From: Entomortierella parvispora E1425
Taxonomy: Eukaryota; Fungi; Mortierellomycota
Reading direction: 5' to 3'
Assembly: GCA_020891255.1 (NCBI GenBank)
Contig: BQFW01000013.1
Coordinates: 620,001 to 684,000, forward strand
DNA: 64,000 nucleotides
Shown: positions 1 to 64,000 of the stretch, one piece after another
Layout: each line of letters opens with the position of its first letter
How positions within the stretch are numbered: position 1 is the stretch's first letter
Notes under the pieces: generated by a model
Seen by the model: only the letters and a program-made list of their open reading frames with translations
Database searches by the model: none
What the model was told of the DNA's origin: nothing
Program-made: the position numbers and the translations under genes

Positions 1-289
1 ACAGCTTCAATCCCTTGGGTGCGTGGAGTTGAGGGATTTGCGCGTGCGCGCACTTTGGATCAACTCGACCATGAGTGAACAAAGTCGAAGGAATTCAGGC
101 AAAGCACTCCAAATGCAAACTGCAGAGGAGAAACCTCTCCACCTATAAAGCGCTGCGCGAACGTACTAAATACTCTTTGTGATGGCGCACCCCTGAAATA
201 AAATCCTCTTCTGTGTCTTCCTTCTTTCTCTGTTTCCTTCTCTTTTTCTTTCTCTTCTGTATTTCTGCTTCTGCCTCCCTGGTTCTTCC

Positions 290-2365
290 TTGTACTCTTC
301 ATTCACCGACTGCAACAATTGCCTTCATCATCACCCAAGACTTGGTCCCTCGACTACACTCAGTACTGATACTTCCCACTTGTTTAATATCGCAACAAAA
401 AGAGCTATGGAGGTTCCTCATAATGGCATCTGTTCAACTGCGCCTGAGGCTGCGGCATCAGAAACACCAGAGTCCGTTACTGGTACCTCTGGTTCTCAGC
501 GACACTTCTTGTCACTCAAAAACATGGACAACAAAGTATTCTCCGGCTTCCTTTCTCAAACTCGGCCGCTGGTGTTTGAGGTGTTGGATGATGCAAGTCC
601 AAGACACTTTATCATCGTACCTTCGGCACGGTCATCGAGGAAAGGACCGATGGATACATTCTTCAAACCTTTTAAATTGCATTTTCTTTGCGAATGTGGT
701 CTGCACAAAAGTCAGCAGGAGGATGCCCACACCATCTCAGATGCGATGCATCTGACAGACCATCCAGGGTATTGGCTTCAGCGACCGACAGAATTTTTCA
801 AAAAGTGTACTCCCTTGATGTCGGCGTTGGCAAAGAACACCGAATCCATGGCCCAAGTGACTTTGATATTATCAGCCGTAATCCCAATGTTCTCACCCTA
901 CGCCTATATGACTGAAGCTTTTGGCACGTTACTACGAGAAAAGATTGAGAGATATGATGCATATGGTGAAGAAGACGTCAAGTGTTTAGTGGACGAGGCC
1001 ATCGAGTCCCTAGCGAAAACAACACCTGGCGACAACGGCAAAAAACCTAAGGTTGACTGTGGGCACTCGACACTGGAGGGAAGTATCGAAGTTGAGGTAG
1101 TCAAGTTGAAAGAGTTTGGTGACTTGATCTCGCTCTTGGACAAGGCGGACAGCGAATCTCCTGTGAACCTATATCGCACCGTCACCAGGGAGGGTTGTCC
1201 TCTCTGGGTATGCCAAGCCCATCTTTGGCAAGTTCATCCTGAAGATGCGCAAAATCGCTTCATTCGATTCGTGAGAAACAGTGGAGGTTCTTTTGAGGAG
1301 ATGCAAGGCAAACTTACCATCAAGCTTAACTCCCCGTTCGAGGCACAAGAGTTTTACGACAATCTCTTTCATGATGATCGCGTACGAATACTGGAAGTGT
1401 ATTTCAGATGGGTGACAACCCGCTCCGACCTTCAGGAGCTTACAAAGGCAATACTTAAGTCACCCACGATCTTCTCCTTACACCTTAACTCTCGGCCCCA
1501 TACTCTTGAAACTTTTGCCAGAACTGCGGCGAATATATCTGCAAGAACTATGGCGACAATGTCACCCCTAACTATGGCGATCATGTTTATCCAAACTGTG
1601 GCCATCGTACCTGTAGAAGCTCTGGTAAAAATCTCCGCCAGAAATGTGGCGAGATTGTCTGCCAAAACTGTCGCGAACACGCCTGAAAGAAGTTCGGCGA
1701 AAATGTCTGCCAAACCCACGGGGAAAACTAAAATGGCTACGTTAACTCTTTTTGAGATCCCGGACATACACGCTCTCATCAACGAAATCTCTGAACGACA
1801 TCAAATCTATGCTCCGATTCTTCAACTTTTGGCAGAAGGTCCCATCGAAACAATAGAGATTCAATCTGCAGAATTTCTTGACTGCCTCCGTAATCTCTCC
1901 ACTATTCCTTGGATTCCAAATCTCGAAACCCTGGGCATCCATGAGATCCACACCGACAAAAGGAAGCGTTTATTTCTGCAACTTCTTAAACGATGCCCCT
2001 CTCTTCACACACTCCCTCTCAGCGATGTCCTTCTGGCGGTACCCAGCCTCGAAGTCTGCCCTGGTCTCCGAGTTTTGATCCTCCATCAGGATATTTTCAC
2101 GAGTTCCAGAGACCTCAAGGCTACGCTGGATAAAGCTGTCGCGCTCTTGAAGGCGCGAAAGACTACCCTCCAGATTCTGATCCGGTCGTCGCTGACCACA
2201 TCCGACAAGGATCAAGTGTCGATCACCCTGTCCGAAGGAGGGATTTCAGCAATCTCTACTAATTTGAGAGACGACGAATCGCTGAAGAGTGTCATCGAAG
2301 GGCATGGCTGGACAAGCAGTATTACCGTGTCTCATGAACGTGAGGATCCCCCATTTTTGCTCTGA
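290..2365 (+). CDS. Hypothetical 691-aa protein: Cys/His-containing N-terminal domain, degenerate LRR-like C-terminal region and an internal 8-aa repeat insert (Mortierellaceae-expanded type)
   Basis: Long intronless ORF. Motifs LHFLCECGLH, HPGYWLQRPTEFF and LYRTVTREGCPLWVC recall an expanded Mortierellaceae family. Leu-periodic segments (LETLGIHEI, LHTLPL, LRVLIL) occur in the C-terminal part. Confidence 0.7.
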   Translation: MYSSFTDCNNCLHHHPRLGPSTTLSTDTSHLFNIATKRAMEVPHNGICSTAPEAAASETPESVTGTSGSQRHFLSLKNMDNKVFSGFLSQTRPLVFEVLDDASPRHFIIVPSARSSRKGPMDTFFKPFKLHFLCECGLHKSQQEDAHTISDAMHLTDHPGYWLQRPTEFFKKCTPLMSALAKNTESMAQVTLILSAVIPMFSPYAYMTEAFGTLLREKIERYDAYGEEDVKCLVDEAIESLAKTTPGDNGKKPKVDCGHSTLEGSIEVEVVKLKEFGDLISLLDKADSESPVNLYRTVTREGCPLWVCQAHLWQVHPEDAQNRFIRFVRNSGGSFEEMQGKLTIKLNSPFEAQEFYDNLFHDDRVRILEVYFRWVTTRSDLQELTKAILKSPTIFSLHLNSRPHTLETFARTAANISARTMATMSPLTMAIMFIQTVAIVPVEALVKISARNVARLSAKTVANTPERSSAKMSAKPTGKTKMATLTLFEIPDIHALINEISERHQIYAPILQLLAEGPIETIEIQSAEFLDCLRNLSTIPWIPNLETLGIHEIHTDKRKRLFLQLLKRCPSLHTLPLSDVLLAVPSLEVCPGLRVLILHQDIFTSSRDLKATLDKAVALLKARKTTLQILIRSSLTTSDKDQVSITLSEGGISAISTNLRDDESLKSVIEGHGWTSSITVSHEREDPPFLL

Positions 2366-2410
2366 ATCCGAGTGTCTCGTCAGACACGCCGAAAAAAACG
2401 CGTCGCGCCA

Positions 2411-2441
<31 letters not shown>

Positions 2442-3352
2442 TCCTTTGCATGATGGAAGGAGAAGGAGAGGGGAAATATGTTTTACGTGCCACCAAAAGA
2501 AAAGACCCTCTCCGATACAGCTCTAGTTACCACAACAACAATATAGATCGTCAGGCGTGCAAATCAGTCACTTGGAACCTACAACACCAAAAGATCTGTC
2601 TTCCCAGTTCCCTCACAACTATTTTTCTCCCATCTCAATTTCTGTTTTATAATACATTCTCTTGCTCTATAATGGCACGTTATTGAATGAAATAGCTTCA
2701 TGGCTGTGTGTATTCGAAGAAAGAAGGTTAAATGCAGAAAATTATTATTAATCGAAAGCATCGAGGCGCTTTTGAAAGATCGGGGCGATGTATCTCCAAG
2801 GCCAAGAAGGCTAGCGCTGCTTATAACATCTCTTATGATACCAAACTTCGCTATTTTATTCTACCTTCAACGAGCTGTCAAAGTTGTCGAGGTCGACAGT
2901 GATTTCTTTTTTTTCTTGTCATAGATCCCTCTGAGGCGCGTTTTCCATTTTTTTTTTTTTTTTTTTTTGCAACAATTTATTTGCTATATCGAGCCAAAGA
3001 GATGAAGTGTGAGACCAAACTATCCACAACTTGAGCAAAACCGCGTGGTCCAGACCAACGATGACCCCGGATCCCCGCGCAACAAATGCCACGACTCATC
3101 GCCGTGTAATTATGAAGAGTAAAATGTTACAAAAAATGGACCTTCCCAATATTTTCTAGTGTCGATAAATGAACCTGGCCGTGCACTCAAGCCAGTAGGC
3201 GCTAGTCTGCCAGCTTTGGAGCGTCTTGGGCACCTGGGCCACTCTGAGGCGCGGTTTCCAAAAATAAACCCTTAAGTTGAGGAAGATATACCCTTAATTA
3301 AATAAATTTCTCATTTATAGATGTTTTGATGACCCTGACATCAAAAGAGTTC

Positions 3353-3425
3353 GCTCGCTTAGCTTGGTCGGTAGAGCGTTGTGCTAATAACGCAAAGGCC
3401 GCAGGTTCGATCCCTGCAGTGAGCA
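3353..3425 (+). tRNA. tRNA-Ile (AAT anticodon)
   Basis: 73 nt. Acceptor stem GCTCGCT/AGTGAGC, anticodon arm TTGTG-CTAATAA-CGCAA, T arm GCAGG-TTCGATC-CCTGC, followed by a T-run terminator. Confidence 0.96.
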
Positions 3426-3557
3426 TTCGATTTTTTGCCCTTCTCTTTTGGAGGGAGGCATGGGTGCGTCCAACCAACGACCTTGTCGATGGTCATAATT
3501 TTTTTTTTATTTTTTTTCTGTGAGTGAAGTGTGAGGCACCGCTCAATTGCTGTTTGA

Positions 3558-5419
3558 TCAATGTTGGTGCAACAGTTGTTGGAACATGACATCCAATCGC
3601 GGTTTCTTTCTTGGGTCAGGAACTGGGCGGGAACATTCATTGGTAACCTCTGTCACCAACATATCGCGTAAAGCTTGAACATATTCCTCCAGCATGTCAG
3701 GGTTCCACTCCATCTTTCCGGGTCGCTGTTGTGTAACTGCAAGCGAGGAATGTCCATGGCTCTCCAAATCCAAATCCGACCTCATTGTCGACGCGGTCGG
3801 CACAGGCAACTTGAATGCACCAAAGATCTCCCGTAAGTTTTCCTTCATCTTCAAATTCTTCATCTTGTCTCGACCATAGATGTCGTGCAGAGCGTCATAG
3901 CGGCGTTGAAGGTCAATCAGCTTCTGAGAAACATCCTCTGCGGTCGTTTGTGTAGTGGTTGTGTTGGTGAACGTACTTGTCGTTGTCTTTGCCGGTTCTC
4001 GAGACGCGAAGGGGGAGATTGAAGGTGACCGCTCGCGTCCCGCTTCACAGGCTACATCGACTGATCCTTGCACTTGGACGACAATCGATACTCCGTTGCT
4101 GTTGATGGACAATGGCGGTCCGATGTTTTGAACCGAAGATCTCTTTTTGGCAATCGATCTGTCCTCCGAATCCTTTGGCGAGCCAACACTCTGAATTTTC
4201 ACAAACGACCCTGTGGACGTGGCGCGTTTTCCTTGCAGAGAGCGTCGGCACCTGGCGTCGCGTCCTCCAGAACTTGGGCTCTGAAAAGTCCAGTCCATGT
4301 CCGACTCATCTCTATCCTTTGTTCTGCCACTCGACGCCTCACCTTCCTGTCTTGTCCACTTTCCTCCTGACCACGTATATGAATGTCGTCGACCGAGTTC
4401 TGGTCGCTCCATCGAGTCGTCGGAACTTTGGCGAGAATATTCAGAAAACAAACTGTCCTCCGCTCCACGAATTCTTGGCATTCTCGGATCTTGTCGAGAT
4501 CTGGGTCTCTTTTTCTTTGTGAGAGCCGTTGGGAAAGCCGAGCTGGGAAAGAGCGGAGAATCAGGGCCCTTTGATAACGTCCATGATCCTGCGCTGTCCA
4601 TGGGCGATTCTGGAGGTGTGGTATGATTCTGATGCTGTTGGCAGAATAGGCGTGGTTTCCTGCCTTTGAGGATCAGATCGTGGTCTTGAGCGCAGGTGAC
4701 ATGCATCATCTGAGAGCAACCTGGAAAGCTACAAGGGGAGCATATGCCTTCCGACGATCTGCAGATCGCGCATGTGGCTCTACTCATCTTTGATGGACTA
4801 AAGAAGATTGTTTCTTCGTTCTGGTTCAAGAACTCGTTGAAACGCGCACATGCAACATGGATATATACGTTCGGAGTGGTAGTCCGTTTGAAGAGTCCAG
4901 AGGTTCGAAGGCAACAGCAGTTTGGCTAGGTCATGGAAGTGGTGATGAAAAGGTTAGTTGACTATTTCAGGAAGAGTGCCTCAATTTTCATCTTTGTAGT
5001 GAGTGCATGCTATGATATCATGATGCTCAGCGTGTTGTAAACAGGGATCCTGTCTTCGCATCGTTGACAATACCAGTTACCAGAAGGGATGTTTGTTACG
5101 CCGTAGCACTTTTGATGAACAGGAAGGTCACAGTCTAAGAGTACATCCAAGCAAGGATGTGGGGTAGTTGTGTTAGAGTGTTTTGTGCCACGAGATGCCG
5201 ATCCTTCCTTCAAACATTGTCCGTCCTCAAGTTCCAATTTTTTTTACCTCGACCGTCGCAAAAGAGGATTTCATTCCCTGGGGCTGATCTTCCTGATCCA
5301 CAGACAGAGCACGTGCCAGAAGGTGCGATACAGAGAACGGGCGACTGAGATTCGGACTGATATTGGTTCGACCATGGGTCTCCTGGAGATTCAGGGACTA
5401 TAGAGCGATAGAAAGACAT
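3558..5419 (-). CDS. PHD finger + zinc knuckle + PHD2 (PZP module) chromatin reader with C-terminal coiled coil, AF10/AF17/BRPF/JADE-like; 3 exons
   Basis: Spliced exons give CSVC..ILFCDGRDC..HQKCYG..WYCQRC, then HVACA, CAIC..C..C..HVTCA..FCQQH. Intron 1 (about 5135-5247) is GT-AG and in frame. The second intron donor and the start codon are uncertain. Confidence 0.8.
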
Positions 5420-5879
5420 GGATAGTGTGGTGTGAGAGAAAGAGAAAGAAAGATAAAGTGCAGGGAGCAGAGGAGAGGGATTTGGGGCTGTGAATGAATG
5501 TGCTCTCAAGCAGATGAATGACGCAGAGATGGAGAGAGATGGAGAGGCAATGAGGGCAAACCAAACAAAAGAAAAAAAAAGAAGACCTTTGCAACAATAG
5601 CTGCTGCTCCTCCCTTCCTGTGTCTTGTGTGGTACCTTTCTGCGCGTGGTGACAACGAACCAGTGGCAAAGACTCTTTTTTGAGTCTGTGCGACGCGAGT
5701 GGCGAAGGGTACACCCTTAACTGCCGAAGAGTCCCTCACTTTCTTCACTACCCCTGTTCTTCAGCCTACTCTCTTCTCCTTTGCATCACTCTCTCTATCG
5801 TCCCACCATCGCACCCACCCGCGCTGCTCTATCCTCCTTATTCGAATTCCACCCGACCCGGCCCTACGCTTTCTCTACC

Positions 5880-7188
5880 ATGACCCTCGCAAACTCCGAA
5901 ATCGTCTACTCCCATGCTGACCTCAAGCTCATTCCCACCTCCAACCCCGACCTCATCGCCCGCACCTGGACCAACAACAAGCAGGAGTGGGGAAAGACCC
6001 TCGACATTGGCATCTACCACGAGCGTGAGAAGGTCCTAGCCAGCCAGGAATTCACCGCAAAGGGTAAGCTCCAGGTCTGGATCCTCGTCCCCAAGACCTT
6101 CACAGGTGAATCCTCGTCCGATCTCGATCAGATCCTGTCGGCCGTCGAATCCTTTGAGCGTCCTGGCTTGATCGCCACCAAGGAAGGAGGCATCAAGGAG
6201 GGCGTCTCTGTCAGTATTGCCTCGGTTTTCACGCCTGCCCACTACCGCGGCCATGGTTATGCCTCTCTCATGATGAAGTAGGTTTCTAGCCCTTTTTTTC
6301 TGCCGTTGAGATCCTCTCCTTTTTTGTCCACGTTTATAATTTTTGTCAATTACACCCTGGGAATCTGCTACTTTCGGTGACTGATCTTCGATTACTCCTC
6401 CCTTCTCTCCCTTCTCTCCCTCCCCCTCCCCCTCTACCTGTCTCTTTCACTCCCAAACCAGGTTGCTCTGGAAGGAAATTGAAAAGAAGGACAATGTCGT
6501 CTTCACATTCCTCTACTCGGATGTCGGTCCTACTTTCTATGGGCGTCTGGGATGGGCTCCTATGCGTTCGGACCAAATGGTGATCCCCACCACCCACGCG
6601 GTTCAGAAAGGCGCTGCCACAACGGTTACACTCGAGTCTGTGTCAGATGCTAGTCTCGCCAAAATCACCCAGCTCGACGCCCAATTACTGCGGGAAACTT
6701 TGAAGACCCGAGTGGAGTCTTCTGCGGATTCTACGACGGCTCTGGTAGCGGTCACGCCCGAGCCAAAGTGCATTTTCTGGCTTCATGCCCGCTCTCGGTT
6801 TGTGGCGCAACATATCCACACTTTGGACGAGGCTGGGTCACGCTACCAAATCACTGACCTCGGCGCCAAGGACACGGCCAGCGATAGCTTTGTGCTCTGG
6901 TTCCATGATTTGTTGGAGGACCAACTCTACATTATCCGTTGGCGCGTGGATCCCAAGGCCAAGGATACGACTGCTGTCTCTGCGGCCCTGGTCCGTGCTG
7001 CTCAGGACGAGGCTCGAAAGGCCAAGTTGGCCAAGGTTGTTATCTGGAACCCTGACCAGTCCCTGTCTGATGTCTTGGGTCTTCCCATTGAGCATCGTGA
7101 GAGCGCCATTCCTAGTCTCGGCTTGACCCCATCTTCGCCTGGTGTACCTGTGGAATGGGTCATGAACGAAAAGTACTCTTGGTGCTAG
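5880..7188 (+). CDS. GNAT-family N-acetyltransferase, LYC1-like; 2 exons
   Basis: Acetyl-CoA motif SVFTPAHYRGHGYASLMMK is spliced (GT near 6278, AG near 6461) to LLWKE..FLYSDVGPTFYGRLGW. C-terminus SAIPSL..W..NEKYSWC. Confidence 0.85.
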
Positions 7189-7502
7189 AAAGGCAAAGAC
7201 GCAATGCAACGTCAATCCACCGCCGCTCTATACCCCAGCAATGTCGTCGTTTTGTCGTTCAATAGACTGTCATCCTGTTAGTTTGTCCTGCGAGAACAAT
7301 AATAAATGATACAGCGAGGTTGTCCTGGTATATCTGTTTTTTTTCCTCCCATTGTTTTAATAAGAAAAAATGGCAAAGCTTGGTCTTTTGTCTATCTTTT
7401 TTTTTTTCTGCCTGGACGATTTTCTCTCCTGAATCCAGGCCGGTTTTTTTTGTTCTGTAAAGTCGATGATCCGTTGTTCACTCCTGATAACCGCCAAACT
7501 TC

Positions 7503-9066
<1,564 letters not shown>

Positions 9067-9654
9067 GATGATGATGGATAGGTGGTGATGACGGTGATGA
9101 TGAAAAGTAAGGAAAGAGATGGAAAAGAGAGATGGAAAAAAACATAAAATAGAGGTGAGCCTGCCAGCGGGACTTTTTTTTTTTGCTTCTTTCCTGACAT
9201 CGTCACACATGTGCTCTTTAGTGCAACAACACCAGGTCACCAATCGTCCTCCTTCCTCCTCTTCCCGTCCAAGGCAACAAAGCCATGTGGGGGAAAGGAC
9301 ACTTGGACCTCTTCAACTCGACATCGACCGCGCTGTGCTCTAAGAGTTGCCCTTGAGCATGTTCAGAGCGCGTGCCATATTCAATTGCTTCTCATCTCAC
9401 AGCCTCCGAGACGCGCGAGAGCTCGCGCGAGTCAGCAACATATCTCGAGGCTCACTGGCTCACTCTTTTTTTTTTTTTTTTTTCAAAAAAACAGGGCCCT
9501 GTCCATGTTTCTCTTCCCTGAGGCCCGTTCCTTGCATGTTGGTCCACAAGAGCACAGTCAATTGGTCATATTGTGTTTTTAGTACTAAAATGCTGGTAGA
9601 TATGCTACATGAAGAGAATGAAGGTGGTCGAAGGTAGGAAGCGGGACAATTGCT

Positions 9655-10885
9655 CTAGAAACGCTCCTTCATACGAGCAGCCTTTGAACGGAGTGTTGAG
9701 TAAACCTTGCCTGGTGGGGATCCAAGAATCAAAGACACAATAGCGTCTCTTGCGGTCTTGATGTTTTGGAAAGACCCGAGAATATGGATACGACTAAATT
9801 CAAAAATAGAAAGAAAAGAAAAAAAAAAGGTTAGCTTGATTATGCCCTGAATCTGCCCTGACTGCCCTGCAGAACTTGGATCTTTTTCCATTTGATAGAT
9901 GCACATACGTTTCTGCAAGAACAATGCGGGTTTTGCTGGCGTTCTCAATGGTGAACTTGGTCTTTCCGTCCTTTCCAGCAATACGTCCAATAGCACGAGA
10001 CAAATGGTCGCCGTTCAAAGTCTTCACATCCTTAATCTCAAACGAATCCAAGTACAAGTCATCAAGACGGAGCAAAGCGGTAGCATCCTATTGTTGATAA
10101 AAGAAACAAGAACAGCATTAGGGGTCATCCGAGTAAAAAAGCCTCCACCATCCAAATTATTGAGCCATGTTGTTTCCTGAGAGAATGTCAACTTACGTCC
10201 AAGTCGAATCCAAGAGAGAAAGCACGGATAAAGTCAGCTCCCTTCTGCAATGCTCCAGTGTCATCGGTATGCTTGGAGGTCTATTGTGAAGGTCAAAGAA
10301 ACATATCCGTTAGAATCAACTCATGTCAGCGAGATTTGTAGTTTTGAAAGAAAACTTGGCAGTATCAACAGGGACAAAGGTACTTACTCTGATCTCGACC
10401 GACTTGCTCTTGACGTTCATGCGGACCTGGAGCTTCAAGTGATCAACCAAAGGAGTGTAAATCTTGAGCCACTCGTTCTTAAGAGGGGTCATTCTGTGGG
10501 GGGGAATAGGGATCTTGCGCTGCTGGGCCGAGGTCTTGGACTACATATAAGGAAGTCATACGAAGCATTAGTCTTGGCCCAAGTCCTTCAATCCCGACTT
10601 TTTTTCCATTCACAGTCCTGTCAAAAGAGGAGACTTTTGTGATTGAAGAGGAAGCAAAAACAGGTTTCGTACAGTCATCTCGCTGGCCTTCAGGGCAGCA
10701 AACTTTGGCTTGTCAGCAGTATCCATGTCCATGTCTTCGGTCTCTGCAGCATGTCCAGCGGCGTTTCCATGCTCGGGAAGGGTATCAGCAGAGATCAGGA
10801 CATCATCCTCGTCTTCCTCGATATCGACGGCGGCAGAAGGCTTTTGAACGGGCTTGGGACCCTTGTATGAGGCCAAAGAGGACAT
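9655..10885 (-). CDS. PNO1: Pre-rRNA processing KH-domain protein PNO1/DIM2; multi-exon
   Basis: [72 protein letters not shown] and [15 protein letters not shown]. Confidence 0.95.
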
Positions 10886-11490
10886 TATATATGGAATGTA
10901 GGGAACAAGTAGATGTGGTGAAGGAAGGATGCAGCGAGGAGGAAGAATGAAAGGAAGAAAGGATGCAATGCAACAAGGACTATAGGTGATGATGAGAGTG
11001 AATGCAAATTGTCAGGCCGACCGAGCAAATGTTGAAGGAAGTCTCTTTCTTTTTTTTTTTTTTTTTTTTGGCAAACATTCTAAGCCACAGTGACTGCTAA
11101 AATGAAGATTGCTGAACATGTTCGTTTTTCAATGGTCGTCCTTCTTTATTCTGCTTCAGCTTCAACAACCTGTGCTCATGTTTCAAAAAAAGGTGTCTTT
11201 TGTAACATTCCGCACCACCATTGCGCACACCGTATAGCGCGAAAATATCTTCACTTAAATTATTTCCTCCTCCCTGGGTTTTATAAGCATGGAAACTAAT
11301 CATTGTGAAAAAAAGAACAGTTGTGAGTAAGGATACACAGGGCGTATTGTAATCATGACCTTTGACACAATGTAGAATCATCGTACCCTCTTAGTAATAA
11401 CCCCGTCGTCTCGTCCATTTAAACTGAGCGGCCCTGAGCGCCCAGTTTCTTCCCCTCCTGAAGCGATGCAGCGTTGTCTTCATCTTCGGG

Positions 11491-13257
11491 TCAATCTAGT
11501 AGATATCAATTGAAAAAGGACAGCGTTAGAAAAAGTCGCCCAGTAAGAATTAGAGAATAAAGGCCAACGAGCACTGTATATGATTTCCTACCCGAGAAGA
11601 ACTCATCCGAATCGTAGGTGATAGCATCAAAGTCGAGCTTGTAACGAAGGAGACCTCCGATACCACCGAAGCCCTTCACGAACTGAGAGCCCTCCTGCGA
11701 TCTGTTGGTGACGAACTCAAGGGTGGCACCTATACATTAAGAGTTGAATAGATTTTCGGTGCAAAGCATGTTAGATGCACATCCCAAAGCGTGGTGGACA
11801 CAAATCAGCCAAAACTTATAATTACCGAAATCCTTGTACTTCTCGGCGAGCCACTCCAACATGGGCATCTTGTCGACAACCTCCATCTCGGAACCATCAA
11901 GAGGATCGATAAAGTTGGTACGCTCCTTCTCCTGGTCCTTGTTGAGGTGCTTGATATCCAATTCACCAGCAGAGTTGCGGAGAGTGATGCGGGAAATGTC
12001 CAAGTTCTCCCAAACAATAAGAGTCTCGACAGCGCCCATATCCAAAGCCTTCAAGGTATCCTCGACTCCGAAGCAGTACTTTCCAGTATCCAAGGAAATG
12101 GCATCGAAGTACTTGGAGATCAAACGCTTCTCCTGGATGAACTTGACGTTGGACAAAGCCTCGGCAGAGAGCTCAATAGCCTGGTTGAATCCGTTCTCTC
12201 CACCATAGGAAACATCAACAATCTTGACGACCTTGGCCTGAAGACGGGGATCAAAAAGATCGGACTGGGAGAGCTCAGTCTTGAAATCAGCGGAACCGGC
12301 AAGAACAATACCGGTGACGTTGACCTTGTCGTTGGTGATGAAATGCTGGACACTCATCTCGGCGACCTTGCGCACATAGTTGTGGCGCTTTTCGTCACGA
12401 AGACGCGAGAAACGCAAAGCAGACTGACCTCCACGACCGTGCTTCTTGGGCAGATCGACGGTGAACTTGTGGATGACATCGCGGGTGTTTCCAGAGACAG
12501 TTCCGAAAAGGGTACCGTTACCATCCATGATGACGAATCCGAACTTGGAGTCAGACTCGAGGAGCTCAGACAAAGCCTCCGTGTGGAACTTGTTGTCGCA
12601 CATGTACAAGGAGGTGTTGATGGGCTTGTGTGGGGGGAAGTCAATGTTGACCTTCTTCTCCTTACCCTCGTCAGTAACGATGGTGCCGCAGTAGACAACA
12701 AGACCAGTGGGGGGGACTAGATACGTTGGAATAAGAAAGGAACGCTCGTTCAGTCATCAAATCAAGCCGCAATCGCAGTGATGTTTCAACACCAAAAAAT
12801 GATGCAGTAAAACAGGGTGCACGGGGCATCAATATCATTATCAGTTGTAAAGTGGCTTTGTCGCGAGGTGAAGTACTTACCCTTGGAGTACAACTTCAGA
12901 CGGGCGAGGGTCGAGGTAATGGCGGAGAGGACAGACAATCTGTTGACTCTGCTCTTGATGTTGGAAGCAGTTCCCTGCTCATCAGCCAACATCTTTGCCA
13001 CACGAGAGATTTGATCACCAGGAGGGATAATCAGCGAGATCATGGAGGTTCCGTTACTACACACAGGAAAAGAGGAGAAAGTCAGGATTGAGAAACAGCT
13101 TGCAAAAGGTGGACAAGAACAGGCCAGCAGACAGCGCAACAGGCACTTCTGGTCGGGACAAGACGTCTTACCCGCGAGCGGCTTCAAGACCCTTGATCAG
13201 CTTCTTGACCTTCCACATCTCAATGTTGTTGTCGATAGTATCCGCAGGCGTAGACAT
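11491..13257 (-). CDS. SUP45: Eukaryotic peptide chain release factor 1; multi-exon
   Basis: [33 protein letters not shown] motif ([13 protein letters not shown]), [12 protein letters not shown] and GGQ motif ([13 protein letters not shown]). The last intron splices to give ..EFFSD-stop at 11491. Confidence 0.97.
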
Positions 13258-13783
13258 GATGCTAAAGAGGGGGAGGGGGGAGGGAAGAACAGGAAAGAAG
13301 GACGATCAGCTGAGAGTTTGCGATTGAATAAGAAAAAAAAAAAAGAGAAGGAGAGACAAAGGCTGGCCAACGGGAACAGGGTCAGAAGGGGACAGGGCAG
13401 CGAATGACAGAGCTGGATGATCGAGGGTTTAGTGCAGATGGAAGGGACAGGGGGGCAGCGGTGGATCGGCGAAGGGGCCTTACGATGAATTCTACCCGAT
13501 GGGGTGGGGTGCGATTAGGAAGGGGAGGGAGGGGGGAAGGAGGGGGGGAGGGAGGAGAAGAAAAGAAATGAGCAGGATCGACCACTTTTGACCAATGCTC
13601 GCATGAATGCGATGACGCTCTTTTCTTGATGGCACTGTCAACCGCAGGCAGGCAGCGTGGGCGGGGGATGTGTGCCAGACGTGTGTGAACAAAAAAAAAA
13701 AAAAAAAAAAAAAAACACCGTTATATCCTCGCATTAATATCTGGAAATAACGTTAGTTGGAATCACGTGATTTATTTCAACTT

Positions 13784-14695
13784 TCATTTGCGCTTCTTCC
13801 ATCCATCCAGGAACGTGGTAACTGTGCGCGGGAACTGGGCCGTCTGCAGCATGTCGTCGTGCGAGCCCCAGTCGCCAAACTCGATTGAAACTCGATCCTC
13901 CTTGCCAGCACCAGCAACTGCCCGCAAATGAGCTACATAATCGTGTGCCTGTGGTGGGTCCACCAGCTCGTCCTGGTTCGAGTGAATTACAGCGTACGAA
14001 GGCAGCACAAATGGCGCCTCGTCCTCGCTGGCTGGGACCTGCTGGCCCTGAGGGGATCCCTTGACAAGAGCCTCGGGGTTCTGTCCAAAGCCCTGAATCA
14101 CGAAATCACGGTAAGAAGGCCAGGTCTTCAAGAGCTTGCCCACATCGTAGATACCCTCGACACCAATCACGCCCTTGATAGATCCATGAAGCGTTCCTCG
14201 GGGCAATTTAGCTGCAAATTCTGCTGGGTGCAAGTAGATGTCAGGTCGCAGAGCTAGCAGACCAGTGATCTGTCCTCCAGCTGAATGTCCTACCAGGAAC
14301 ATGCTTTCAGGGTTGTAGTCCCCAGTGTCAAGACCGCGCGTGTACAGAAAGGCGAGTGCAGCCGCCACATCGTTGACGTGTTTTGGGTGCTGAGCTTTCG
14401 TAGGGACCGAGGTGGGGTCGTCCTTGACGGCGGCAATCGAAAGTGTATAGTTGACGACTGCAACAACGTCGCCTGTGGACTCTGCCAAGTCCTTGGCCAG
14501 TTGAACAAAGCCACTTTTGTCGCCGGTACGCCAGGCACCGCCATGCACAAAAACGATTATGGAGCGGGCCCAATGACCAGAGACCTCGTCATCATAGTGG
14601 CGCGAGGGGTAGTAGATGTCCAGGGTATGTTTCTCCCAGTTGGAGATGGGAGCATAGACAATGTCGCTGTCAACGGTCTTTGAGGAGCTGGACAT
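13784..14695 (-). CDS. Alpha/beta hydrolase, kynurenine formamidase (BNA7/AFMID)-like
   Basis: HGGAW oxyanion motif, GHSAG nucleophile elbow, HSNQDELVD acid and GSHDD His. The likely start MSSSSK is at 14695; the ORF extension upstream of it looks like UTR. Confidence 0.85.
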   Translation of the reverse strand: MSSSSKTVDSDIVYAPISNWEKHTLDIYYPSRHYDDEVSGHWARSIIVFVHGGAWRTGDKSGFVQLAKDLAESTGDVVAVVNYTLSIAAVKDDPTSVPTKAQHPKHVNDVAAALAFLYTRGLDTGDYNPESMFLVGHSAGGQITGLLALRPDIYLHPAEFAAKLPRGTLHGSIKGVIGVEGIYDVGKLLKTWPSYRDFVIQGFGQNPEALVKGSPQGQQVPASEDEAPFVLPSYAVIHSNQDELVDPPQAHDYVAHLRAVAGAGKEDRVSIEFGDWGSHDDMLQTAQFPRTVTTFLDGWKKRK

Positions 14696-15000
14696 GGCAA
14701 AACGATAAGGCCTGGGGCTGATGGGAAAACGGAAGATGGAATGAAAAGGAAAACCTGCAGCGTTGGTCCTGTCCTGTCTCCTTTCCAACGGTCCGTTCCT
14801 CTTAAGCGCAGAGCCAATTGCACTCTCCCACCGTGCAAACAACCGCGCGATTTCAATCCAGTCGAGTTGCGTGCTTCCTTCGTGCATAGATAACAGGCTG
14901 CCTGGTCAGATCCCTTTTTTCGCCTCATCCCCAACCCAACAAACATCCAGACAGCCCCAAGTCTGCAGTCCGCCTGCCTGCACGACGCGTCCATAAAGCG

Positions 15001-16926
15001 ATGCATCATATCGTCTTGCTGGGGTCTTGCTCTCTTTCTCTTTTTTTTCTCCGCTCTTTGCCTCCTAGTCTTCTCCACAGACGAACGAATCCATCCCTAG
15101 TAGCGCCATATCCCTCACTTTCTCTTTCTTCCTTCTTCTCAATGCCATCCCTACCTCTCATCGACAGTGAGGCCCTCACGGTGTTGGAGTCTGATGCCGT
15201 GACCAAAAGAGCCATCAGCCAATACTCTCGCACCCCAGTACTCCAGAAGCGCCATGGCCCCGCCTGGCAAGCCATGCACGCCAAACATAATGGACATCAC
15301 TCAAAGTCAGGACACCATCACTCTCGTGGTGGTCATCATCATAGTCGCCAACACGGAAGTCACCACCATCATCACCACAAATCTGGCTCTGATCATAAAC
15401 ACAAGGGGAGCCAGCACCATGGCAGCCACAAGTCGGACAACCACAAACACGACAAGCACGACAAACACGACAAACACGACAAACACGACAAACACGACAA
15501 GCACGACAAACACGACAAGCACGACAAGCACGACAAGCACGACGAACACCACAGCAAGCATGATGACGACAATGACAAACATTTCAATGGCGAGGATAAA
15601 GGGAAGAAGCACCATGGATCCGAAGAGCATGAACACCATCACGATAAAGAAGGTGCGGATAAAAAGAAAGGCGGTAAGGACAAGTCTAAGGGTAGTGAAG
15701 ACAAGAACGGCAAAGGCGATTCCAGCGGTGATAACAAGCACACTGGTGGCCAAGATGACAAGGCAGGAAAGAACAAAGGAGGTAACAATGCGGGAACCTC
15801 TGGACCTCATGGTGACAAAGACAGCGGTAAAGGGGATAATACCAGCACCAACAATCCAGCTAAAGGAGTTTCTGGGGGGAGTGGTAAAGGTGGCAGCAAC
15901 TCCAGTACCAGTGGTCCAGCCAAGGGTAGCGGAAGTAGCAAGTCTGGGGACAACCAGGCAGACGGGGGACACCAACGTGAGGGTGACAAGGAAGATCCTG
16001 ACGGTAAACCTCCAACTCAAGGAGGGAGCACTCGAAAGCCTAAACCTGCAGATCCGACGAACGGCGATGGCAAGGCAAGCAACGGCAGTGACAAGGCAGG
16101 CGACGGCAATGACAAGGAAGGCAACGGCAATGACAAGGCAGGCAACGGCAATGGCAAGGCAAGCAACGGCAACGATCCAAGTGATGGCGGCAAATCAAAG
16201 GACGCACTTGTACCACCAACCGATGCAAAAGCGATCCCAGGAACACCATTCTTCTCGAATAATGGCTCCAACATGGTTCCTTGGGATCCCACCGGTGCCA
16301 ATCAGGTATCGGCTGGCTACCCACCACCTTCGTTGCCATCCGCAGCAGCCCCAGTGGAAGACAAATCTTTTGGACCCAAGGTGATCACCTACACTTTGGT
16401 GCCATTGACAGTGATTGCAGGATTGGCGTTCGGTGTGATTGCGTACAGACGAAAGATGAAGAGAAGAAGACTCCTTCGCCGTCGTATCCAAGAGGACGCG
16501 GAAGCCGCGGCTGCAGCTGCCGCAGCCATGTCGTCCAGAGATGACGATGCAGCCTCGGTCATGAGCGAGGTCAGCTACCGTCCTCCAGCACCCTATACTA
16601 GCGAGGTGGATATCACGACAGAGACCATGGAGAACCAGAATCCGGATATCGTTGCTGGTAGCGGCACCCCTCATTTGATTTCTCCCCCCAAGCGCGACGA
16701 GACTCGTACGGACATCTACGAGGATTACTCTCATGTATGCCAGGCTCAGATAATGGGCAAGAAATGCACCAACCACAGCATTAGTTGTTTTGTCGCTTTG
16801 AACCACAGTTCTGGGGGCCTGAACGCCACTCCGGCTGCCAGACCCGCCCCAAGCCCTAACGCGATGGCCATGCCTTCTTTGGCCCCAATGACTGAAAAGA
16901 TTGAGACCGACACTATGAACCCTTAA
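15001..16926 (+). CDS. His-rich low-complexity single-pass membrane protein (orphan)
   Basis: 641-aa ORF with a His-rich tract, (HDK)n and GNDKA repeats, one hydrophobic span VITYTLVPLTVIAGLAFGVIAY followed by RRKMKRRR. The start (15001 vs 15142) and a possible 3' intron near 16735 are unresolved. Confidence 0.75.
   Translation: MHHIVLLGSCSLSLFFLRSLPPSLLHRRTNPSLVAPYPSLSLSSFFSMPSLPLIDSEALTVLESDAVTKRAISQYSRTPVLQKRHGPAWQAMHAKHNGHHSKSGHHHSRGGHHHSRQHGSHHHHHHKSGSDHKHKGSQHHGSHKSDNHKHDKHDKHDKHDKHDKHDKHDKHDKHDKHDKHDEHHSKHDDDNDKHFNGEDKGKKHHGSEEHEHHHDKEGADKKKGGKDKSKGSEDKNGKGDSSGDNKHTGGQDDKAGKNKGGNNAGTSGPHGDKDSGKGDNTSTNNPAKGVSGGSGKGGSNSSTSGPAKGSGSSKSGDNQADGGHQREGDKEDPDGKPPTQGGSTRKPKPADPTNGDGKASNGSDKAGDGNDKEGNGNDKAGNGNGKASNGNDPSDGGKSKDALVPPTDAKAIPGTPFFSNNGSNMVPWDPTGANQVSAGYPPPSLPSAAAPVEDKSFGPKVITYTLVPLTVIAGLAFGVIAYRRKMKRRRLLRRRIQEDAEAAAAAAAAMSSRDDDAASVMSEVSYRPPAPYTSEVDITTETMENQNPDIVAGSGTPHLISPPKRDETRTDIYEDYSHVCQAQIMGKKCTNHSISCFVALNHSSGGLNATPAARPAPSPNAMAMPSLAPMTEKIETDTMNP
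15447..15545 (+). repeat. 9-nt coding tandem repeat CACGACAAR, (His-Asp-Lys) x about 11
   Basis: Visible directly in the sequence. Confidence 0.95.
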
Positions 16927-17098
16927 AGTGCTCGCAGCACTTATAGTAGAGAGCTGTTTTTCAACCACAACAATATTCAAGACTAGTAACAGCATAAAAA
17001 TGGCCATGTTCAGGATGCTTTTTTTTTCTTGAAGTTTCTTTTACATGCGAGGGATAATAATAATAATGGGCAAGACTGAAAATGAGATAATACCGAGT

Positions 17099-20000
17099 TC
17101 AAGTACGTTCGTTTCTAGTACTCTTTCGGAAGAACGACAGCTTCTTTAGCTTTGTAGGGGTATGATCGTCCGAGTTGGAGTGTCCTCCTTGGAACAGGCC
17201 TTTGCTGCTTCCACCACTTGTTCTTTGCCCGGCCATACCAACACTGCCGATTGGGGCCGAGGGAGTTGGCCGACGGGGCTCAATGGCCAGGCTCTTTCTA
17301 TAGCTCCGGTCTTGGTCCTGATCTTCTGTACATTTCAGGATATAGTCCCGGATTCGAGGGACCTCAATGAGTTCGTATTCGCCTTGGAAATCGCGAAGTT
17401 CCTGGACAGTCCTGGCCAATTGATAGAATCGGCCATACCGAAGGAGCTTACGCGTTGGCGTTGTATGGGCCGGCATTGGCGTGTTGGGGGGTGCCTCTTG
17501 AGAATTGGACGTGTTGGAAGACGTAGACGACGATCGGTTGGCTGGCTGTGGAGGATCCTTGTAGAACGAGTTTCCGTCCTCAACGTAGGAGATGACGGTG
17601 AGGAAGAGACCTGGTTTTGGTGAAAGAGAGAGTTGTTCTTGTCGTTAGACATGAGAAAATGGCGGCAAGAACATGGTTTCGAAAAAAATAATTTTTTACG
17701 AAAATCTTACCGAGAAAAGGGATGCAAGGAGCCTGAACTGTCTTGAGCTTTGCCCTGTACACACTAAAATTGACATCGCTCGAAACAACGCGTTTCAATT
17801 GCAACGACCGCTCATAGTACGCCTTGCTGATACCCTAGATGACGTGATGGAGTTTTTGTGTTCAGTAAAAAAAAAAAAAAGGAAAAAAATTGTCAAAAAG
17901 TTTGTGTAGATCATACCTCCCAAGTGTTGTAAAGTCGCTTGACAGATGTCGATTCGATCGCACTGGTAATGGCCATGAGCGTATCATAGTTGTTGAGCTT
18001 CAAACATTCCTCGCCAACCTCGATCCAGTGCTTGACACATCCAATTCGCCTCTTGAGATCAGTCTCGCCGACAATAGTGTCTGTCACCCAAATTGTGATC
18101 TATACCGTGGATCAAGTGGACATGGTCAGCTTTTCTCTTCACATTATCGATATTAACTCGACTGTTCTGTTTTTGTTGTACCTTATTGGACAGCTGGATC
18201 ATCTTGGAGCAATTGGGTCGTTCTTTGACTAGCAATTCCAAGTAGGGAATCTCGTTGTACAGCTTTCCGACCATGAACGTCAACTGTCTTGCCAACTCGA
18301 TCGGTTTGATTTCTGTCACGGGTACTTTACACATGGTTGCCTCATTTGAAAGCGCATTCAAAAGCGCCTTATTCACCTGGGGTGCTGGTGGTCCTATCCG
18401 ACCGTAGATGCTCTCGCGTCCGGTCAATCCCACGATGCCCATTTTTCTTGTCGCATCCTCTCCATTTGAAGACTTATCTTTGCCAGTCGTCAGTGGGCGA
18501 TAGCTGTTGATGCTGCTATTGCTATTGTTGGCTGTGCTGTTGCTGCTAGCTGTACTGTGGACGCTTCCATTACTTCCGTTATCCCTTGACATGGTACCAG
18601 AGATGTTGCTGCTGAGTCCAAGATCCTGGTCAAGTCGTTCACGAGAACGAGCCATGTGCATCGTCATCTGCTGTTGTTGCTGCGCTTTCATGAAAGTAGA
18701 GCCCATGCCACCATTGTTCGAGTGACTCTTGTTTTCCATTTGGTTCAGAAGGTCCAAAAGACGTCCAGCGTGTCCTGGTAAAGAGTCCATCATCTCTTGA
18801 GATACAAAGTCTTTGATCGGCTTTAGGGCATCCTGATCCTTTTCAGGTACCCAGAATCGATCCACCCAGGTCTTGAGCGCTGTATGAACCCTAGATTGAC
18901 AAAAGAAATAAAAAGCTGTGTTAATAATATGTTTGGTGGCAATTTTTTTTCTTTTCTTTTTGTCATTTACCTCTTTTGAACACGGTCCTTCTTCTGTTGT
19001 TCCCAAATAGGGCGCTCGTGCTCTGCTAATCCCTTTGGAGGCCATTGAACGAATCGACGGACAAGGTGGGCCACGCATTCTTTCGGGGTCGTAAACAGTC
19101 GGAATGTTGTAAAGAACGTGTTCACGAACGCGGTCTCGGGCGCAGTCTTGTGTGATGTCAAGATCTCAATGTAGGCTTCGAACGTGGCCGCCATCAAATT
19201 GCCATTTTCGTGGTACATGATTTCATCCGGCTCATAGTCGTTCTCCAGGAACCATGCTGTGCTGTTCACGTCTGCATCCTGTTGGGGCCGTTTGAATTCA
19301 CCGCTGATTCGCCCTTTTGCACTAAAGGTAGTAACAATGGGCGACGACTGAGACTGGCCCACACGATTTGGTCGAGGACGATAAGGCGTGGGACCACCTT
19401 TAATGGGCTGCATGAGCTGGGCAGAGCTTTCCAAAGAGATGGAACGTCTGGATTCCTGATGATAAGGCCCTCTGTTCCTGTTGGCTGGAGAAAGGGGTCT
19501 CCTGGCGGATGAAGGCTGAGCAAAATCGGTTGCGACACTCAGAGTGGAATGAACGCTCTCCCGTCTTTGATTTCGAACAGGCTTTCGACCATTTCCACCG
19601 CTGTTTCCAGTATTGTTGCTAAATGTGCCGCCAATCTCTATAAAGTTCCGGATATTGGGTGTAGTTGGTGTTGTGAGTCCGGCAAAAATCTCGTCATCCG
19701 TGGCAAAGAGTTCTGACCGCAGAGCATTGGCAATATTATTGGATTTCGAAAGTCGTCGCTGGGCCGTTAGGGACGAAGCAATGCCTCCTTCTCGTTGAAA
19801 TGAGAGATTGAGAGGACGCACTGAGGTCAAGGAAAGAGGCTCGATCGAATGATTCGAGGAACCATCACTTGACTTGCGTGGTAACCTGGCCGGCCGGGTC
19901 GTGCCCTCGTTGGGGATCGCGCTTTCTGATCCTCGTCTGGCATTGGGAACGCTGGCAGGGCTGAGGTTCATCATACTGTTGTTGTTCCTACCGTCGTAAT

Positions 20001-23000
20001 GACCATGACCATTGCTGCTTGCTGTCGTTTTGGAGGAAATGGTCTTGGTATCAGTGCCTGCCATGCGGGGGCTCGATGGTAGTTGAGGTGATAGACCTGA
20101 AGTCTTGCCCATCCGTCTAGAAGGCTCGAGGCGAGGCGAGGGCTGAATAGGACTGCGAGATCGAGCGACCCCTGTGGGTCGTGGGATCGATCCTGAGCGT
20201 TGGCTAGCCGACGCTGCCGCCGTTGTAGTCCTAGACCGGACTGAGGCTGGAACATTCACACCAAGTCCGATTGAAGCAGCTGTCTCCGTAGTATTACCTC
20301 GGTTAGCGGCAGTCCTGGTGGTTGGTCGATTCAAAGCTAATGGCCTTGGGACCCTCTCCGCCCGGGATGCTCCTGTAGTCGCCGCTTCCACCTCTGTTGT
20401 TGAAGGATCCCTTGATCGCAAGCTGGGCTTTAGTGGTAATTCCTCCGCGGTGACTTTAGGAGCAGAGGAAGTTTTGTCAAGGGACGACAACGGCTCAAAG
20501 GTAATCGGAGACACGGCAAAGAAGGACTCTGTGATCTGGCGTTCTGCTGCCTTGATGGCTCCATCCAGTTCCAGCAAGGTCCTGTCCCGCTCTCCTGCCT
20601 GCTCCACGGCCTTTACTTCTACCATTCCATTAGCAACGGCGCTAGGATTGGTGTCGTTCGCCTCCTCCAGGATTGCAAGGCTCTGAACCGACTCCTTTGT
20701 AAAACTATTTGTTAATTCTCCATGGGGCGAGATACCTCCGCTGGAAATGACTACTGCAGAGTCATGACCAATACGATACTGCTCCTGCAAGTTCTTTTCG
20801 AGATCATGGGCCTCTCCATACTTGGCGTTCTGGTCAGGCACTTGCTGATCGGCGACGTCCAAAGAATAGTTCTGCCCCATGACTTGCTTCCTGTAGCTGT
20901 CACTAAGCGAGTTGAGAGAAACAAACTTCCGGTTGACGGGAAAGGGCTCTTCCTGAGAAGGTGGGTCCTGACGTGCGACAGCCGGAGCAGTGTTTCTTGA
21001 AGAGGCCCCGATTCTCATTGAACGAGGCTCCTCATAGAGTGAATCGAATCCAGCGGCGCTCTCGGCTGTCGATACTTCCTGAGTAGCCAACGAAGTGGTG
21101 GAGGAGGATGCCGATACGGTGGGTACTATAGCATCAGGAGCGATGGCTACAGCGTCTATTACAATGCTGTTGCTGTTGAGGGGATCTGCCCTTGTTGATG
21201 TCATGGCCAGGGTTCTAGCCTTCAGTACTGTTGGTGGAGGAGAATTATTTTTGGCCGAAGGTCTATCCTGAGCAAATGACACTCGTGTCTTACGAGTATC
21301 CTGCTCCTGCTCCTTCTCTTGCTGTTGCTGCTGGCGTGCCTTGGAATTCGGCTCCAGATCAGCTAGGTGCCTTAACAGAACAGAAGCCAGAGTCATCAAT
21401 CGGTTCAGGATTTCCTCAAAAGGTCGCAGCATACTCTCTTCGTCCGTTTCCAGCGTTTGAATGTACTCAAAGACCTCTGTCAACGCCAACGAAAGCTGAA
21501 ACTTTTGAGCCACAACCTCTTCTTCCTCTTTGATGTTGGTCCTGATTCGCATCTCTTCTGCACTTGCCAGCAACATCTCGACTGCTTGACCACATTGCAG
21601 GGTTGTTCTCAAGATAGATCCCAGATCTGAATGAGTTGTGCCACCGTTGAGACATTCCATATATTCGGCCAACAAGAGCTCGACAGCCTTCTTGGCCGTA
21701 GCGTGCTTTTGAAGATGTTCTGACCTCCACTGTCGGACTGCGTTGAATGATTTGAATCCCTTGGCAGAATTGGCTCTCGAGACACGCCTCTTTGGGCGTC
21801 CGTAGAACGCCAAGTCTGGATCATTAGAGGCTATAAATGCCATATCCAGAGGTCCGAGGGCAGGGGATCCTTCCATGCCTGTTAATCCAAAAGCTCCGCC
21901 GGATCCCATTGATGCCTCCGCCATGATCCTGAGCCCAATTTCTGTGGCGCAAGAGGTAAAATCAGAGATACCTCTCAACACCCGATTGCCCAAGAGGACC
22001 AACTTCTCGACCGCCAACTGTCGCTGGCGTGTCGTCGTTGGACTCTGGGATCCATTTGCAACCCGACATTTCGCGTAGAGGTTTCCAAGGGCCCTCAACA
22101 TTGTCTGGCGGGATCGAGCCAATTCCGGATAAGTCTTCAAGACCTTGCTATCCCGACCGATCGTGTCCGTGAAGCCCAACAGCGATTTCACGCAGGAGAA
22201 CATATTGGCGACAATGGGTTGATACCGTTGGATCTCTCCTGCAGCGATCGAATCCCGCAATTCTCGAACGTACAGTGCCACTTCTGAGACGAAATCTGAA
22301 TAAACGCAGGAAAGGTCGATGTTGTTGAGGCTGGTAGCCGAGGACATTTTCATTTGATAAAAGCCGTCGTTCTCCATATCAGTGGAGCTGGACTCTGAGT
22401 CTCTATGCGTTGCTCCATTGTTGTAGTTGCCGTCTCGTGTGGTTGATGTGGTGCTCACAGGTCCCAATGCTGCAGATCCGACCCTTGATCCAGCAGTGTC
22501 CGCAGAGGTGGAAGATGAGAGCTGTTGGTTCTGTGTGGCAAGATGGGTTGGGGGAAAAGCTAATTGTCCGCCTCGGTTCCGCCTCGCGCTTGCGGGTGCG
22601 TCCGTTGTGGCGGTCCAGTCCATCTCATCCGAAGCACGATGTTGCTGTTGCTGCTGTTGCTGCTGTTGCTGTTGTTGTTGCTGCTGTTGCTCCTGTAACT
22701 CCTGCAACTCTTGGTCTTGTTGTTGTTGCTCTGATGTCGTGAGAACAGGCTCCCCCAGGAATTGAGTCTCCACGCCATCGAGCCCTGAGCGAATCTGGTC
22801 ATAGTCCTCTGAAGTGATCTAGAAAGAAAGAAGGTGTAGAGGGAAAAAAGAAAGTTTCGTCAGTTTTTTTTTTCTTGTGTTCAATGTGGTTAGGACACAA
22901 AAAAAAAGGCGGTTTGTAATGCAAAAAAAACTCAGTCCTTTGTCAAGCGATTTTATTTACAGAGGTAGGACGCGACTGGCACTACGGTCGTACGAAGAGA

Positions 23001-23634
23001 GTAGTTGAGTGAGTGAGAACGTTTCAACAACAACCCCCGTTCATGCGGCAAGACCGAAAAAAAAAAAGTTAGCAAATATTGCAGGAAGGGGGGGAAGAGG
23101 GAAGGAGAAAAGGAAGGAGAGAAGGGGGGGAGTGAGCATGGAAGGTAAAAGCACGCAACTCGAAATAAAAAAGGTCCGAGGCTTTGCTTGTTTATGTTTT
23201 AAACAGGGCAAATGGCGGGAGAACAAGAACAAAAACAGGCAGGGTAGAGGGGTTGGTGGGGAGAAGGAGCAGGAAGAAAAAAACGGACAAAGGGAGAAAG
23301 TAAAAAAAGGGACCAGGAAGAAGACGAGGAAAAGAAAAATGATCATCACATTCAAAAATAAACTTACATCTGCTTCTTGTTCATCGTACACCGGTTCGAC
23401 TCGTTCGACTCTGTTGCTTGGGAACCACCCTCGCCCGTTCTCACTTTCGCCCAACCACCAACCAGACTCCTCGCAATGGCGCACCTTGATGTATTGGAAC
23501 TGTTCAAACGCCAGGTGGCCAACACTATCTGCCTGGTAATCGTGTGCAGGTTGGTAGTCATGGAGGGCTCGGACAATAAAATCAACATGAACAGGAGCGT
23601 TGTTGTTGGGATTGCCACTGCTGCCACCGTTCAT
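17099..23634 (-). CDS. CDC25: Ras guanine-nucleotide exchange factor CDC25-like (SH3, REM and RasGEF domains); multi-exon
   Basis: N-terminal SH3 (VRALHDY..LAF..GWWLGE..GRGWFPSNRVE), REM (ATFEAYIEILT..FFTTFRLFTTP; ALKTWVDRFW), and GEF core (ELARQLT; PCIPFLG; INWPGL; PRIRDYI). Confidence 0.9.
22640..22735 (-). repeat. PolyQ-encoding CAG/CAA microsatellite within the CDC25-like gene
   Basis: (tgc/tgt)n run on the + strand; the translation contains a run of about 16 Q. Confidence 0.9.
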
Positions 23635-25599
23635 AGCGGCAGGCTCATTGGAAGTCGAGGGTGACAGTTTTTTGGTGGAAGGGTTCTGAGGGGCCGCCAG
23701 TAGAGGGTGATAGGGTGATGGGGGACAAAGATCGGTCCCAGCACTCGTAGTTGAATGGTCGAAACTGTCGACTGCAAGGGTGGTGGGGGAGTGTCAGGTC
23801 CCGATGGATGAGGAGAGCACAGACGGGGTGACTTGCGCTGGCTGTGTGGGTGAGGAGGTGAGTGTGAGAGATTGACCAGGCGAGAGAGAAGAAGCGAGCG
23901 AGAAGCAATTGAGTGTGGAGGAGGGAAGCGGGAAAGAAAGGGGTGCAGGGTATATGGGACAGACTGTCTCTTTTTTTTTTCTTTTCACTTGAGCGCAAAC
24001 CTCCCTTCTGCTTTGGAGATCAACGGACAGAAACAAGAGAACAAGAAAGGATCAATTGGAACAGATAGCACAGAAAAATGAAGGCTGCTCTGGAGAGTTT
24101 GGAGCTTGCTAGAGGGACCAGCTGTGTCGTGCTCCAAGCAAAGGACGTGGAGGATGAGAAGGGAGGTGTTTGATTGAGAACAAGAGAGAGAGGGAAAAAA
24201 AACGAGAGGTAAGTATAAAAAAAGGAGTGGCGAAGGGGGGCGGGCGGGGAGGACGACGAGGAGGAGGTGATGAAGTGTGAGGAGTCCGTGAAGAACAAGA
24301 GTTGAGTGAAAAGTGAAGAGTTGAACAGAGAGAAAGAGAGGAAGGCGACAAAAAAGAGAGGGAAGCAGGGGGGGGAACACAAGGAGGTGTGGCAGCACCA
24401 AAGGCTATTGAGGGACGCCTGCCCCGCCCGGCCGCCTGGCCCAGGAACACATTTATTTATTTATGCTGCATGCCGTGTCTCTGTGTCCGCATGTTTGACA
24501 TGTTTGTGGTGAACGGTTGGTTGTGTCCGTTGTGTGCCATGAACTTTCTCCAACAGGCGCGGTAGGTGGACGCGCGAGAGATTAAACCCCTCTCCATCCG
24601 CAGGGGGTAAAAAGGCAACGGCAGGAATCAAACGGTCGGGAAAAAACAACAAGAGCCGGTACGATGCAGTGGTATGGCGGGTGGACATCATCGAAGGCTA
24701 GCGATGCTCGTGTCTTGCAAAAAAGTTCATCCTTCTTTTGAAGGATGCAAACAAGCTGCTATTCCCAATTGAACTTTCAATTAGCGGTGTGGCGCTATTT
24801 CCCACCGCCACATTCGTTTTCAGTGGCCTTCCTGGCGGAAGCACAGAGACCAGATCAATTGGGCACTCTCCTTTACTTTGACGCCAGACGGAGCAGGGCC
24901 AAAGCAGGCTGTCCTACAATGGCGGTTGTCGCCAAGAGCTGCGAACCAAGGGGGTGCCTGAAGTCTACGACAGCCATGTACCTCTCAGGGTGCGAATGGT
25001 GCCTTAATATAAACTGGTCGTTTATTGCCCTAAAAATATCGAGATGAACCCTCTGGACAAGAGCAACACGACTGGAACGATCCACAGGCGCGATCTGCTC
25101 GCGTGCAATACATGGCGCTCCCTTTCCTTTACCTTGAACTGAAGGCGATGAACAGACGGATCAAATTGCTGGCATCCTCGGCATAGAAGAAGAGGAGAGA
25201 GGCTAGTATCAGATTCGGTCCTCTTTCCTTCGTTACTGGCACCTGGCCAACAAAGGTGCCTTAGGGTGCTGCTTCGAAGGGATCCGTTCATGCAAATTCT
25301 GTTTCTCTTGAAAGACGCACCGACGTCTGTGGCAATGGCTTTTTATGTCTTCTCCTCAGGCCGGTTCTCGATCCACCCCCTTAATCTTCCTTTGCTCTGT
25401 ACCAGGCGCACGCAGCCAACGACCCCCCGTTTCCCCTGAACATGCTCCGTGCTTTCGTGTTTTCGGAAGGGTTCGTGTCACAGACCTGATACAAGTCACA
25501 GGGCGGGGAAGACTCCAGCCAATGCACATCTGTTGTTTCTTTCCGCCCTCCTCATTGCCCCCATTAGCATTTGGCAAAGTCCATTACCCTCTCGCCAGC

Positions 25600-26790
25600 A
25601 TGAACCCAGCTCTCCGCGCACTCAAAAACACTGTCAGGAAGGACATGCGACAGAAGCTCGCTGCTCTGTCGACCGATGAAATCAAGCGACAATGTAAGCG
25701 AGACCGATGAGACCCACCTGGAGAGGCCACAAGCAACCCAGGCAACTGAGAAGCTTCCATTTGCAGGGACCAGCCTATATGACGCGTTTGAGTGTGTCTG
25801 CGAGGCTGCTGAAAAAGGGCATGCCGACAGAGAGATGAAACCCCTGGCTTTTTTTACATGTTTTCATCATCTGTCTGACCTAAAACCACTCGTTTATCAC
25901 TCGGTCGCCACCCCCTTGTCCGACCCAAATGAATAGCCTCTATTGTCACCGAAAAGCTGCTAAACATGCCAGCGCTGAAAGAGAGTCAGACTGTGAGCGT
26001 CTACATTAGCATGCACGGCGAGATTTGCACCCAGGATCTGATCCACGCTCTCTTGATCCAGAGTAAGTTAGACCAGGATCCTTATCTGAGCCTGTCCCCC
26101 AGCAGCTCTTTTAATCTCCTGGAGGACAGATTCGCGTCATTTCCTTCCCAAAATACCCAAGATCTCCCCCATTTACATCTATTTCTCACATATCCTCTCG
26201 CTTTTTTTATTTCCGATAATTAGAAAAAGCATGCTATGTTCCAAGATGTCATGGAAAGGACATGGACATGGTCAAGATTGAATCTTGGGAGGATTTTTTA
26301 GCCTTGCCTAAAAACAGTTGGAACATTCCTGAGCCAAGGATAGATGAAGAGCGCGAGAATGGTAAAGAACGACATGGGAAAAAAAAGGCGCACTGTCGAA
26401 AGATTCCGACGCACTGACACTCTAGTATCGTCTGCGTTCTCCTATCCTCACCCTTAGTGCTCAACACCTCACGCGGACTTGATTTTATTGTCATGCCAGG
26501 GCTTGCTTTTGACCGGGCAGGAACACGCATGGGTCATGGTCGTGGCTATTACGACAATTACCTTGTCAAAGCTAACAACTACAACAGGTCAATTGGACGT
26601 CCTGATGTAAAGACTGGTAAGACAAAGGAGCAAGATCCCACACGCTTTTGTTGCCAAATTCTCATGGGCAATTCCCTGATTTTCTCGTGATTTCCACACA
26701 GTGGCGCTAGCACTTACAGAGCAGATGGTGGACGAACCTTTGCCAAGATGCGAGACAGATATCAACCCTCAAGACATCCTCCATCCGTGA
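25600..26790 (+). CDS. FAU1: 5-formyltetrahydrofolate cyclo-ligase (MTHFS); about 5 exons
   Basis: [37 protein letters not shown] and [29 protein letters not shown]; the last exon ends at TGA 26790. Confidence 0.93.
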
Positions 26791-26971
26791 GCTCCACACG
26801 CTTGCGAACAAAAAAAATAACCCGTTCGACCTTTTCTACAGGCACCATTTCATGAAATATGTCAATTAAGGGTATAAAGCAAGCGATTTGATTGGTTGGA
26901 TATTTAAGGTTTGACGGCGCAGAGGTTGTTACACAAAGTGATCTGATAATGAATCGTCAAACATCCGAAAA

Positions 26972-27044
26972 GCCCGGCTAACTCAATCGGTAGAGTGTCA
27001 GACTTTTAATCTGAAAGTTGCGGGTTCGACCCCCGCGTTGGGCG
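26972..27044 (+). tRNA. tRNA-Lys (TTT anticodon)
   Basis: 73 nt. Anticodon arm TCAGA-CTTTTAA-TCTGA, T arm GCGGG-TTCGACC-CCCGC, acceptor GCCCGGC/GTTGGGC, followed by a T-run. Confidence 0.96.
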
Positions 27045-27292
27045 GATATTCCTTTTTGCTTTTTGAGCCTGACACTCTGTCAGGTCTCTTCTTCTTTCGG
27101 TGTTCCTGATGTCTGAAATGAATCCTGAAGACCCCTTTTTTCCATTTGGGTGGGCTTTGGCTTTGGCTTTGGGTTAGGCAATAAACTCTTGAGAGCCAGA
27201 GACTATGATGAAAAGAAAGATATATTTACATTGATAGCACTAGTATGTGGAGATGGGTGTGAGGAGATGTGAGGAATGAAGAGGGAGACACT

Positions 27293-28997
27293 TTAAACGG
27301 CTCCACCGCTGTGGGAAACCATGGCAACCAATGCGGCACCGATGCATCCACCATCGCGAGCGAGCTCGAGACGGATACGAGAGGCGCGATCTTTGCCCAA
27401 GATCTCGGTCAAGGCCTCCATCATCTCGTGGGAGAAGTGGGGGTACTTCTCAAAGACGGATCCGTCAATACCGATGGTGGTGATCTCGTTGGCGTCATCC
27501 AAGTTGACAGAGGCGCCGTTGGCCTTGTGAAGGAGAGCAGCGCAAGCGGCAGCAGTCATGGTGGCAGAGCGCTTGCCGACGGCGTGAACCAACTCAAAGA
27601 CGCGACGACGGTCATCGGCAGTCAAGCCCTCAATACCGAAGCTGCTCTTGAAGACATGATCAACGGCGGTGTGCTCAGGGTTGTTCTCAGACTCAATGGT
27701 GGACATGAAGAGGGTCTTGAAGGCCAAGCGAGGCTTGAGGGACTCGGGGACCTTGCCGCCCAAGAACTCGAAAATGGCGTTGCGCTCGATCAAATCGACA
27801 AGAGAGAGACGGACCAACTCTCCCATGTAAAGACCAGAGACCATCTTCTCGAACTCCTGGAAACCTGGAACCAAAGAGACAGCGTCGATCTCCTTGTCGT
27901 ACTTGGTCTGGGGCAAGTAAGAGGCCTTGCCCATGGCATCCCACTCGGTGTTAAGAATCATCTGATCGCAAGCGGGGCCGTTGTACTTGGAAACATCGGC
28001 AGCGCGCTCAATGTAGGCAGCGTTGGTACCGGTGGCAAGAATGACTCCGATCTTGGTCGAGGGAGAAACATAGGCGTGCGAGACCAAAGTTCCAACGGTG
28101 TCGTTGATGATGGCAGAGACAGAGACGGGCAAGTTCTTACGCGCGAATCCTCCCTCGAGCAAGTCCTTAAGATCCTTGCCCATGACGTCCGAGAGATCAA
28201 AGCCCTTACCCATGGCAAGAACGGTTCCACGGTTAATGGCGGTCTGGCTGTAGACGACGAGAGAAAAGATAGGGTGCGTTGTCGTTAGTTGCTTATTCTG
28301 AGTGGAACCCCCACTCCCTCATTTCGAACGGGTCCGGTTTCCGCTCGAAATCTATTTTTTTTCCTGTGTTTCCTGTTTCTTTTTTAGCCGTCCAGATTCT
28401 TGAAATAGAGGCTGATCGTGAACTGTCGGTTTTTGTTTACAGTCGACCCTTGCCCCATTGTCGTGTCGTGGGCAAAAAGGAAAAGGTCCAATTGGCAATC
28501 CCCACAGGCGCACAAACAAATTGAACACGAGACTACCAAAGACGACAAGGAAAGAAGGAAAAAAAAACTTACTGGAGAGCGAAGGAGAAGGTAACACCCA
28601 TCTGAAGGTCAGCGGTGGTGCCCAAATCCAAGGCAACGCTCTTCAAGAGCTGGGCAGTGCAGTCAGCGATCCAATCGAACATGGCCTCGCCAGTTCCAGT
28701 CTTAAGGTCATGGGTGATCTCGTGCTTCTCCATGGTGACGCCAACCTGGCCATCGCCCAAGAGGTGAACGGCGGCGGTACGAAGGTTAGTGCCACCCATG
28801 TCGATGGCCAAGTAGAGACCAGTCTCCTGACCGGTAGGAAGGCGAGTGATATAGGAAGGCTGCTGGGTAATGTTCTTGGGGTCCTTGGTGGAGAGACCCT
28901 CGACGAGCTCCTCGGTCAAACCATCGATGATCTTCTGGACTTGATCCTTGGAGAGGACGAACTCGTTAACGGTATCTTGGAAAGTGGAGGAGGTCAT
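27293..28997 (-). CDS. Hexokinase-family sugar kinase, probably of the GlcNAc-kinase type; 2 exons
   Basis: LAIDMGGTNLR, TFSF..QT..RG..LAMGKGF, INDTVGTL, ATGTNAAY, NTEW, FEKMVSGLYMGELVR, IGIDGSVFEKYP and DGGCIGAAL. Confidence 0.9.
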
Positions 28998-31653
28998 TGT
29001 GATATTAAGGAAGTGTATGGGTGAAGGGAGGGATGGGTGAAGGGATGATGAGATGAGGCGGAGGGAGGAATGAGGGATGAAAAGAAAAAGATGGGGAAGG
29101 GATGAGGAGTGAAGTGGATGAGGGAAAGAAAAGAAAGGCGGAAAAAAACTGAGTTGGTTTTTAAAGAGAAATTCACCATTCTTTTCTTTATTGATTGTTC
29201 GTTTTTGAATTGAATGGGGGGTCTTCTCCCCTGCTACATCTTTATCTCCCTGTCGATCTCTGCAATCAGTGCAGCCGCCTCTGCACGGTTCTGTCTGCAC
29301 ACAATGTACTTCTCCCCACAATTGGTGCTAACCTGTGGGAGAACAGACACATCTTCATACTTTTCTTTTGTTCTTTTCATAACCAGAAGTGCAGGTGGAA
29401 CATGCCGGCGTTGACTTCTTTCCACTGACCTGTGTTTTGACCTGCCACGGAAAGCGAGATCACCCCTTTGGGGTCGAGCTGGCATTGAATTCTCAACCAG
29501 AGCTCAGAGGGCGCTTTAAACGGGTGGCCGTGGACAGAACGGTCGGAGAACACACGATCAAAACGAAAAAAGGGCACTCCCGAGCTGTGAAATCTCGTCT
29601 TTCAGCCATAGTTGAGTTTCGACCCCGCAACATTGCCCATGGGGCAAGATGATGTGCAGACACACGGAGCGAAATATGAAAAGCCCATGCAGGATGCGTG
29701 GAGGTACGGAAGAATGAAGCCCCTCGAGAGGTTGTTATCTATAGTTTATACTTCTAGACCTTTGGCCTCAGTAGTTCTTGGGACAGGAACCAAAGCCCAT
29801 CACGATGCAGCTTGCCAGTCCCACCTATTGAGGGGAGATTGAAAGAGGTGGTCAAGACCATTCGCTACACCACACTCTGCGGCTACGACTGCTACTGGTC
29901 GCTGCCACCGCCTAGGGCCAGTCGGGTAGTTAGTTGTCGCAGGCTGGCACCTACTGCAGTCTCGGTCGGCCGTCTGCACCATTCGGAAGGCACAAGCGTT
30001 TCAAAGACCAGGGTTCTTCCCAGCGTCCATTTGTCGTCTTTCATGTCACTCTGCTCCAGGAGGTTCTTCCCCAGACTTCGGGTTCTTGTCTCAATTCTTT
30101 ATGGGCAAAAGTTGTGGTAGACCAAAGATGGAAGCTCGTGTCTCAGGCTGAGGGGCCAGGTGTGATCATTCTTCCAGTGAACATGCACGCACGCATGCCT
30201 GTCTTGGCTGTGTTTATCATCTCTATCATCTATCGGATTGCATGCGCACACAGGAAGGCCTTCACTGTTGCCTGTTCTCGATTAGCAAGATGAGAATAGA
30301 GCAAGGCAGAGCAGACATCGACAAAACAAAAACAAAACAAGAGCAAAGAGACAAAGACTGAGACAGAGACGAAAGAGAGCGAGAGGGTGAGTGAGACAAG
30401 GTTCAAACCTTGTCCTGTGCCTGATCATCTCGGTTGCATCTTATCAGAACCTTGATCCTCCCTCACAGGGCCCTCAGCCTGCTCCGCTCTTCGTCCGTCT
30501 CACTCGTCGCCTTTCTCTGTTTGTCTTTTCCGATCAAGGTTTACATCACACTCTCTCTCGCTCCTTGTCAATTTGCCCAGCAGGTCGATTGATGGACTTG
30601 TTTGTCTGACTGACTACAACTCCACTTGCCGTTTTGTCTCCTCGTCTGTAGAAAAGTCGTCTCGTCTCAATATGGCACAGACACACACACACTACACACA
30701 AACCTCTCTTTGTTCACAAAATGTCTTCCACTTTTTTTTTTATTGGTATTTTTTTCCTTTGGCCATGGTCATCAGGCCGTTGCCCTTGCCCATCCGCCCC
30801 CAACCAAAAGAACATTTGGAAGGCAATAAAAAAACACCAAGAAAGAAGATCCTGAAGAAGAGTATCTGTTTATTTGCACGTTCCACAGAGCCAGGTCAGG
30901 GTTGTACAAGATCTTGTCGATAAAAAAATTAATGTTTTGGCACTTTTGGGGCCCTAAACTTGTCGTTCTTTCATTGCCGACCCAAGGGATAACGAGATGA
31001 GAGCGGCCAAGAGTGAACAAACGAGCTGGAGGAGCTCACAAAAAAACACAAATCCAACCCCACACTTTATGACTTTTTTTTTTTGTTTTCGTCCCAAAGA
31101 TTCAGCGCAAACCTTGGCTGTTCAAGCGATTCACTCTATTGGACCTTACTCCACAACCCCACAATCATTTTAGAGCGGGATCGGACTCGTTAGAGTCTGT
31201 TTTCATCTCCAGTTGACGGCGAGGGATCTCTCTTTGTGTTCCGTACTAGGATGCACGTAGATTCATTTCCGCTGATAAGATAACTCCAGCCTGTCCCTGT
31301 TTTCCGTCGATCAATAGTTGCTAGCGCACCATCCACCTCTCCTGATCACAGCTCGCAACAGTCATCGTGGGGAGACTTGTTATCCGCAATCTTTTTTTTT
31401 TTTGTAATTTCTTTAATAGTCGTGCTTCATGATATGAGGGTTTCGAGAGAAATGGGATGGGGACCGGGTGTCATGATGTCGAGGTGTTTGACAAAAGAAA
31501 AATAGGAGTGTGAGGTATATGGGGATATGAGTAGGAGGTATGAGCTAAACAATGAGTCGTGAGGGGGTCCAAAAAAAAAACGACAAAAGAAAAAAAAACC
31601 TTTGGATCTTCTAGTTTTCGTCCTTCCGTCCTTCTGTTCTTACTATTTTTCTT

Positions 31654-34600
31654 CTACAAATCCATCACCTCCTCTCCAGCAACAAAAACTCGTTTTACGA
31701 ACAGATCCTCGGACAAGAAGACGAGATCTGCATCCGCTCCTGGTTGGATCACACCCTTGGAGTTCTGGATGCCCAACATCACTGCTGGGTGAAGTGTCAC
31801 TGCCTCCAGGGCCTCGATCACCGAACAGGAAGTGAATTCAATAAAGTTGCGGATGCAGGCATCCATTGTGATCACACTGGAGGAAGCGCAGCACAGGTCG
31901 CCGGCTTCACTTCGCTGGGTTCTGACAGAGGGACTGGAGGACGAGGAGGCCTCCTTAGGACTCTTTTGACTGCCGCGATCGCTTCCAATCACATGTTGGA
32001 CGTGATGTTTGCACCTGCAGTCTGTCATCTCAACGTCTTGCTGAAGGCTGTGGTCATTGTTGGAAGAGGCAGTAGCGGCGATCATAGTGGAGGCGACATC
32101 TGCGGCGGAAATAGTGGCCGGCACTAGAAAAGACTCTCCGGGTGACGACAGGAAGGCCGTTGCAGATCTATCGTACAAGGACAGGGATCCGCCATCGAGA
32201 AGGTCATCGTCAGAGTCCGTAATATGTAAGGTAATGATTCGTAGACTATGCCTCGACCCCTCGAATTCCTCGTACTCCGTGAAAGCGTCGTGTTCATCGT
32301 ACTCTTGCGAGTGCGCATAGACCGTCTTGATAACCCAGGGAACATCATGGGACTCGAAGGACGAGGATTGCAACATCTGAGGAGGAAGCAATTGTTTCTG
32401 AACCTCTGCTGCTACAATCGAGGCATCCACACCCTCAAAGGAGGGGGAGGTCACTGTCATCTTGAGAGGTGACAGCGGTGTGGAGCCTGGTGGAGTGGGC
32501 AGAGATCCTTTGTTCTGCTCGATACCCGAGGTTGGGCGAGACTTTTTATCGAGATCGATTCGCAATCCGTTGGCCTTGTTGAAAGTGGACGAGATCTCAG
32601 GACCAGCTTCTAATGATGCTTCAGCCAACGGAGTGCTGTGGGCAGAAAAATAGAATGATAATAGAGCAACAAAGAGAAGGGGATAACCAAATATTGTTCA
32701 TGTTAAACACAACCTCAACAAATCACCTTGGATTAGAATAACGGCAAAAGACTTTCAGATCATCAAGCATGACAAAAGAAAAAAGCAAAATCGTCATACT
32801 TGATGGCGTTCAGTTGGACATCCTCGTCTTCTTGCTCCAGTCCCAAGGGGGACATTGCAGTGCAAAGGATCACTCCCTCAGGATGGGAGTCGTAGGCAAT
32901 CTTGACCGAGTTGGGGTGAACATGCATTCCATCACAGATCAGGCCGTAGTAGGGACGAGGTAGGTCCATGCGAGAGCCCAAGAGTCCAATCACCCCGGGG
33001 TCGCGGTGATGAAACTGGGGCATGGCATTGAACAGATGCGCAATGAACGTTGCGCCATTCGTCACTGCCTTCTCGGCCTGGGAAATATTGGCCGTCGAGT
33101 GACCTGCGACAGCGTGGGCAAAATGCCAAAAAAAAAAAAACGCCCCCCCCTCCCGGGTTAGATACGCAAGCATTCCTCTTGAGCTGCGCAATCATTCGAA
33201 GGAACATCCTCATCCGAGGAGGTGGAGCTGTTTACTTTACCAATTGAGACGGTGATGCCCGCTTTGACCAAGTTAGGGATGCAGTCAGCAACGCCTTCCA
33301 ATTCCGGAGCGCAGGTGAAGAGTTTGATGGACTCAATCTCACTCGATGAGTCTTCATCAAGCCCATAGACATCCTTGATATCTGCAAGACCATTCTTTGC
33401 CGAGGTTCGAAGGGCATCGAGGGAATGGGAGCCTGCGCGAGATTCGTTGATGAACGGTCCCTCGACATGAGCACCAAGGATCGAGGCGCCGGCAAGAGCC
33501 GAGCCAGACCTTGGCTTCAAGTGGGGGAGGATCTGATAGTGTGTCACCAGAGTGGTAGGAGAAGAAGGAAAGGAAGTGGATCACGATCAGTCAAGAGCTT
33601 TGTTGATGTTGACATCAATGTTGTTGTTGAGGGAAGGATGATGGGAATGGGCATGCTTTGTTTTGACTGTTTGTTTTTTCTGGACTGGTGTGTGTGACAG
33701 GAGTCGATGATGGGACCCAGATGGTTCGATGCATAGAACAATGGTACAAAGTAGATAATGGACGGGAAACCCCCCCCCCCCAAAACACTTTGTCCCGTTC
33801 TTTACCTTGTTGTAATCAGATGCAGTCGAGGAGACAACTGTGGGGCAGTAAGAAGTCGTGCCGTACTTTACGAGGCCACGGCTAACTTTGGACAGTCCCT
33901 GCTCATACGTCTCGGGGTCGGAAGCAATTGAAAAGTCGAATCCAAAGGCACCTATTGGAGAGAAGAATAGAACAGCCGAGGAGAACAAAGAAACAACGTG
34001 CGAGTGAGCGGTGGGGGCAAGGGAGGTGCAGTAGAGTGAATCGAGAGCGAGATCAAAAAAGAGAGAGAGGCAGGACTGAATGAAAATCATTGTGATCAAC
34101 AATAGAGGATGTCGTCAATTCGCCCAAACCCACTGTGAGAAAACATTGTTGTGGGTTATGAAAGGCGATCGTTTGAATAGGGGGTCTGTAAGACCTGCCA
34201 CGCAACAAAACAACAAATGCACCTCGCAAACAAACAAGAGCACTTGTGGTGCGCCATGCATCCCAATCTTGATAAACCAAGATTATGTCCGTCTGAACAC
34301 AACGACTGAGCAGCACGGGAGGTGAAGGATGAAATACAAAAGAGGGATAGAATAATGAGAGGGGAGAGGTCCGGTGGCGGAGGAGCATGGCGTAACAGGG
34401 GATGGGTGGTGAGGGTGGGGAGAAACAGAGAGAGGAAAGGAAGGGTGGAGAGGGTGGAGGAGATCGCCCGTTCACCTTGCGTCTGGGTGATTGAATAGGT
34501 TCAGGTGGGCGACAATTCCTTGTTTGTGTGTTCCTGCGTCTTTTTTGTTTTTCCACTTTCTGTACCATTGATTTGAACCTCGATAAATCCAGGCACAACC

Positions 34601-34842
34601 AGGAGGCCTCCGGCGTCGAGCACCAAGTCTGGAAGTCTCTTTTGGTACCAAAAGAACTTGTGAGGGTCAATAATCTTGTCTCCTTGGATCCAGATGGCGT
34701 CATGTTCTACAATCTGATGGTCGCGCAGGATCTTGCAATTGGTGATCTTGGTCACCTTTGCTTCATTCTCCAAGGATGCAGGCTGAGGTGAGGCAGGCGC
34801 AGTCGAGAAGTTGTGGGTCTGAAGGGCAACAGGGTACTGCAT
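31654..34842 (-). CDS. N-acetylglucosamine-6-phosphate deacetylase (NagA/DAC1/AMDHD2) homolog lacking the catalytic Asp, with a roughly 270-aa low-complexity insert; 5 exons
   Basis: PGFIEVQING|AFG, GTTSYCPT, GAHVEGPF, FTCAPE, VSIG|HS, AHLFNAM..FHHRDPG, GLICDGMHVHP and TMDACIRNF..HPA.MLG..KG.I.PGADADLV. Exons join in frame at GT-AG sites. Confidence 0.88.
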
Positions 34843-37117
34843 TGTTACGCGATGGGGAAGCTGAACAGTCTGTGGACGTAACTAACGGAGGAGACACGAG
34901 TGGGGGAGAGTGCAAGCAGAGTAGCAAACGGTCAAGGACCGTGGTGACAAAAGGTGGGTTCGAATTGATGAGGAGTGTGTGAATGTGTGAAAGCAGAGGA
35001 GACTGTGACGAGAAACGTGAGAACGAAAGTGAAGAGAGAGAGAGAGAGAGACAAAGGGAGCGGGAAAAAGGGAGCGGGTGGGAGTGAAGGAGGAGTTGCC
35101 AACTATCAAAGCGACCGAGGAGCAAGGTGGCAGAGGGACTCGAGAGACCGAGGCAATGGAAGGTGGCAGGTAGGGAGTGTGGCAACTAAGGGGGACGGGC
35201 GGGTGCAAGGAGAAGAAGAGGAAAAAAAACGAGAACTTCAAAACGCACAATAAAGCATCTCCACTCAATTTCACGCCAAGGACCTGAGGTGCACATGCAT
35301 GCAACACCCGCCCGCCTCCACTCTCCCCCACATCGACTCCATTGTTGTGGATGGTGACAACGTCGTCGACAGAAACTATACCTCTTCACCGCAGCCAGTG
35401 AACGCGAGCCAACAGCCAGGTTACCAAACACCTGGTGCAGTTGGGAGCACCAAGTCCGTCTCAATCCATGGTTTTACTTTAGTGATATAAAAGATCAGAA
35501 AGCAGAAAGCAGCATCGTCATTAACAAGGGGAGCCACAACATAACCATCAATGCATTGTTGTTCTTGTATGTGCTCTTTGTATGCCGTTGTTCATGGGTT
35601 CGTCCAAACATTCACGTTCCATTGAGCACACTCTCCATCCTCATCTAGCGCCGATGATAGAGTACGCGAATATCGCATTATCATTTATCGACCATCGTAT
35701 CCAGTTGCCTATTCTTAGACACCATCAAGGGTCGATCTACATGTAACATATCTCTATTGTATCCGCCTCCGTCTCCTTCCACTTTTCTCAACATTTGCGA
35801 CAAGATCGTGAGAAATTTGTCCATATCAGATCATCCATCCTCTCTCCTTTATTTCCTTCCCGAAGGTGGCCTGTTTAGTGCTCCCGCCTTTGATTTACCT
35901 CTCTGTCCTGTGCACAAAGGGTCGACCAAAAAATATGTTCTCATTAGCCTGTCTACCTACCCATGTTTTTTTTGCTAACCTGGTTGGCTGCATTGATGAT
36001 CGAGATAAGAGATTGTGCATCCATCGTGTAGAGGAAGCCGATGTCTGTGTAATTCATCATCAGCAGTAAGAGCCAAGCCTACTCTTCTTTTTCTCCCTTC
36101 ACCTCCAGCCACCGCCTGTAACTGCAATTGAAGATGGTGGCCCGTGAAGCAGGGGCTGTGACCTACATACGCTATTCTTCAGCAGATCGGCAGAAGCTGT
36201 TCATTGAGTCCAGCAAGCAGTCAATGATTCCTCAAAACAATTACAACCCCACGCCTCTTTTTCATAGCCGATCAATGATGGATGGATTATCGAGGAGGGT
36301 AGCGCAACTGTAATGATCCCATGAGAGTGTTGGTGGCACAGATGTAAGTATTGCCCAATCGTGCCGAACCGCCCCCCTTCCCCTGTTTGTGCTTCTCCAT
36401 CGTTTAAACGGCAAAGAGGAGTTGGCGAGTTGGACAAAGGTCGTCGGATCCCCGGGCAGGCGAATGTGTTGGTGGCCAGAAAACAAGTATGAAAGCAAAA
36501 ATAAGGGTCCAGTGGGCAGGCTCTTGCCCTGTTAGTCCGTCGTCCTCTCACCCCTGCTACCCCATTGCACACTGCAGAGTACAGACATTGTGCCCAAGGA
36601 GGAACAGGAATCTAATTCTCCTTTGCGTTTGAACACAATCACCAGAAATCTCATTTTCTTTCTTTTTGTTGGGAGAAGAAGGGAAGGGAGTGTGGGGGTA
36701 CAGGTACAAATGGTCCAGGCAACAAAAAAAGAAACATATTCCCCTTCTCATGCAGGATACATGCGAGCTGTTGTTGTTGTGGTCTCTTTTTGTTTCGAGC
36801 ATGGGTAAATACCTCAAACGTGGTTCATAGAAAAGGACTTTTTTCTCCTTGAACCGACACAAGAGCAGAACGAGTCCTTCAATTAGATCTATCCTTCCTC
36901 ACCCACTCAGAGCCGATGTCGTGCAAAAAAAAAAAAAAAAAAAAAATGCACTTTCTGGACACGCGACGCAGTCCTGAGAAGAAAATTTTATTTTTGGCTG
37001 CAACGGTTGCATTCCAGTGCCCCCCTTTGCGCTCTTGGGCGAAGTTGAGATGCTGTTTTTGGTTTTGAAGGGTAAGGGTCTTTTTATTTGTTTTTTTTAT
37101 TTGTTTCTGTTTTGGGT

Positions 37118-38425
37118 CTATGAAGCTGATGTTTGGTCTTCTTCATCCTCTGTATGAACATTCAGGCGCACCTGCTGTTTGCTCGCCTCTGTGGCCAAGG
37201 CTGCAGCCATGATTGACCGTGGCCGTGGCTTTAGAGCTACAGCAGATATGGCCGAGATATCAAGCGGGGCGGATTGGATCATCATGGCAGTCCCCGTCGA
37301 TGACTTTGGATGCAATCCTGGCACCTGAATGCGAGCAGAGTTGCGCCTTGAGCTTGTACAGCTTGAGCTAGTGCTGGAAGGGAGCTTCATCGCCCCTGGA
37401 GGAGTGTAGTACTGCTGACGGTTGAAGTTGTACTGATGGATCAGGTGCGCTGAGGACCTTGTTGGCTTTTGTTTCAACCATTCTTTGGCCTCTGGAGACG
37501 TGCCCATCAAGCGGTTTTCCGTGGAGTTGCTCTGGTGCTGTGGCTGCCGATTGCCTTGAGGACTGCTATAACGTTGGTGGTGATCGGTCATGTCCAGATA
37601 CGCTCCCGGTGAGGTCCCCGGGCTGTACATGTTCTGCTGGCTGTCTGAAGCAGTGAACCGTTGCAGATGTGGTTCATGAATAGACAAGACGGGTATTGGG
37701 ACTGCTGTCGTTGGGGAATAATCCACTACTGGCGAGCCTGCGGAGGAGGTGCGGAGGCTGTAGCCGTCAATAGGGGACGACGTAAAGTCGTTGTTGGTAG
37801 CAATTAGGATGGTGGTGGGCGAAGTTGCTGCAACGGCCCAAGGAGATATTGGCTGGTCCATTGGTATTGATGAAGCGGGGCTAGACACGTCCTCTGATGA
37901 AGATCTTGCGTAAAAGTCCGCTTGCGATGAACGTGGTGAAGACTCGTCTAACTTTGGTTGCAGTTGAAAACCATACCGCAGATATTGTTGCTGCAGTTGC
38001 GCAGGGTCATCTCCTGAGGCATTCGCAGCTCGAAGGGTCCAAGGGCTCCGAGAGGCGATCGGCGACGATCTGGAGGACGGGTGTTGAGCCGAGATAGAGC
38101 CTTGAGGGCTATCAAAGGACATGTCCCCGGAGATGAATTCCTGATCAACTCGATCTGAGGTTGTGCTACTCCCTGAGCCATCTGAACGACGCTTCTGCTG
38201 AAGTTCTTGATGTTGCTGAAGTTCTTGCTGTTGCTGTATCTCTTGCTGTTGCTGTATTTCTTGCTGTTGCTGTATTTCTTGCTGCTGCTGTATTTCTTGC
38301 TGTTGTTGTTTCTGCCGTTGCTGTCGCTTTTGTTTTCGATCGCTCAAGGACCCGATATTCCTTTTTGACTTTTTAGTTTGACTGTCGCCGACTCTGTCAG
38401 GGTCTGCGCTAGAGACATTGCCCAT
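37118..38425 (-). CDS. Orphan Ser/Gln-rich disordered protein with a possible N-myristoylation start (MGNVSS)
   Basis: 436-codon intronless ORF from the ATG at 38425, with QQQQEI repeats. No recognisable domain. Confidence 0.65.
   Translation of the reverse strand: MGNVSSADPDRVGDSQTKKSKRNIGSLSDRKQKRQQRQKQQQQEIQQQQEIQQQQEIQQQQEIQQQQELQQHQELQQKRRSDGSGSSTTSDRVDQEFISGDMSFDSPQGSISAQHPSSRSSPIASRSPWTLRAANASGDDPAQLQQQYLRYGFQLQPKLDESSPRSSQADFYARSSSEDVSSPASSIPMDQPISPWAVAATSPTTILIATNNDFTSSPIDGYSLRTSSAGSPVVDYSPTTAVPIPVLSIHEPHLQRFTASDSQQNMYSPGTSPGAYLDMTDHHQRYSSPQGNRQPQHQSNSTENRLMGTSPEAKEWLKQKPTRSSAHLIHQYNFNRQQYYTPPGAMKLPSSTSSSCTSSRRNSARIQVPGLHPKSSTGTAMMIQSAPLDISAISAVALKPRPRSIMAAALATEASKQQVRLNVHTEDEEDQTSAS
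38190..38320 (-). repeat. 18-nt coding repeat encoding QQQQE(I/L) x about 6
   Basis: Repeated tgttgctgtatttcttgc units on the + strand. Confidence 0.9.
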
Positions 38426-39767
38426 GGTGGTAAGGAGTAGTAAGGATGGAATGGAAAAAAGGGAAAAGAGAATGCAATGATGAATGGAGCCGAATTGGGG
38501 GGTCTGGGGTAAAGAAAAAAAAAAAAAAAAAGTGAGACGAAGAGAGGGGAGAGGAGGAAAAGACGTCAAATTGGTGGATGGACCGGAACTGGTTGCAACG
38601 GTGAGTGGGAGACAACGCCTTGGCCTTCCTTTTTGTTGTTGTTGTGTTGTTGCTGCTGTTGCTGTTGCTCTTTTACTGTTTTTTTTTGTATCGGTGGGTT
38701 GGGACAGATGCAGGGTTAGGGAGAAAAAGAAAGGGGGAGTAAAGACCTAGTGCTGACGACGACAATGACGATACGAAAATGAATGAATAAATGTATGAAG
38801 GCGAAATGAATTATGGAATGACAGGAAGGGGGGGCCTTGTCGATATTGCTGCTGTTGTTGATGCTGCTGTCAGCACTGGGGACGAGAGAGAGATCGAGAA
38901 TGAGAGGACAGAGAGAGAAATAAAAAAAAAAAAAAAAAAAGCAATGAGCGCTGGATGGACATGTCTCTGAGTGCACCGACTTTAGCTCCAGCACGAGCGA
39001 GTGCAGGGGTGCATGTGGGGTCGTTTCGGATCTCGCTTCCCCTCCCTCGGGGCTCCACTTGTGCGACAGCCTCCATCCATGCCAATGGACGGATCCGGGC
39101 GGTGTCTATCCGGAGAGATGGAGCCGTTGGCCACTTGCAGGCTCTCCCCTGTGGTCGTGCGTACCCGAGGGGTGATGGTCCGAGTGACCAGAGAACGACC
39201 CGGCGGCCAGCCCGCCACGCGAGGGTTTACCCGCCAAAATGCCAAGAAAGGCGGTCTAGAAAATAGTGGAGATCGGCGGGTCTGAATGACCCGCAGCCAC
39301 TGGCAGAAGGCGCCACCAACTGGGTGGATCCGTCAGCAGACGACGGCAGCAAAGACTAGACGACGGAGGACGCGTTCTCTTTCTTTTCCTCAGAAATCAC
39401 CTCCTTGCTATGTCTCCGTGGTCCCCTTGGCTCCCCATGGCCCTGAGCCATGGGCACAGGAAGAGGGAATGCAATTCACCTCACCTCATTCCATTCCGCC
39501 TCCTACTCACTGTCACTGCCCAGTCAGTGCAAGCACCGCACCTTCCCTTGCACGCAATCCTGGAACAAACAAATAAAAAATAGCCTCTTTGAAACCGCAC
39601 CGCCTCGTCTTGTTGTCTGTGTTTCTGCCGTCTCTTCTGTCCTTCCACTTGTTCCCAGCACCATCCGTTTGTTTGTCTGCCTGTTGCATTCCCTTGTCCC
39701 CTTCACCAGACAGGTGTCTCTCTGCGTCTGAGGTCAAAGCTCAACGCGCGCTTTTTTTTTCATACCC

Positions 39768-42700
39768 ATGTCTGCCTCCTATCCAGAAAATGGTCCCACC
39801 GCAGATACCCTGAGAGCAATAACAATACCAGAACCACAAGAGGACGATAACAATGGCAGTGAGGGTCTTTCTGCATCGGGTGACCATGCAGGAGTGTCTT
39901 CAACGACGCCCAACTCATCTGAAGCGATGGACATATATCAGTCGACTCAAGTTCCTCCCTTCAACAGTCCACTCACAACCCTGCAAAGTCCATATAATAC
40001 ACACACAGAAGCCTCTCCCTCTACCAGCAGGGCTCATGATCTGAATACGGCAGCAGCAGTGCACGGGTCGGCTTCAAACGCATCTGCCCATCATCCCACA
40101 GAGAGCCCTGATGGTTCACTTGGGGTACATCATCGACGGATAGTTGACAGGAGCAAGAACCGACTCTCAACAGCATCTATGCCTCAGCTTCATGAGCCAA
40201 GGGTCAACGAAGATACAGATCGACAACGTCAGTCATTGCAACAACTGCCTCAACTCCATGGAAGCACTTTGGACCGTCTCCCAGGCTCACAATTGTCAAC
40301 ACGCTCAGAAATGGATCTTCGATCTGGACACAAAGGCAAAGGTAAGAGACGGAGGCACCCTGATGGTGGTAGTAGTAACGCTCAACTTTCGCCTCTGCCG
40401 CGTTCCAATTCACCCCGGCAGAGTCGAGGACCACCCTCCCCCAGCTCTCCAGTCACACCCACGCTATCTTCGCGGTCAGTAAGGAGCAAGAGGTCATCGA
40501 TTCGGCGGTCTGGTCAGGCTGCCGCTGCGAAGGAAGCCGCGGCTGCCGAAGAACTGGCAGGACAACACAGTCTGAGTGTTATCTCTCGGAGCATGAGCAG
40601 TTACAGGGTCGTCAATCTGCTCTATCAAACCGATGCTGACTTGTTTGATGCCATTACGGAGTGGAAGGAGAATCATCCCAACCTTTGGGTCGATGATGCC
40701 ATTGATGCTTTTTGTAAGGAGCTTATCCAGATTCTGACCTCGCCGAGGAGACTGCACCCACACTGACTCACCCTCTGTCTCCTCTCCCTTTCAACCTTTC
40801 TTTGTCATAGCATCGGCGAGAGGCGCGGATGCCCTGGCTCAGCTAGTTTATTCAACGGAGGCATTTGATATTATTCTCAAGTACAATGCGTCGCATGAGG
40901 ATTTGGCCCCGATTTTCGACATCTCTATGCGAGGTGTATCTTCTTCGATACCGCCATCTCAGATCCAGCAACAGCGTCCACAACAACAGGAGAAGCCATC
41001 TACAGGAGCCTTGGGCCCATCGGCGTTCCCAGAAGGTGTTGACCAGTCTACAGAACAGCACCGTCACTCACGTCTTCAGGAACTCCGCCACTCATCGGCA
41101 AGTTTGCTCTCGAGAGCCCTGTCCATTCGATCTCAGTCGCGCTCCAGGCAGTCCACTCCACAACTCCCACAACACCAACCAGTGTTTCAGGAGGGCGTAC
41201 AAGATGACCCTCGGCGCGCTAGCATGCCACATGTTGCAGTCACAATGCATGCTCAACTAGATGGACCGAGCGCTGACACTAGTCTGGATCCCGTCAAGTC
41301 GTTACCACCCTCATCCCATGCCTTTGCTCCACTGCAGCCGCTAGATTGCTCTACTGACCTATTCCCAAGTGTGCAGTCGTCTACGGTGGTGGCGGACTCT
41401 CATCTTCCGTCCACCGTCGCCCATCCCACCAATACCCGGGACCAAACGCACACAGTTTCTTCAACATCAATCCTCCCTTCATGCCATTCAGAAAATCGGC
41501 ACCAGAAACGACAGCAGCAGGGGCAGCAATCCAGGTATGAGTCAAAGTTAACCCCAACGCCAAAGAGACGGAAAAGTGCTCGGCCTAGCAAAGCTAAGAT
41601 GAGGGAGTGGAAGATCCAATTGCATCGACGAGAGTTCCAGATGGCGCTTTTAAAGGAAGGCGTTTTCATTGAACTCGAAAAGTCTATTCGCTCGGATGCG
41701 GTATATGTCAAGGTTCTGGCTCCTTTTTGGAGGCTGGAGGATGAGGCTCAAAAAACCAGTTGCAAGGCCGATCTCGCCGTAAGATGTTAAAGGAACGGTT
41801 GTTTAACGCAATTGCACGCGGTCCCTCTAACCTAGAACGATCATCTGCTGTCCCCGTTAGCATGCCATCATGCCATCGATTCCATACGCATCCAGGATAT
41901 TCCCCAGTATCACTCGCCTTTTCCCATGTCTGAATCAACCTGGATTGGAGCAAAGACGAGAGGCAGTTCTGTTCAAGACCGCCCGACTGACAGATTTTCA
42001 CCTTGCAGAACCAGGGCGGCTATGGTCGGATGTGGTTCGGCATGCTGGGGCGGTTCGGAGGGATGGGACACCTGTGGGGCCTCAGTCGGGGACAGATGGC
42101 CGTCCAGGGTTCTTTCAAACCAGTCGACGAGGATACCTAGTAAGGCGAGAGTGTTGCTGTCTGCATGACAAAGAGAAGAGCACACACTCATACTGTTCCT
42201 TTAGGTCAACAGCATCATGATGAGGACAGAGTCTAGAAATGGCCCTTTTTCTCGAAAAGCAGGACTTCGATCTGCATTGCGACGTGGTGCCTATCAAAAG
42301 CTGTGAGTGGTTCCACCATTTAGCGCCATTGGTGGTGGTCTACCTTCCTGAACTTGTTTTTCTCATTTTCTTCTCTCTTGCCTGATAGATATGCATTGCA
42401 TGATGGGTCATTCAAGCTGCAAGACCGGTCGCTTCGTGATGCAAACTACCGAGCTCAGCTGCGGGTCAAATGGGCCCGAAGGTTCTGGAAGAGTCAACCC
42501 TTGGATCTGGTGAATGCTTATTTTGGAGAGAGGGTTGGCATCTATTTCGCCTGGTTGGGTCATTATACAAAATGGCTCACTCTACCAGCAGCTGTTGGAA
42601 TGGCTGTCTTTGTCTTTGGCATTATCAACGCAGCAAGGTATGTTGTAGTTTACAGAATCCAGGTCTCTTTCCAGTACTCGCAAAGACATGTTTAGCAGGC

Positions 42701-45260
42701 TGAAATTGCTCAACCACATCTCGCCTTGGTTAGACTCAACAAGCTGGACGCCACTCCTAACGCTTTGTTCGCTATCTTCGACAATGTGCTCACGATGCCC
42801 TTTGCGCTGTTCATGTCCATATGGTCCACTGTGTACATTGAGTTTTGGAAACGGGCTAATCAGTACTACGCCTATCGATGGAATATGAACGACTATGAAC
42901 GTGTTGAACTGCCGAGGACAGAGTTCAGGGCGACTAAAGCCCGATTCTCTGCTGTAACAGGAAAGAGAGAACTGTATTACCCCATGTATTGGAAGGCCTT
43001 GAGATACCTCGTTAGCGCGTTTGCCGTCATTGCCGCTGTAAGTCTGCAGATTGAGGCGGTTACAGATCAGTGCATTCTTCTAATCATTCGTCATTCGTAG
43101 GTGTCTGTAGTTGTTGGATCAGTTGCATGTCTGATGATTTTCAAAGCATGGTGCAGGCACCATATCGGAGGCCCGTACGGTTCGCTCATCGCCGTGGCCT
43201 TGCTCAATTTGATCATCATTATTGTTCTTGGTGAGGTAAATTGATAACTTGGGAAGAGGATCATGTCTTACTAGAAATGGTCATTAGACAGCAGAGAAAT
43301 TAATAGAGGTGATTCTATCTCAGATATGGTGTAGGCTTGCCGAATGGCTGACAGACAAAGAAAACCACAAGTACACCGACGCGTATGAATGTAAGGTGGC
43401 TAGATTGTGATCATTAATCTTTCTTTGAGTGTTGGGAGAAATAGACATCAGAGAGACCTGACGATTCCTGTTGCTTGTCGATTTAGCATCCCTTATTGTC
43501 AAAAGATACCTCTTTGATTTCACCAACATGTACGCGACACTTTTCTACTACGCCTTCTTCAAAGCACCGGTAAGTCGAACAGAGCTCAACTTGCGAGAAA
43601 CAGTGCAGTGAGAAAAAAATTTTCTGACCATGGCCCATGTTCAGTTTGGTGGCAAAATTTTCAGAAACAGGCCAGATCTGCAAGATGCTTGTCTATATGA
43701 TGCTTGCATCACTGAGCTAACGGTCCAGCTTGCGGTAGTATTCATCGGCAAGCAATTCCTGAATGGAATCTTCGAAATGTTGTTCCCGTGAGTGCCCCTC
43801 GAAAGTGCTGCTTTCCTATCTTCTAACAACTAACGACATTTATCATTGTTTTCCTTTTCTCTTCTTTTCTCCCAGTTGGATAAAACGGACTTGGAACAGG
43901 AAAAAAATCCTCGCTGATCAAGCTTTGAAGAGGCGCGAGTTTCTTGAGACCAGGAAGCGGACCAGGGCCCCTCAGTGGGTCAAGGATGATGACTTGCCCA
44001 GCTATGAAGGCAGGATCTTGAAATGTTATCGGAAGACCGTTATCCAATTTGGGTTCTGTACCCTTTTTGTTACCTCCTTCCCGATCGCGCCTGCCTTTGC
44101 ACTGATCAACAACTGGATTGACATTCGCATGGAGGCGTTCAGGTTGTTAACTCAGTACCGTCGACCCATTGCATTGCGAGCACAGGATATAGGTAAGTGC
44201 AAACGCCTGCATGGTCGAAGTGATAGAGGAAGCCTGTGCGATGTCTCAAACTGAAGAGTACTCTCTTTACCCGACTAATCTAGGATTGTGGGAGAGGATC
44301 ATGGAGTTTGTTTCGTTCTGCTCCGTCATCACCAACGCGGCCATTATCGCGTTCAGCTCCCTTTGGATCAAGCAAAACCTCTTCTCCAAATACCTACACG
44401 CGGATCAAGAAGGAGAGCTATTGGCAGCTCGACTAGGATTTATCCTGGTCTTTGAGCACGTTGTCTTTTTGTTCAAGATTATCCTTCGAGCCTCCATTCC
44501 GAATGTCCCTCTGACAATCAAGCTGGCGGTCGCAAGATCCAAGCACATGTCCCGGGTAGCGAGCGAAGGATTGGGTTCCGAGATTGATGATGATATGGAT
44601 TACGACAGCCAGTCAGATGACGACGACGATGGCGACGATGACGACGACGGCTATGACTTTAGTGATGTCGAGTCTGAGAAAGGATCTTCTCAACTGGAGC
44701 GGCGAGCTCCTCACAGTTCTAGGAGAGGAACTGGAGACCAGCTCAACTTCAGCAAGTCTCAAGACGGTACAGGTGATGTCTCTCAGGATCCGCCAGTGAG
44801 CATGGATGAAAAGAGGCCCACACGACCTGGATTGGGCCTTCAACGGATGTGGAATGAGAAAGTGATGAGGATCAAGAAGCCAGCGGAGAATGGCCTGAAA
44901 CGAGAGCTCAACCGAAAAACCGGACCGCCACCTCCATCCACCGTCGCGCGTGGAGGGAATCTGCCGACGATCCAAGAGTCCCTGCATGGATCCAGAGGGA
45001 ATAGCATATCTACCAATTATCAGAAGCAGGGGATGGGAGTGATCGATCCAGTACCTGGTTCGCAGTTCCAGGACAGCCAGCATGGACTAGGTGTTTACCA
45101 CTTGTCAGATTCTGGACAAGCGCTTGCCTATCCTCCCTCCACAACTGTCCAGAATCAGAGCTCTTTGAGCCCTTCACAAAGTCAAAGAAGGCCAGCTCCT
45201 CACCGTGTCAACACGGACATGGATGGTGAATGGGTTGTGTTGGAAGAATCGCGCGTTTAG
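39768..45260 (+). CDS. Anoctamin/TMEM16 family channel/scramblase with long disordered termini; multi-exon
   Basis: YVKVLAPFWRL, RYALHDG, QPLDLVNAYFGERVGIYFAWLGHYT, FALFMSIWST.YIEFWKR, IQFGFCTLFVTSFPIAPAFALINNWIDIR, RAQDIG.WE and FILVFEHVVF. Confidence 0.93.
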
Positions 45261-45508
45261 AAAAATAAAAGGTATTATAGATGATTATATATTAGTCTAT
45301 TATACCTAAGTATTGTATGCTCCTTTAATGGTTTAGAAGAGGAGAGCAGCGGTACCATTGGCGGCGGCGCCAATTAGACCAGTGGAGGCGGAAGCAGTAT
45401 TCAGGACAAAGAGCACATCCATCGAGTCGCAAACAAGTAAGTTGAGAGTTTACTCTTTCAATGAAAAAAAAAAAAAAAAAAAAAAAGAAAGAAAGAAAGA
45501 AAAAAACA

Positions 45509-47059
45509 TCAAAGACATCTTGCATATTGGTGGAGCAGATTTTGAATGTGGTTGGCCTCTAGCTTGACAAGACTTTTGTCCCTGTCGGCAACCCTCACAG
45601 TGCTTGGAGTGAAAGAGAGAACGTGCTGTTGGACTGATTTCCTTTCATCCTTGCTGAACTCGTCTTCATGGTCCATGAGCACCAAGTGTCTTTTCGACTC
45701 TAACATCGAACGTTCCTCCGAGGAAAATCTCTTGAGGACCGCGTGGTAATACTTCTGATGTTGGATTACATCCATCTGCTCCTTGCCCACCATGTTGAAA
45801 ATGAACCCAACACTTGGGCCAGTTTCCATGAAATCATGAAGAAGACTTGCCATTGCGAGATCGAATACATCAACTCTCCCGTTCCTGGTCGTGATAACAA
45901 CGAAAATCAGGTACAGATGACTTCTGTTGTTCAACTCGCTGTACAGACTCAGGAAATAACGCGAGTAGCCCTCTTCTTCCGAGACTCTGGCACCTGGTAT
46001 GTCCACCAACTGAAACTGTTTCCCGTCGAGGAGCACATTTGCGGTTGAAGAGGCAGTCTCCCTGTCATCTGAATAGCCGGTAACAAATCTTCCGCCAAGC
46101 GCGTTAAGTATGGTACTTTTCCCTCTGCCAGTGTTCCCGATGAGGATGATCCTTGGCGATGTATCGTCAACTAATTGAGGATGTGAGGGTATATGGCCGG
46201 CCGTAGGATCTGATGATGATTTAGTCCTATGAAAGATATCTCCAAATCTGAATGAGAACGGTCGTTGGACTGTCTTTGTCGATCCGTGGCTCTGTGGGCT
46301 CTTCTCCATTGGACTTGGGAAATGCGGACTCCTCCTCGTAGCGCCATTATCTCTGCCAGATGCTTCTTGATCAAGTTGTGCATGAACTGTCCCCTTGGGT
46401 AAAATGGAAAGTTTGCGAGTCACTCGTTCCAGCTCGTTTGACGCCATCCTGCGAACACGAACTTGTTTTGGCTCGAACGATAGGACGAACCTTTGGACCC
46501 GTTCGCAGTCCTCCTTGTTGAACATTCCGACATGTCGGCATAGGGCTAGATGGTTGTGTGCCACAAGGTTTAGGTCCGGGTCGATTCGCTGAAGTGCCAT
46601 CCTCAGCTTATCATTAGCCGCGGCGAGGATAGCTGGCTTAATCTGAGTAAGGATCACTCCTATCCGAGGTCCATGCTCAATGCTATCCAAAAAGTATTTC
46701 ATGAGCGCCAGGTCGCTAATCTCGATTGCCCCGTCCAGTCGAGGTTTGATGACCAAAAAGACCACGTAATGTTGTCCATTGTTCAAAGTTTCATGTAGCT
46801 TTTCGAGATGTCGGTCAATGGCACTCCCGCCTAGCATCCTGTCTCCTGGTGCTTTGTGGTCCCTGATTCCCGGCATATCAACCAACAAGAGGCGGCGGTC
46901 ATGGCAAGGTACCTCTTGAGGTTCTCCTACGGCCATACCGTAAACAGCACTGAATCCATGATTAAACTTTCCCCCGAGAGCATTGTGGAGGGTACTCTTG
47001 CCGACGCCAGGATCTCCTACAAAGACGACCGAGGTGAGGATTGGATCTTCTAACACCAT
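45509..47059 (-). CDS. Paraseptin-like P-loop GTPase, two-domain fusion (C-type + B-type domain); gene D of the array
   Basis: Intronless. Domain 1: GDPGVGKST..LVDMPG..KPRLDGAIE..LTQ. Domain 2: GNTGRGKST..LVDIPG..TRNGRVD. The start is taken at MVLEDP (47059). Confidence 0.88.
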   Translation of the reverse strand: MVLEDPILTSVVFVGDPGVGKSTLHNALGGKFNHGFSAVYGMAVGEPQEVPCHDRRLLLVDMPGIRDHKAPGDRMLGGSAIDRHLEKLHETLNNGQHYVVFLVIKPRLDGAIEISDLALMKYFLDSIEHGPRIGVILTQIKPAILAAANDKLRMALQRIDPDLNLVAHNHLALCRHVGMFNKEDCERVQRFVLSFEPKQVRVRRMASNELERVTRKLSILPKGTVHAQLDQEASGRDNGATRRSPHFPSPMEKSPQSHGSTKTVQRPFSFRFGDIFHRTKSSSDPTAGHIPSHPQLVDDTSPRIILIGNTGRGKSTILNALGGRFVTGYSDDRETASSTANVLLDGKQFQLVDIPGARVSEEEGYSRYFLSLYSELNNRSHLYLIFVVITTRNGRVDVFDLAMASLLHDFMETGPSVGFIFNMVGKEQMDVIQHQKYYHAVLKRFSSEERSMLESKRHLVLMDHEDEFSKDERKSVQQHVLSFTPSTVRVADRDKSLVKLEANHIQNLLHQYARCL

Positions 47060-47889
47060 GTATTGTTTGTTGAGAGGACGACGCACGTCTCTGACGGCGA
47101 AGAGAACGTGTGAAGTGGCGAAAGGATGGTTGCTGCTGTAGGTAAAGAAGGAAGAAAGAGCGGAAAAGAGAATCAAAACCACGCTCAGTGCTCCTTTTTG
47201 CTCTGCGTGAACCTTGTTGCAGCAAAGAAGAAAACCCTTTGCACTGCCGCATGGTCGGAAAACACAAGAGGTGTTGCGATGCCGACTCAAAAACTGGAAA
47301 AAAAACAATGACTTTGCCTTCCAGCTTGCCTTGCCCTTCTTTTGTCTTAACTATCAGCCAAGTCATTGTTCCTTGCCACTGCTTTGCTACTCTGTGGTCA
47401 TCGTAAGTAATAGATACCAATGTTGGCAAGAAGGAGAGGGGCCGAGAGAGAGGAGACGTTGCTTGAAATCCTGCAGACGCGGCTCGTTCAGAAGGCGGAC
47501 AAAGAGACCAGAACATGCCTGCCCTCGGACGGCGGCGCTATGCTAAGCCACCAATCACACAGCCTCGTCGCGTCCCTTGGTCTCATTCATTGTCATTCTC
47601 TTTCATTTGTTGTCCTTCATTGTCTTTTATTGCTCTGCCCACATTGTAAACCTTCCCCGTCAGCTTTTGCCCTTTTATGAGCACTCGGTCCACCATGCGA
47701 AACTCTTGACGATAACTGCTTCCTGAACGCACAGTATGTATCTTCGTGATCATTCTCAAAAGCCTAGTAAAGCCCTTTCAGTAAGGTGCTGTGGGACGAA
47801 TTCGTAGTTGGCCAAAGCTCTCAACCTATGGGTATGTATCCCATACCATACCAAGGGCTCGTGTGTATTACAAATAAAAATGTGAATTT

Positions 47890-48643
47890 CTACGAGAACA
47901 GCTTTCTAAAAAATGATCGAATATTCCTCCAGGCCTTTGAGACCATGTTGTAGATCTGGACCTGTCTTGGCTCGAAAGAAAGGATGTAGTCCTGAACTCT
48001 TTGACGATCATGGACGCTAAAGTTCTCATCATGGTCGCGAAGGATAAGGGCGTTCTTTTGCCGAAGTGACCTCAGATCGGCTCCACCGCGTTTCAAAACC
48101 GACATGACGTTTTCGAGGTAACTCGGATGCTGGACTGCAGCGAGATCCCGCTGGCGGATCTGGGTCAAAATTAAGCCCACGAGAGGACCTCTATTGAACT
48201 TCTCGAGGAAAAGCTGATGAGTGACAAGTCTCCGTTGTCAATCTAATGGGCAAAACCATGCATCAGCGAACATGTAGGCGAGTTGAAATAGAAAATTGCA
48301 CCCCGTACATTCAGAATCATACCCGTCCATTGCGTGGAGTGAGAACAAAGAAGATAACATAGGCGTGTCCGTCGTTCAGTCGGTCTTGCAAGGTCTTCAA
48401 GTTTCGATCCATCACGTTGTCTTTTCCGCTTCCGTTGCTGTTATCACTGATCCCAGGCACATCAACCAGACGAAGGTGCCTTCGATCGCAATACACCTGC
48501 TGTGGCTCCCCTACATTCATACCCTGTACAGGAGAAAAGCCGCTTGGGAATGTTCCACCAAGGGCGTTGTGCAGGGTGCTCTTCCCGACCCCTGGATTGC
48601 CGACAAAGACGACGGACGTCAAGCCGGTGCGCAAGGAATTCAT
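47890..48643 (-). pseudogene. Paraseptin-like GTPase, C-type (C3), with one intron and an apparent 1-nt frameshift or alternative acceptor
   Basis: Exon 1 GNPGVGKSTLHN..DVPG..PRNGR, then GTATGA donor at 48322. The AG at 48243 gives IDNGDLSLI and then loses frame by 1 nt. A downstream CAG at 48214 restores the frame into GPLVGLILTQ. Confidence 0.75.
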
Positions 48644-48773
48644 CTGAGTTTTTAGTGGGATGGCGGGGTTGGTTCAAGAAAGCGGTGCAGTGAGCGAAAG
48701 TGATAGGTAAGATTGGAAATGGATGCCTATATTCAAAGGGATGCTAACAAGAAGGAGAAAAAAAAAAAGACTC

Positions 48774-48789
48774 ATATAAACGTTTATAT
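48774..48789. promoter_or_regulatory. Perfect 16-bp palindrome ATATAAACGTTTATAT, candidate TATA box of C3
   Basis: Lies 131 bp upstream of the C3 ATG and reads TATAAA on both strands. Confidence 0.4.
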
Positions 48790-48944
48790 TACTTTGCCTC
48801 AGACCCACCCCCTTTGCCTAGACTCTTCCGATACTACTCTCATATGATTTCTAATCTGCGCCGTTCAATCGAGTCTAACCAACTTAGCCTCGAGAAGCCA
48901 TGCCTGCCACCAAACGGCAAAGTCGGGCAATAATGAGGCTTTAT

Positions 48945-49631
48945 TCAATGGAAAATAATCATCTTGAGCAACTTGAGGAGCATGCGCAATGCGGTTGCAA
49001 TCATGTTACGGATCTGAACCTGACGTGGCGTGAACTTGGTAATATAGCTTCTTATATGGTAGCGGTCGTCGTCCGAAAACCCCTCGTCATGGTCGCGGAG
49101 GACAAGAGGTCCACGGCTTGTCAGGAACCTTAGGTCGGCATTGTTGTTTTTCATGATCTGAATGATCCTGGAAAAGTAAGTAGGGGACTGGATATGGATG
49201 AGGTCCCTGGCTTTGATTTGGGTGATAATCAGTCCCACGGTTGGGCCGTTATCCATTTTTTCGAGGACCAGCTGCATCATTGCGAGGTCACTGGGATCCA
49301 CACGGCCATTTCGAGGACTAATAACAAAGAAGATTACATAGGCATGCCCATCGTTCAGTGCCTCACGCAACATCTTCAGATGGTTGTCGGTAACGCTGTC
49401 ACCGCTGCTGCTCCCTTCCTTCGCCGAGTCGTATATTCCGGGCATATCCACAAGCCGGTAGGGCTTTTGATCGATGATGACATCTTGTTTCGAAACGTAT
49501 GTTGTCAGTCCAGAGGTACAACTATATCCGCTCAAAAAGTTTCCTCCGAGAGTATTGAGAATAGAACTCTTCCCAACACCGGGATTTCCAATCAAAAGAA
49601 TGGCAGTCTTGCCGTCAATGAGGGATCTCAT
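48945..49631 (-). CDS. Paraseptin-like GTPase, B-type (B3), 228 aa
   Basis: GNPGVGKSSILN, GLTT, LVDMPG, SPRNGRVD, IITQ, NNADLRFL and a hydrophobic C-terminal helix. Confidence 0.9.
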   Translation of the reverse strand: MRSLIDGKTAILLIGNPGVGKSSILNTLGGNFLSGYSCTSGLTTYVSKQDVIIDQKPYRLVDMPGIYDSAKEGSSSGDSVTDNHLKMLREALNDGHAYVIFFVISPRNGRVDPSDLAMMQLVLEKMDNGPTVGLIITQIKARDLIHIQSPTYFSRIIQIMKNNNADLRFLTSRGPLVLRDHDEGFSDDDRYHIRSYITKFTPRQVQIRNMIATALRMLLKLLKMIIFH

Positions 49632-50105
49632 CTTGATTTCTCAACAAGTTGAAAACTGCAGGAGGGGAAGTAAGTGGGACGACGAAGAGGGCGGTTTGCG
49701 CACGATAATGGCTGAAAAGGCGGGCTAATTATACGGAAATCGATTATTCTTCCGCGGGTGAACGGCGTACTTCTTGGTGCGCCTTTCACCCCTTGGCTTT
49801 GCCAGGAGAGGGTATGCCTGCCTTCTCACCTTTGCCTTCCAGCTCTGTCAAGTGATTCTTCGTCAATCCAGGTTCTTTTTTTTAAAAAAAAAAAAATCTT
49901 CCGCTAGCGTCAATTGATCGAGATGTCAGGTCCTTCGCCTTCGTTGCTTTGCCTCATTATAAACCCTTCCGCTGTCCCTGTGCCTCATTTTTCCCCTGCC
50001 GACATGTTTGCCACGCTTGATGTGCATCTCGAGGAGGAGTTCAATGGGTCGGATAAAATAATCACCTTGGCGCACACCATCCTCCTCCATTTCATAAATA
50101 CACAT

Positions 50106-50137
<32 letters not shown>

Positions 50138-50204
50138 GCCTGTTCAAAGTTTTCCCTTTAATAAAGTGTAGCACAGTTGAGGTACGGGGACTTTTACATG
50201 TCCT

Positions 50205-51221
50205 CTAGAACACCCTCTTGAGCATTTCGAGATATCGCGCGACAATGGCAGCAACCATGTCGTGAATGACAACCTTCTTTGGCTTGAACGAAAGGACATA
50301 TTTTTTGATCTTGGTCACCTCTTCTGGACTGAACGTGTCCTCGTGATCAACCAAAACCAAGGTGCTATTTCGATCAATGAAGCGCAAGTTTTCGCATTCC
50401 GCACCTTCCAGCAGCTTCAAAACCAAAGCCGTATAGGAGGGGGACTGGATTTTTTCATAATCTCTCTTGCGGATCTGAGTTAAGATCAAACCAATGAAGG
50501 GGCCTTGTTCGATATTGTCCATGACAAGCTTCATGACGGCCAAATCGGCGTTGTCCACCCTACCGTTCCGAGGTGAAATAACAAAGAAGACCAAGAAGGG
50601 ACTGCCATCGTTCAAGGTGCTGTGGAGCATTTGAAGATGGCGAATGATCTCCTCAGCTCTTCCTTCTCCGGCATCATAGATGCCCGGCATGTCGACCAAA
50701 CGGATTACACTGTTACCAAGCTCAATATATTGCTCGGAAACATCAGTCGTCAAACCGGACACCTGGTGGTATCCATGATTGAATTTTCCCCCAAGTGCGC
50801 TTAGGAGGGCGCTTTTGCCCACGCCTGGGTTGCCTATAAACACCACAGACGTGACATCCTTGACATGGCCGTGCACAGGTGTAGACTGTGGTGCGCGGTT
50901 TCGAGCATGCGGTTGCTGATGTTGGTTCTGCGACTGCAGTTGGTGTGGTTGGTGTGGTTGTTGCGGTTGTTGCGGTTGTTGCGGTTCTTGCGGTTGCATT
51001 TGGCCCGCGGTCTTGTTTGTGGGTGTTGAATATGAAACAACAGGATGGATAAGAGGATCATGGTCAAAAGCCTTGGACATCGCTGGCTTCTGGGATGAAT
51101 TGGGGTGCTCATCGACAGATTTAGGATGCTGTATTTTGTCGCGCCCACGAGGCAAGGACGTATCAGTCGACTGACCGTTGCCGCTGCGATTCCAAAGGAG
51201 CTTTGAATAGCTGGATGGCAT
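50205..51221 (-). CDS. Paraseptin-like GTPase, A-type (A3), 338 aa with Q/P-rich N-terminal extension
   Basis: GNPGVGKSALL, GLTT, LVDMPGIY, SPRNGRVD, DNIEQGP and AECEN. Confidence 0.9.
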   Translation of the reverse strand: MPSSYSKLLWNRSGNGQSTDTSLPRGRDKIQHPKSVDEHPNSSQKPAMSKAFDHDPLIHPVVSYSTPTNKTAGQMQPQEPQQPQQPQQPHQPHQLQSQNQHQQPHARNRAPQSTPVHGHVKDVTSVVFIGNPGVGKSALLSALGGKFNHGYHQVSGLTTDVSEQYIELGNSVIRLVDMPGIYDAGEGRAEEIIRHLQMLHSTLNDGSPFLVFFVISPRNGRVDNADLAVMKLVMDNIEQGPFIGLILTQIRKRDYEKIQSPSYTALVLKLLEGAECENLRFIDRNSTLVLVDHEDTFSPEEVTKIKKYVLSFKPKKVVIHDMVAAIVARYLEMLKRVF

Positions 51222-51349
51222 CGATGAAGATGGTGCGTTGAATAGGGAAGTATTGAGGAGGACTTAGAAGAGAGAAGTGTAGATGAGACGGGAAATTGAC
51301 TGTGGATGACTGACGATGTTTGTCTTTTAAGCGATTGCAGGACGACGAC

Positions 51350-51381
<32 letters not shown>

Positions 51382-51675
51382 ATCATTGGGCCGAGCTGAG
51401 TCCCTCCTCTTTGCCAAACTCCTTTGCCAGCTGACTGTTCACCTCCAGCTTTGCCTACCATACCATGTTGCGTACCCAACCGGTTGCTGGAACGAAGGTT
51501 AGAGGCTAAAGACGCAGGTGCTTTGCCATCCTTACTTCCTTAGTTGGGAAAGATGATGGGTGCGGTCGAGATTGCGCCGTCCTCGTCGCCCCCAGAATAA
51601 AATATGATCTTCAGCTTGCATCGCGATTGAGTAACGGTTTGTTGAGTGAATTAGGATGCTGGAAGGCATATTCGT

Positions 51676-53055
51676 TTATTCTAAATGAAAGATCTTGCTG
51701 AGCAGCTTCTTCACCTTCACCATTTTACGGACGGAGAGAAAAGATAGGACATAGTCTTGGATGGAGACAATGTCTTGGTCACTAAAAAAACCACCTTCAT
51801 GATCAGCAAGAACAAGGGGTCCACGACTTGAAAGGACTCGAATGTTCGCTCCACTCTGCTTGAGAACGTCCACCATGGGCCGACTAGAGTAAGGGTCTCG
51901 AGCCTTACTGATATCACGCAACCCGACTTGATTTAGAACTAATCCTACGACTGGCCCCCTCTTCATACTGCTCAGAACAGTATGCATCATAGTAAGGTCA
52001 CCGGGATCCACGCGACCGTTTCGAGGGCAAATAACAAAGAAAATAGCATAGGGTTGTCCGTCGTTCAGCCTGCTATTGAGCTCCATCGAAAGTGGTTCAC
52101 AAGAGCCAAAATATTGGCCGTCACTGTTGTCGAGGATGCCAGGGCAATCGACCAGCCGCAGGTGATTGTTCCCACAGTGAATGTATTGCTGTTCGCACTC
52201 AAGTCTTGTCAATTGCCTGAATCCGGAATGGAAAGTCGCTCCGAGAGCCTTGTGAAGGGTGGTTTTGCCAACACCAGGCCTACCGATAAAGATCACTGAT
52301 TCTCGGCATGTAGTGCCTGCATCCTTGACATCGTCCTGCGCGTCTAACAGCGACAGGTCTTGCAAGACCTGCTGCCCCGTCGCTACCGACATCTGATCAA
52401 ACCCTTCGCTCGGCGACCTTGCCTGAGTCGGAATTGCACGGATACGAACTTGCCGCGGCTCAAACCCTAGGATATAATTCCGAATATCTTCGATTTCATT
52501 GTCATCGAACTTTTCTTTGTGTTTACGAAGGAAAAGATATCTCTCATCGGCCAAGAACTCCAGGTTTGCTCCTACTCCCATCAGCGTTGTTCGCACGAAT
52601 CCGGGAGCTGTAACGATGTCAAAGCTGCTGTTGTATATCTGTGTCATAATCAGCCCAATTTGAGGCCCCTCTTCCATGCCTTCGAGAATCAGCTTCATGA
52701 GCATCAGGTCCGGGCTTTGGATTGTCCCGTTTCGCCAGGGCGCGATCACAAAGAAAACGACGCAGTTGCCTCCATTGTTAAGTCTGTCTCGGATTATCCC
52801 GAGATTGAAATCAACTGAATTCTTGACCGTTGCCGTGCACCCAGCGGTGGGATGGTCATTGACCCCTGGGGTATCGACCAGGTATAAACTATGTTGACGG
52901 CAAGCCACCCGTTGAGGATCTCCCACGGGCATTCCTGTGACTTCATGGTACCCACTTTCAAATGATCCTCCAAGAGCATTGTGAAGGGCGCTTTTGCCGA
53001 CTCCGGGGTTTCCGATGAATATGACTGAGGTGATATTCGAGGCTTCGATTTCCAT
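51676..53055 (-). CDS. Paraseptin-like GTPase, two-domain fusion (C-type + divergent C-type) (C2)
   Basis: Domain 1: GNPGVGKSALHN..GMPVGDPQ..DTPG..WRNGTIQ. Domain 2: GRPGVGKTTLHK..DCPG..PRNGRVD. The start is taken at MEIEAS (53055). Confidence 0.88.
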   Translation of the reverse strand: MEIEASNITSVIFIGNPGVGKSALHNALGGSFESGYHEVTGMPVGDPQRVACRQHSLYLVDTPGVNDHPTAGCTATVKNSVDFNLGIIRDRLNNGGNCVVFFVIAPWRNGTIQSPDLMLMKLILEGMEEGPQIGLIMTQIYNSSFDIVTAPGFVRTTLMGVGANLEFLADERYLFLRKHKEKFDDNEIEDIRNYILGFEPRQVRIRAIPTQARSPSEGFDQMSVATGQQVLQDLSLLDAQDDVKDAGTTCRESVIFIGRPGVGKTTLHKALGATFHSGFRQLTRLECEQQYIHCGNNHLRLVDCPGILDNSDGQYFGSCEPLSMELNSRLNDGQPYAIFFVICPRNGRVDPGDLTMMHTVLSSMKRGPVVGLVLNQVGLRDISKARDPYSSRPMVDVLKQSGANIRVLSSRGPLVLADHEGGFFSDQDIVSIQDYVLSFLSVRKMVKVKKLLSKIFHLE

Positions 53056-53682
53056 GAGTGCGTGGCCGCTGAAGGATCGTTTTTGTGGATGGTTGGTTGG
53101 TGAGTAAAACTTGAAAAAGAGAAAAAACAGGGGACAGGGAGTAAAAAGAGAGAGCAATTTGCTTCGCCTTTTTTTTTTTTTTTTTTTTTTGTGGCAGCCA
53201 GCCACCTACAGGGGTGTGGCACCAACGTCGTCGGGCATTGAGGACATGGGAGCGTTCATCCGTTCATTATCTCTTGCTCCTTGCACGCTGAAGTCGATTT
53301 ACTGAGGTCAATGGTCCATCAGTTCTTTTTTTTTATGGTTGGGGATGTCTTGGATTAATTAAGATCGCGTGGGGCTTTCGTGTGTTCAAGTTCACAGGTT
53401 TTGCCGCAGTAGCCAGACCTCCTTCTATGCTCTTTATGGTTCGGGGAATCCTTTGCTCCTGAGATTAAAACTACTGCTTCGGACCTTGTTGTTCAGACTG
53501 AGATGTGGGACAGACAAGAAGCAATAATGATCTTTGGTCATTCGATGCTCTGCCTCTTGTTTGCCTCCCCCGAGATGTTTGCGTTTTGAGCATTCCCCTC
53601 TGTAATCACCCCGCTAGTCTAGACTAAATCGATGCCAGGCCACGGTTCAATGCACTGTGAAAAGCTAGGATAAAAACTTGCT

Positions 53683-54372
53683 TTAATGCATTGCCTGCTG
53701 CAAGATAGCCATGAGCAGCATGAGAATGATACGAAGGGACTTGGCCAACATGTCGTGGATTTGGACCTCTTTCGGTTTGAACCCGAGGATATAATGCTTG
53801 ATGTCGTGCCGATCCTGCTCAGAGAACCCATCTTCGTGGTCTGCAAGCACCAAATGTGGCTGTTTGTCAAGAAAAGTCAAATCGGCCTTGTTTTCCTCCA
53901 GAACCTTGCGAACTGCAGCAATGTAAGACTCGGACTGCACTTGATCAAGGTGTCCTGGCATGACTTGATTGATAATCAACCCAACCTTGGGGCCCTTCTT
54001 CATACTGTTGAGGACGAGCTGCATCAAAGCCAAAGTGCCAGGCTCAATGCGACCGTTTCTTGGACTGATAACAAAGAAGATTGCGCACACAAGTCCGTCG
54101 TTCATGGCCTCCTGCAACATCTTTAGCCGAATATTGGTCCTCTCGTCTCCCTGTCCTCCCTCTCCTGGATCACTGATTCCGGGTGTGTCGACTAGTCGGA
54201 AGCTCCGGTCTTCGATTTTAACATCATTGTGGGAGACACGCGTTGTCATGCCATGAAGGTCGCTGAATCCACTTGGAAAGTCCCCTCCAAGAGCATTAAG
54301 GATGGCGCTTTTCCCGGCTCCTGGATTGCCGACCATAATAACGGACGCCTTCTTGGTGAAAAAGGTATTCAT
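53683..54372 (-). CDS. Paraseptin-like GTPase, B-type (B2), 229 aa
   Basis: GNPGAGKSAILN, GMTT, FRLVDTPG, SPRNGRIE, NKADLTFL and a very hydrophobic C-terminus. Confidence 0.9.
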   Translation of the reverse strand: MNTFFTKKASVIMVGNPGAGKSAILNALGGDFPSGFSDLHGMTTRVSHNDVKIEDRSFRLVDTPGISDPGEGGQGDERTNIRLKMLQEAMNDGLVCAIFFVISPRNGRIEPGTLALMQLVLNSMKKGPKVGLIINQVMPGHLDQVQSESYIAAVRKVLEENKADLTFLDKQPHLVLADHEDGFSEQDRHDIKHYILGFKPKEVQIHDMLAKSLRIILMLLMAILQQAMH

Positions 54373-54709
54373 TGTGCAGCGACGGTGTTGTGTAGTGGTT
54401 GTCCGAGATGACTTGAGGGAGGATGGTCGTTAGATCGAGGGGCGAAGGCTGTGGGAGAAAAGAAAAAGGAGATGAGTCGACTCAGAGAGAGCAAGGAAGG
54501 AAGCAGAGAGCAGAGAGCGCCCGACTTTGCCTTTTTGTTTTTGTTTCCATTGCTTGTGATCAGCTTTGCCATTTTTCATGCACCACGAGCTTGAACAACA
54601 TGCTCTCCGCGGGCGACTCCTCAGTGCAGTCATTGGCAAAAAGGCTCAGTCGCAAAAAACAACAAAGGGCAAAGGGGCAACAAGTTAATTCTTTTATTGA
54701 GGACTCTCT

Positions 54710-55633
54710 TCACGGCTGGAGCACCTGTCGAAGAGTCTCAAAATAATGGGCCACCACGCCACTGACCAAGTCCTGGACCTGTATTCTCTTTGGTTGAAAG
54801 CTCAATACGTAGTTCCTGATCTCGTCCTTCTCTGCTTGACTGAATCCGATTTTCTCGACATGGTTACAAAGAACCAACGTCTGCTCAGCATAGTCGAGCA
54901 GGTTCATGTTTTTGCAATCTGCACCCCGCAACAGATTATACAATGAGGATGTGTAGGTGGGAGTCTGGACACTTGCAACATTGACCTTTCGAATCTGTGT
55001 GAATATCAACCCTACTGTCGGGCCGCTCTCGATATTGTCAAGGACGAGCTTCAAAAGAGCCAAGTCGCTGGAGTCGATCCTTCCTCGTCTGGGTGAAATG
55101 ACAAAGAAAAGCACATAGTCATCGCCGTTGTTCAAAGTCGCTTGAAGCAACTCAAGATTCCGCAAAAAGTTTCCTTCCTTATTTTCTCTTCCAGAGTCAT
55201 AGATCCCTGGCATATCCACCAGTCGAATGGGCCGGCCTTTGAGTTCAAGCTCTTGCGTCGTCGCCTGCCTTGTCAAACCGGATACTCGACTAAAGCCACT
55301 GTCAAAGGTTCCGCCGAGCGCATTAAGCAGGGCACTCTTCCCTACCCCAGGGTTTCCCACAAATATCACCGAGGTTGTGTGCGTAGCCAGATCACTTGAT
55401 GGCGCCTCAGGCGGGCTCGTCAGCCTTCGAAGTGCACGAGCAGGTTGAGGTGTTGGGTCCTGATGAATGTCCCTTTGCACAGACACGTTCGAGGGGGCCG
55501 TGCTTTTCCGTCGGCCATCGGGGCTTCCTACTGTAGACTGACCAGCACCGGACGCCGCAGTCAAAGTCGTAGCGGCTTTAAACTTGTCCGCAAGTCGAAA
55601 CTTCTTCTTTAATCCTGAAAACAGGCCTGTCAT
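54710..55633 (-). CDS. Paraseptin-like GTPase, A-type (A2), 307 aa
   Basis: GNPGVGKSALL, GLTR, LVDMPGIY, SPRRGRID, DNIESGP and ADCKN. Confidence 0.9.
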   Translation of the reverse strand: MTGLFSGLKKKFRLADKFKAATTLTAASGAGQSTVGSPDGRRKSTAPSNVSVQRDIHQDPTPQPARALRRLTSPPEAPSSDLATHTTSVIFVGNPGVGKSALLNALGGTFDSGFSRVSGLTRQATTQELELKGRPIRLVDMPGIYDSGRENKEGNFLRNLELLQATLNNGDDYVLFFVISPRRGRIDSSDLALLKLVLDNIESGPTVGLIFTQIRKVNVASVQTPTYTSSLYNLLRGADCKNMNLLDYAEQTLVLCNHVEKIGFSQAEKDEIRNYVLSFQPKRIQVQDLVSGVVAHYFETLRQVLQP

Positions 55634-55847
55634 CTCAAAGGTGTCACGGTGGAAAGTTGTTGTGAAGGAAAGGAAAAAGAGGGAGCATTCGAGTGTGGGA
55701 CTGAGCCTGGAAAATGAGCCTCAAAAAAAAAAAAAAAAAAAAGTCCCTTCAGCCACATTGGCTTCGCCACTTTCCCTTTTCTATTTTCGCCAGGGATACG
55801 ATGATTGACAATCATACGACTGAGTACGGGCTGCTTTATTCTTTTAC

Positions 55848-56540
55848 TCACTGAAACATTCTCTGGAAGAAAGCGAGAAGCCTTCTCCATAGAGAGGACA
55901 CCATGCTCTCGACATGCACTTGTCGTGGTTCGAACGACAGGATGTAGTCCCTGATATCTTCTACCTCTTGATCAGTGAAGCTGTCTTCGTGCGTTCCAAG
56001 GACAAGAGCTTGCCTCTTCGAGAGGGATTCCAAGTTCGCACCACCTTGCCTCAGAACATCCATCACCTGCTCCAGGTAGGTGGTCTGTTTAACGGATTCC
56101 AGGTGCTTTCTCAAAACTTGAGTCAAGATCAACCCCACAATCGGACCCTCGTTCATTTTGCTGAGCACAAGCTGGATCAGGGCCAGATCGCTGGGATCAA
56201 TACGTCCATTCCTCGGCGTGATAACAAAGAAGATCACGTAGGTATTGCCGTCGTTCAACCTGTTCTTGAGCAACATGAGATGCTCATCCGTGACGCTGTC
56301 CCCGCCTGCTCCACTGTTATCGTTAATCCCTGGGATGTCGACCAACCGTAATCTTCTTCTGTTGCACTCGACAATCTGCGGTTCGCCCACCCCCATCCCC
56401 TGAACAGACGAAAATCCGTTTTCGAATTTTGCACCAAGGGCATTGTGTAGGGTACTCTTTCCGACTCCAGGGTTACCGATAAAAGCAACGGACATTGGAG
56501 GACCTGGCGCGGCCGATCGACTCAGGAGGGCAGCAAGCAT
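55848..56540 (-). CDS. Paraseptin-like GTPase, C-type (C1)
   Basis: GNPGVGKSTLHN, GMGVGEPQIVEC, LVDIPG, TPRNGRID and ILTQ. The start is taken at MLAALL (56540). Confidence 0.9.
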   Translation of the reverse strand: MLAALLSRSAAPGPPMSVAFIGNPGVGKSTLHNALGAKFENGFSSVQGMGVGEPQIVECNRRRLRLVDIPGINDNSGAGGDSVTDEHLMLLKNRLNDGNTYVIFFVITPRNGRIDPSDLALIQLVLSKMNEGPIVGLILTQVLRKHLESVKQTTYLEQVMDVLRQGGANLESLSKRQALVLGTHEDSFTDQEVEDIRDYILSFEPRQVHVESMVSSLWRRLLAFFQRMFQ

Positions 56541-56660
56541 GGTAGATAAATGGGAGGGTTGGCTCTTGAACAGTAACGGTGAGAGAGATAGAAACCCCCT
56601 TTTTTTTTTTGAGCGAGCGGGCTCCATGTCAATTGCTTTGCCCTTGCATCTCTAAGATGC

Positions 56661-56710
56661 TTTGCCTTGCTGTGCCTTGATGTGCCTTGCTGTGCCTTGC
56701 TTTGCCTTGT
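56661..56710 (+). repeat. 10-bp tandem repeat (TGCCTTGCTG-like) x about 5 in the B1-C1 intergenic region
   Basis: tttgccttgc tgtgccttga tgtgccttgc tgtgccttgc tttgccttgt is directly visible. Confidence 0.85.
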
Positions 56711-56868
56711 GCTTCCAAGATACTTCGCCATTGTTCGTACAGGTCATCTCTGTATGGATTGACTACAACAATGTGGTTCGGCACAAGTACCTCATGGCCA
56801 ACTTCGTCAAAAGTCATTCGACACTGTGTATTTGGTAAAACATATGTAGTAACTGCGAGGGGAAAGAC

Positions 56869-57630
56869 TCAATTGCCATAAGCCCCTGAGAGCAAGAGCA
56901 TGACATTGTGGGCAGCTATCTCTTTGAAGGCCTGGAAGAGGACAAACAGTGCAGAGGCAACCATGTCACGGATTTTGATCTGTGTCGGGACGAATCCAAG
57001 GATGTAGTTTTGGATCGAAAGTCGCTCTTCTCTAGTAAAGCCATCTTCATGACCACGAAGGACTAAAGGTCCGGTCTGCTTTAGAAACCTTAGGTCGGCA
57101 TTGTTGTTCCTCAACACTTGAAGAATGTTGTCATAGTAGTCTCCCGACTCAACTTGGCTCATATGGGCCTTCCTGATCTGAGTAATGATTAATCCCACCA
57201 AAGGACCCTCATCCATGCTGCTGAGGACCAACTGCATCAACGCCAAGTCGCCAGGACTCACTCTGCCGCTGCGTGGAGTAATAACAAAGAAGATTACGTG
57301 GGCGTGTCCATCATTCAGCGTGTCGTGGAGCATACCCAAGTGGCGATCGGTTGTCGTGTCAGCGGCATGAGTGTATTCACCTCCTGCGGAATCTTGAATA
57401 CCAGGTATGTCCACGAGTCGGAAATGCCTCTTGCAAAGAGTGACATCTTGTGTGGTGACAGTTTGAGTCAATCCACTCACACTGCTGTACCCACTCTGAA
57501 AGTTTCCGCCTAAAGCATTGAGGATGGCACTTTTTCCGCAGCCTGGGTTCCCAATCATCACCACGCCGGTTCTGCCGGTCAAAAGCGTGTCCACTGCGAC
57601 GGTTCTCCAAATAGTATCTAGTAAGGTCAT
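56869..57630 (-). CDS. Paraseptin-like GTPase, B-type (B1), 253 aa
   Basis: GNPGCGKSAILN, GLTQ, FRLVDIPG, TPRSGRVS, NNADLRFL and a hydrophobic C-terminus. Confidence 0.9.
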   Translation of the reverse strand: MTLLDTIWRTVAVDTLLTGRTGVVMIGNPGCGKSAILNALGGNFQSGYSSVSGLTQTVTTQDVTLCKRHFRLVDIPGIQDSAGGEYTHAADTTTDRHLGMLHDTLNDGHAHVIFFVITPRSGRVSPGDLALMQLVLSSMDEGPLVGLIITQIRKAHMSQVESGDYYDNILQVLRNNNADLRFLKQTGPLVLRGHEDGFTREERLSIQNYILGFVPTQIKIRDMVASALFVLFQAFKEIAAHNVMLLLSGAYGN

Positions 57631-57987
57631 AGAAGAGAAGGTTCAGAGGCGTTGGGAATAAAGAAGTGAGAGTCTTGATTCTGACACATCAAAAGTCTCT
57701 CTGGCCCTGGTGCTTTTCCTTGACTTTGCCCTTGGCCCTCAAAGCAACTAATGTGCTTGCATCAACCCCCCTGTCACCTCTTTGCCTTGCCATTCATGCA
57801 ATAAAATCAATGAAGCTTTGGTCGTGGCAAAGAAACGGCATCCAACCATGCAAACCCCTGCATGACGGAAGCCGTGCACTTATCAGGCGCCTTTGATGGT
57901 TTTGGCGAAGCCCAAAGCCAAGCTGAGGCATTCTTGTCTTCACAAAGAGTAATTTAATAAAGAGGGCAAACCGAAAAGCTACAAGCA

Positions 57988-58869
57988 CTAGAAGGCCCTC
58001 TTGAGGAGCTCAAAGTAACTAGAGACCATGCTCACCACCATGTCGCGGACGACCATCCTTCTCGGGGTAAAGCTGAGAACGTAGTTTTCGATCCACTCCA
58101 CCTCGAAATCCTCAAACTTGTCGAGATCCTCCCTGTGCATGCACAAAACCAAGGTGTTGTGGGCAGTGTCAAGCATCGCCGCGTTTTTGCACTCTGCTTT
58201 TTTGAGTCGATTATGTATCGCAGTTGTGTAGTCAGGATCTTGCACGCTGGGATAATGCTTTTGAGCAACCTGAGTAATAATCAACCCCACGGTCGGGCCT
58301 TGCTCGATGTTGTCTAGAACGAGCTTCATCAAAGCTAGATCACCGTTGTCAATTCTGCCATTACGGGGACTGATAACGAAAAAAATCGCATGCTCATCTC
58401 CGTTGTTCAAGACCGTGTGAAGGGTCTCAAGGTTCTTCATAAACTCTACGGATTTCCCTTCACCCGTTTCGTAAACCCCAGGCATGTCCACCAAATCGAG
58501 GACTCGACCATGACGCTTGATCTCGGTTCGATATGATCTCGTGGTTGTTGTCAATCCGCCAACGTCGCTATAACCACTTTTGAAATCCCCTCCGAGAGCG
58601 TTGAGTAGTGCGCTTTTGCCAACGCCAGGATTGCCCACGAAAATGATCGAGCTTGGCTCCTTCCGTGGGTGAGATGACGGTACTGTTCTTTTCCGGTTTG
58701 GCAGCGGAGGCAACGGGCTTTGGCCATTGTCATTCCTTGGCGTGTGGCTCAGAGCGTGATTTCCAAACTGTGTGTGCTCCATGGGAGGCGTCAACGGCTG
58801 AGGACCGGAAAACACTGAAGACACTGAAGATATTATGTTCCTGATTGTGGGTGATCTAGGAGGCTCCAT
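57988..58869 (-). CDS. Paraseptin-like GTPase, A-type (A1), 293 aa
   Basis: GNPGVGKSALL, GLTT, LVDMPGVY, SPRNGRID, DNIEQGP and AECKN. Confidence 0.9.
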   Translation of the reverse strand: MEPPRSPTIRNIISSVSSVFSGPQPLTPPMEHTQFGNHALSHTPRNDNGQSPLPPLPNRKRTVPSSHPRKEPSSIIFVGNPGVGKSALLNALGGDFKSGYSDVGGLTTTTRSYRTEIKRHGRVLDLVDMPGVYETGEGKSVEFMKNLETLHTVLNNGDEHAIFFVISPRNGRIDNGDLALMKLVLDNIEQGPTVGLIITQVAQKHYPSVQDPDYTTAIHNRLKKAECKNAAMLDTAHNTLVLCMHREDLDKFEDFEVEWIENYVLSFTPRRMVVRDMVVSMVSSYFELLKRAF

Positions 58870-59181
58870 TTTACCCCGATGCTTACAAATGTTTGCTGCA
58901 GAAATGATGGACTATAGAAGCGAGAAGCGTGAGAATGGCAGTAAAAAATGAAGTTCAAGAAAGCGACACTTTAAATGCCAGCTGAACTGCCGGCTTCGCC
59001 ATTGACTGCTCCCCAATCTCTCTCACAAATGACCGCCAATCGCTTCGCTGGAGGCTCTCATCTCCTCGTGCTGCTTTGCCATGATTTGATGTTCTCAATT
59101 GGTTTGCTTCGCCATTAAGAATGTACACCAGAGATCAACGATAATAGTTTTCAATAAATATGTAGTTGTATTTTACATCGA

Positions 59182-61449
59182 TCACCTTCGATCGTTTCCG
59201 ACCTGATTATGACGACCGCCACGGCGGTCTTGGTCCCTGTAGATATCACGACCTCCTCTTCTGTCTCGGCTATCTGAAGATCCCCGGTCGTATCCTGATC
59301 TTCTGTCATCACCCTGTCTGTACGAACCGGAAGACGCGCCTCTTGAAGATCTATCATAAGGTCGGTCGTCGCGCCTGGTAGAAGATGAAGGACCTGTTGA
59401 CCTACGATCTCTGTCTTTGCTATCAGCTTGCGAGAAACGGTTGTCCCTCTTGATTTTGTCCAGCTTCTTTTGTTGCTCCATAGCGAGAGCCGCTGTGGTT
59501 GAAGCAGCTTTGTTGAGAGGGTCGATTACAATATATTCATCAGCATCATCTCTCTTTGCTGCCAAAGACACCTCTTTTCCTTTGAGATCTTTTTCAAAGA
59601 CAAGTTTGTGCTGCATCCAACCTATATCATCATCCGACTCGTCCTCAGGTTCGCCCTCCTCAGCACTGCCATTCTCAACGTCCGATGATGCCTTGCGCTT
59701 TTTCTTAGATGATGTTGCGGTTGTGTCCACGCAAGATTCACAGGATGGAACGCCATGAATTCTGCATGGTGGCGCGTCATTCTTTTTCGGTGCAGGCTTG
59801 GGCTCTGGCTCCTTAGCAACCGAGAACAGCCTGGCCTCAAATGACGACATTTTGTCCAACAGTTCCCGATCCTTGCCCAAAGATGCTGACTTTGACGATT
59901 TTGATCGTTTGCTGCCCTTGCTCTCAGCTCGGGTCGTGTACTTCTCCCGCTCCAACTGCAAGAGTGAGATTTTTGAGGAACCACTCTTCTTCTTGGTTTC
60001 TGCCTCGCCCTCAGCGCCGCGATTGTGCATCTTTCGAATGTCGCCTTCCAATTTTTGAATTTCCTGCCGGACGCGTTCTCCTGCTGTTAGTGGCGCAGCA
60101 ACAGGTACTGATGCGGTTGGTGCTGGGGTGGTTTCGACTGCAGAATCATTTCCCTGGGAACTTTCACTTTCTCGTGCCATCCTAGCCTTCTTCATCTTTT
60201 CGCGTACTTGATCCCTCATCCTTTGATCAAAAGCGTTTACACTTTCATTGTCCTCTGGTGGTCCTGAAGTAGGGGCTGCGGATCTCTCTTTTTCTTTTCC
60301 AGAGTCCAACGGGGTGTTGTCTCCTGCTTCGTCTTGGCGATCAGAGCCCGATTCGCTCTCATCGCGCCTCAGACTTGGATCCACCTCTCGACTCAATGTT
60401 GGATCATCCTCCAAGACGTCGTGGCTGCTAAGCATCTTTTTCTTGATTGGTTTAGAATCTGCAGAGCCTTCGCCGTCCTCCTCAGGTGCATCGTCCTCGA
60501 ATGAAAGCAATGCCACGTTCCTTTCACAATCATGAAGGAAGACAGGATAAAATAAGTACAAACGCAAAAAAAAAAAAGAAAGCGTGTCAAAAAAAAACAA
60601 ATAATAAAAAAAGATCACACACACTTACTTTTTCAACTTTTTCTGTCTTTCAGGCTTTTTTGCTGCCTCCAATTCCCTGAGTCTAGCGGCTTCCAGCTCA
60701 CGCCTTGATACTCTGGGCACGATATCATCGAACGGGTTCACGACAATTGTGCAATTAACGATTTTCGGTGGGTACAATGGTCTTTCGTCCGAGTCAACCT
60801 CCAAGCTTCCAATCTTTAACACGTTGAAAATCGTGTCTCCAGCGACCTAAAACCAATGACCAATTGATTAGTAGAGAGAAAGATGGAGCGACAATACTTT
60901 CTCTTTGAAGGATCGGCTTTTTCTTTCGCGTGAAAAAATTCAGACCCCCCATTCAGGACGGCAGCACTAACCTTGCCAAAGATGGTGTGCTTATTTTGTA
61001 GCTCCATTGTGGCGTCCAGGGTAATAAAGAACTGACTCTTATTATCATTGGGAACGCCAGAGTTGGCCATGGCTACTAATCCACGTCGGACGAATCGGAG
61101 ACGAGAGTGAAACTCATCCTGAAAGGGCTTCCCGCCATCCAGGCATGATTCGCCTCCAAGTCCAGTGCCCTCGGGATCGCCGCCCTGGATAATGAATCCT
61201 GCAACGATACGGTGGAAAATGGTGTCATTGTAATAGCCCTCCATGCATAGCTGAACAAAGTTGCGGCACGCTTTAGGCGCCTCCTTGGGCCACAGTTCTA
61301 TGGAGATGTCTCCATAGGTCGAATGAAGAATGACTTTGCCACTATATACACAAAAAAAAAGTCAGTCAGGCAGTTGGGAACGATAAAGACAGTCTGTAAA
61401 ACATGTACACGTACTTTGTGTGAGGCTCAAGAAGGTAGATATTACTCAT
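59182..61449 (-). CDS. CWC27: Spliceosome-associated cyclophilin-like protein CWC27; multi-exon
   Basis: MSNIYLLEP, ELWPKEAPKACRNFVQLCMEGYY, FHSRLRFVRRGLVAMAN, SQFFITLD..KHTIFGKV, NPFDDIVPR, NVALLSF and HKLVFEKD. Confidence 0.95.
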
Positions 61450-61613
61450 TCGCGGGAAATGTAACGAGAAGGGGCAATGGAGATGTCACCGAATGAACAG
61501 GACAAGATACATCGCTGATCACTCGATGCCGTACCCTTAAGTTCACAGTCTCAAATATGGCCGTTCCATTGGTGTGTAGAGCTCCCTCTTTCCCTCCTTG
61601 ATTTACTGACATC

Positions 61614-62930
61614 ATGGTAATTAAGGGGAACCACGACCGACAGGAGACTGGATGCCAAATGGCCATGGATGTGTATCAGGCCCCAAAGGAGAGCTCGCAT
61701 GCATCGATCAGCTCAGCACAATGCTACGGCCTCCGTTCACAGACATCATCGACCATCCACCATCTTGAACTACTGCAGGACCGAAAACCTCACTTACAGG
61801 AACAACATTGACTCTCATTTACCTCAAAATGGAATGCATGGAATGCACAAGGCAGAGATGCCACTGTGAACATTTACGATCGTCTGCAGGTCTACACAGG
61901 AATGCACGACATTCCATGTGGAAACTATGATTGCACTTGCCTCATCAAAACCGCCATCGAGATGTTCATCGGAAAAGAAGCGGAGGTCTTTTGAAGTAGA
62001 CAATTGCTGGAGGAACCTTTCATCTGAAGAACAGTCAGTCTGCTCCAGTGCAACCAACCCCTCCAGCAATGGTCGAACAGCAAACGGCAACCATGGTTGC
62101 TGCTCAGCTTACCGACAAATAAGGACGCTAGACAGGATGAAACTATGATGGAGCAATTTCCATCAAGATCTGGCGAGTCGATTTCAACAATAGAGGCGAT
62201 CACTGGAATACATCCAGGACAACCAACCTTTGTATATGAATCAAGCCCCACTCACAGGATATCACCCTTTGTGCTGTTCTCTCAATGTAGACTAAGGGTA
62301 CCTCCTCGTTTGGTAAACGCCACACCAAGTCGCACACTTTGTGCCGTCGGTATGTTTGAGTATATTTGCTGGAGCAGATCGCATGGGAGACATACACAGC
62401 GGAGGATGACACTAACCCTCCTGCCTCATTTCCCTGGGTTTATTCTTTTTTCGATCGTAGCTGTGGACGTCGCTCCTTCCACAACCAGAAGAAGACCTGC
62501 GCTCAGTGCGGCTACCCCGCTGCCAAGCTCCGCTCTTGTAAGCATTCTACGCTATATCTTGTTTTCATACCAGGATCAGAGGTCTTTAGGAATGGCTTTG
62601 GGTCAACGGTTTCAACAGCTTTTTGACTTGGACCCTATTTTGAACCGACTCTTGTACAATTTGAAACCTTTTGGAGGATCAGTGGCTTTTGAGATGAACA
62701 GGAGCTGACTACAAGACGATGGGACAAAAAGCACGAAAAGATCAAGACTACTCACATCTCGATATGTCATTTTTTTTATTGTAATAGACAACTGGAGCGA
62801 GAAGGGCATCCGCAGAAAGACCACCGGTACCGGTCGCATGCGCCACTTGTCCGATGTCAACCGTCGCTTCAAGAACGGTTTCCGTGAGGGCACCCAGGCC
62901 AAGAAGCAGGTCAAGGCCGTCGTTGCTTAA
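61614..62930 (+). CDS. RPL37: 60S ribosomal protein L37 (eL37); 4 exons, the first containing only the ATG
   Basis: ATG|gtaatt at 61614, then [71 protein letters not shown]-stop. Confidence 0.96.
61925..62031 (+). ncRNA. Candidate intronic box C/D snoRNA in RPL37 intron 1
   Basis: Degenerate C box ATGATTG at 61927 and D box CTGA at 62024. Just upstream, GGAACCTTTC is complementary to GAAAGGUUCC, recalled as a conserved fungal LSU rRNA segment. Confidence 0.45.
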
Positions 62931-63900
62931 ATGATGAACTTCATTTTCACACAACGGAAATTTGATCCAAACGATTGAAAAGAAATAAACATTTTAGCGC
63001 AATCGATCCCCTCCTTGTCCCCATGGTCCTTGTTAATGTGTTGTATTTCTAGTAGAACAAATTTTACTTTTACATGGAGCCTGTCCATGAACAATATTGC
63101 AATTGAAGAAGAAAAAATTGAAAGTATTTGAAGGCCAGAGTAGGTTCGATTCCCGAACGTGGCCCAACCGCCAAAGAGATGGAGGATCCTTCTTGTGCAA
63201 CAAGGCGGAGGATCTTGCTGCAATGAGCATAGCAATGCTGCTTGCCTGCCTACACATCAAAATGCCATCTTTGTTTTGTTTAATGACGATGGAGGACCCC
63301 CAGGCGCAGAACGTGCTTGCATCTGATCGACGTTGCCTTTTGATCTCCGTCCAACGATAGTGTATTAGTGGCTGTCTCCCACCCTCTCCTGTGTTGACAG
63401 TAGCAAGAGGCAGTCATCAGGCAAGGGTAAACATCAAAGATCAGGACCGAGAGGAAAAAGACAAAAGACAAAACGAGCGACAGAACAGACCGAGGACACC
63501 AAGGAAGGAAATGAAATGCATGCCCCTGCCCCCCTGGCTCTCTCCTCGCTGACCAGTTGCCCAACGGCCGTTTTTTTTTTGTCTCTTTTTGCCATCGAAG
63601 GGCAAAATAGAAGGCAGTCACGTTTATTTTTTTTCTTCCAAAGCAAAGAGGAACAAAGGTCTCTTCCTCCCTCTCTTCTTCTTCTCTTCTTGCATCTCTA
63701 TCCTCATCACACTCGACTTTGCCCCACCTCTTTGTCTTTGTGCCTTCTCGGTCTCCAGTTGCCATCTGTATGTTAGCCTTTGCTGAGTTGAATCTCATGG
63801 TCACTCATCGCTGACATCGAATCACTAGCTAACAGCCTCCGCTCATTTCAGATTCAGTCGCCGTCCTTTTAGACCTCATCGAGACGGACCGTTGTTGGAC

Positions 63901-64000
63901 ATGAACAACTCTTCGCAACAGCAGCCTCAGCTGCAGCAACAGCAACAGCAGCAGGACCAGCACTCGTCTCCTACTGCCGCCAAGCAGGAGCCAGTCATCA
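63901..64000 (+). CDS. Probable 5' end of a Q-rich protein truncated by the window edge
   Basis: ATG AAC AAC TCT TCG CAA CAG.. is open to the end of the window (MNNSSQQQPQLQQQQQQQDQH..), after a CT-rich leader. Confidence 0.45.
   Translation, partial: MNNSSQQQPQLQQQQQQQDQHSSPTAAKQEPVI

What the first reader, a model, noticed from the sequence alone, without database searches (positions are those of the whole stretch)
45509..58869. Tandem array of 10 genes (12 domains) of an unnamed AIG1/GIMAP/Toc34-like GTPase family: candidate fungal immune or membrane-remodelling system
Seen: ten co-oriented minus-strand genes, 200-850 bp apart, each with G1 GxPGxGKS, G3 DxPG, a conserved FFVIxPRNGR(I/V)D box, a T/N-Q at G4 and a C-terminal helix. 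Paralogs are strongly diverged but nearly all intact. Known: the box matches the arginine-finger region of paraseptin GTPases (Toc34 YRVD, GIMAP GRFT), which are dimerisation-activated. GIMAP and plant AIG1/IAN genes also occur as tandem clusters tied to immunity. Inference: a defence, endosymbiont-control or allorecognition locus. I do not recognise a described fungal system of this form.
Basis: partly seen in the sequence, partly recalled or inferred. Interest (0 to 1): 0.92.

Follow-up and report, generated by a model that had tools for sequence, protein, structure and literature searches.

The report
Triplicated AIG1/septin-like GTPase gene cassette
Ten neighbouring genes in a Mortierella-type soil fungus encode a little-studied branch of the AIG1/GIMAP and septin-like GTPases, built as a three-gene set copied three times and kept intact by selection; an immune role is only an analogy so far.

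Summary
Ten co-oriented minus-strand genes (12 G domains) lie at 45509-58869 and carry the stated motifs. Nine are intact. g2 has a strain-specific 1-nt frameshift.

The proteins are a divergent, Mortierellaceae-centred branch of the AIG1/GIMAP ("paraseptin") GTPases, not housekeeping Era/Der GTPases. Pfam AIG1 scores are borderline. Profile-profile comparison, the exhaustive HMM search and ESM Atlas neighbours all point to AIG1/GIMAP. The box arginine aligns with the GIMAP box arginine and with the septin R-finger position.

New here:
- The array is an A-B-C cassette triplicated en bloc, plus a two-domain gene.
- It is collinear, gene for gene, with a related species' contig, and lies between the same flanking genes in Gryganskiella.
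- Every orthologue pair shows purifying selection (dN/dS 0.05-0.36).
- C-class domains mostly lack the switch-I threonine. The first domains of both two-domain proteins lack the arginine, and their orthologues do too.

This resembles septin-style pairing of active and inactive subunits. Amphipathic or hydrophobic C-terminal helices suggest membrane binding.

The defence or allorecognition reading is untested: no RNA data were available, and there is no gene-wide diversifying selection. I rate it a new variant of a known kind, of moderate interest. Other first-stage notes of this scan on this same stretch made the cassette, arginine and threonine points, and I tested them here. One further note reports a second such array elsewhere in this genome, which I did not check.

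The parts
57988..58869 (-). g10, class A GTPase (P/S-rich N-terminal extension, one G domain, amphipathic C-terminal helix)
   Evidence: ORF; motifs; Pfam MMR_HSR1 48.7 bits, AIG1 27.0 bits; class A clade; orthologue on L002 78% aa, dN/dS 0.17-0.22
56869..57630 (-). g9, class B GTPase (short N-terminus, hydrophobic C-terminal helix)
   Evidence: orthologue on L002 split into two ORFs, dN/dS 0.07-0.24
55848..56627 (-). g8, class C GTPase (switch-I Thr replaced: MGVG)
   Evidence: class C clade 100/99; dN/dS 0.19
54710..55633 (-). g7, class A GTPase
   Evidence: (AIG1 30.3 bits, above the cutoff of 27); dN/dS 0.12-0.14
53683..54372 (-). g6, class B GTPase
   Evidence: 91% aa identity to the L002 orthologue, dN/dS 0.07-0.10
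51676..53055 (-). g5, two-domain protein C(a)-C(b); domain a lacks both the box Arg (NGT) and the switch-I Thr; domain b keeps PRNGR
   Evidence: fastest-evolving member, dN/dS 0.31-0.36; AF2 model pLDDT 68.8, pTM 0.47
50205..51221 (-). g4, class A GTPase with Q/P-rich N-terminal extension
   Evidence: dN/dS 0.14-0.21
48945..49631 (-). g3, class B GTPase (modelled: AF2 pLDDT 86.6)
47890..48643 (-). g2, class C GTPase; 80-nt intron 48243-48322; 1-nt deletion at 48214/48215 shifts the frame in this strain
   Evidence: L002 orthologue intact and intronless; strain X3 has the extra base; X1 agrees with the window; dN/dS 0.05-0.10
45509..47059 (-). g1, two-domain protein: C(a) domain lacking the box Arg (DGA), plus a divergent second domain (GNTGRGKS, NMV) that keeps TRNGR
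   Evidence: Gryganskiella orthologue P0018 has the same architecture and the same Arg loss
59182..61244 (-). upstream flank: cyclophilin-type PPIase gene (conserved synteny anchor)
   Evidence: Pfam Pro_isomerase 7.6e-30; same neighbour on L002 and in Gryganskiella L006
42354..45260 (+). downstream flank: anoctamin gene (conserved synteny anchor)
   Evidence: Pfam Anoctamin on three ORFs; same neighbour in Gryganskiella L007

Best explanation
The locus encodes a Mortierellaceae-centred, divergent subfamily of AIG1/GIMAP-type, septin-like ('paraseptin') P-loop GTPases. An ancestral three-gene cassette (classes A, B, C) was duplicated en bloc to give A-B-C, A-B-CC, A-B-C, followed by a two-domain gene. 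This happened before the split from Gryganskiella, and each copy has since been kept by purifying selection. Likely mechanism (inferred): the proteins dimerise across the nucleotide-binding face, and the box arginine (NGR) reaches into the partner's site to trigger hydrolysis, as in GIMAP7, Toc34 and ancestral septins. Classes A and B keep both the switch-I threonine and the arginine, so they are probably active. Class C domains mostly lack the threonine, so they are probably slow or locked partners. In the two-domain proteins the first domain has also lost the arginine, giving a built-in asymmetric pair. Paralogue-specific amphipathic (A, C) or hydrophobic (B) C-terminal helices probably place the assemblies on membranes. 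The biological role (organelle or membrane homeostasis versus cell-autonomous defence) is not shown.
For: Family: hhalign A2 vs GIMAP8-like gives probability 96.2%, E 2.5e-9, with the Arg aligned. ESM Atlas neighbours by features and by structure all carry AIG1+MMR_HSR1, TM 0.65-0.73. AFDB cluster hits include AIG1-type G domains, TM 0.65-0.71. The next homologue shell hits AIG1 in 47/50 members. The exhaustive HMM search reaches fish GIMAP8-like, red-alga AIG1-type and oomycete proteins. The box segment matches septins Cdc3 and SEPT2, with the Arg on the residue after the septin His, which is the ancestral R-finger site (PMC11238149). Cassette: trees give class C 100/99, class A 95/50 and class B 88/78. 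Groupings are congruent: g10+(g7,Gry), g9+(g6,Gry), g8+g5b. Conservation: L002 is collinear for all ten genes. Flanks are shared with Gryganskiella. dN/dS is 0.05-0.36 at dS 0.6-1.2. Catalytic-residue pattern; the G(L/M)T threonine aligns with the EngA GVT G2 threonine. Arg loss in first domains is conserved in L002, P0017 and P0018. C-terminal helices: muH 0.42-0.79, net positive charge, class B KD 1.56-1.83. They are 78-91% conserved between orthologues but only 15-19% between paralogues. More distant relatives carry clear hydrophobic segments after each G domain.
Against: No expression, binding or localisation data exist; no RNA run was listed. Dimerisation is inferred only. The AF2 model of the two-domain protein has pTM 0.47, so the domain arrangement is unreliable. 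The G4 aspartate that reads guanine is absent from all 12 domains, so GTP specificity is unproven. Pfam AIG1 reaches its cutoff in only 3 of 10 genes. PDB fold searches are flat across TRAFAC GTPases, Z 13-14. The A/B/C classes are not recovered in Linnemannia zychae or Mortierella sp. GBA30, whose copies group by genus. One C-class orthologue (L002 g2) has a threonine at the switch-I site.
Confidence: 0.6

Rival explanations
1. One reading: the array is a cell-autonomous immune, endosymbiont-control or allorecognition locus, analogous to GIMAP and plant IAN clusters.
For: AIG1/GIMAP kinship. Tandem arrays in several genera with different copy numbers and contexts. Genus-specific expansions and pseudogenes, and a strain-specific frameshift in g2. 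Relatives occur in the amoeba endosymbiont Amoebophilus. A Rhizophagus AIG1 gene is reported as induced when two isolates coexist (PMC7490403).
Against: All ten genes are 1:1 collinear between two species, with dN/dS 0.05-0.36 and no gene-wide positive selection. No sensor, repeat, NLR or death domains are present. PADLOC hits are noise-level. No expression data are available. I found no paper on this family in four searches.
Confidence: 0.2
2. The proteins are P-loop NTPases that no longer use GTP specifically (ATP or another nucleotide), or they are nucleotide-binding scaffolds, because the G4 aspartate is missing throughout.
For: The G4 position reads TQ(I/V)x, NQVx or NMVx with no Asp in any of the 12 domains or the outgroups. 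hhalign homology to GIMAP stops at the box.
Against: G1, G3, the switch-I Thr and the box are well conserved. From memory, not tested here, Toc34 also lacks a canonical NKxD yet binds GTP.
Confidence: 0.12
3. They are housekeeping ribosome-assembly GTPases (Era, Der/EngA, YihA) that happen to be duplicated.
For: The best Pfam model is MMR_HSR1. The best PDB sequence hits are Der/EngA. Era ranks high in Foldseek Swiss-Prot.
Against: NCBIfam scores are far below the cutoffs, for example Der 33.9 vs 306.7 and Era 21 vs 237. Matches cover only G1-G3. There is no KH or other RNA-binding domain. Close homologues occur only in Mortierellaceae. The genes are multi-copy and class-differentiated.
Confidence: 0.02
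4. The array is a neutrally decaying or selfish expansion without function.
For: g2 is frameshifted in this strain. The L002 orthologues of g3 and g9 are split. There is a pseudogene in Mortierella sp. GBA30.
Against: dN/dS is 0.05-0.36 for every pair, including g2. Catalytic motifs are conserved. The locus is syntenic across three lineages.
Confidence: 0.03

Closest known systems
AIG1 / GIMAP (IAN) GTPases (Pfam PF04548)
   Same: Homologous G domain from G1 to the conserved box, with the box arginine aligned. C-terminal helical extension; GIMAP7 aligns over model residues 8-221. Tandem gene clusters and multi-G-domain members, like GIMAP8. Nearest neighbours by language-model features and by structure.
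   Different: Pfam AIG1 score is borderline or below cutoff in 7 of 10 genes. G4 lacks the Asp of GIMAP's T(K/R)xD. No detectable homology beyond the box in hhalign. Three differentiated classes arranged as a repeated cassette. No known link to immunity.
Septins (PF00735), especially the logic of R-finger and switch-I Thr loss after duplication (PMC11238149)
   Same: The G3-to-G4 segment (FFVISPRNGRxDPxDLxxM) matches the septin segment (ISPxGHxLKPLDxxFM), with the Arg at the ancestral R-finger position. Some paralogues lose the Thr and/or the Arg. Amphipathic C-terminal helices are present.
   Different: Pfam Septin score is below cutoff (20.8 vs 26.2). No AKAD G4. The septin unique element and the NC interface were not looked for. 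No evidence of filaments.
Toc34/Toc33 and Toc159 chloroplast import GTPases
   Same: Paraseptin fold; Toc34 gave the best TM by query among PDB chains (0.55). From memory, Toc34 has an RVD-type arginine after beta4, a tail anchor and a non-canonical G4.
   Different: TIGR00991 and TIGR00993 scores are far below cutoff (11-17 bits vs 421 and 660). The host is a fungus without plastids.
Glomeromycotina AIG1-Hint proteins (MEROPS C46 expansion; PMC8778642, PMC7490403)
   Same: A lineage-specific expansion of AIG1-type GTPases in a neighbouring Mucoromycota subphylum.
   Different: No Hint domain here. The architecture and gene organisation differ.
Der/EngA tandem-G-domain GTPases
   Same: Two G domains in one chain (g1, g5). 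Best PDB sequence hits, E about 1e-16 summed over two domains.
   Different: Similarity is limited to G1-G3. No KH-like domain. NCBIfam cutoff missed by about 270 bits.

Membership tests
AIG1/GIMAP (PF04548) | Score at or above Pfam's gathering cutoff (27 bits) | tested here: inconclusive
   g7 30.3, g5 27.9 (two domains summed) and g10 27.0 reach it. g9 26.9, g1 26.1, g6 24.3, g3 24.0, g4 21.9 and g2 17.9 do not. g8 has no hit at E<=1.
AIG1/GIMAP (PF04548) | Conserved box between G3 and G4: a hydrophobic strand followed by G/D-R-(F/Y/I)-(T/D) with acidic residues | tested here: met
   hhalign aligns ...YVIFFVISPRNG-RVDPSD with ...HVFLLVI--RLDvRFTEEE of GIMAP8-like domains, probability 96%. 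The box is present in 10 of 12 domains.
AIG1/GIMAP (PF04548) | G4 motif T/N-(K/R/H)-x-D | tested here: not met
   All 12 domains read TQ(I/V)x, NQVx or NMVx with no Asp at the fourth place. Fish GIMAP8-like domains read T(R/K)GD.
AIG1/GIMAP (PF04548) | Nearest relatives outside the lineage are AIG1-type proteins | tested here: met
   with 73, 28 (47/50), and 51 (10/10 structural rows carry PF04548).
AIG1/GIMAP (PF04548) | G-interface dimer with trans arginine finger | not testable with these tools
   No multimer prediction was available. The single-chain model of two-domain g5 has pTM 0.47.
Septin (PF00735) | Pfam gathering cutoff (26.2 bits) and G4 AKAD | tested here: not met
   The best Septin score is 20.8 bits, for g3. 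G4 is TQIx. Only the box segment resembles septins (E 0.03).
Septin (PF00735) | Septin unique element and NC interface (alpha0, polybasic region) | not tested
   These were not examined. The model ends in a single helix at 212-227.
Era / Der(EngA) / YihA housekeeping GTPases | NCBIfam equivalog cutoffs and an RNA-binding (KH-type) domain | tested here: not met
   Der scores 30.9-38.4 vs 306.7, Era 17-28 vs 237, YsxC 16-27 vs 124. There is no extra domain.
Toc34 / Toc159 | TIGR00991 / TIGR00993 cutoffs | tested here: not met
   Scores are 11-17 bits vs 421.6 and 660.7.
Fungal NLR / STAND immune receptors | NACHT or NB-ARC domain plus C-terminal repeats and an N-terminal effector domain | tested here: not met
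   Only P-loop-level hits to nSTAND3 and NACHT, below cutoff, and no repeats.

The most novel reading that the evidence does not exclude
Within the AIG1 clade, Mortierellaceae evolved, in parallel with septins, an obligate hetero-oligomeric membrane GTPase machine. It would be made of two active classes (A, B) and one hydrolysis-dead class (C, including self-contained asymmetric tandem dimers), encoded as a repeated A-B-C cassette, and it would act in cell-autonomous control of intracellular bacteria or non-self.
Probability: 0.1. Interest if true: 0.8.

Novelty: new variant of a known kind. Interest (0 to 1): 0.5.

Why it matters
AIG1/GIMAP GTPases are linked to immunity in vertebrates, plants, corals, snails and amoebae, yet their mechanism is poorly understood. 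In fungi they are almost unstudied. This locus offers a compact natural experiment. It holds three differentiated classes with a clear pattern of kept and lost catalytic residues, including two proteins that look like hard-wired asymmetric dimers. All are conserved under selection and sit in culturable, transformable soil fungi that often host endobacteria. If the septin-like division into active and inactive subunits holds, that logic would have arisen more than once in the paraseptin superfamily. It would also give a tractable system for asking what AIG1-type GTPases do on membranes.

Tried and rejected
1. RNA evidence: the look-up of sequencing runs listed no RNA run for the 5.5-kb stretch. 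For g6, only DNA or unknown-kind runs were listed.
The presence of g6-g10 in strain X3 is therefore unknown. X3 contigs covered only 47800-49867, and the tool states that a hole proves nothing.
3. The AF2 model of two-domain g5, meant to show a pseudo-dimer, gave pTM 0.47 and a disordered linker. It is unusable for the interface.
4. Foldseek against PDB and Swiss-Prot, and VIA-align, cannot separate AIG1 from Era, Nog1, Arf or SRbeta; scores are flat.
6. PADLOC gave only weak P-loop-level hits to LeoA, LeoBC and mad8.
7. I first typed genes of Linnemannia zychae and Mortierella sp. GBA30 as A, B or C by best BLAST hit. The careful tree shows they group by genus. I therefore dropped the idea that the A-B-C trio is universal in the family.
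8. Homopolymer tracts upstream of several genes are no more frequent than in the rest of the window: 43 runs of 9 or more bases.
9. Four literature searches found no description of this family.


Full report
OBSERVATION

One search lists ten co-oriented minus-strand ORFs between 45509 and 58869. I number them g1 (45509-47059) to g10 (57988-58869). Two of them, g1 and g5, contain two G domains, giving 12 domains. Intergenic gaps are 214-830 bp.

A motif scan and alignments confirm the motifs:
- G1 is GxPGxGK[ST]. The variants are GNTGRGKS in g1b and GRPGVGKT in g5b.
- G3 is DxPG in every domain.
- The box FFVIxPRNGR(I/V)D is present in 10 of 12 domains.
- At the G4 position, 9 domains read TQ(I/V), 2 read NQV and 1 reads NMV.

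The AF2 model of g3 (pLDDT 86.6) ends in a helix at 212-227. Paralogues are 34-55% identical to g3. Base composition matches the flanks.

One gene is broken. g2 has an 80-nt GT..AG intron (48243-48322) and a 1-nt deletion at 48214/48215. A second strain with the same species label carries the missing base, so g2 is intact there. Contigs from the source sample agree with the window.

WHAT FAMILY

Pfam places every gene in the generic MMR_HSR1 model, above its cutoff. AIG1 scores are borderline (17.9-30.3 bits against a cutoff of 27). Three genes reach the cutoff, and Septin is weaker still.

NCBIfam models for Der, Era, YihA, MnmE, FeoB and Toc34/159 are missed by hundreds of bits. That excludes the housekeeping families.

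PDB sequence hits (Der, GIMAP4/7/5, FeoB) cover only G1-G3. PDB and Swiss-Prot fold searches are flat across TRAFAC GTPases. Only GIMAP, IAN and Toc34 alignments extend into the C-terminal helix.

More discriminating evidence agrees on AIG1:
- AFDB cluster neighbours include AIG1-type G domains, with TM 0.65-0.71.
- All named ESM Atlas neighbours, by features and by structure, carry PF04548, including GIMAP7- and GIMAP8-like clusters.
- An exhaustive profile search found 56 representatives at E<1e-30 and 1137 at E<1e-10.
- The next homologue shell is Mortierellaceae plus Umbelopsis, and it hits AIG1 in 47 of 50 members.
- Beyond fungi, the best hits are fish GIMAP8-like proteins, a red-alga AIG1-type protein, an oomycete protein and Amoebophilus proteins.
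- hhalign of the family profile against GIMAP8-like domains gives probability 96.2%. It aligns the box arginine with the GIMAP box arginine, but homology is not detectable beyond the box.

Queried alone, the G3-to-G4 segment matches only septins (Cdc3, SEPT2; E about 0.03). The arginine then falls on the residue after the septin histidine. PMC11238149 identifies that position as the ancestral septin R-finger site. It is replaced by small residues in opisthokont groups 1-4.

The canonical G4 aspartate is absent from all 12 domains and from the outgroups. I therefore file the family as a divergent paraseptin branch closest to AIG1/GIMAP, not as a clean PF04548 member.

ARRAY HISTORY

Trees (quick, careful) resolve three classes among the window, L002 and Gryganskiella genes:
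- Class A: g10, g7, g4.
- Class B: g9, g6, g3.
- Class C: g8, g2, g5a, g5b, g1a, with support 100/99.

Read along the transcribed strand, the order is A-B-C, A-B-CC, A-B-C, then g1. Within-class groupings are congruent: g10 with g7, g9 with g6, g8 with g5b, and g4/g3/g2 lying outside. This is the pattern expected from en bloc duplication of a three-gene cassette.

Gryganskiella genes pair with g7, g6, g4, g3, g2 and g1. The triplication therefore predates that split, and Gryganskiella has lost some copies.

A 15.3-kb metagenome contig (L002) is collinear with the window for all ten genes plus the upstream cyclophilin gene. In Gryganskiella the array lies between the same cyclophilin and anoctamin genes.

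In Linnemannia zychae (five clustered genes) and Mortierella sp. GBA30 (three, one a pseudogene), the copies sit in other contexts and group by genus. At that depth the family expands independently in each genus.

SELECTION

For every window-L002 orthologue pair, dN/dS is 0.05-0.36 at dS 0.6-1.2. The cyclophilin flank gives 0.19-0.34. g5 is the fastest member.

Conservation peaks at G1, G3, the box and G4. The C-terminal helix is 78-91% conserved between orthologues but only 15-19% between paralogues. This indicates paralogue-specific constraint.

These results refute neutral decay and argue against gene-wide diversifying selection. Site-wise tests need more species.

MECHANISM (INFERRED)

The G(L/M)T threonine aligns with the G2 threonine of EngA. 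It is present in classes A and B and in the outgroups. It is replaced in C-class domains, with the exception of L002 g2.

The box arginine is kept everywhere except in the first domains of g1 and g5. The same loss is seen in their orthologues on L002 and in P0017 and P0018.

In septins, loss of the R-finger and of the switch-I threonine after duplication accompanies the shift to hetero-oligomers that mix active and locked subunits (PMC11238149). By analogy, I propose the following:
- The proteins form G-interface dimers with a trans arginine finger.
- Classes A and B are active, and class C is a slow or locked partner.
- The two-domain proteins are built-in asymmetric pairs.

C-terminal helices are amphipathic and basic in classes A and C, and near-transmembrane in hydrophobicity in class B. 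Distant relatives carry clear hydrophobic segments. This suggests membrane association.

None of this was tested directly. The two-domain AF2 model is unreliable (pTM 0.47).

BIOLOGICAL ROLE

The defence, endosymbiont-control or allorecognition idea rests on analogy. The supports are AIG1 kinship, clustering, genus-specific expansion, occasional pseudogenes, relatives in an amoeba endosymbiont, and a Rhizophagus AIG1 gene induced in non-self co-inoculation (PMC7490403).

Against it stand the strict 1:1 orthology under purifying selection, the absence of sensor or death domains, and noise-level PADLOC hits.

No RNA data could be obtained. I found no paper describing this family. The nearest report is the AIG1-Hint expansion in Glomeromycotina (PMC8778642).

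EARLIER NOTES OF THIS SCAN

Three other first-stage notes on this same stretch raised the A-B-C module, the arginine loss in first domains, and the threonine loss in class C. I tested all three here and they hold, with the L002 g2 exception. A fourth note reports another three-gene AIG1-like array elsewhere in this genome. I did not check it.

VERDICT

The immune interpretation is unproven. The added value is the cassette structure, its conservation, and the septin-like pattern of catalytic-residue loss. I rate it a new variant of a known kind, interest 0.5.

Noticed in passing
window 48243-48322 (g2): An 80-nt GT..AG intron with a CTGAT branch-like site interrupts the box codons of g2. It is present in this strain and in strain X3, but absent from the intact, intronless orthologue on L002. 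This looks like a recent intron gain (or a loss) in an otherwise intronless family.
   Followed up: partly
P0067 (Candidatus Amoebophilus asiaticus B3EU78); AFDB hits B3ET52 and B3ERL0: The amoeba endosymbiont Amoebophilus encodes two-G-domain proteins with lipoprotein-like N-termini, one of them with a U-box. They score 5e-31 against the Mortierellaceae profile and keep the 'AGRI..DL' box. This suggests eukaryote-like GTPases acquired by a symbiont.
   Followed up: partly
L002:3716-4496 and L002:12314-13038: The orthologues of g9 and g3 on the metagenome contig are each split into two ORFs. These are either frameshifts in that organism or assembly errors.
   Followed up: no
L001:11587-12168 (Mortierella sp. 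GBA30): A family member with four in-frame stops lies next to two intact copies. It is a pseudogene in a small three-gene cluster in a different genomic context.
   Followed up: partly
window 59182-61244 (-) and 42354-45260 (+): The array is bracketed by a cyclophilin-type PPIase gene with a long charged tail and by an anoctamin gene. The same two neighbours bracket the Gryganskiella array.
   Followed up: yes
same genome, another piece (note s1-173445): An earlier first-stage note reports a separate tandem array of three intronless AIG1/GIMAP-like GTPases elsewhere in this genome.
   Followed up: no
window 47800-49867 vs run X3: A run with the same species label differs by about 4-5% in nucleotide sequence over g2-g3. 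That is high for one species, so the label may cover more than one lineage.
   Followed up: no
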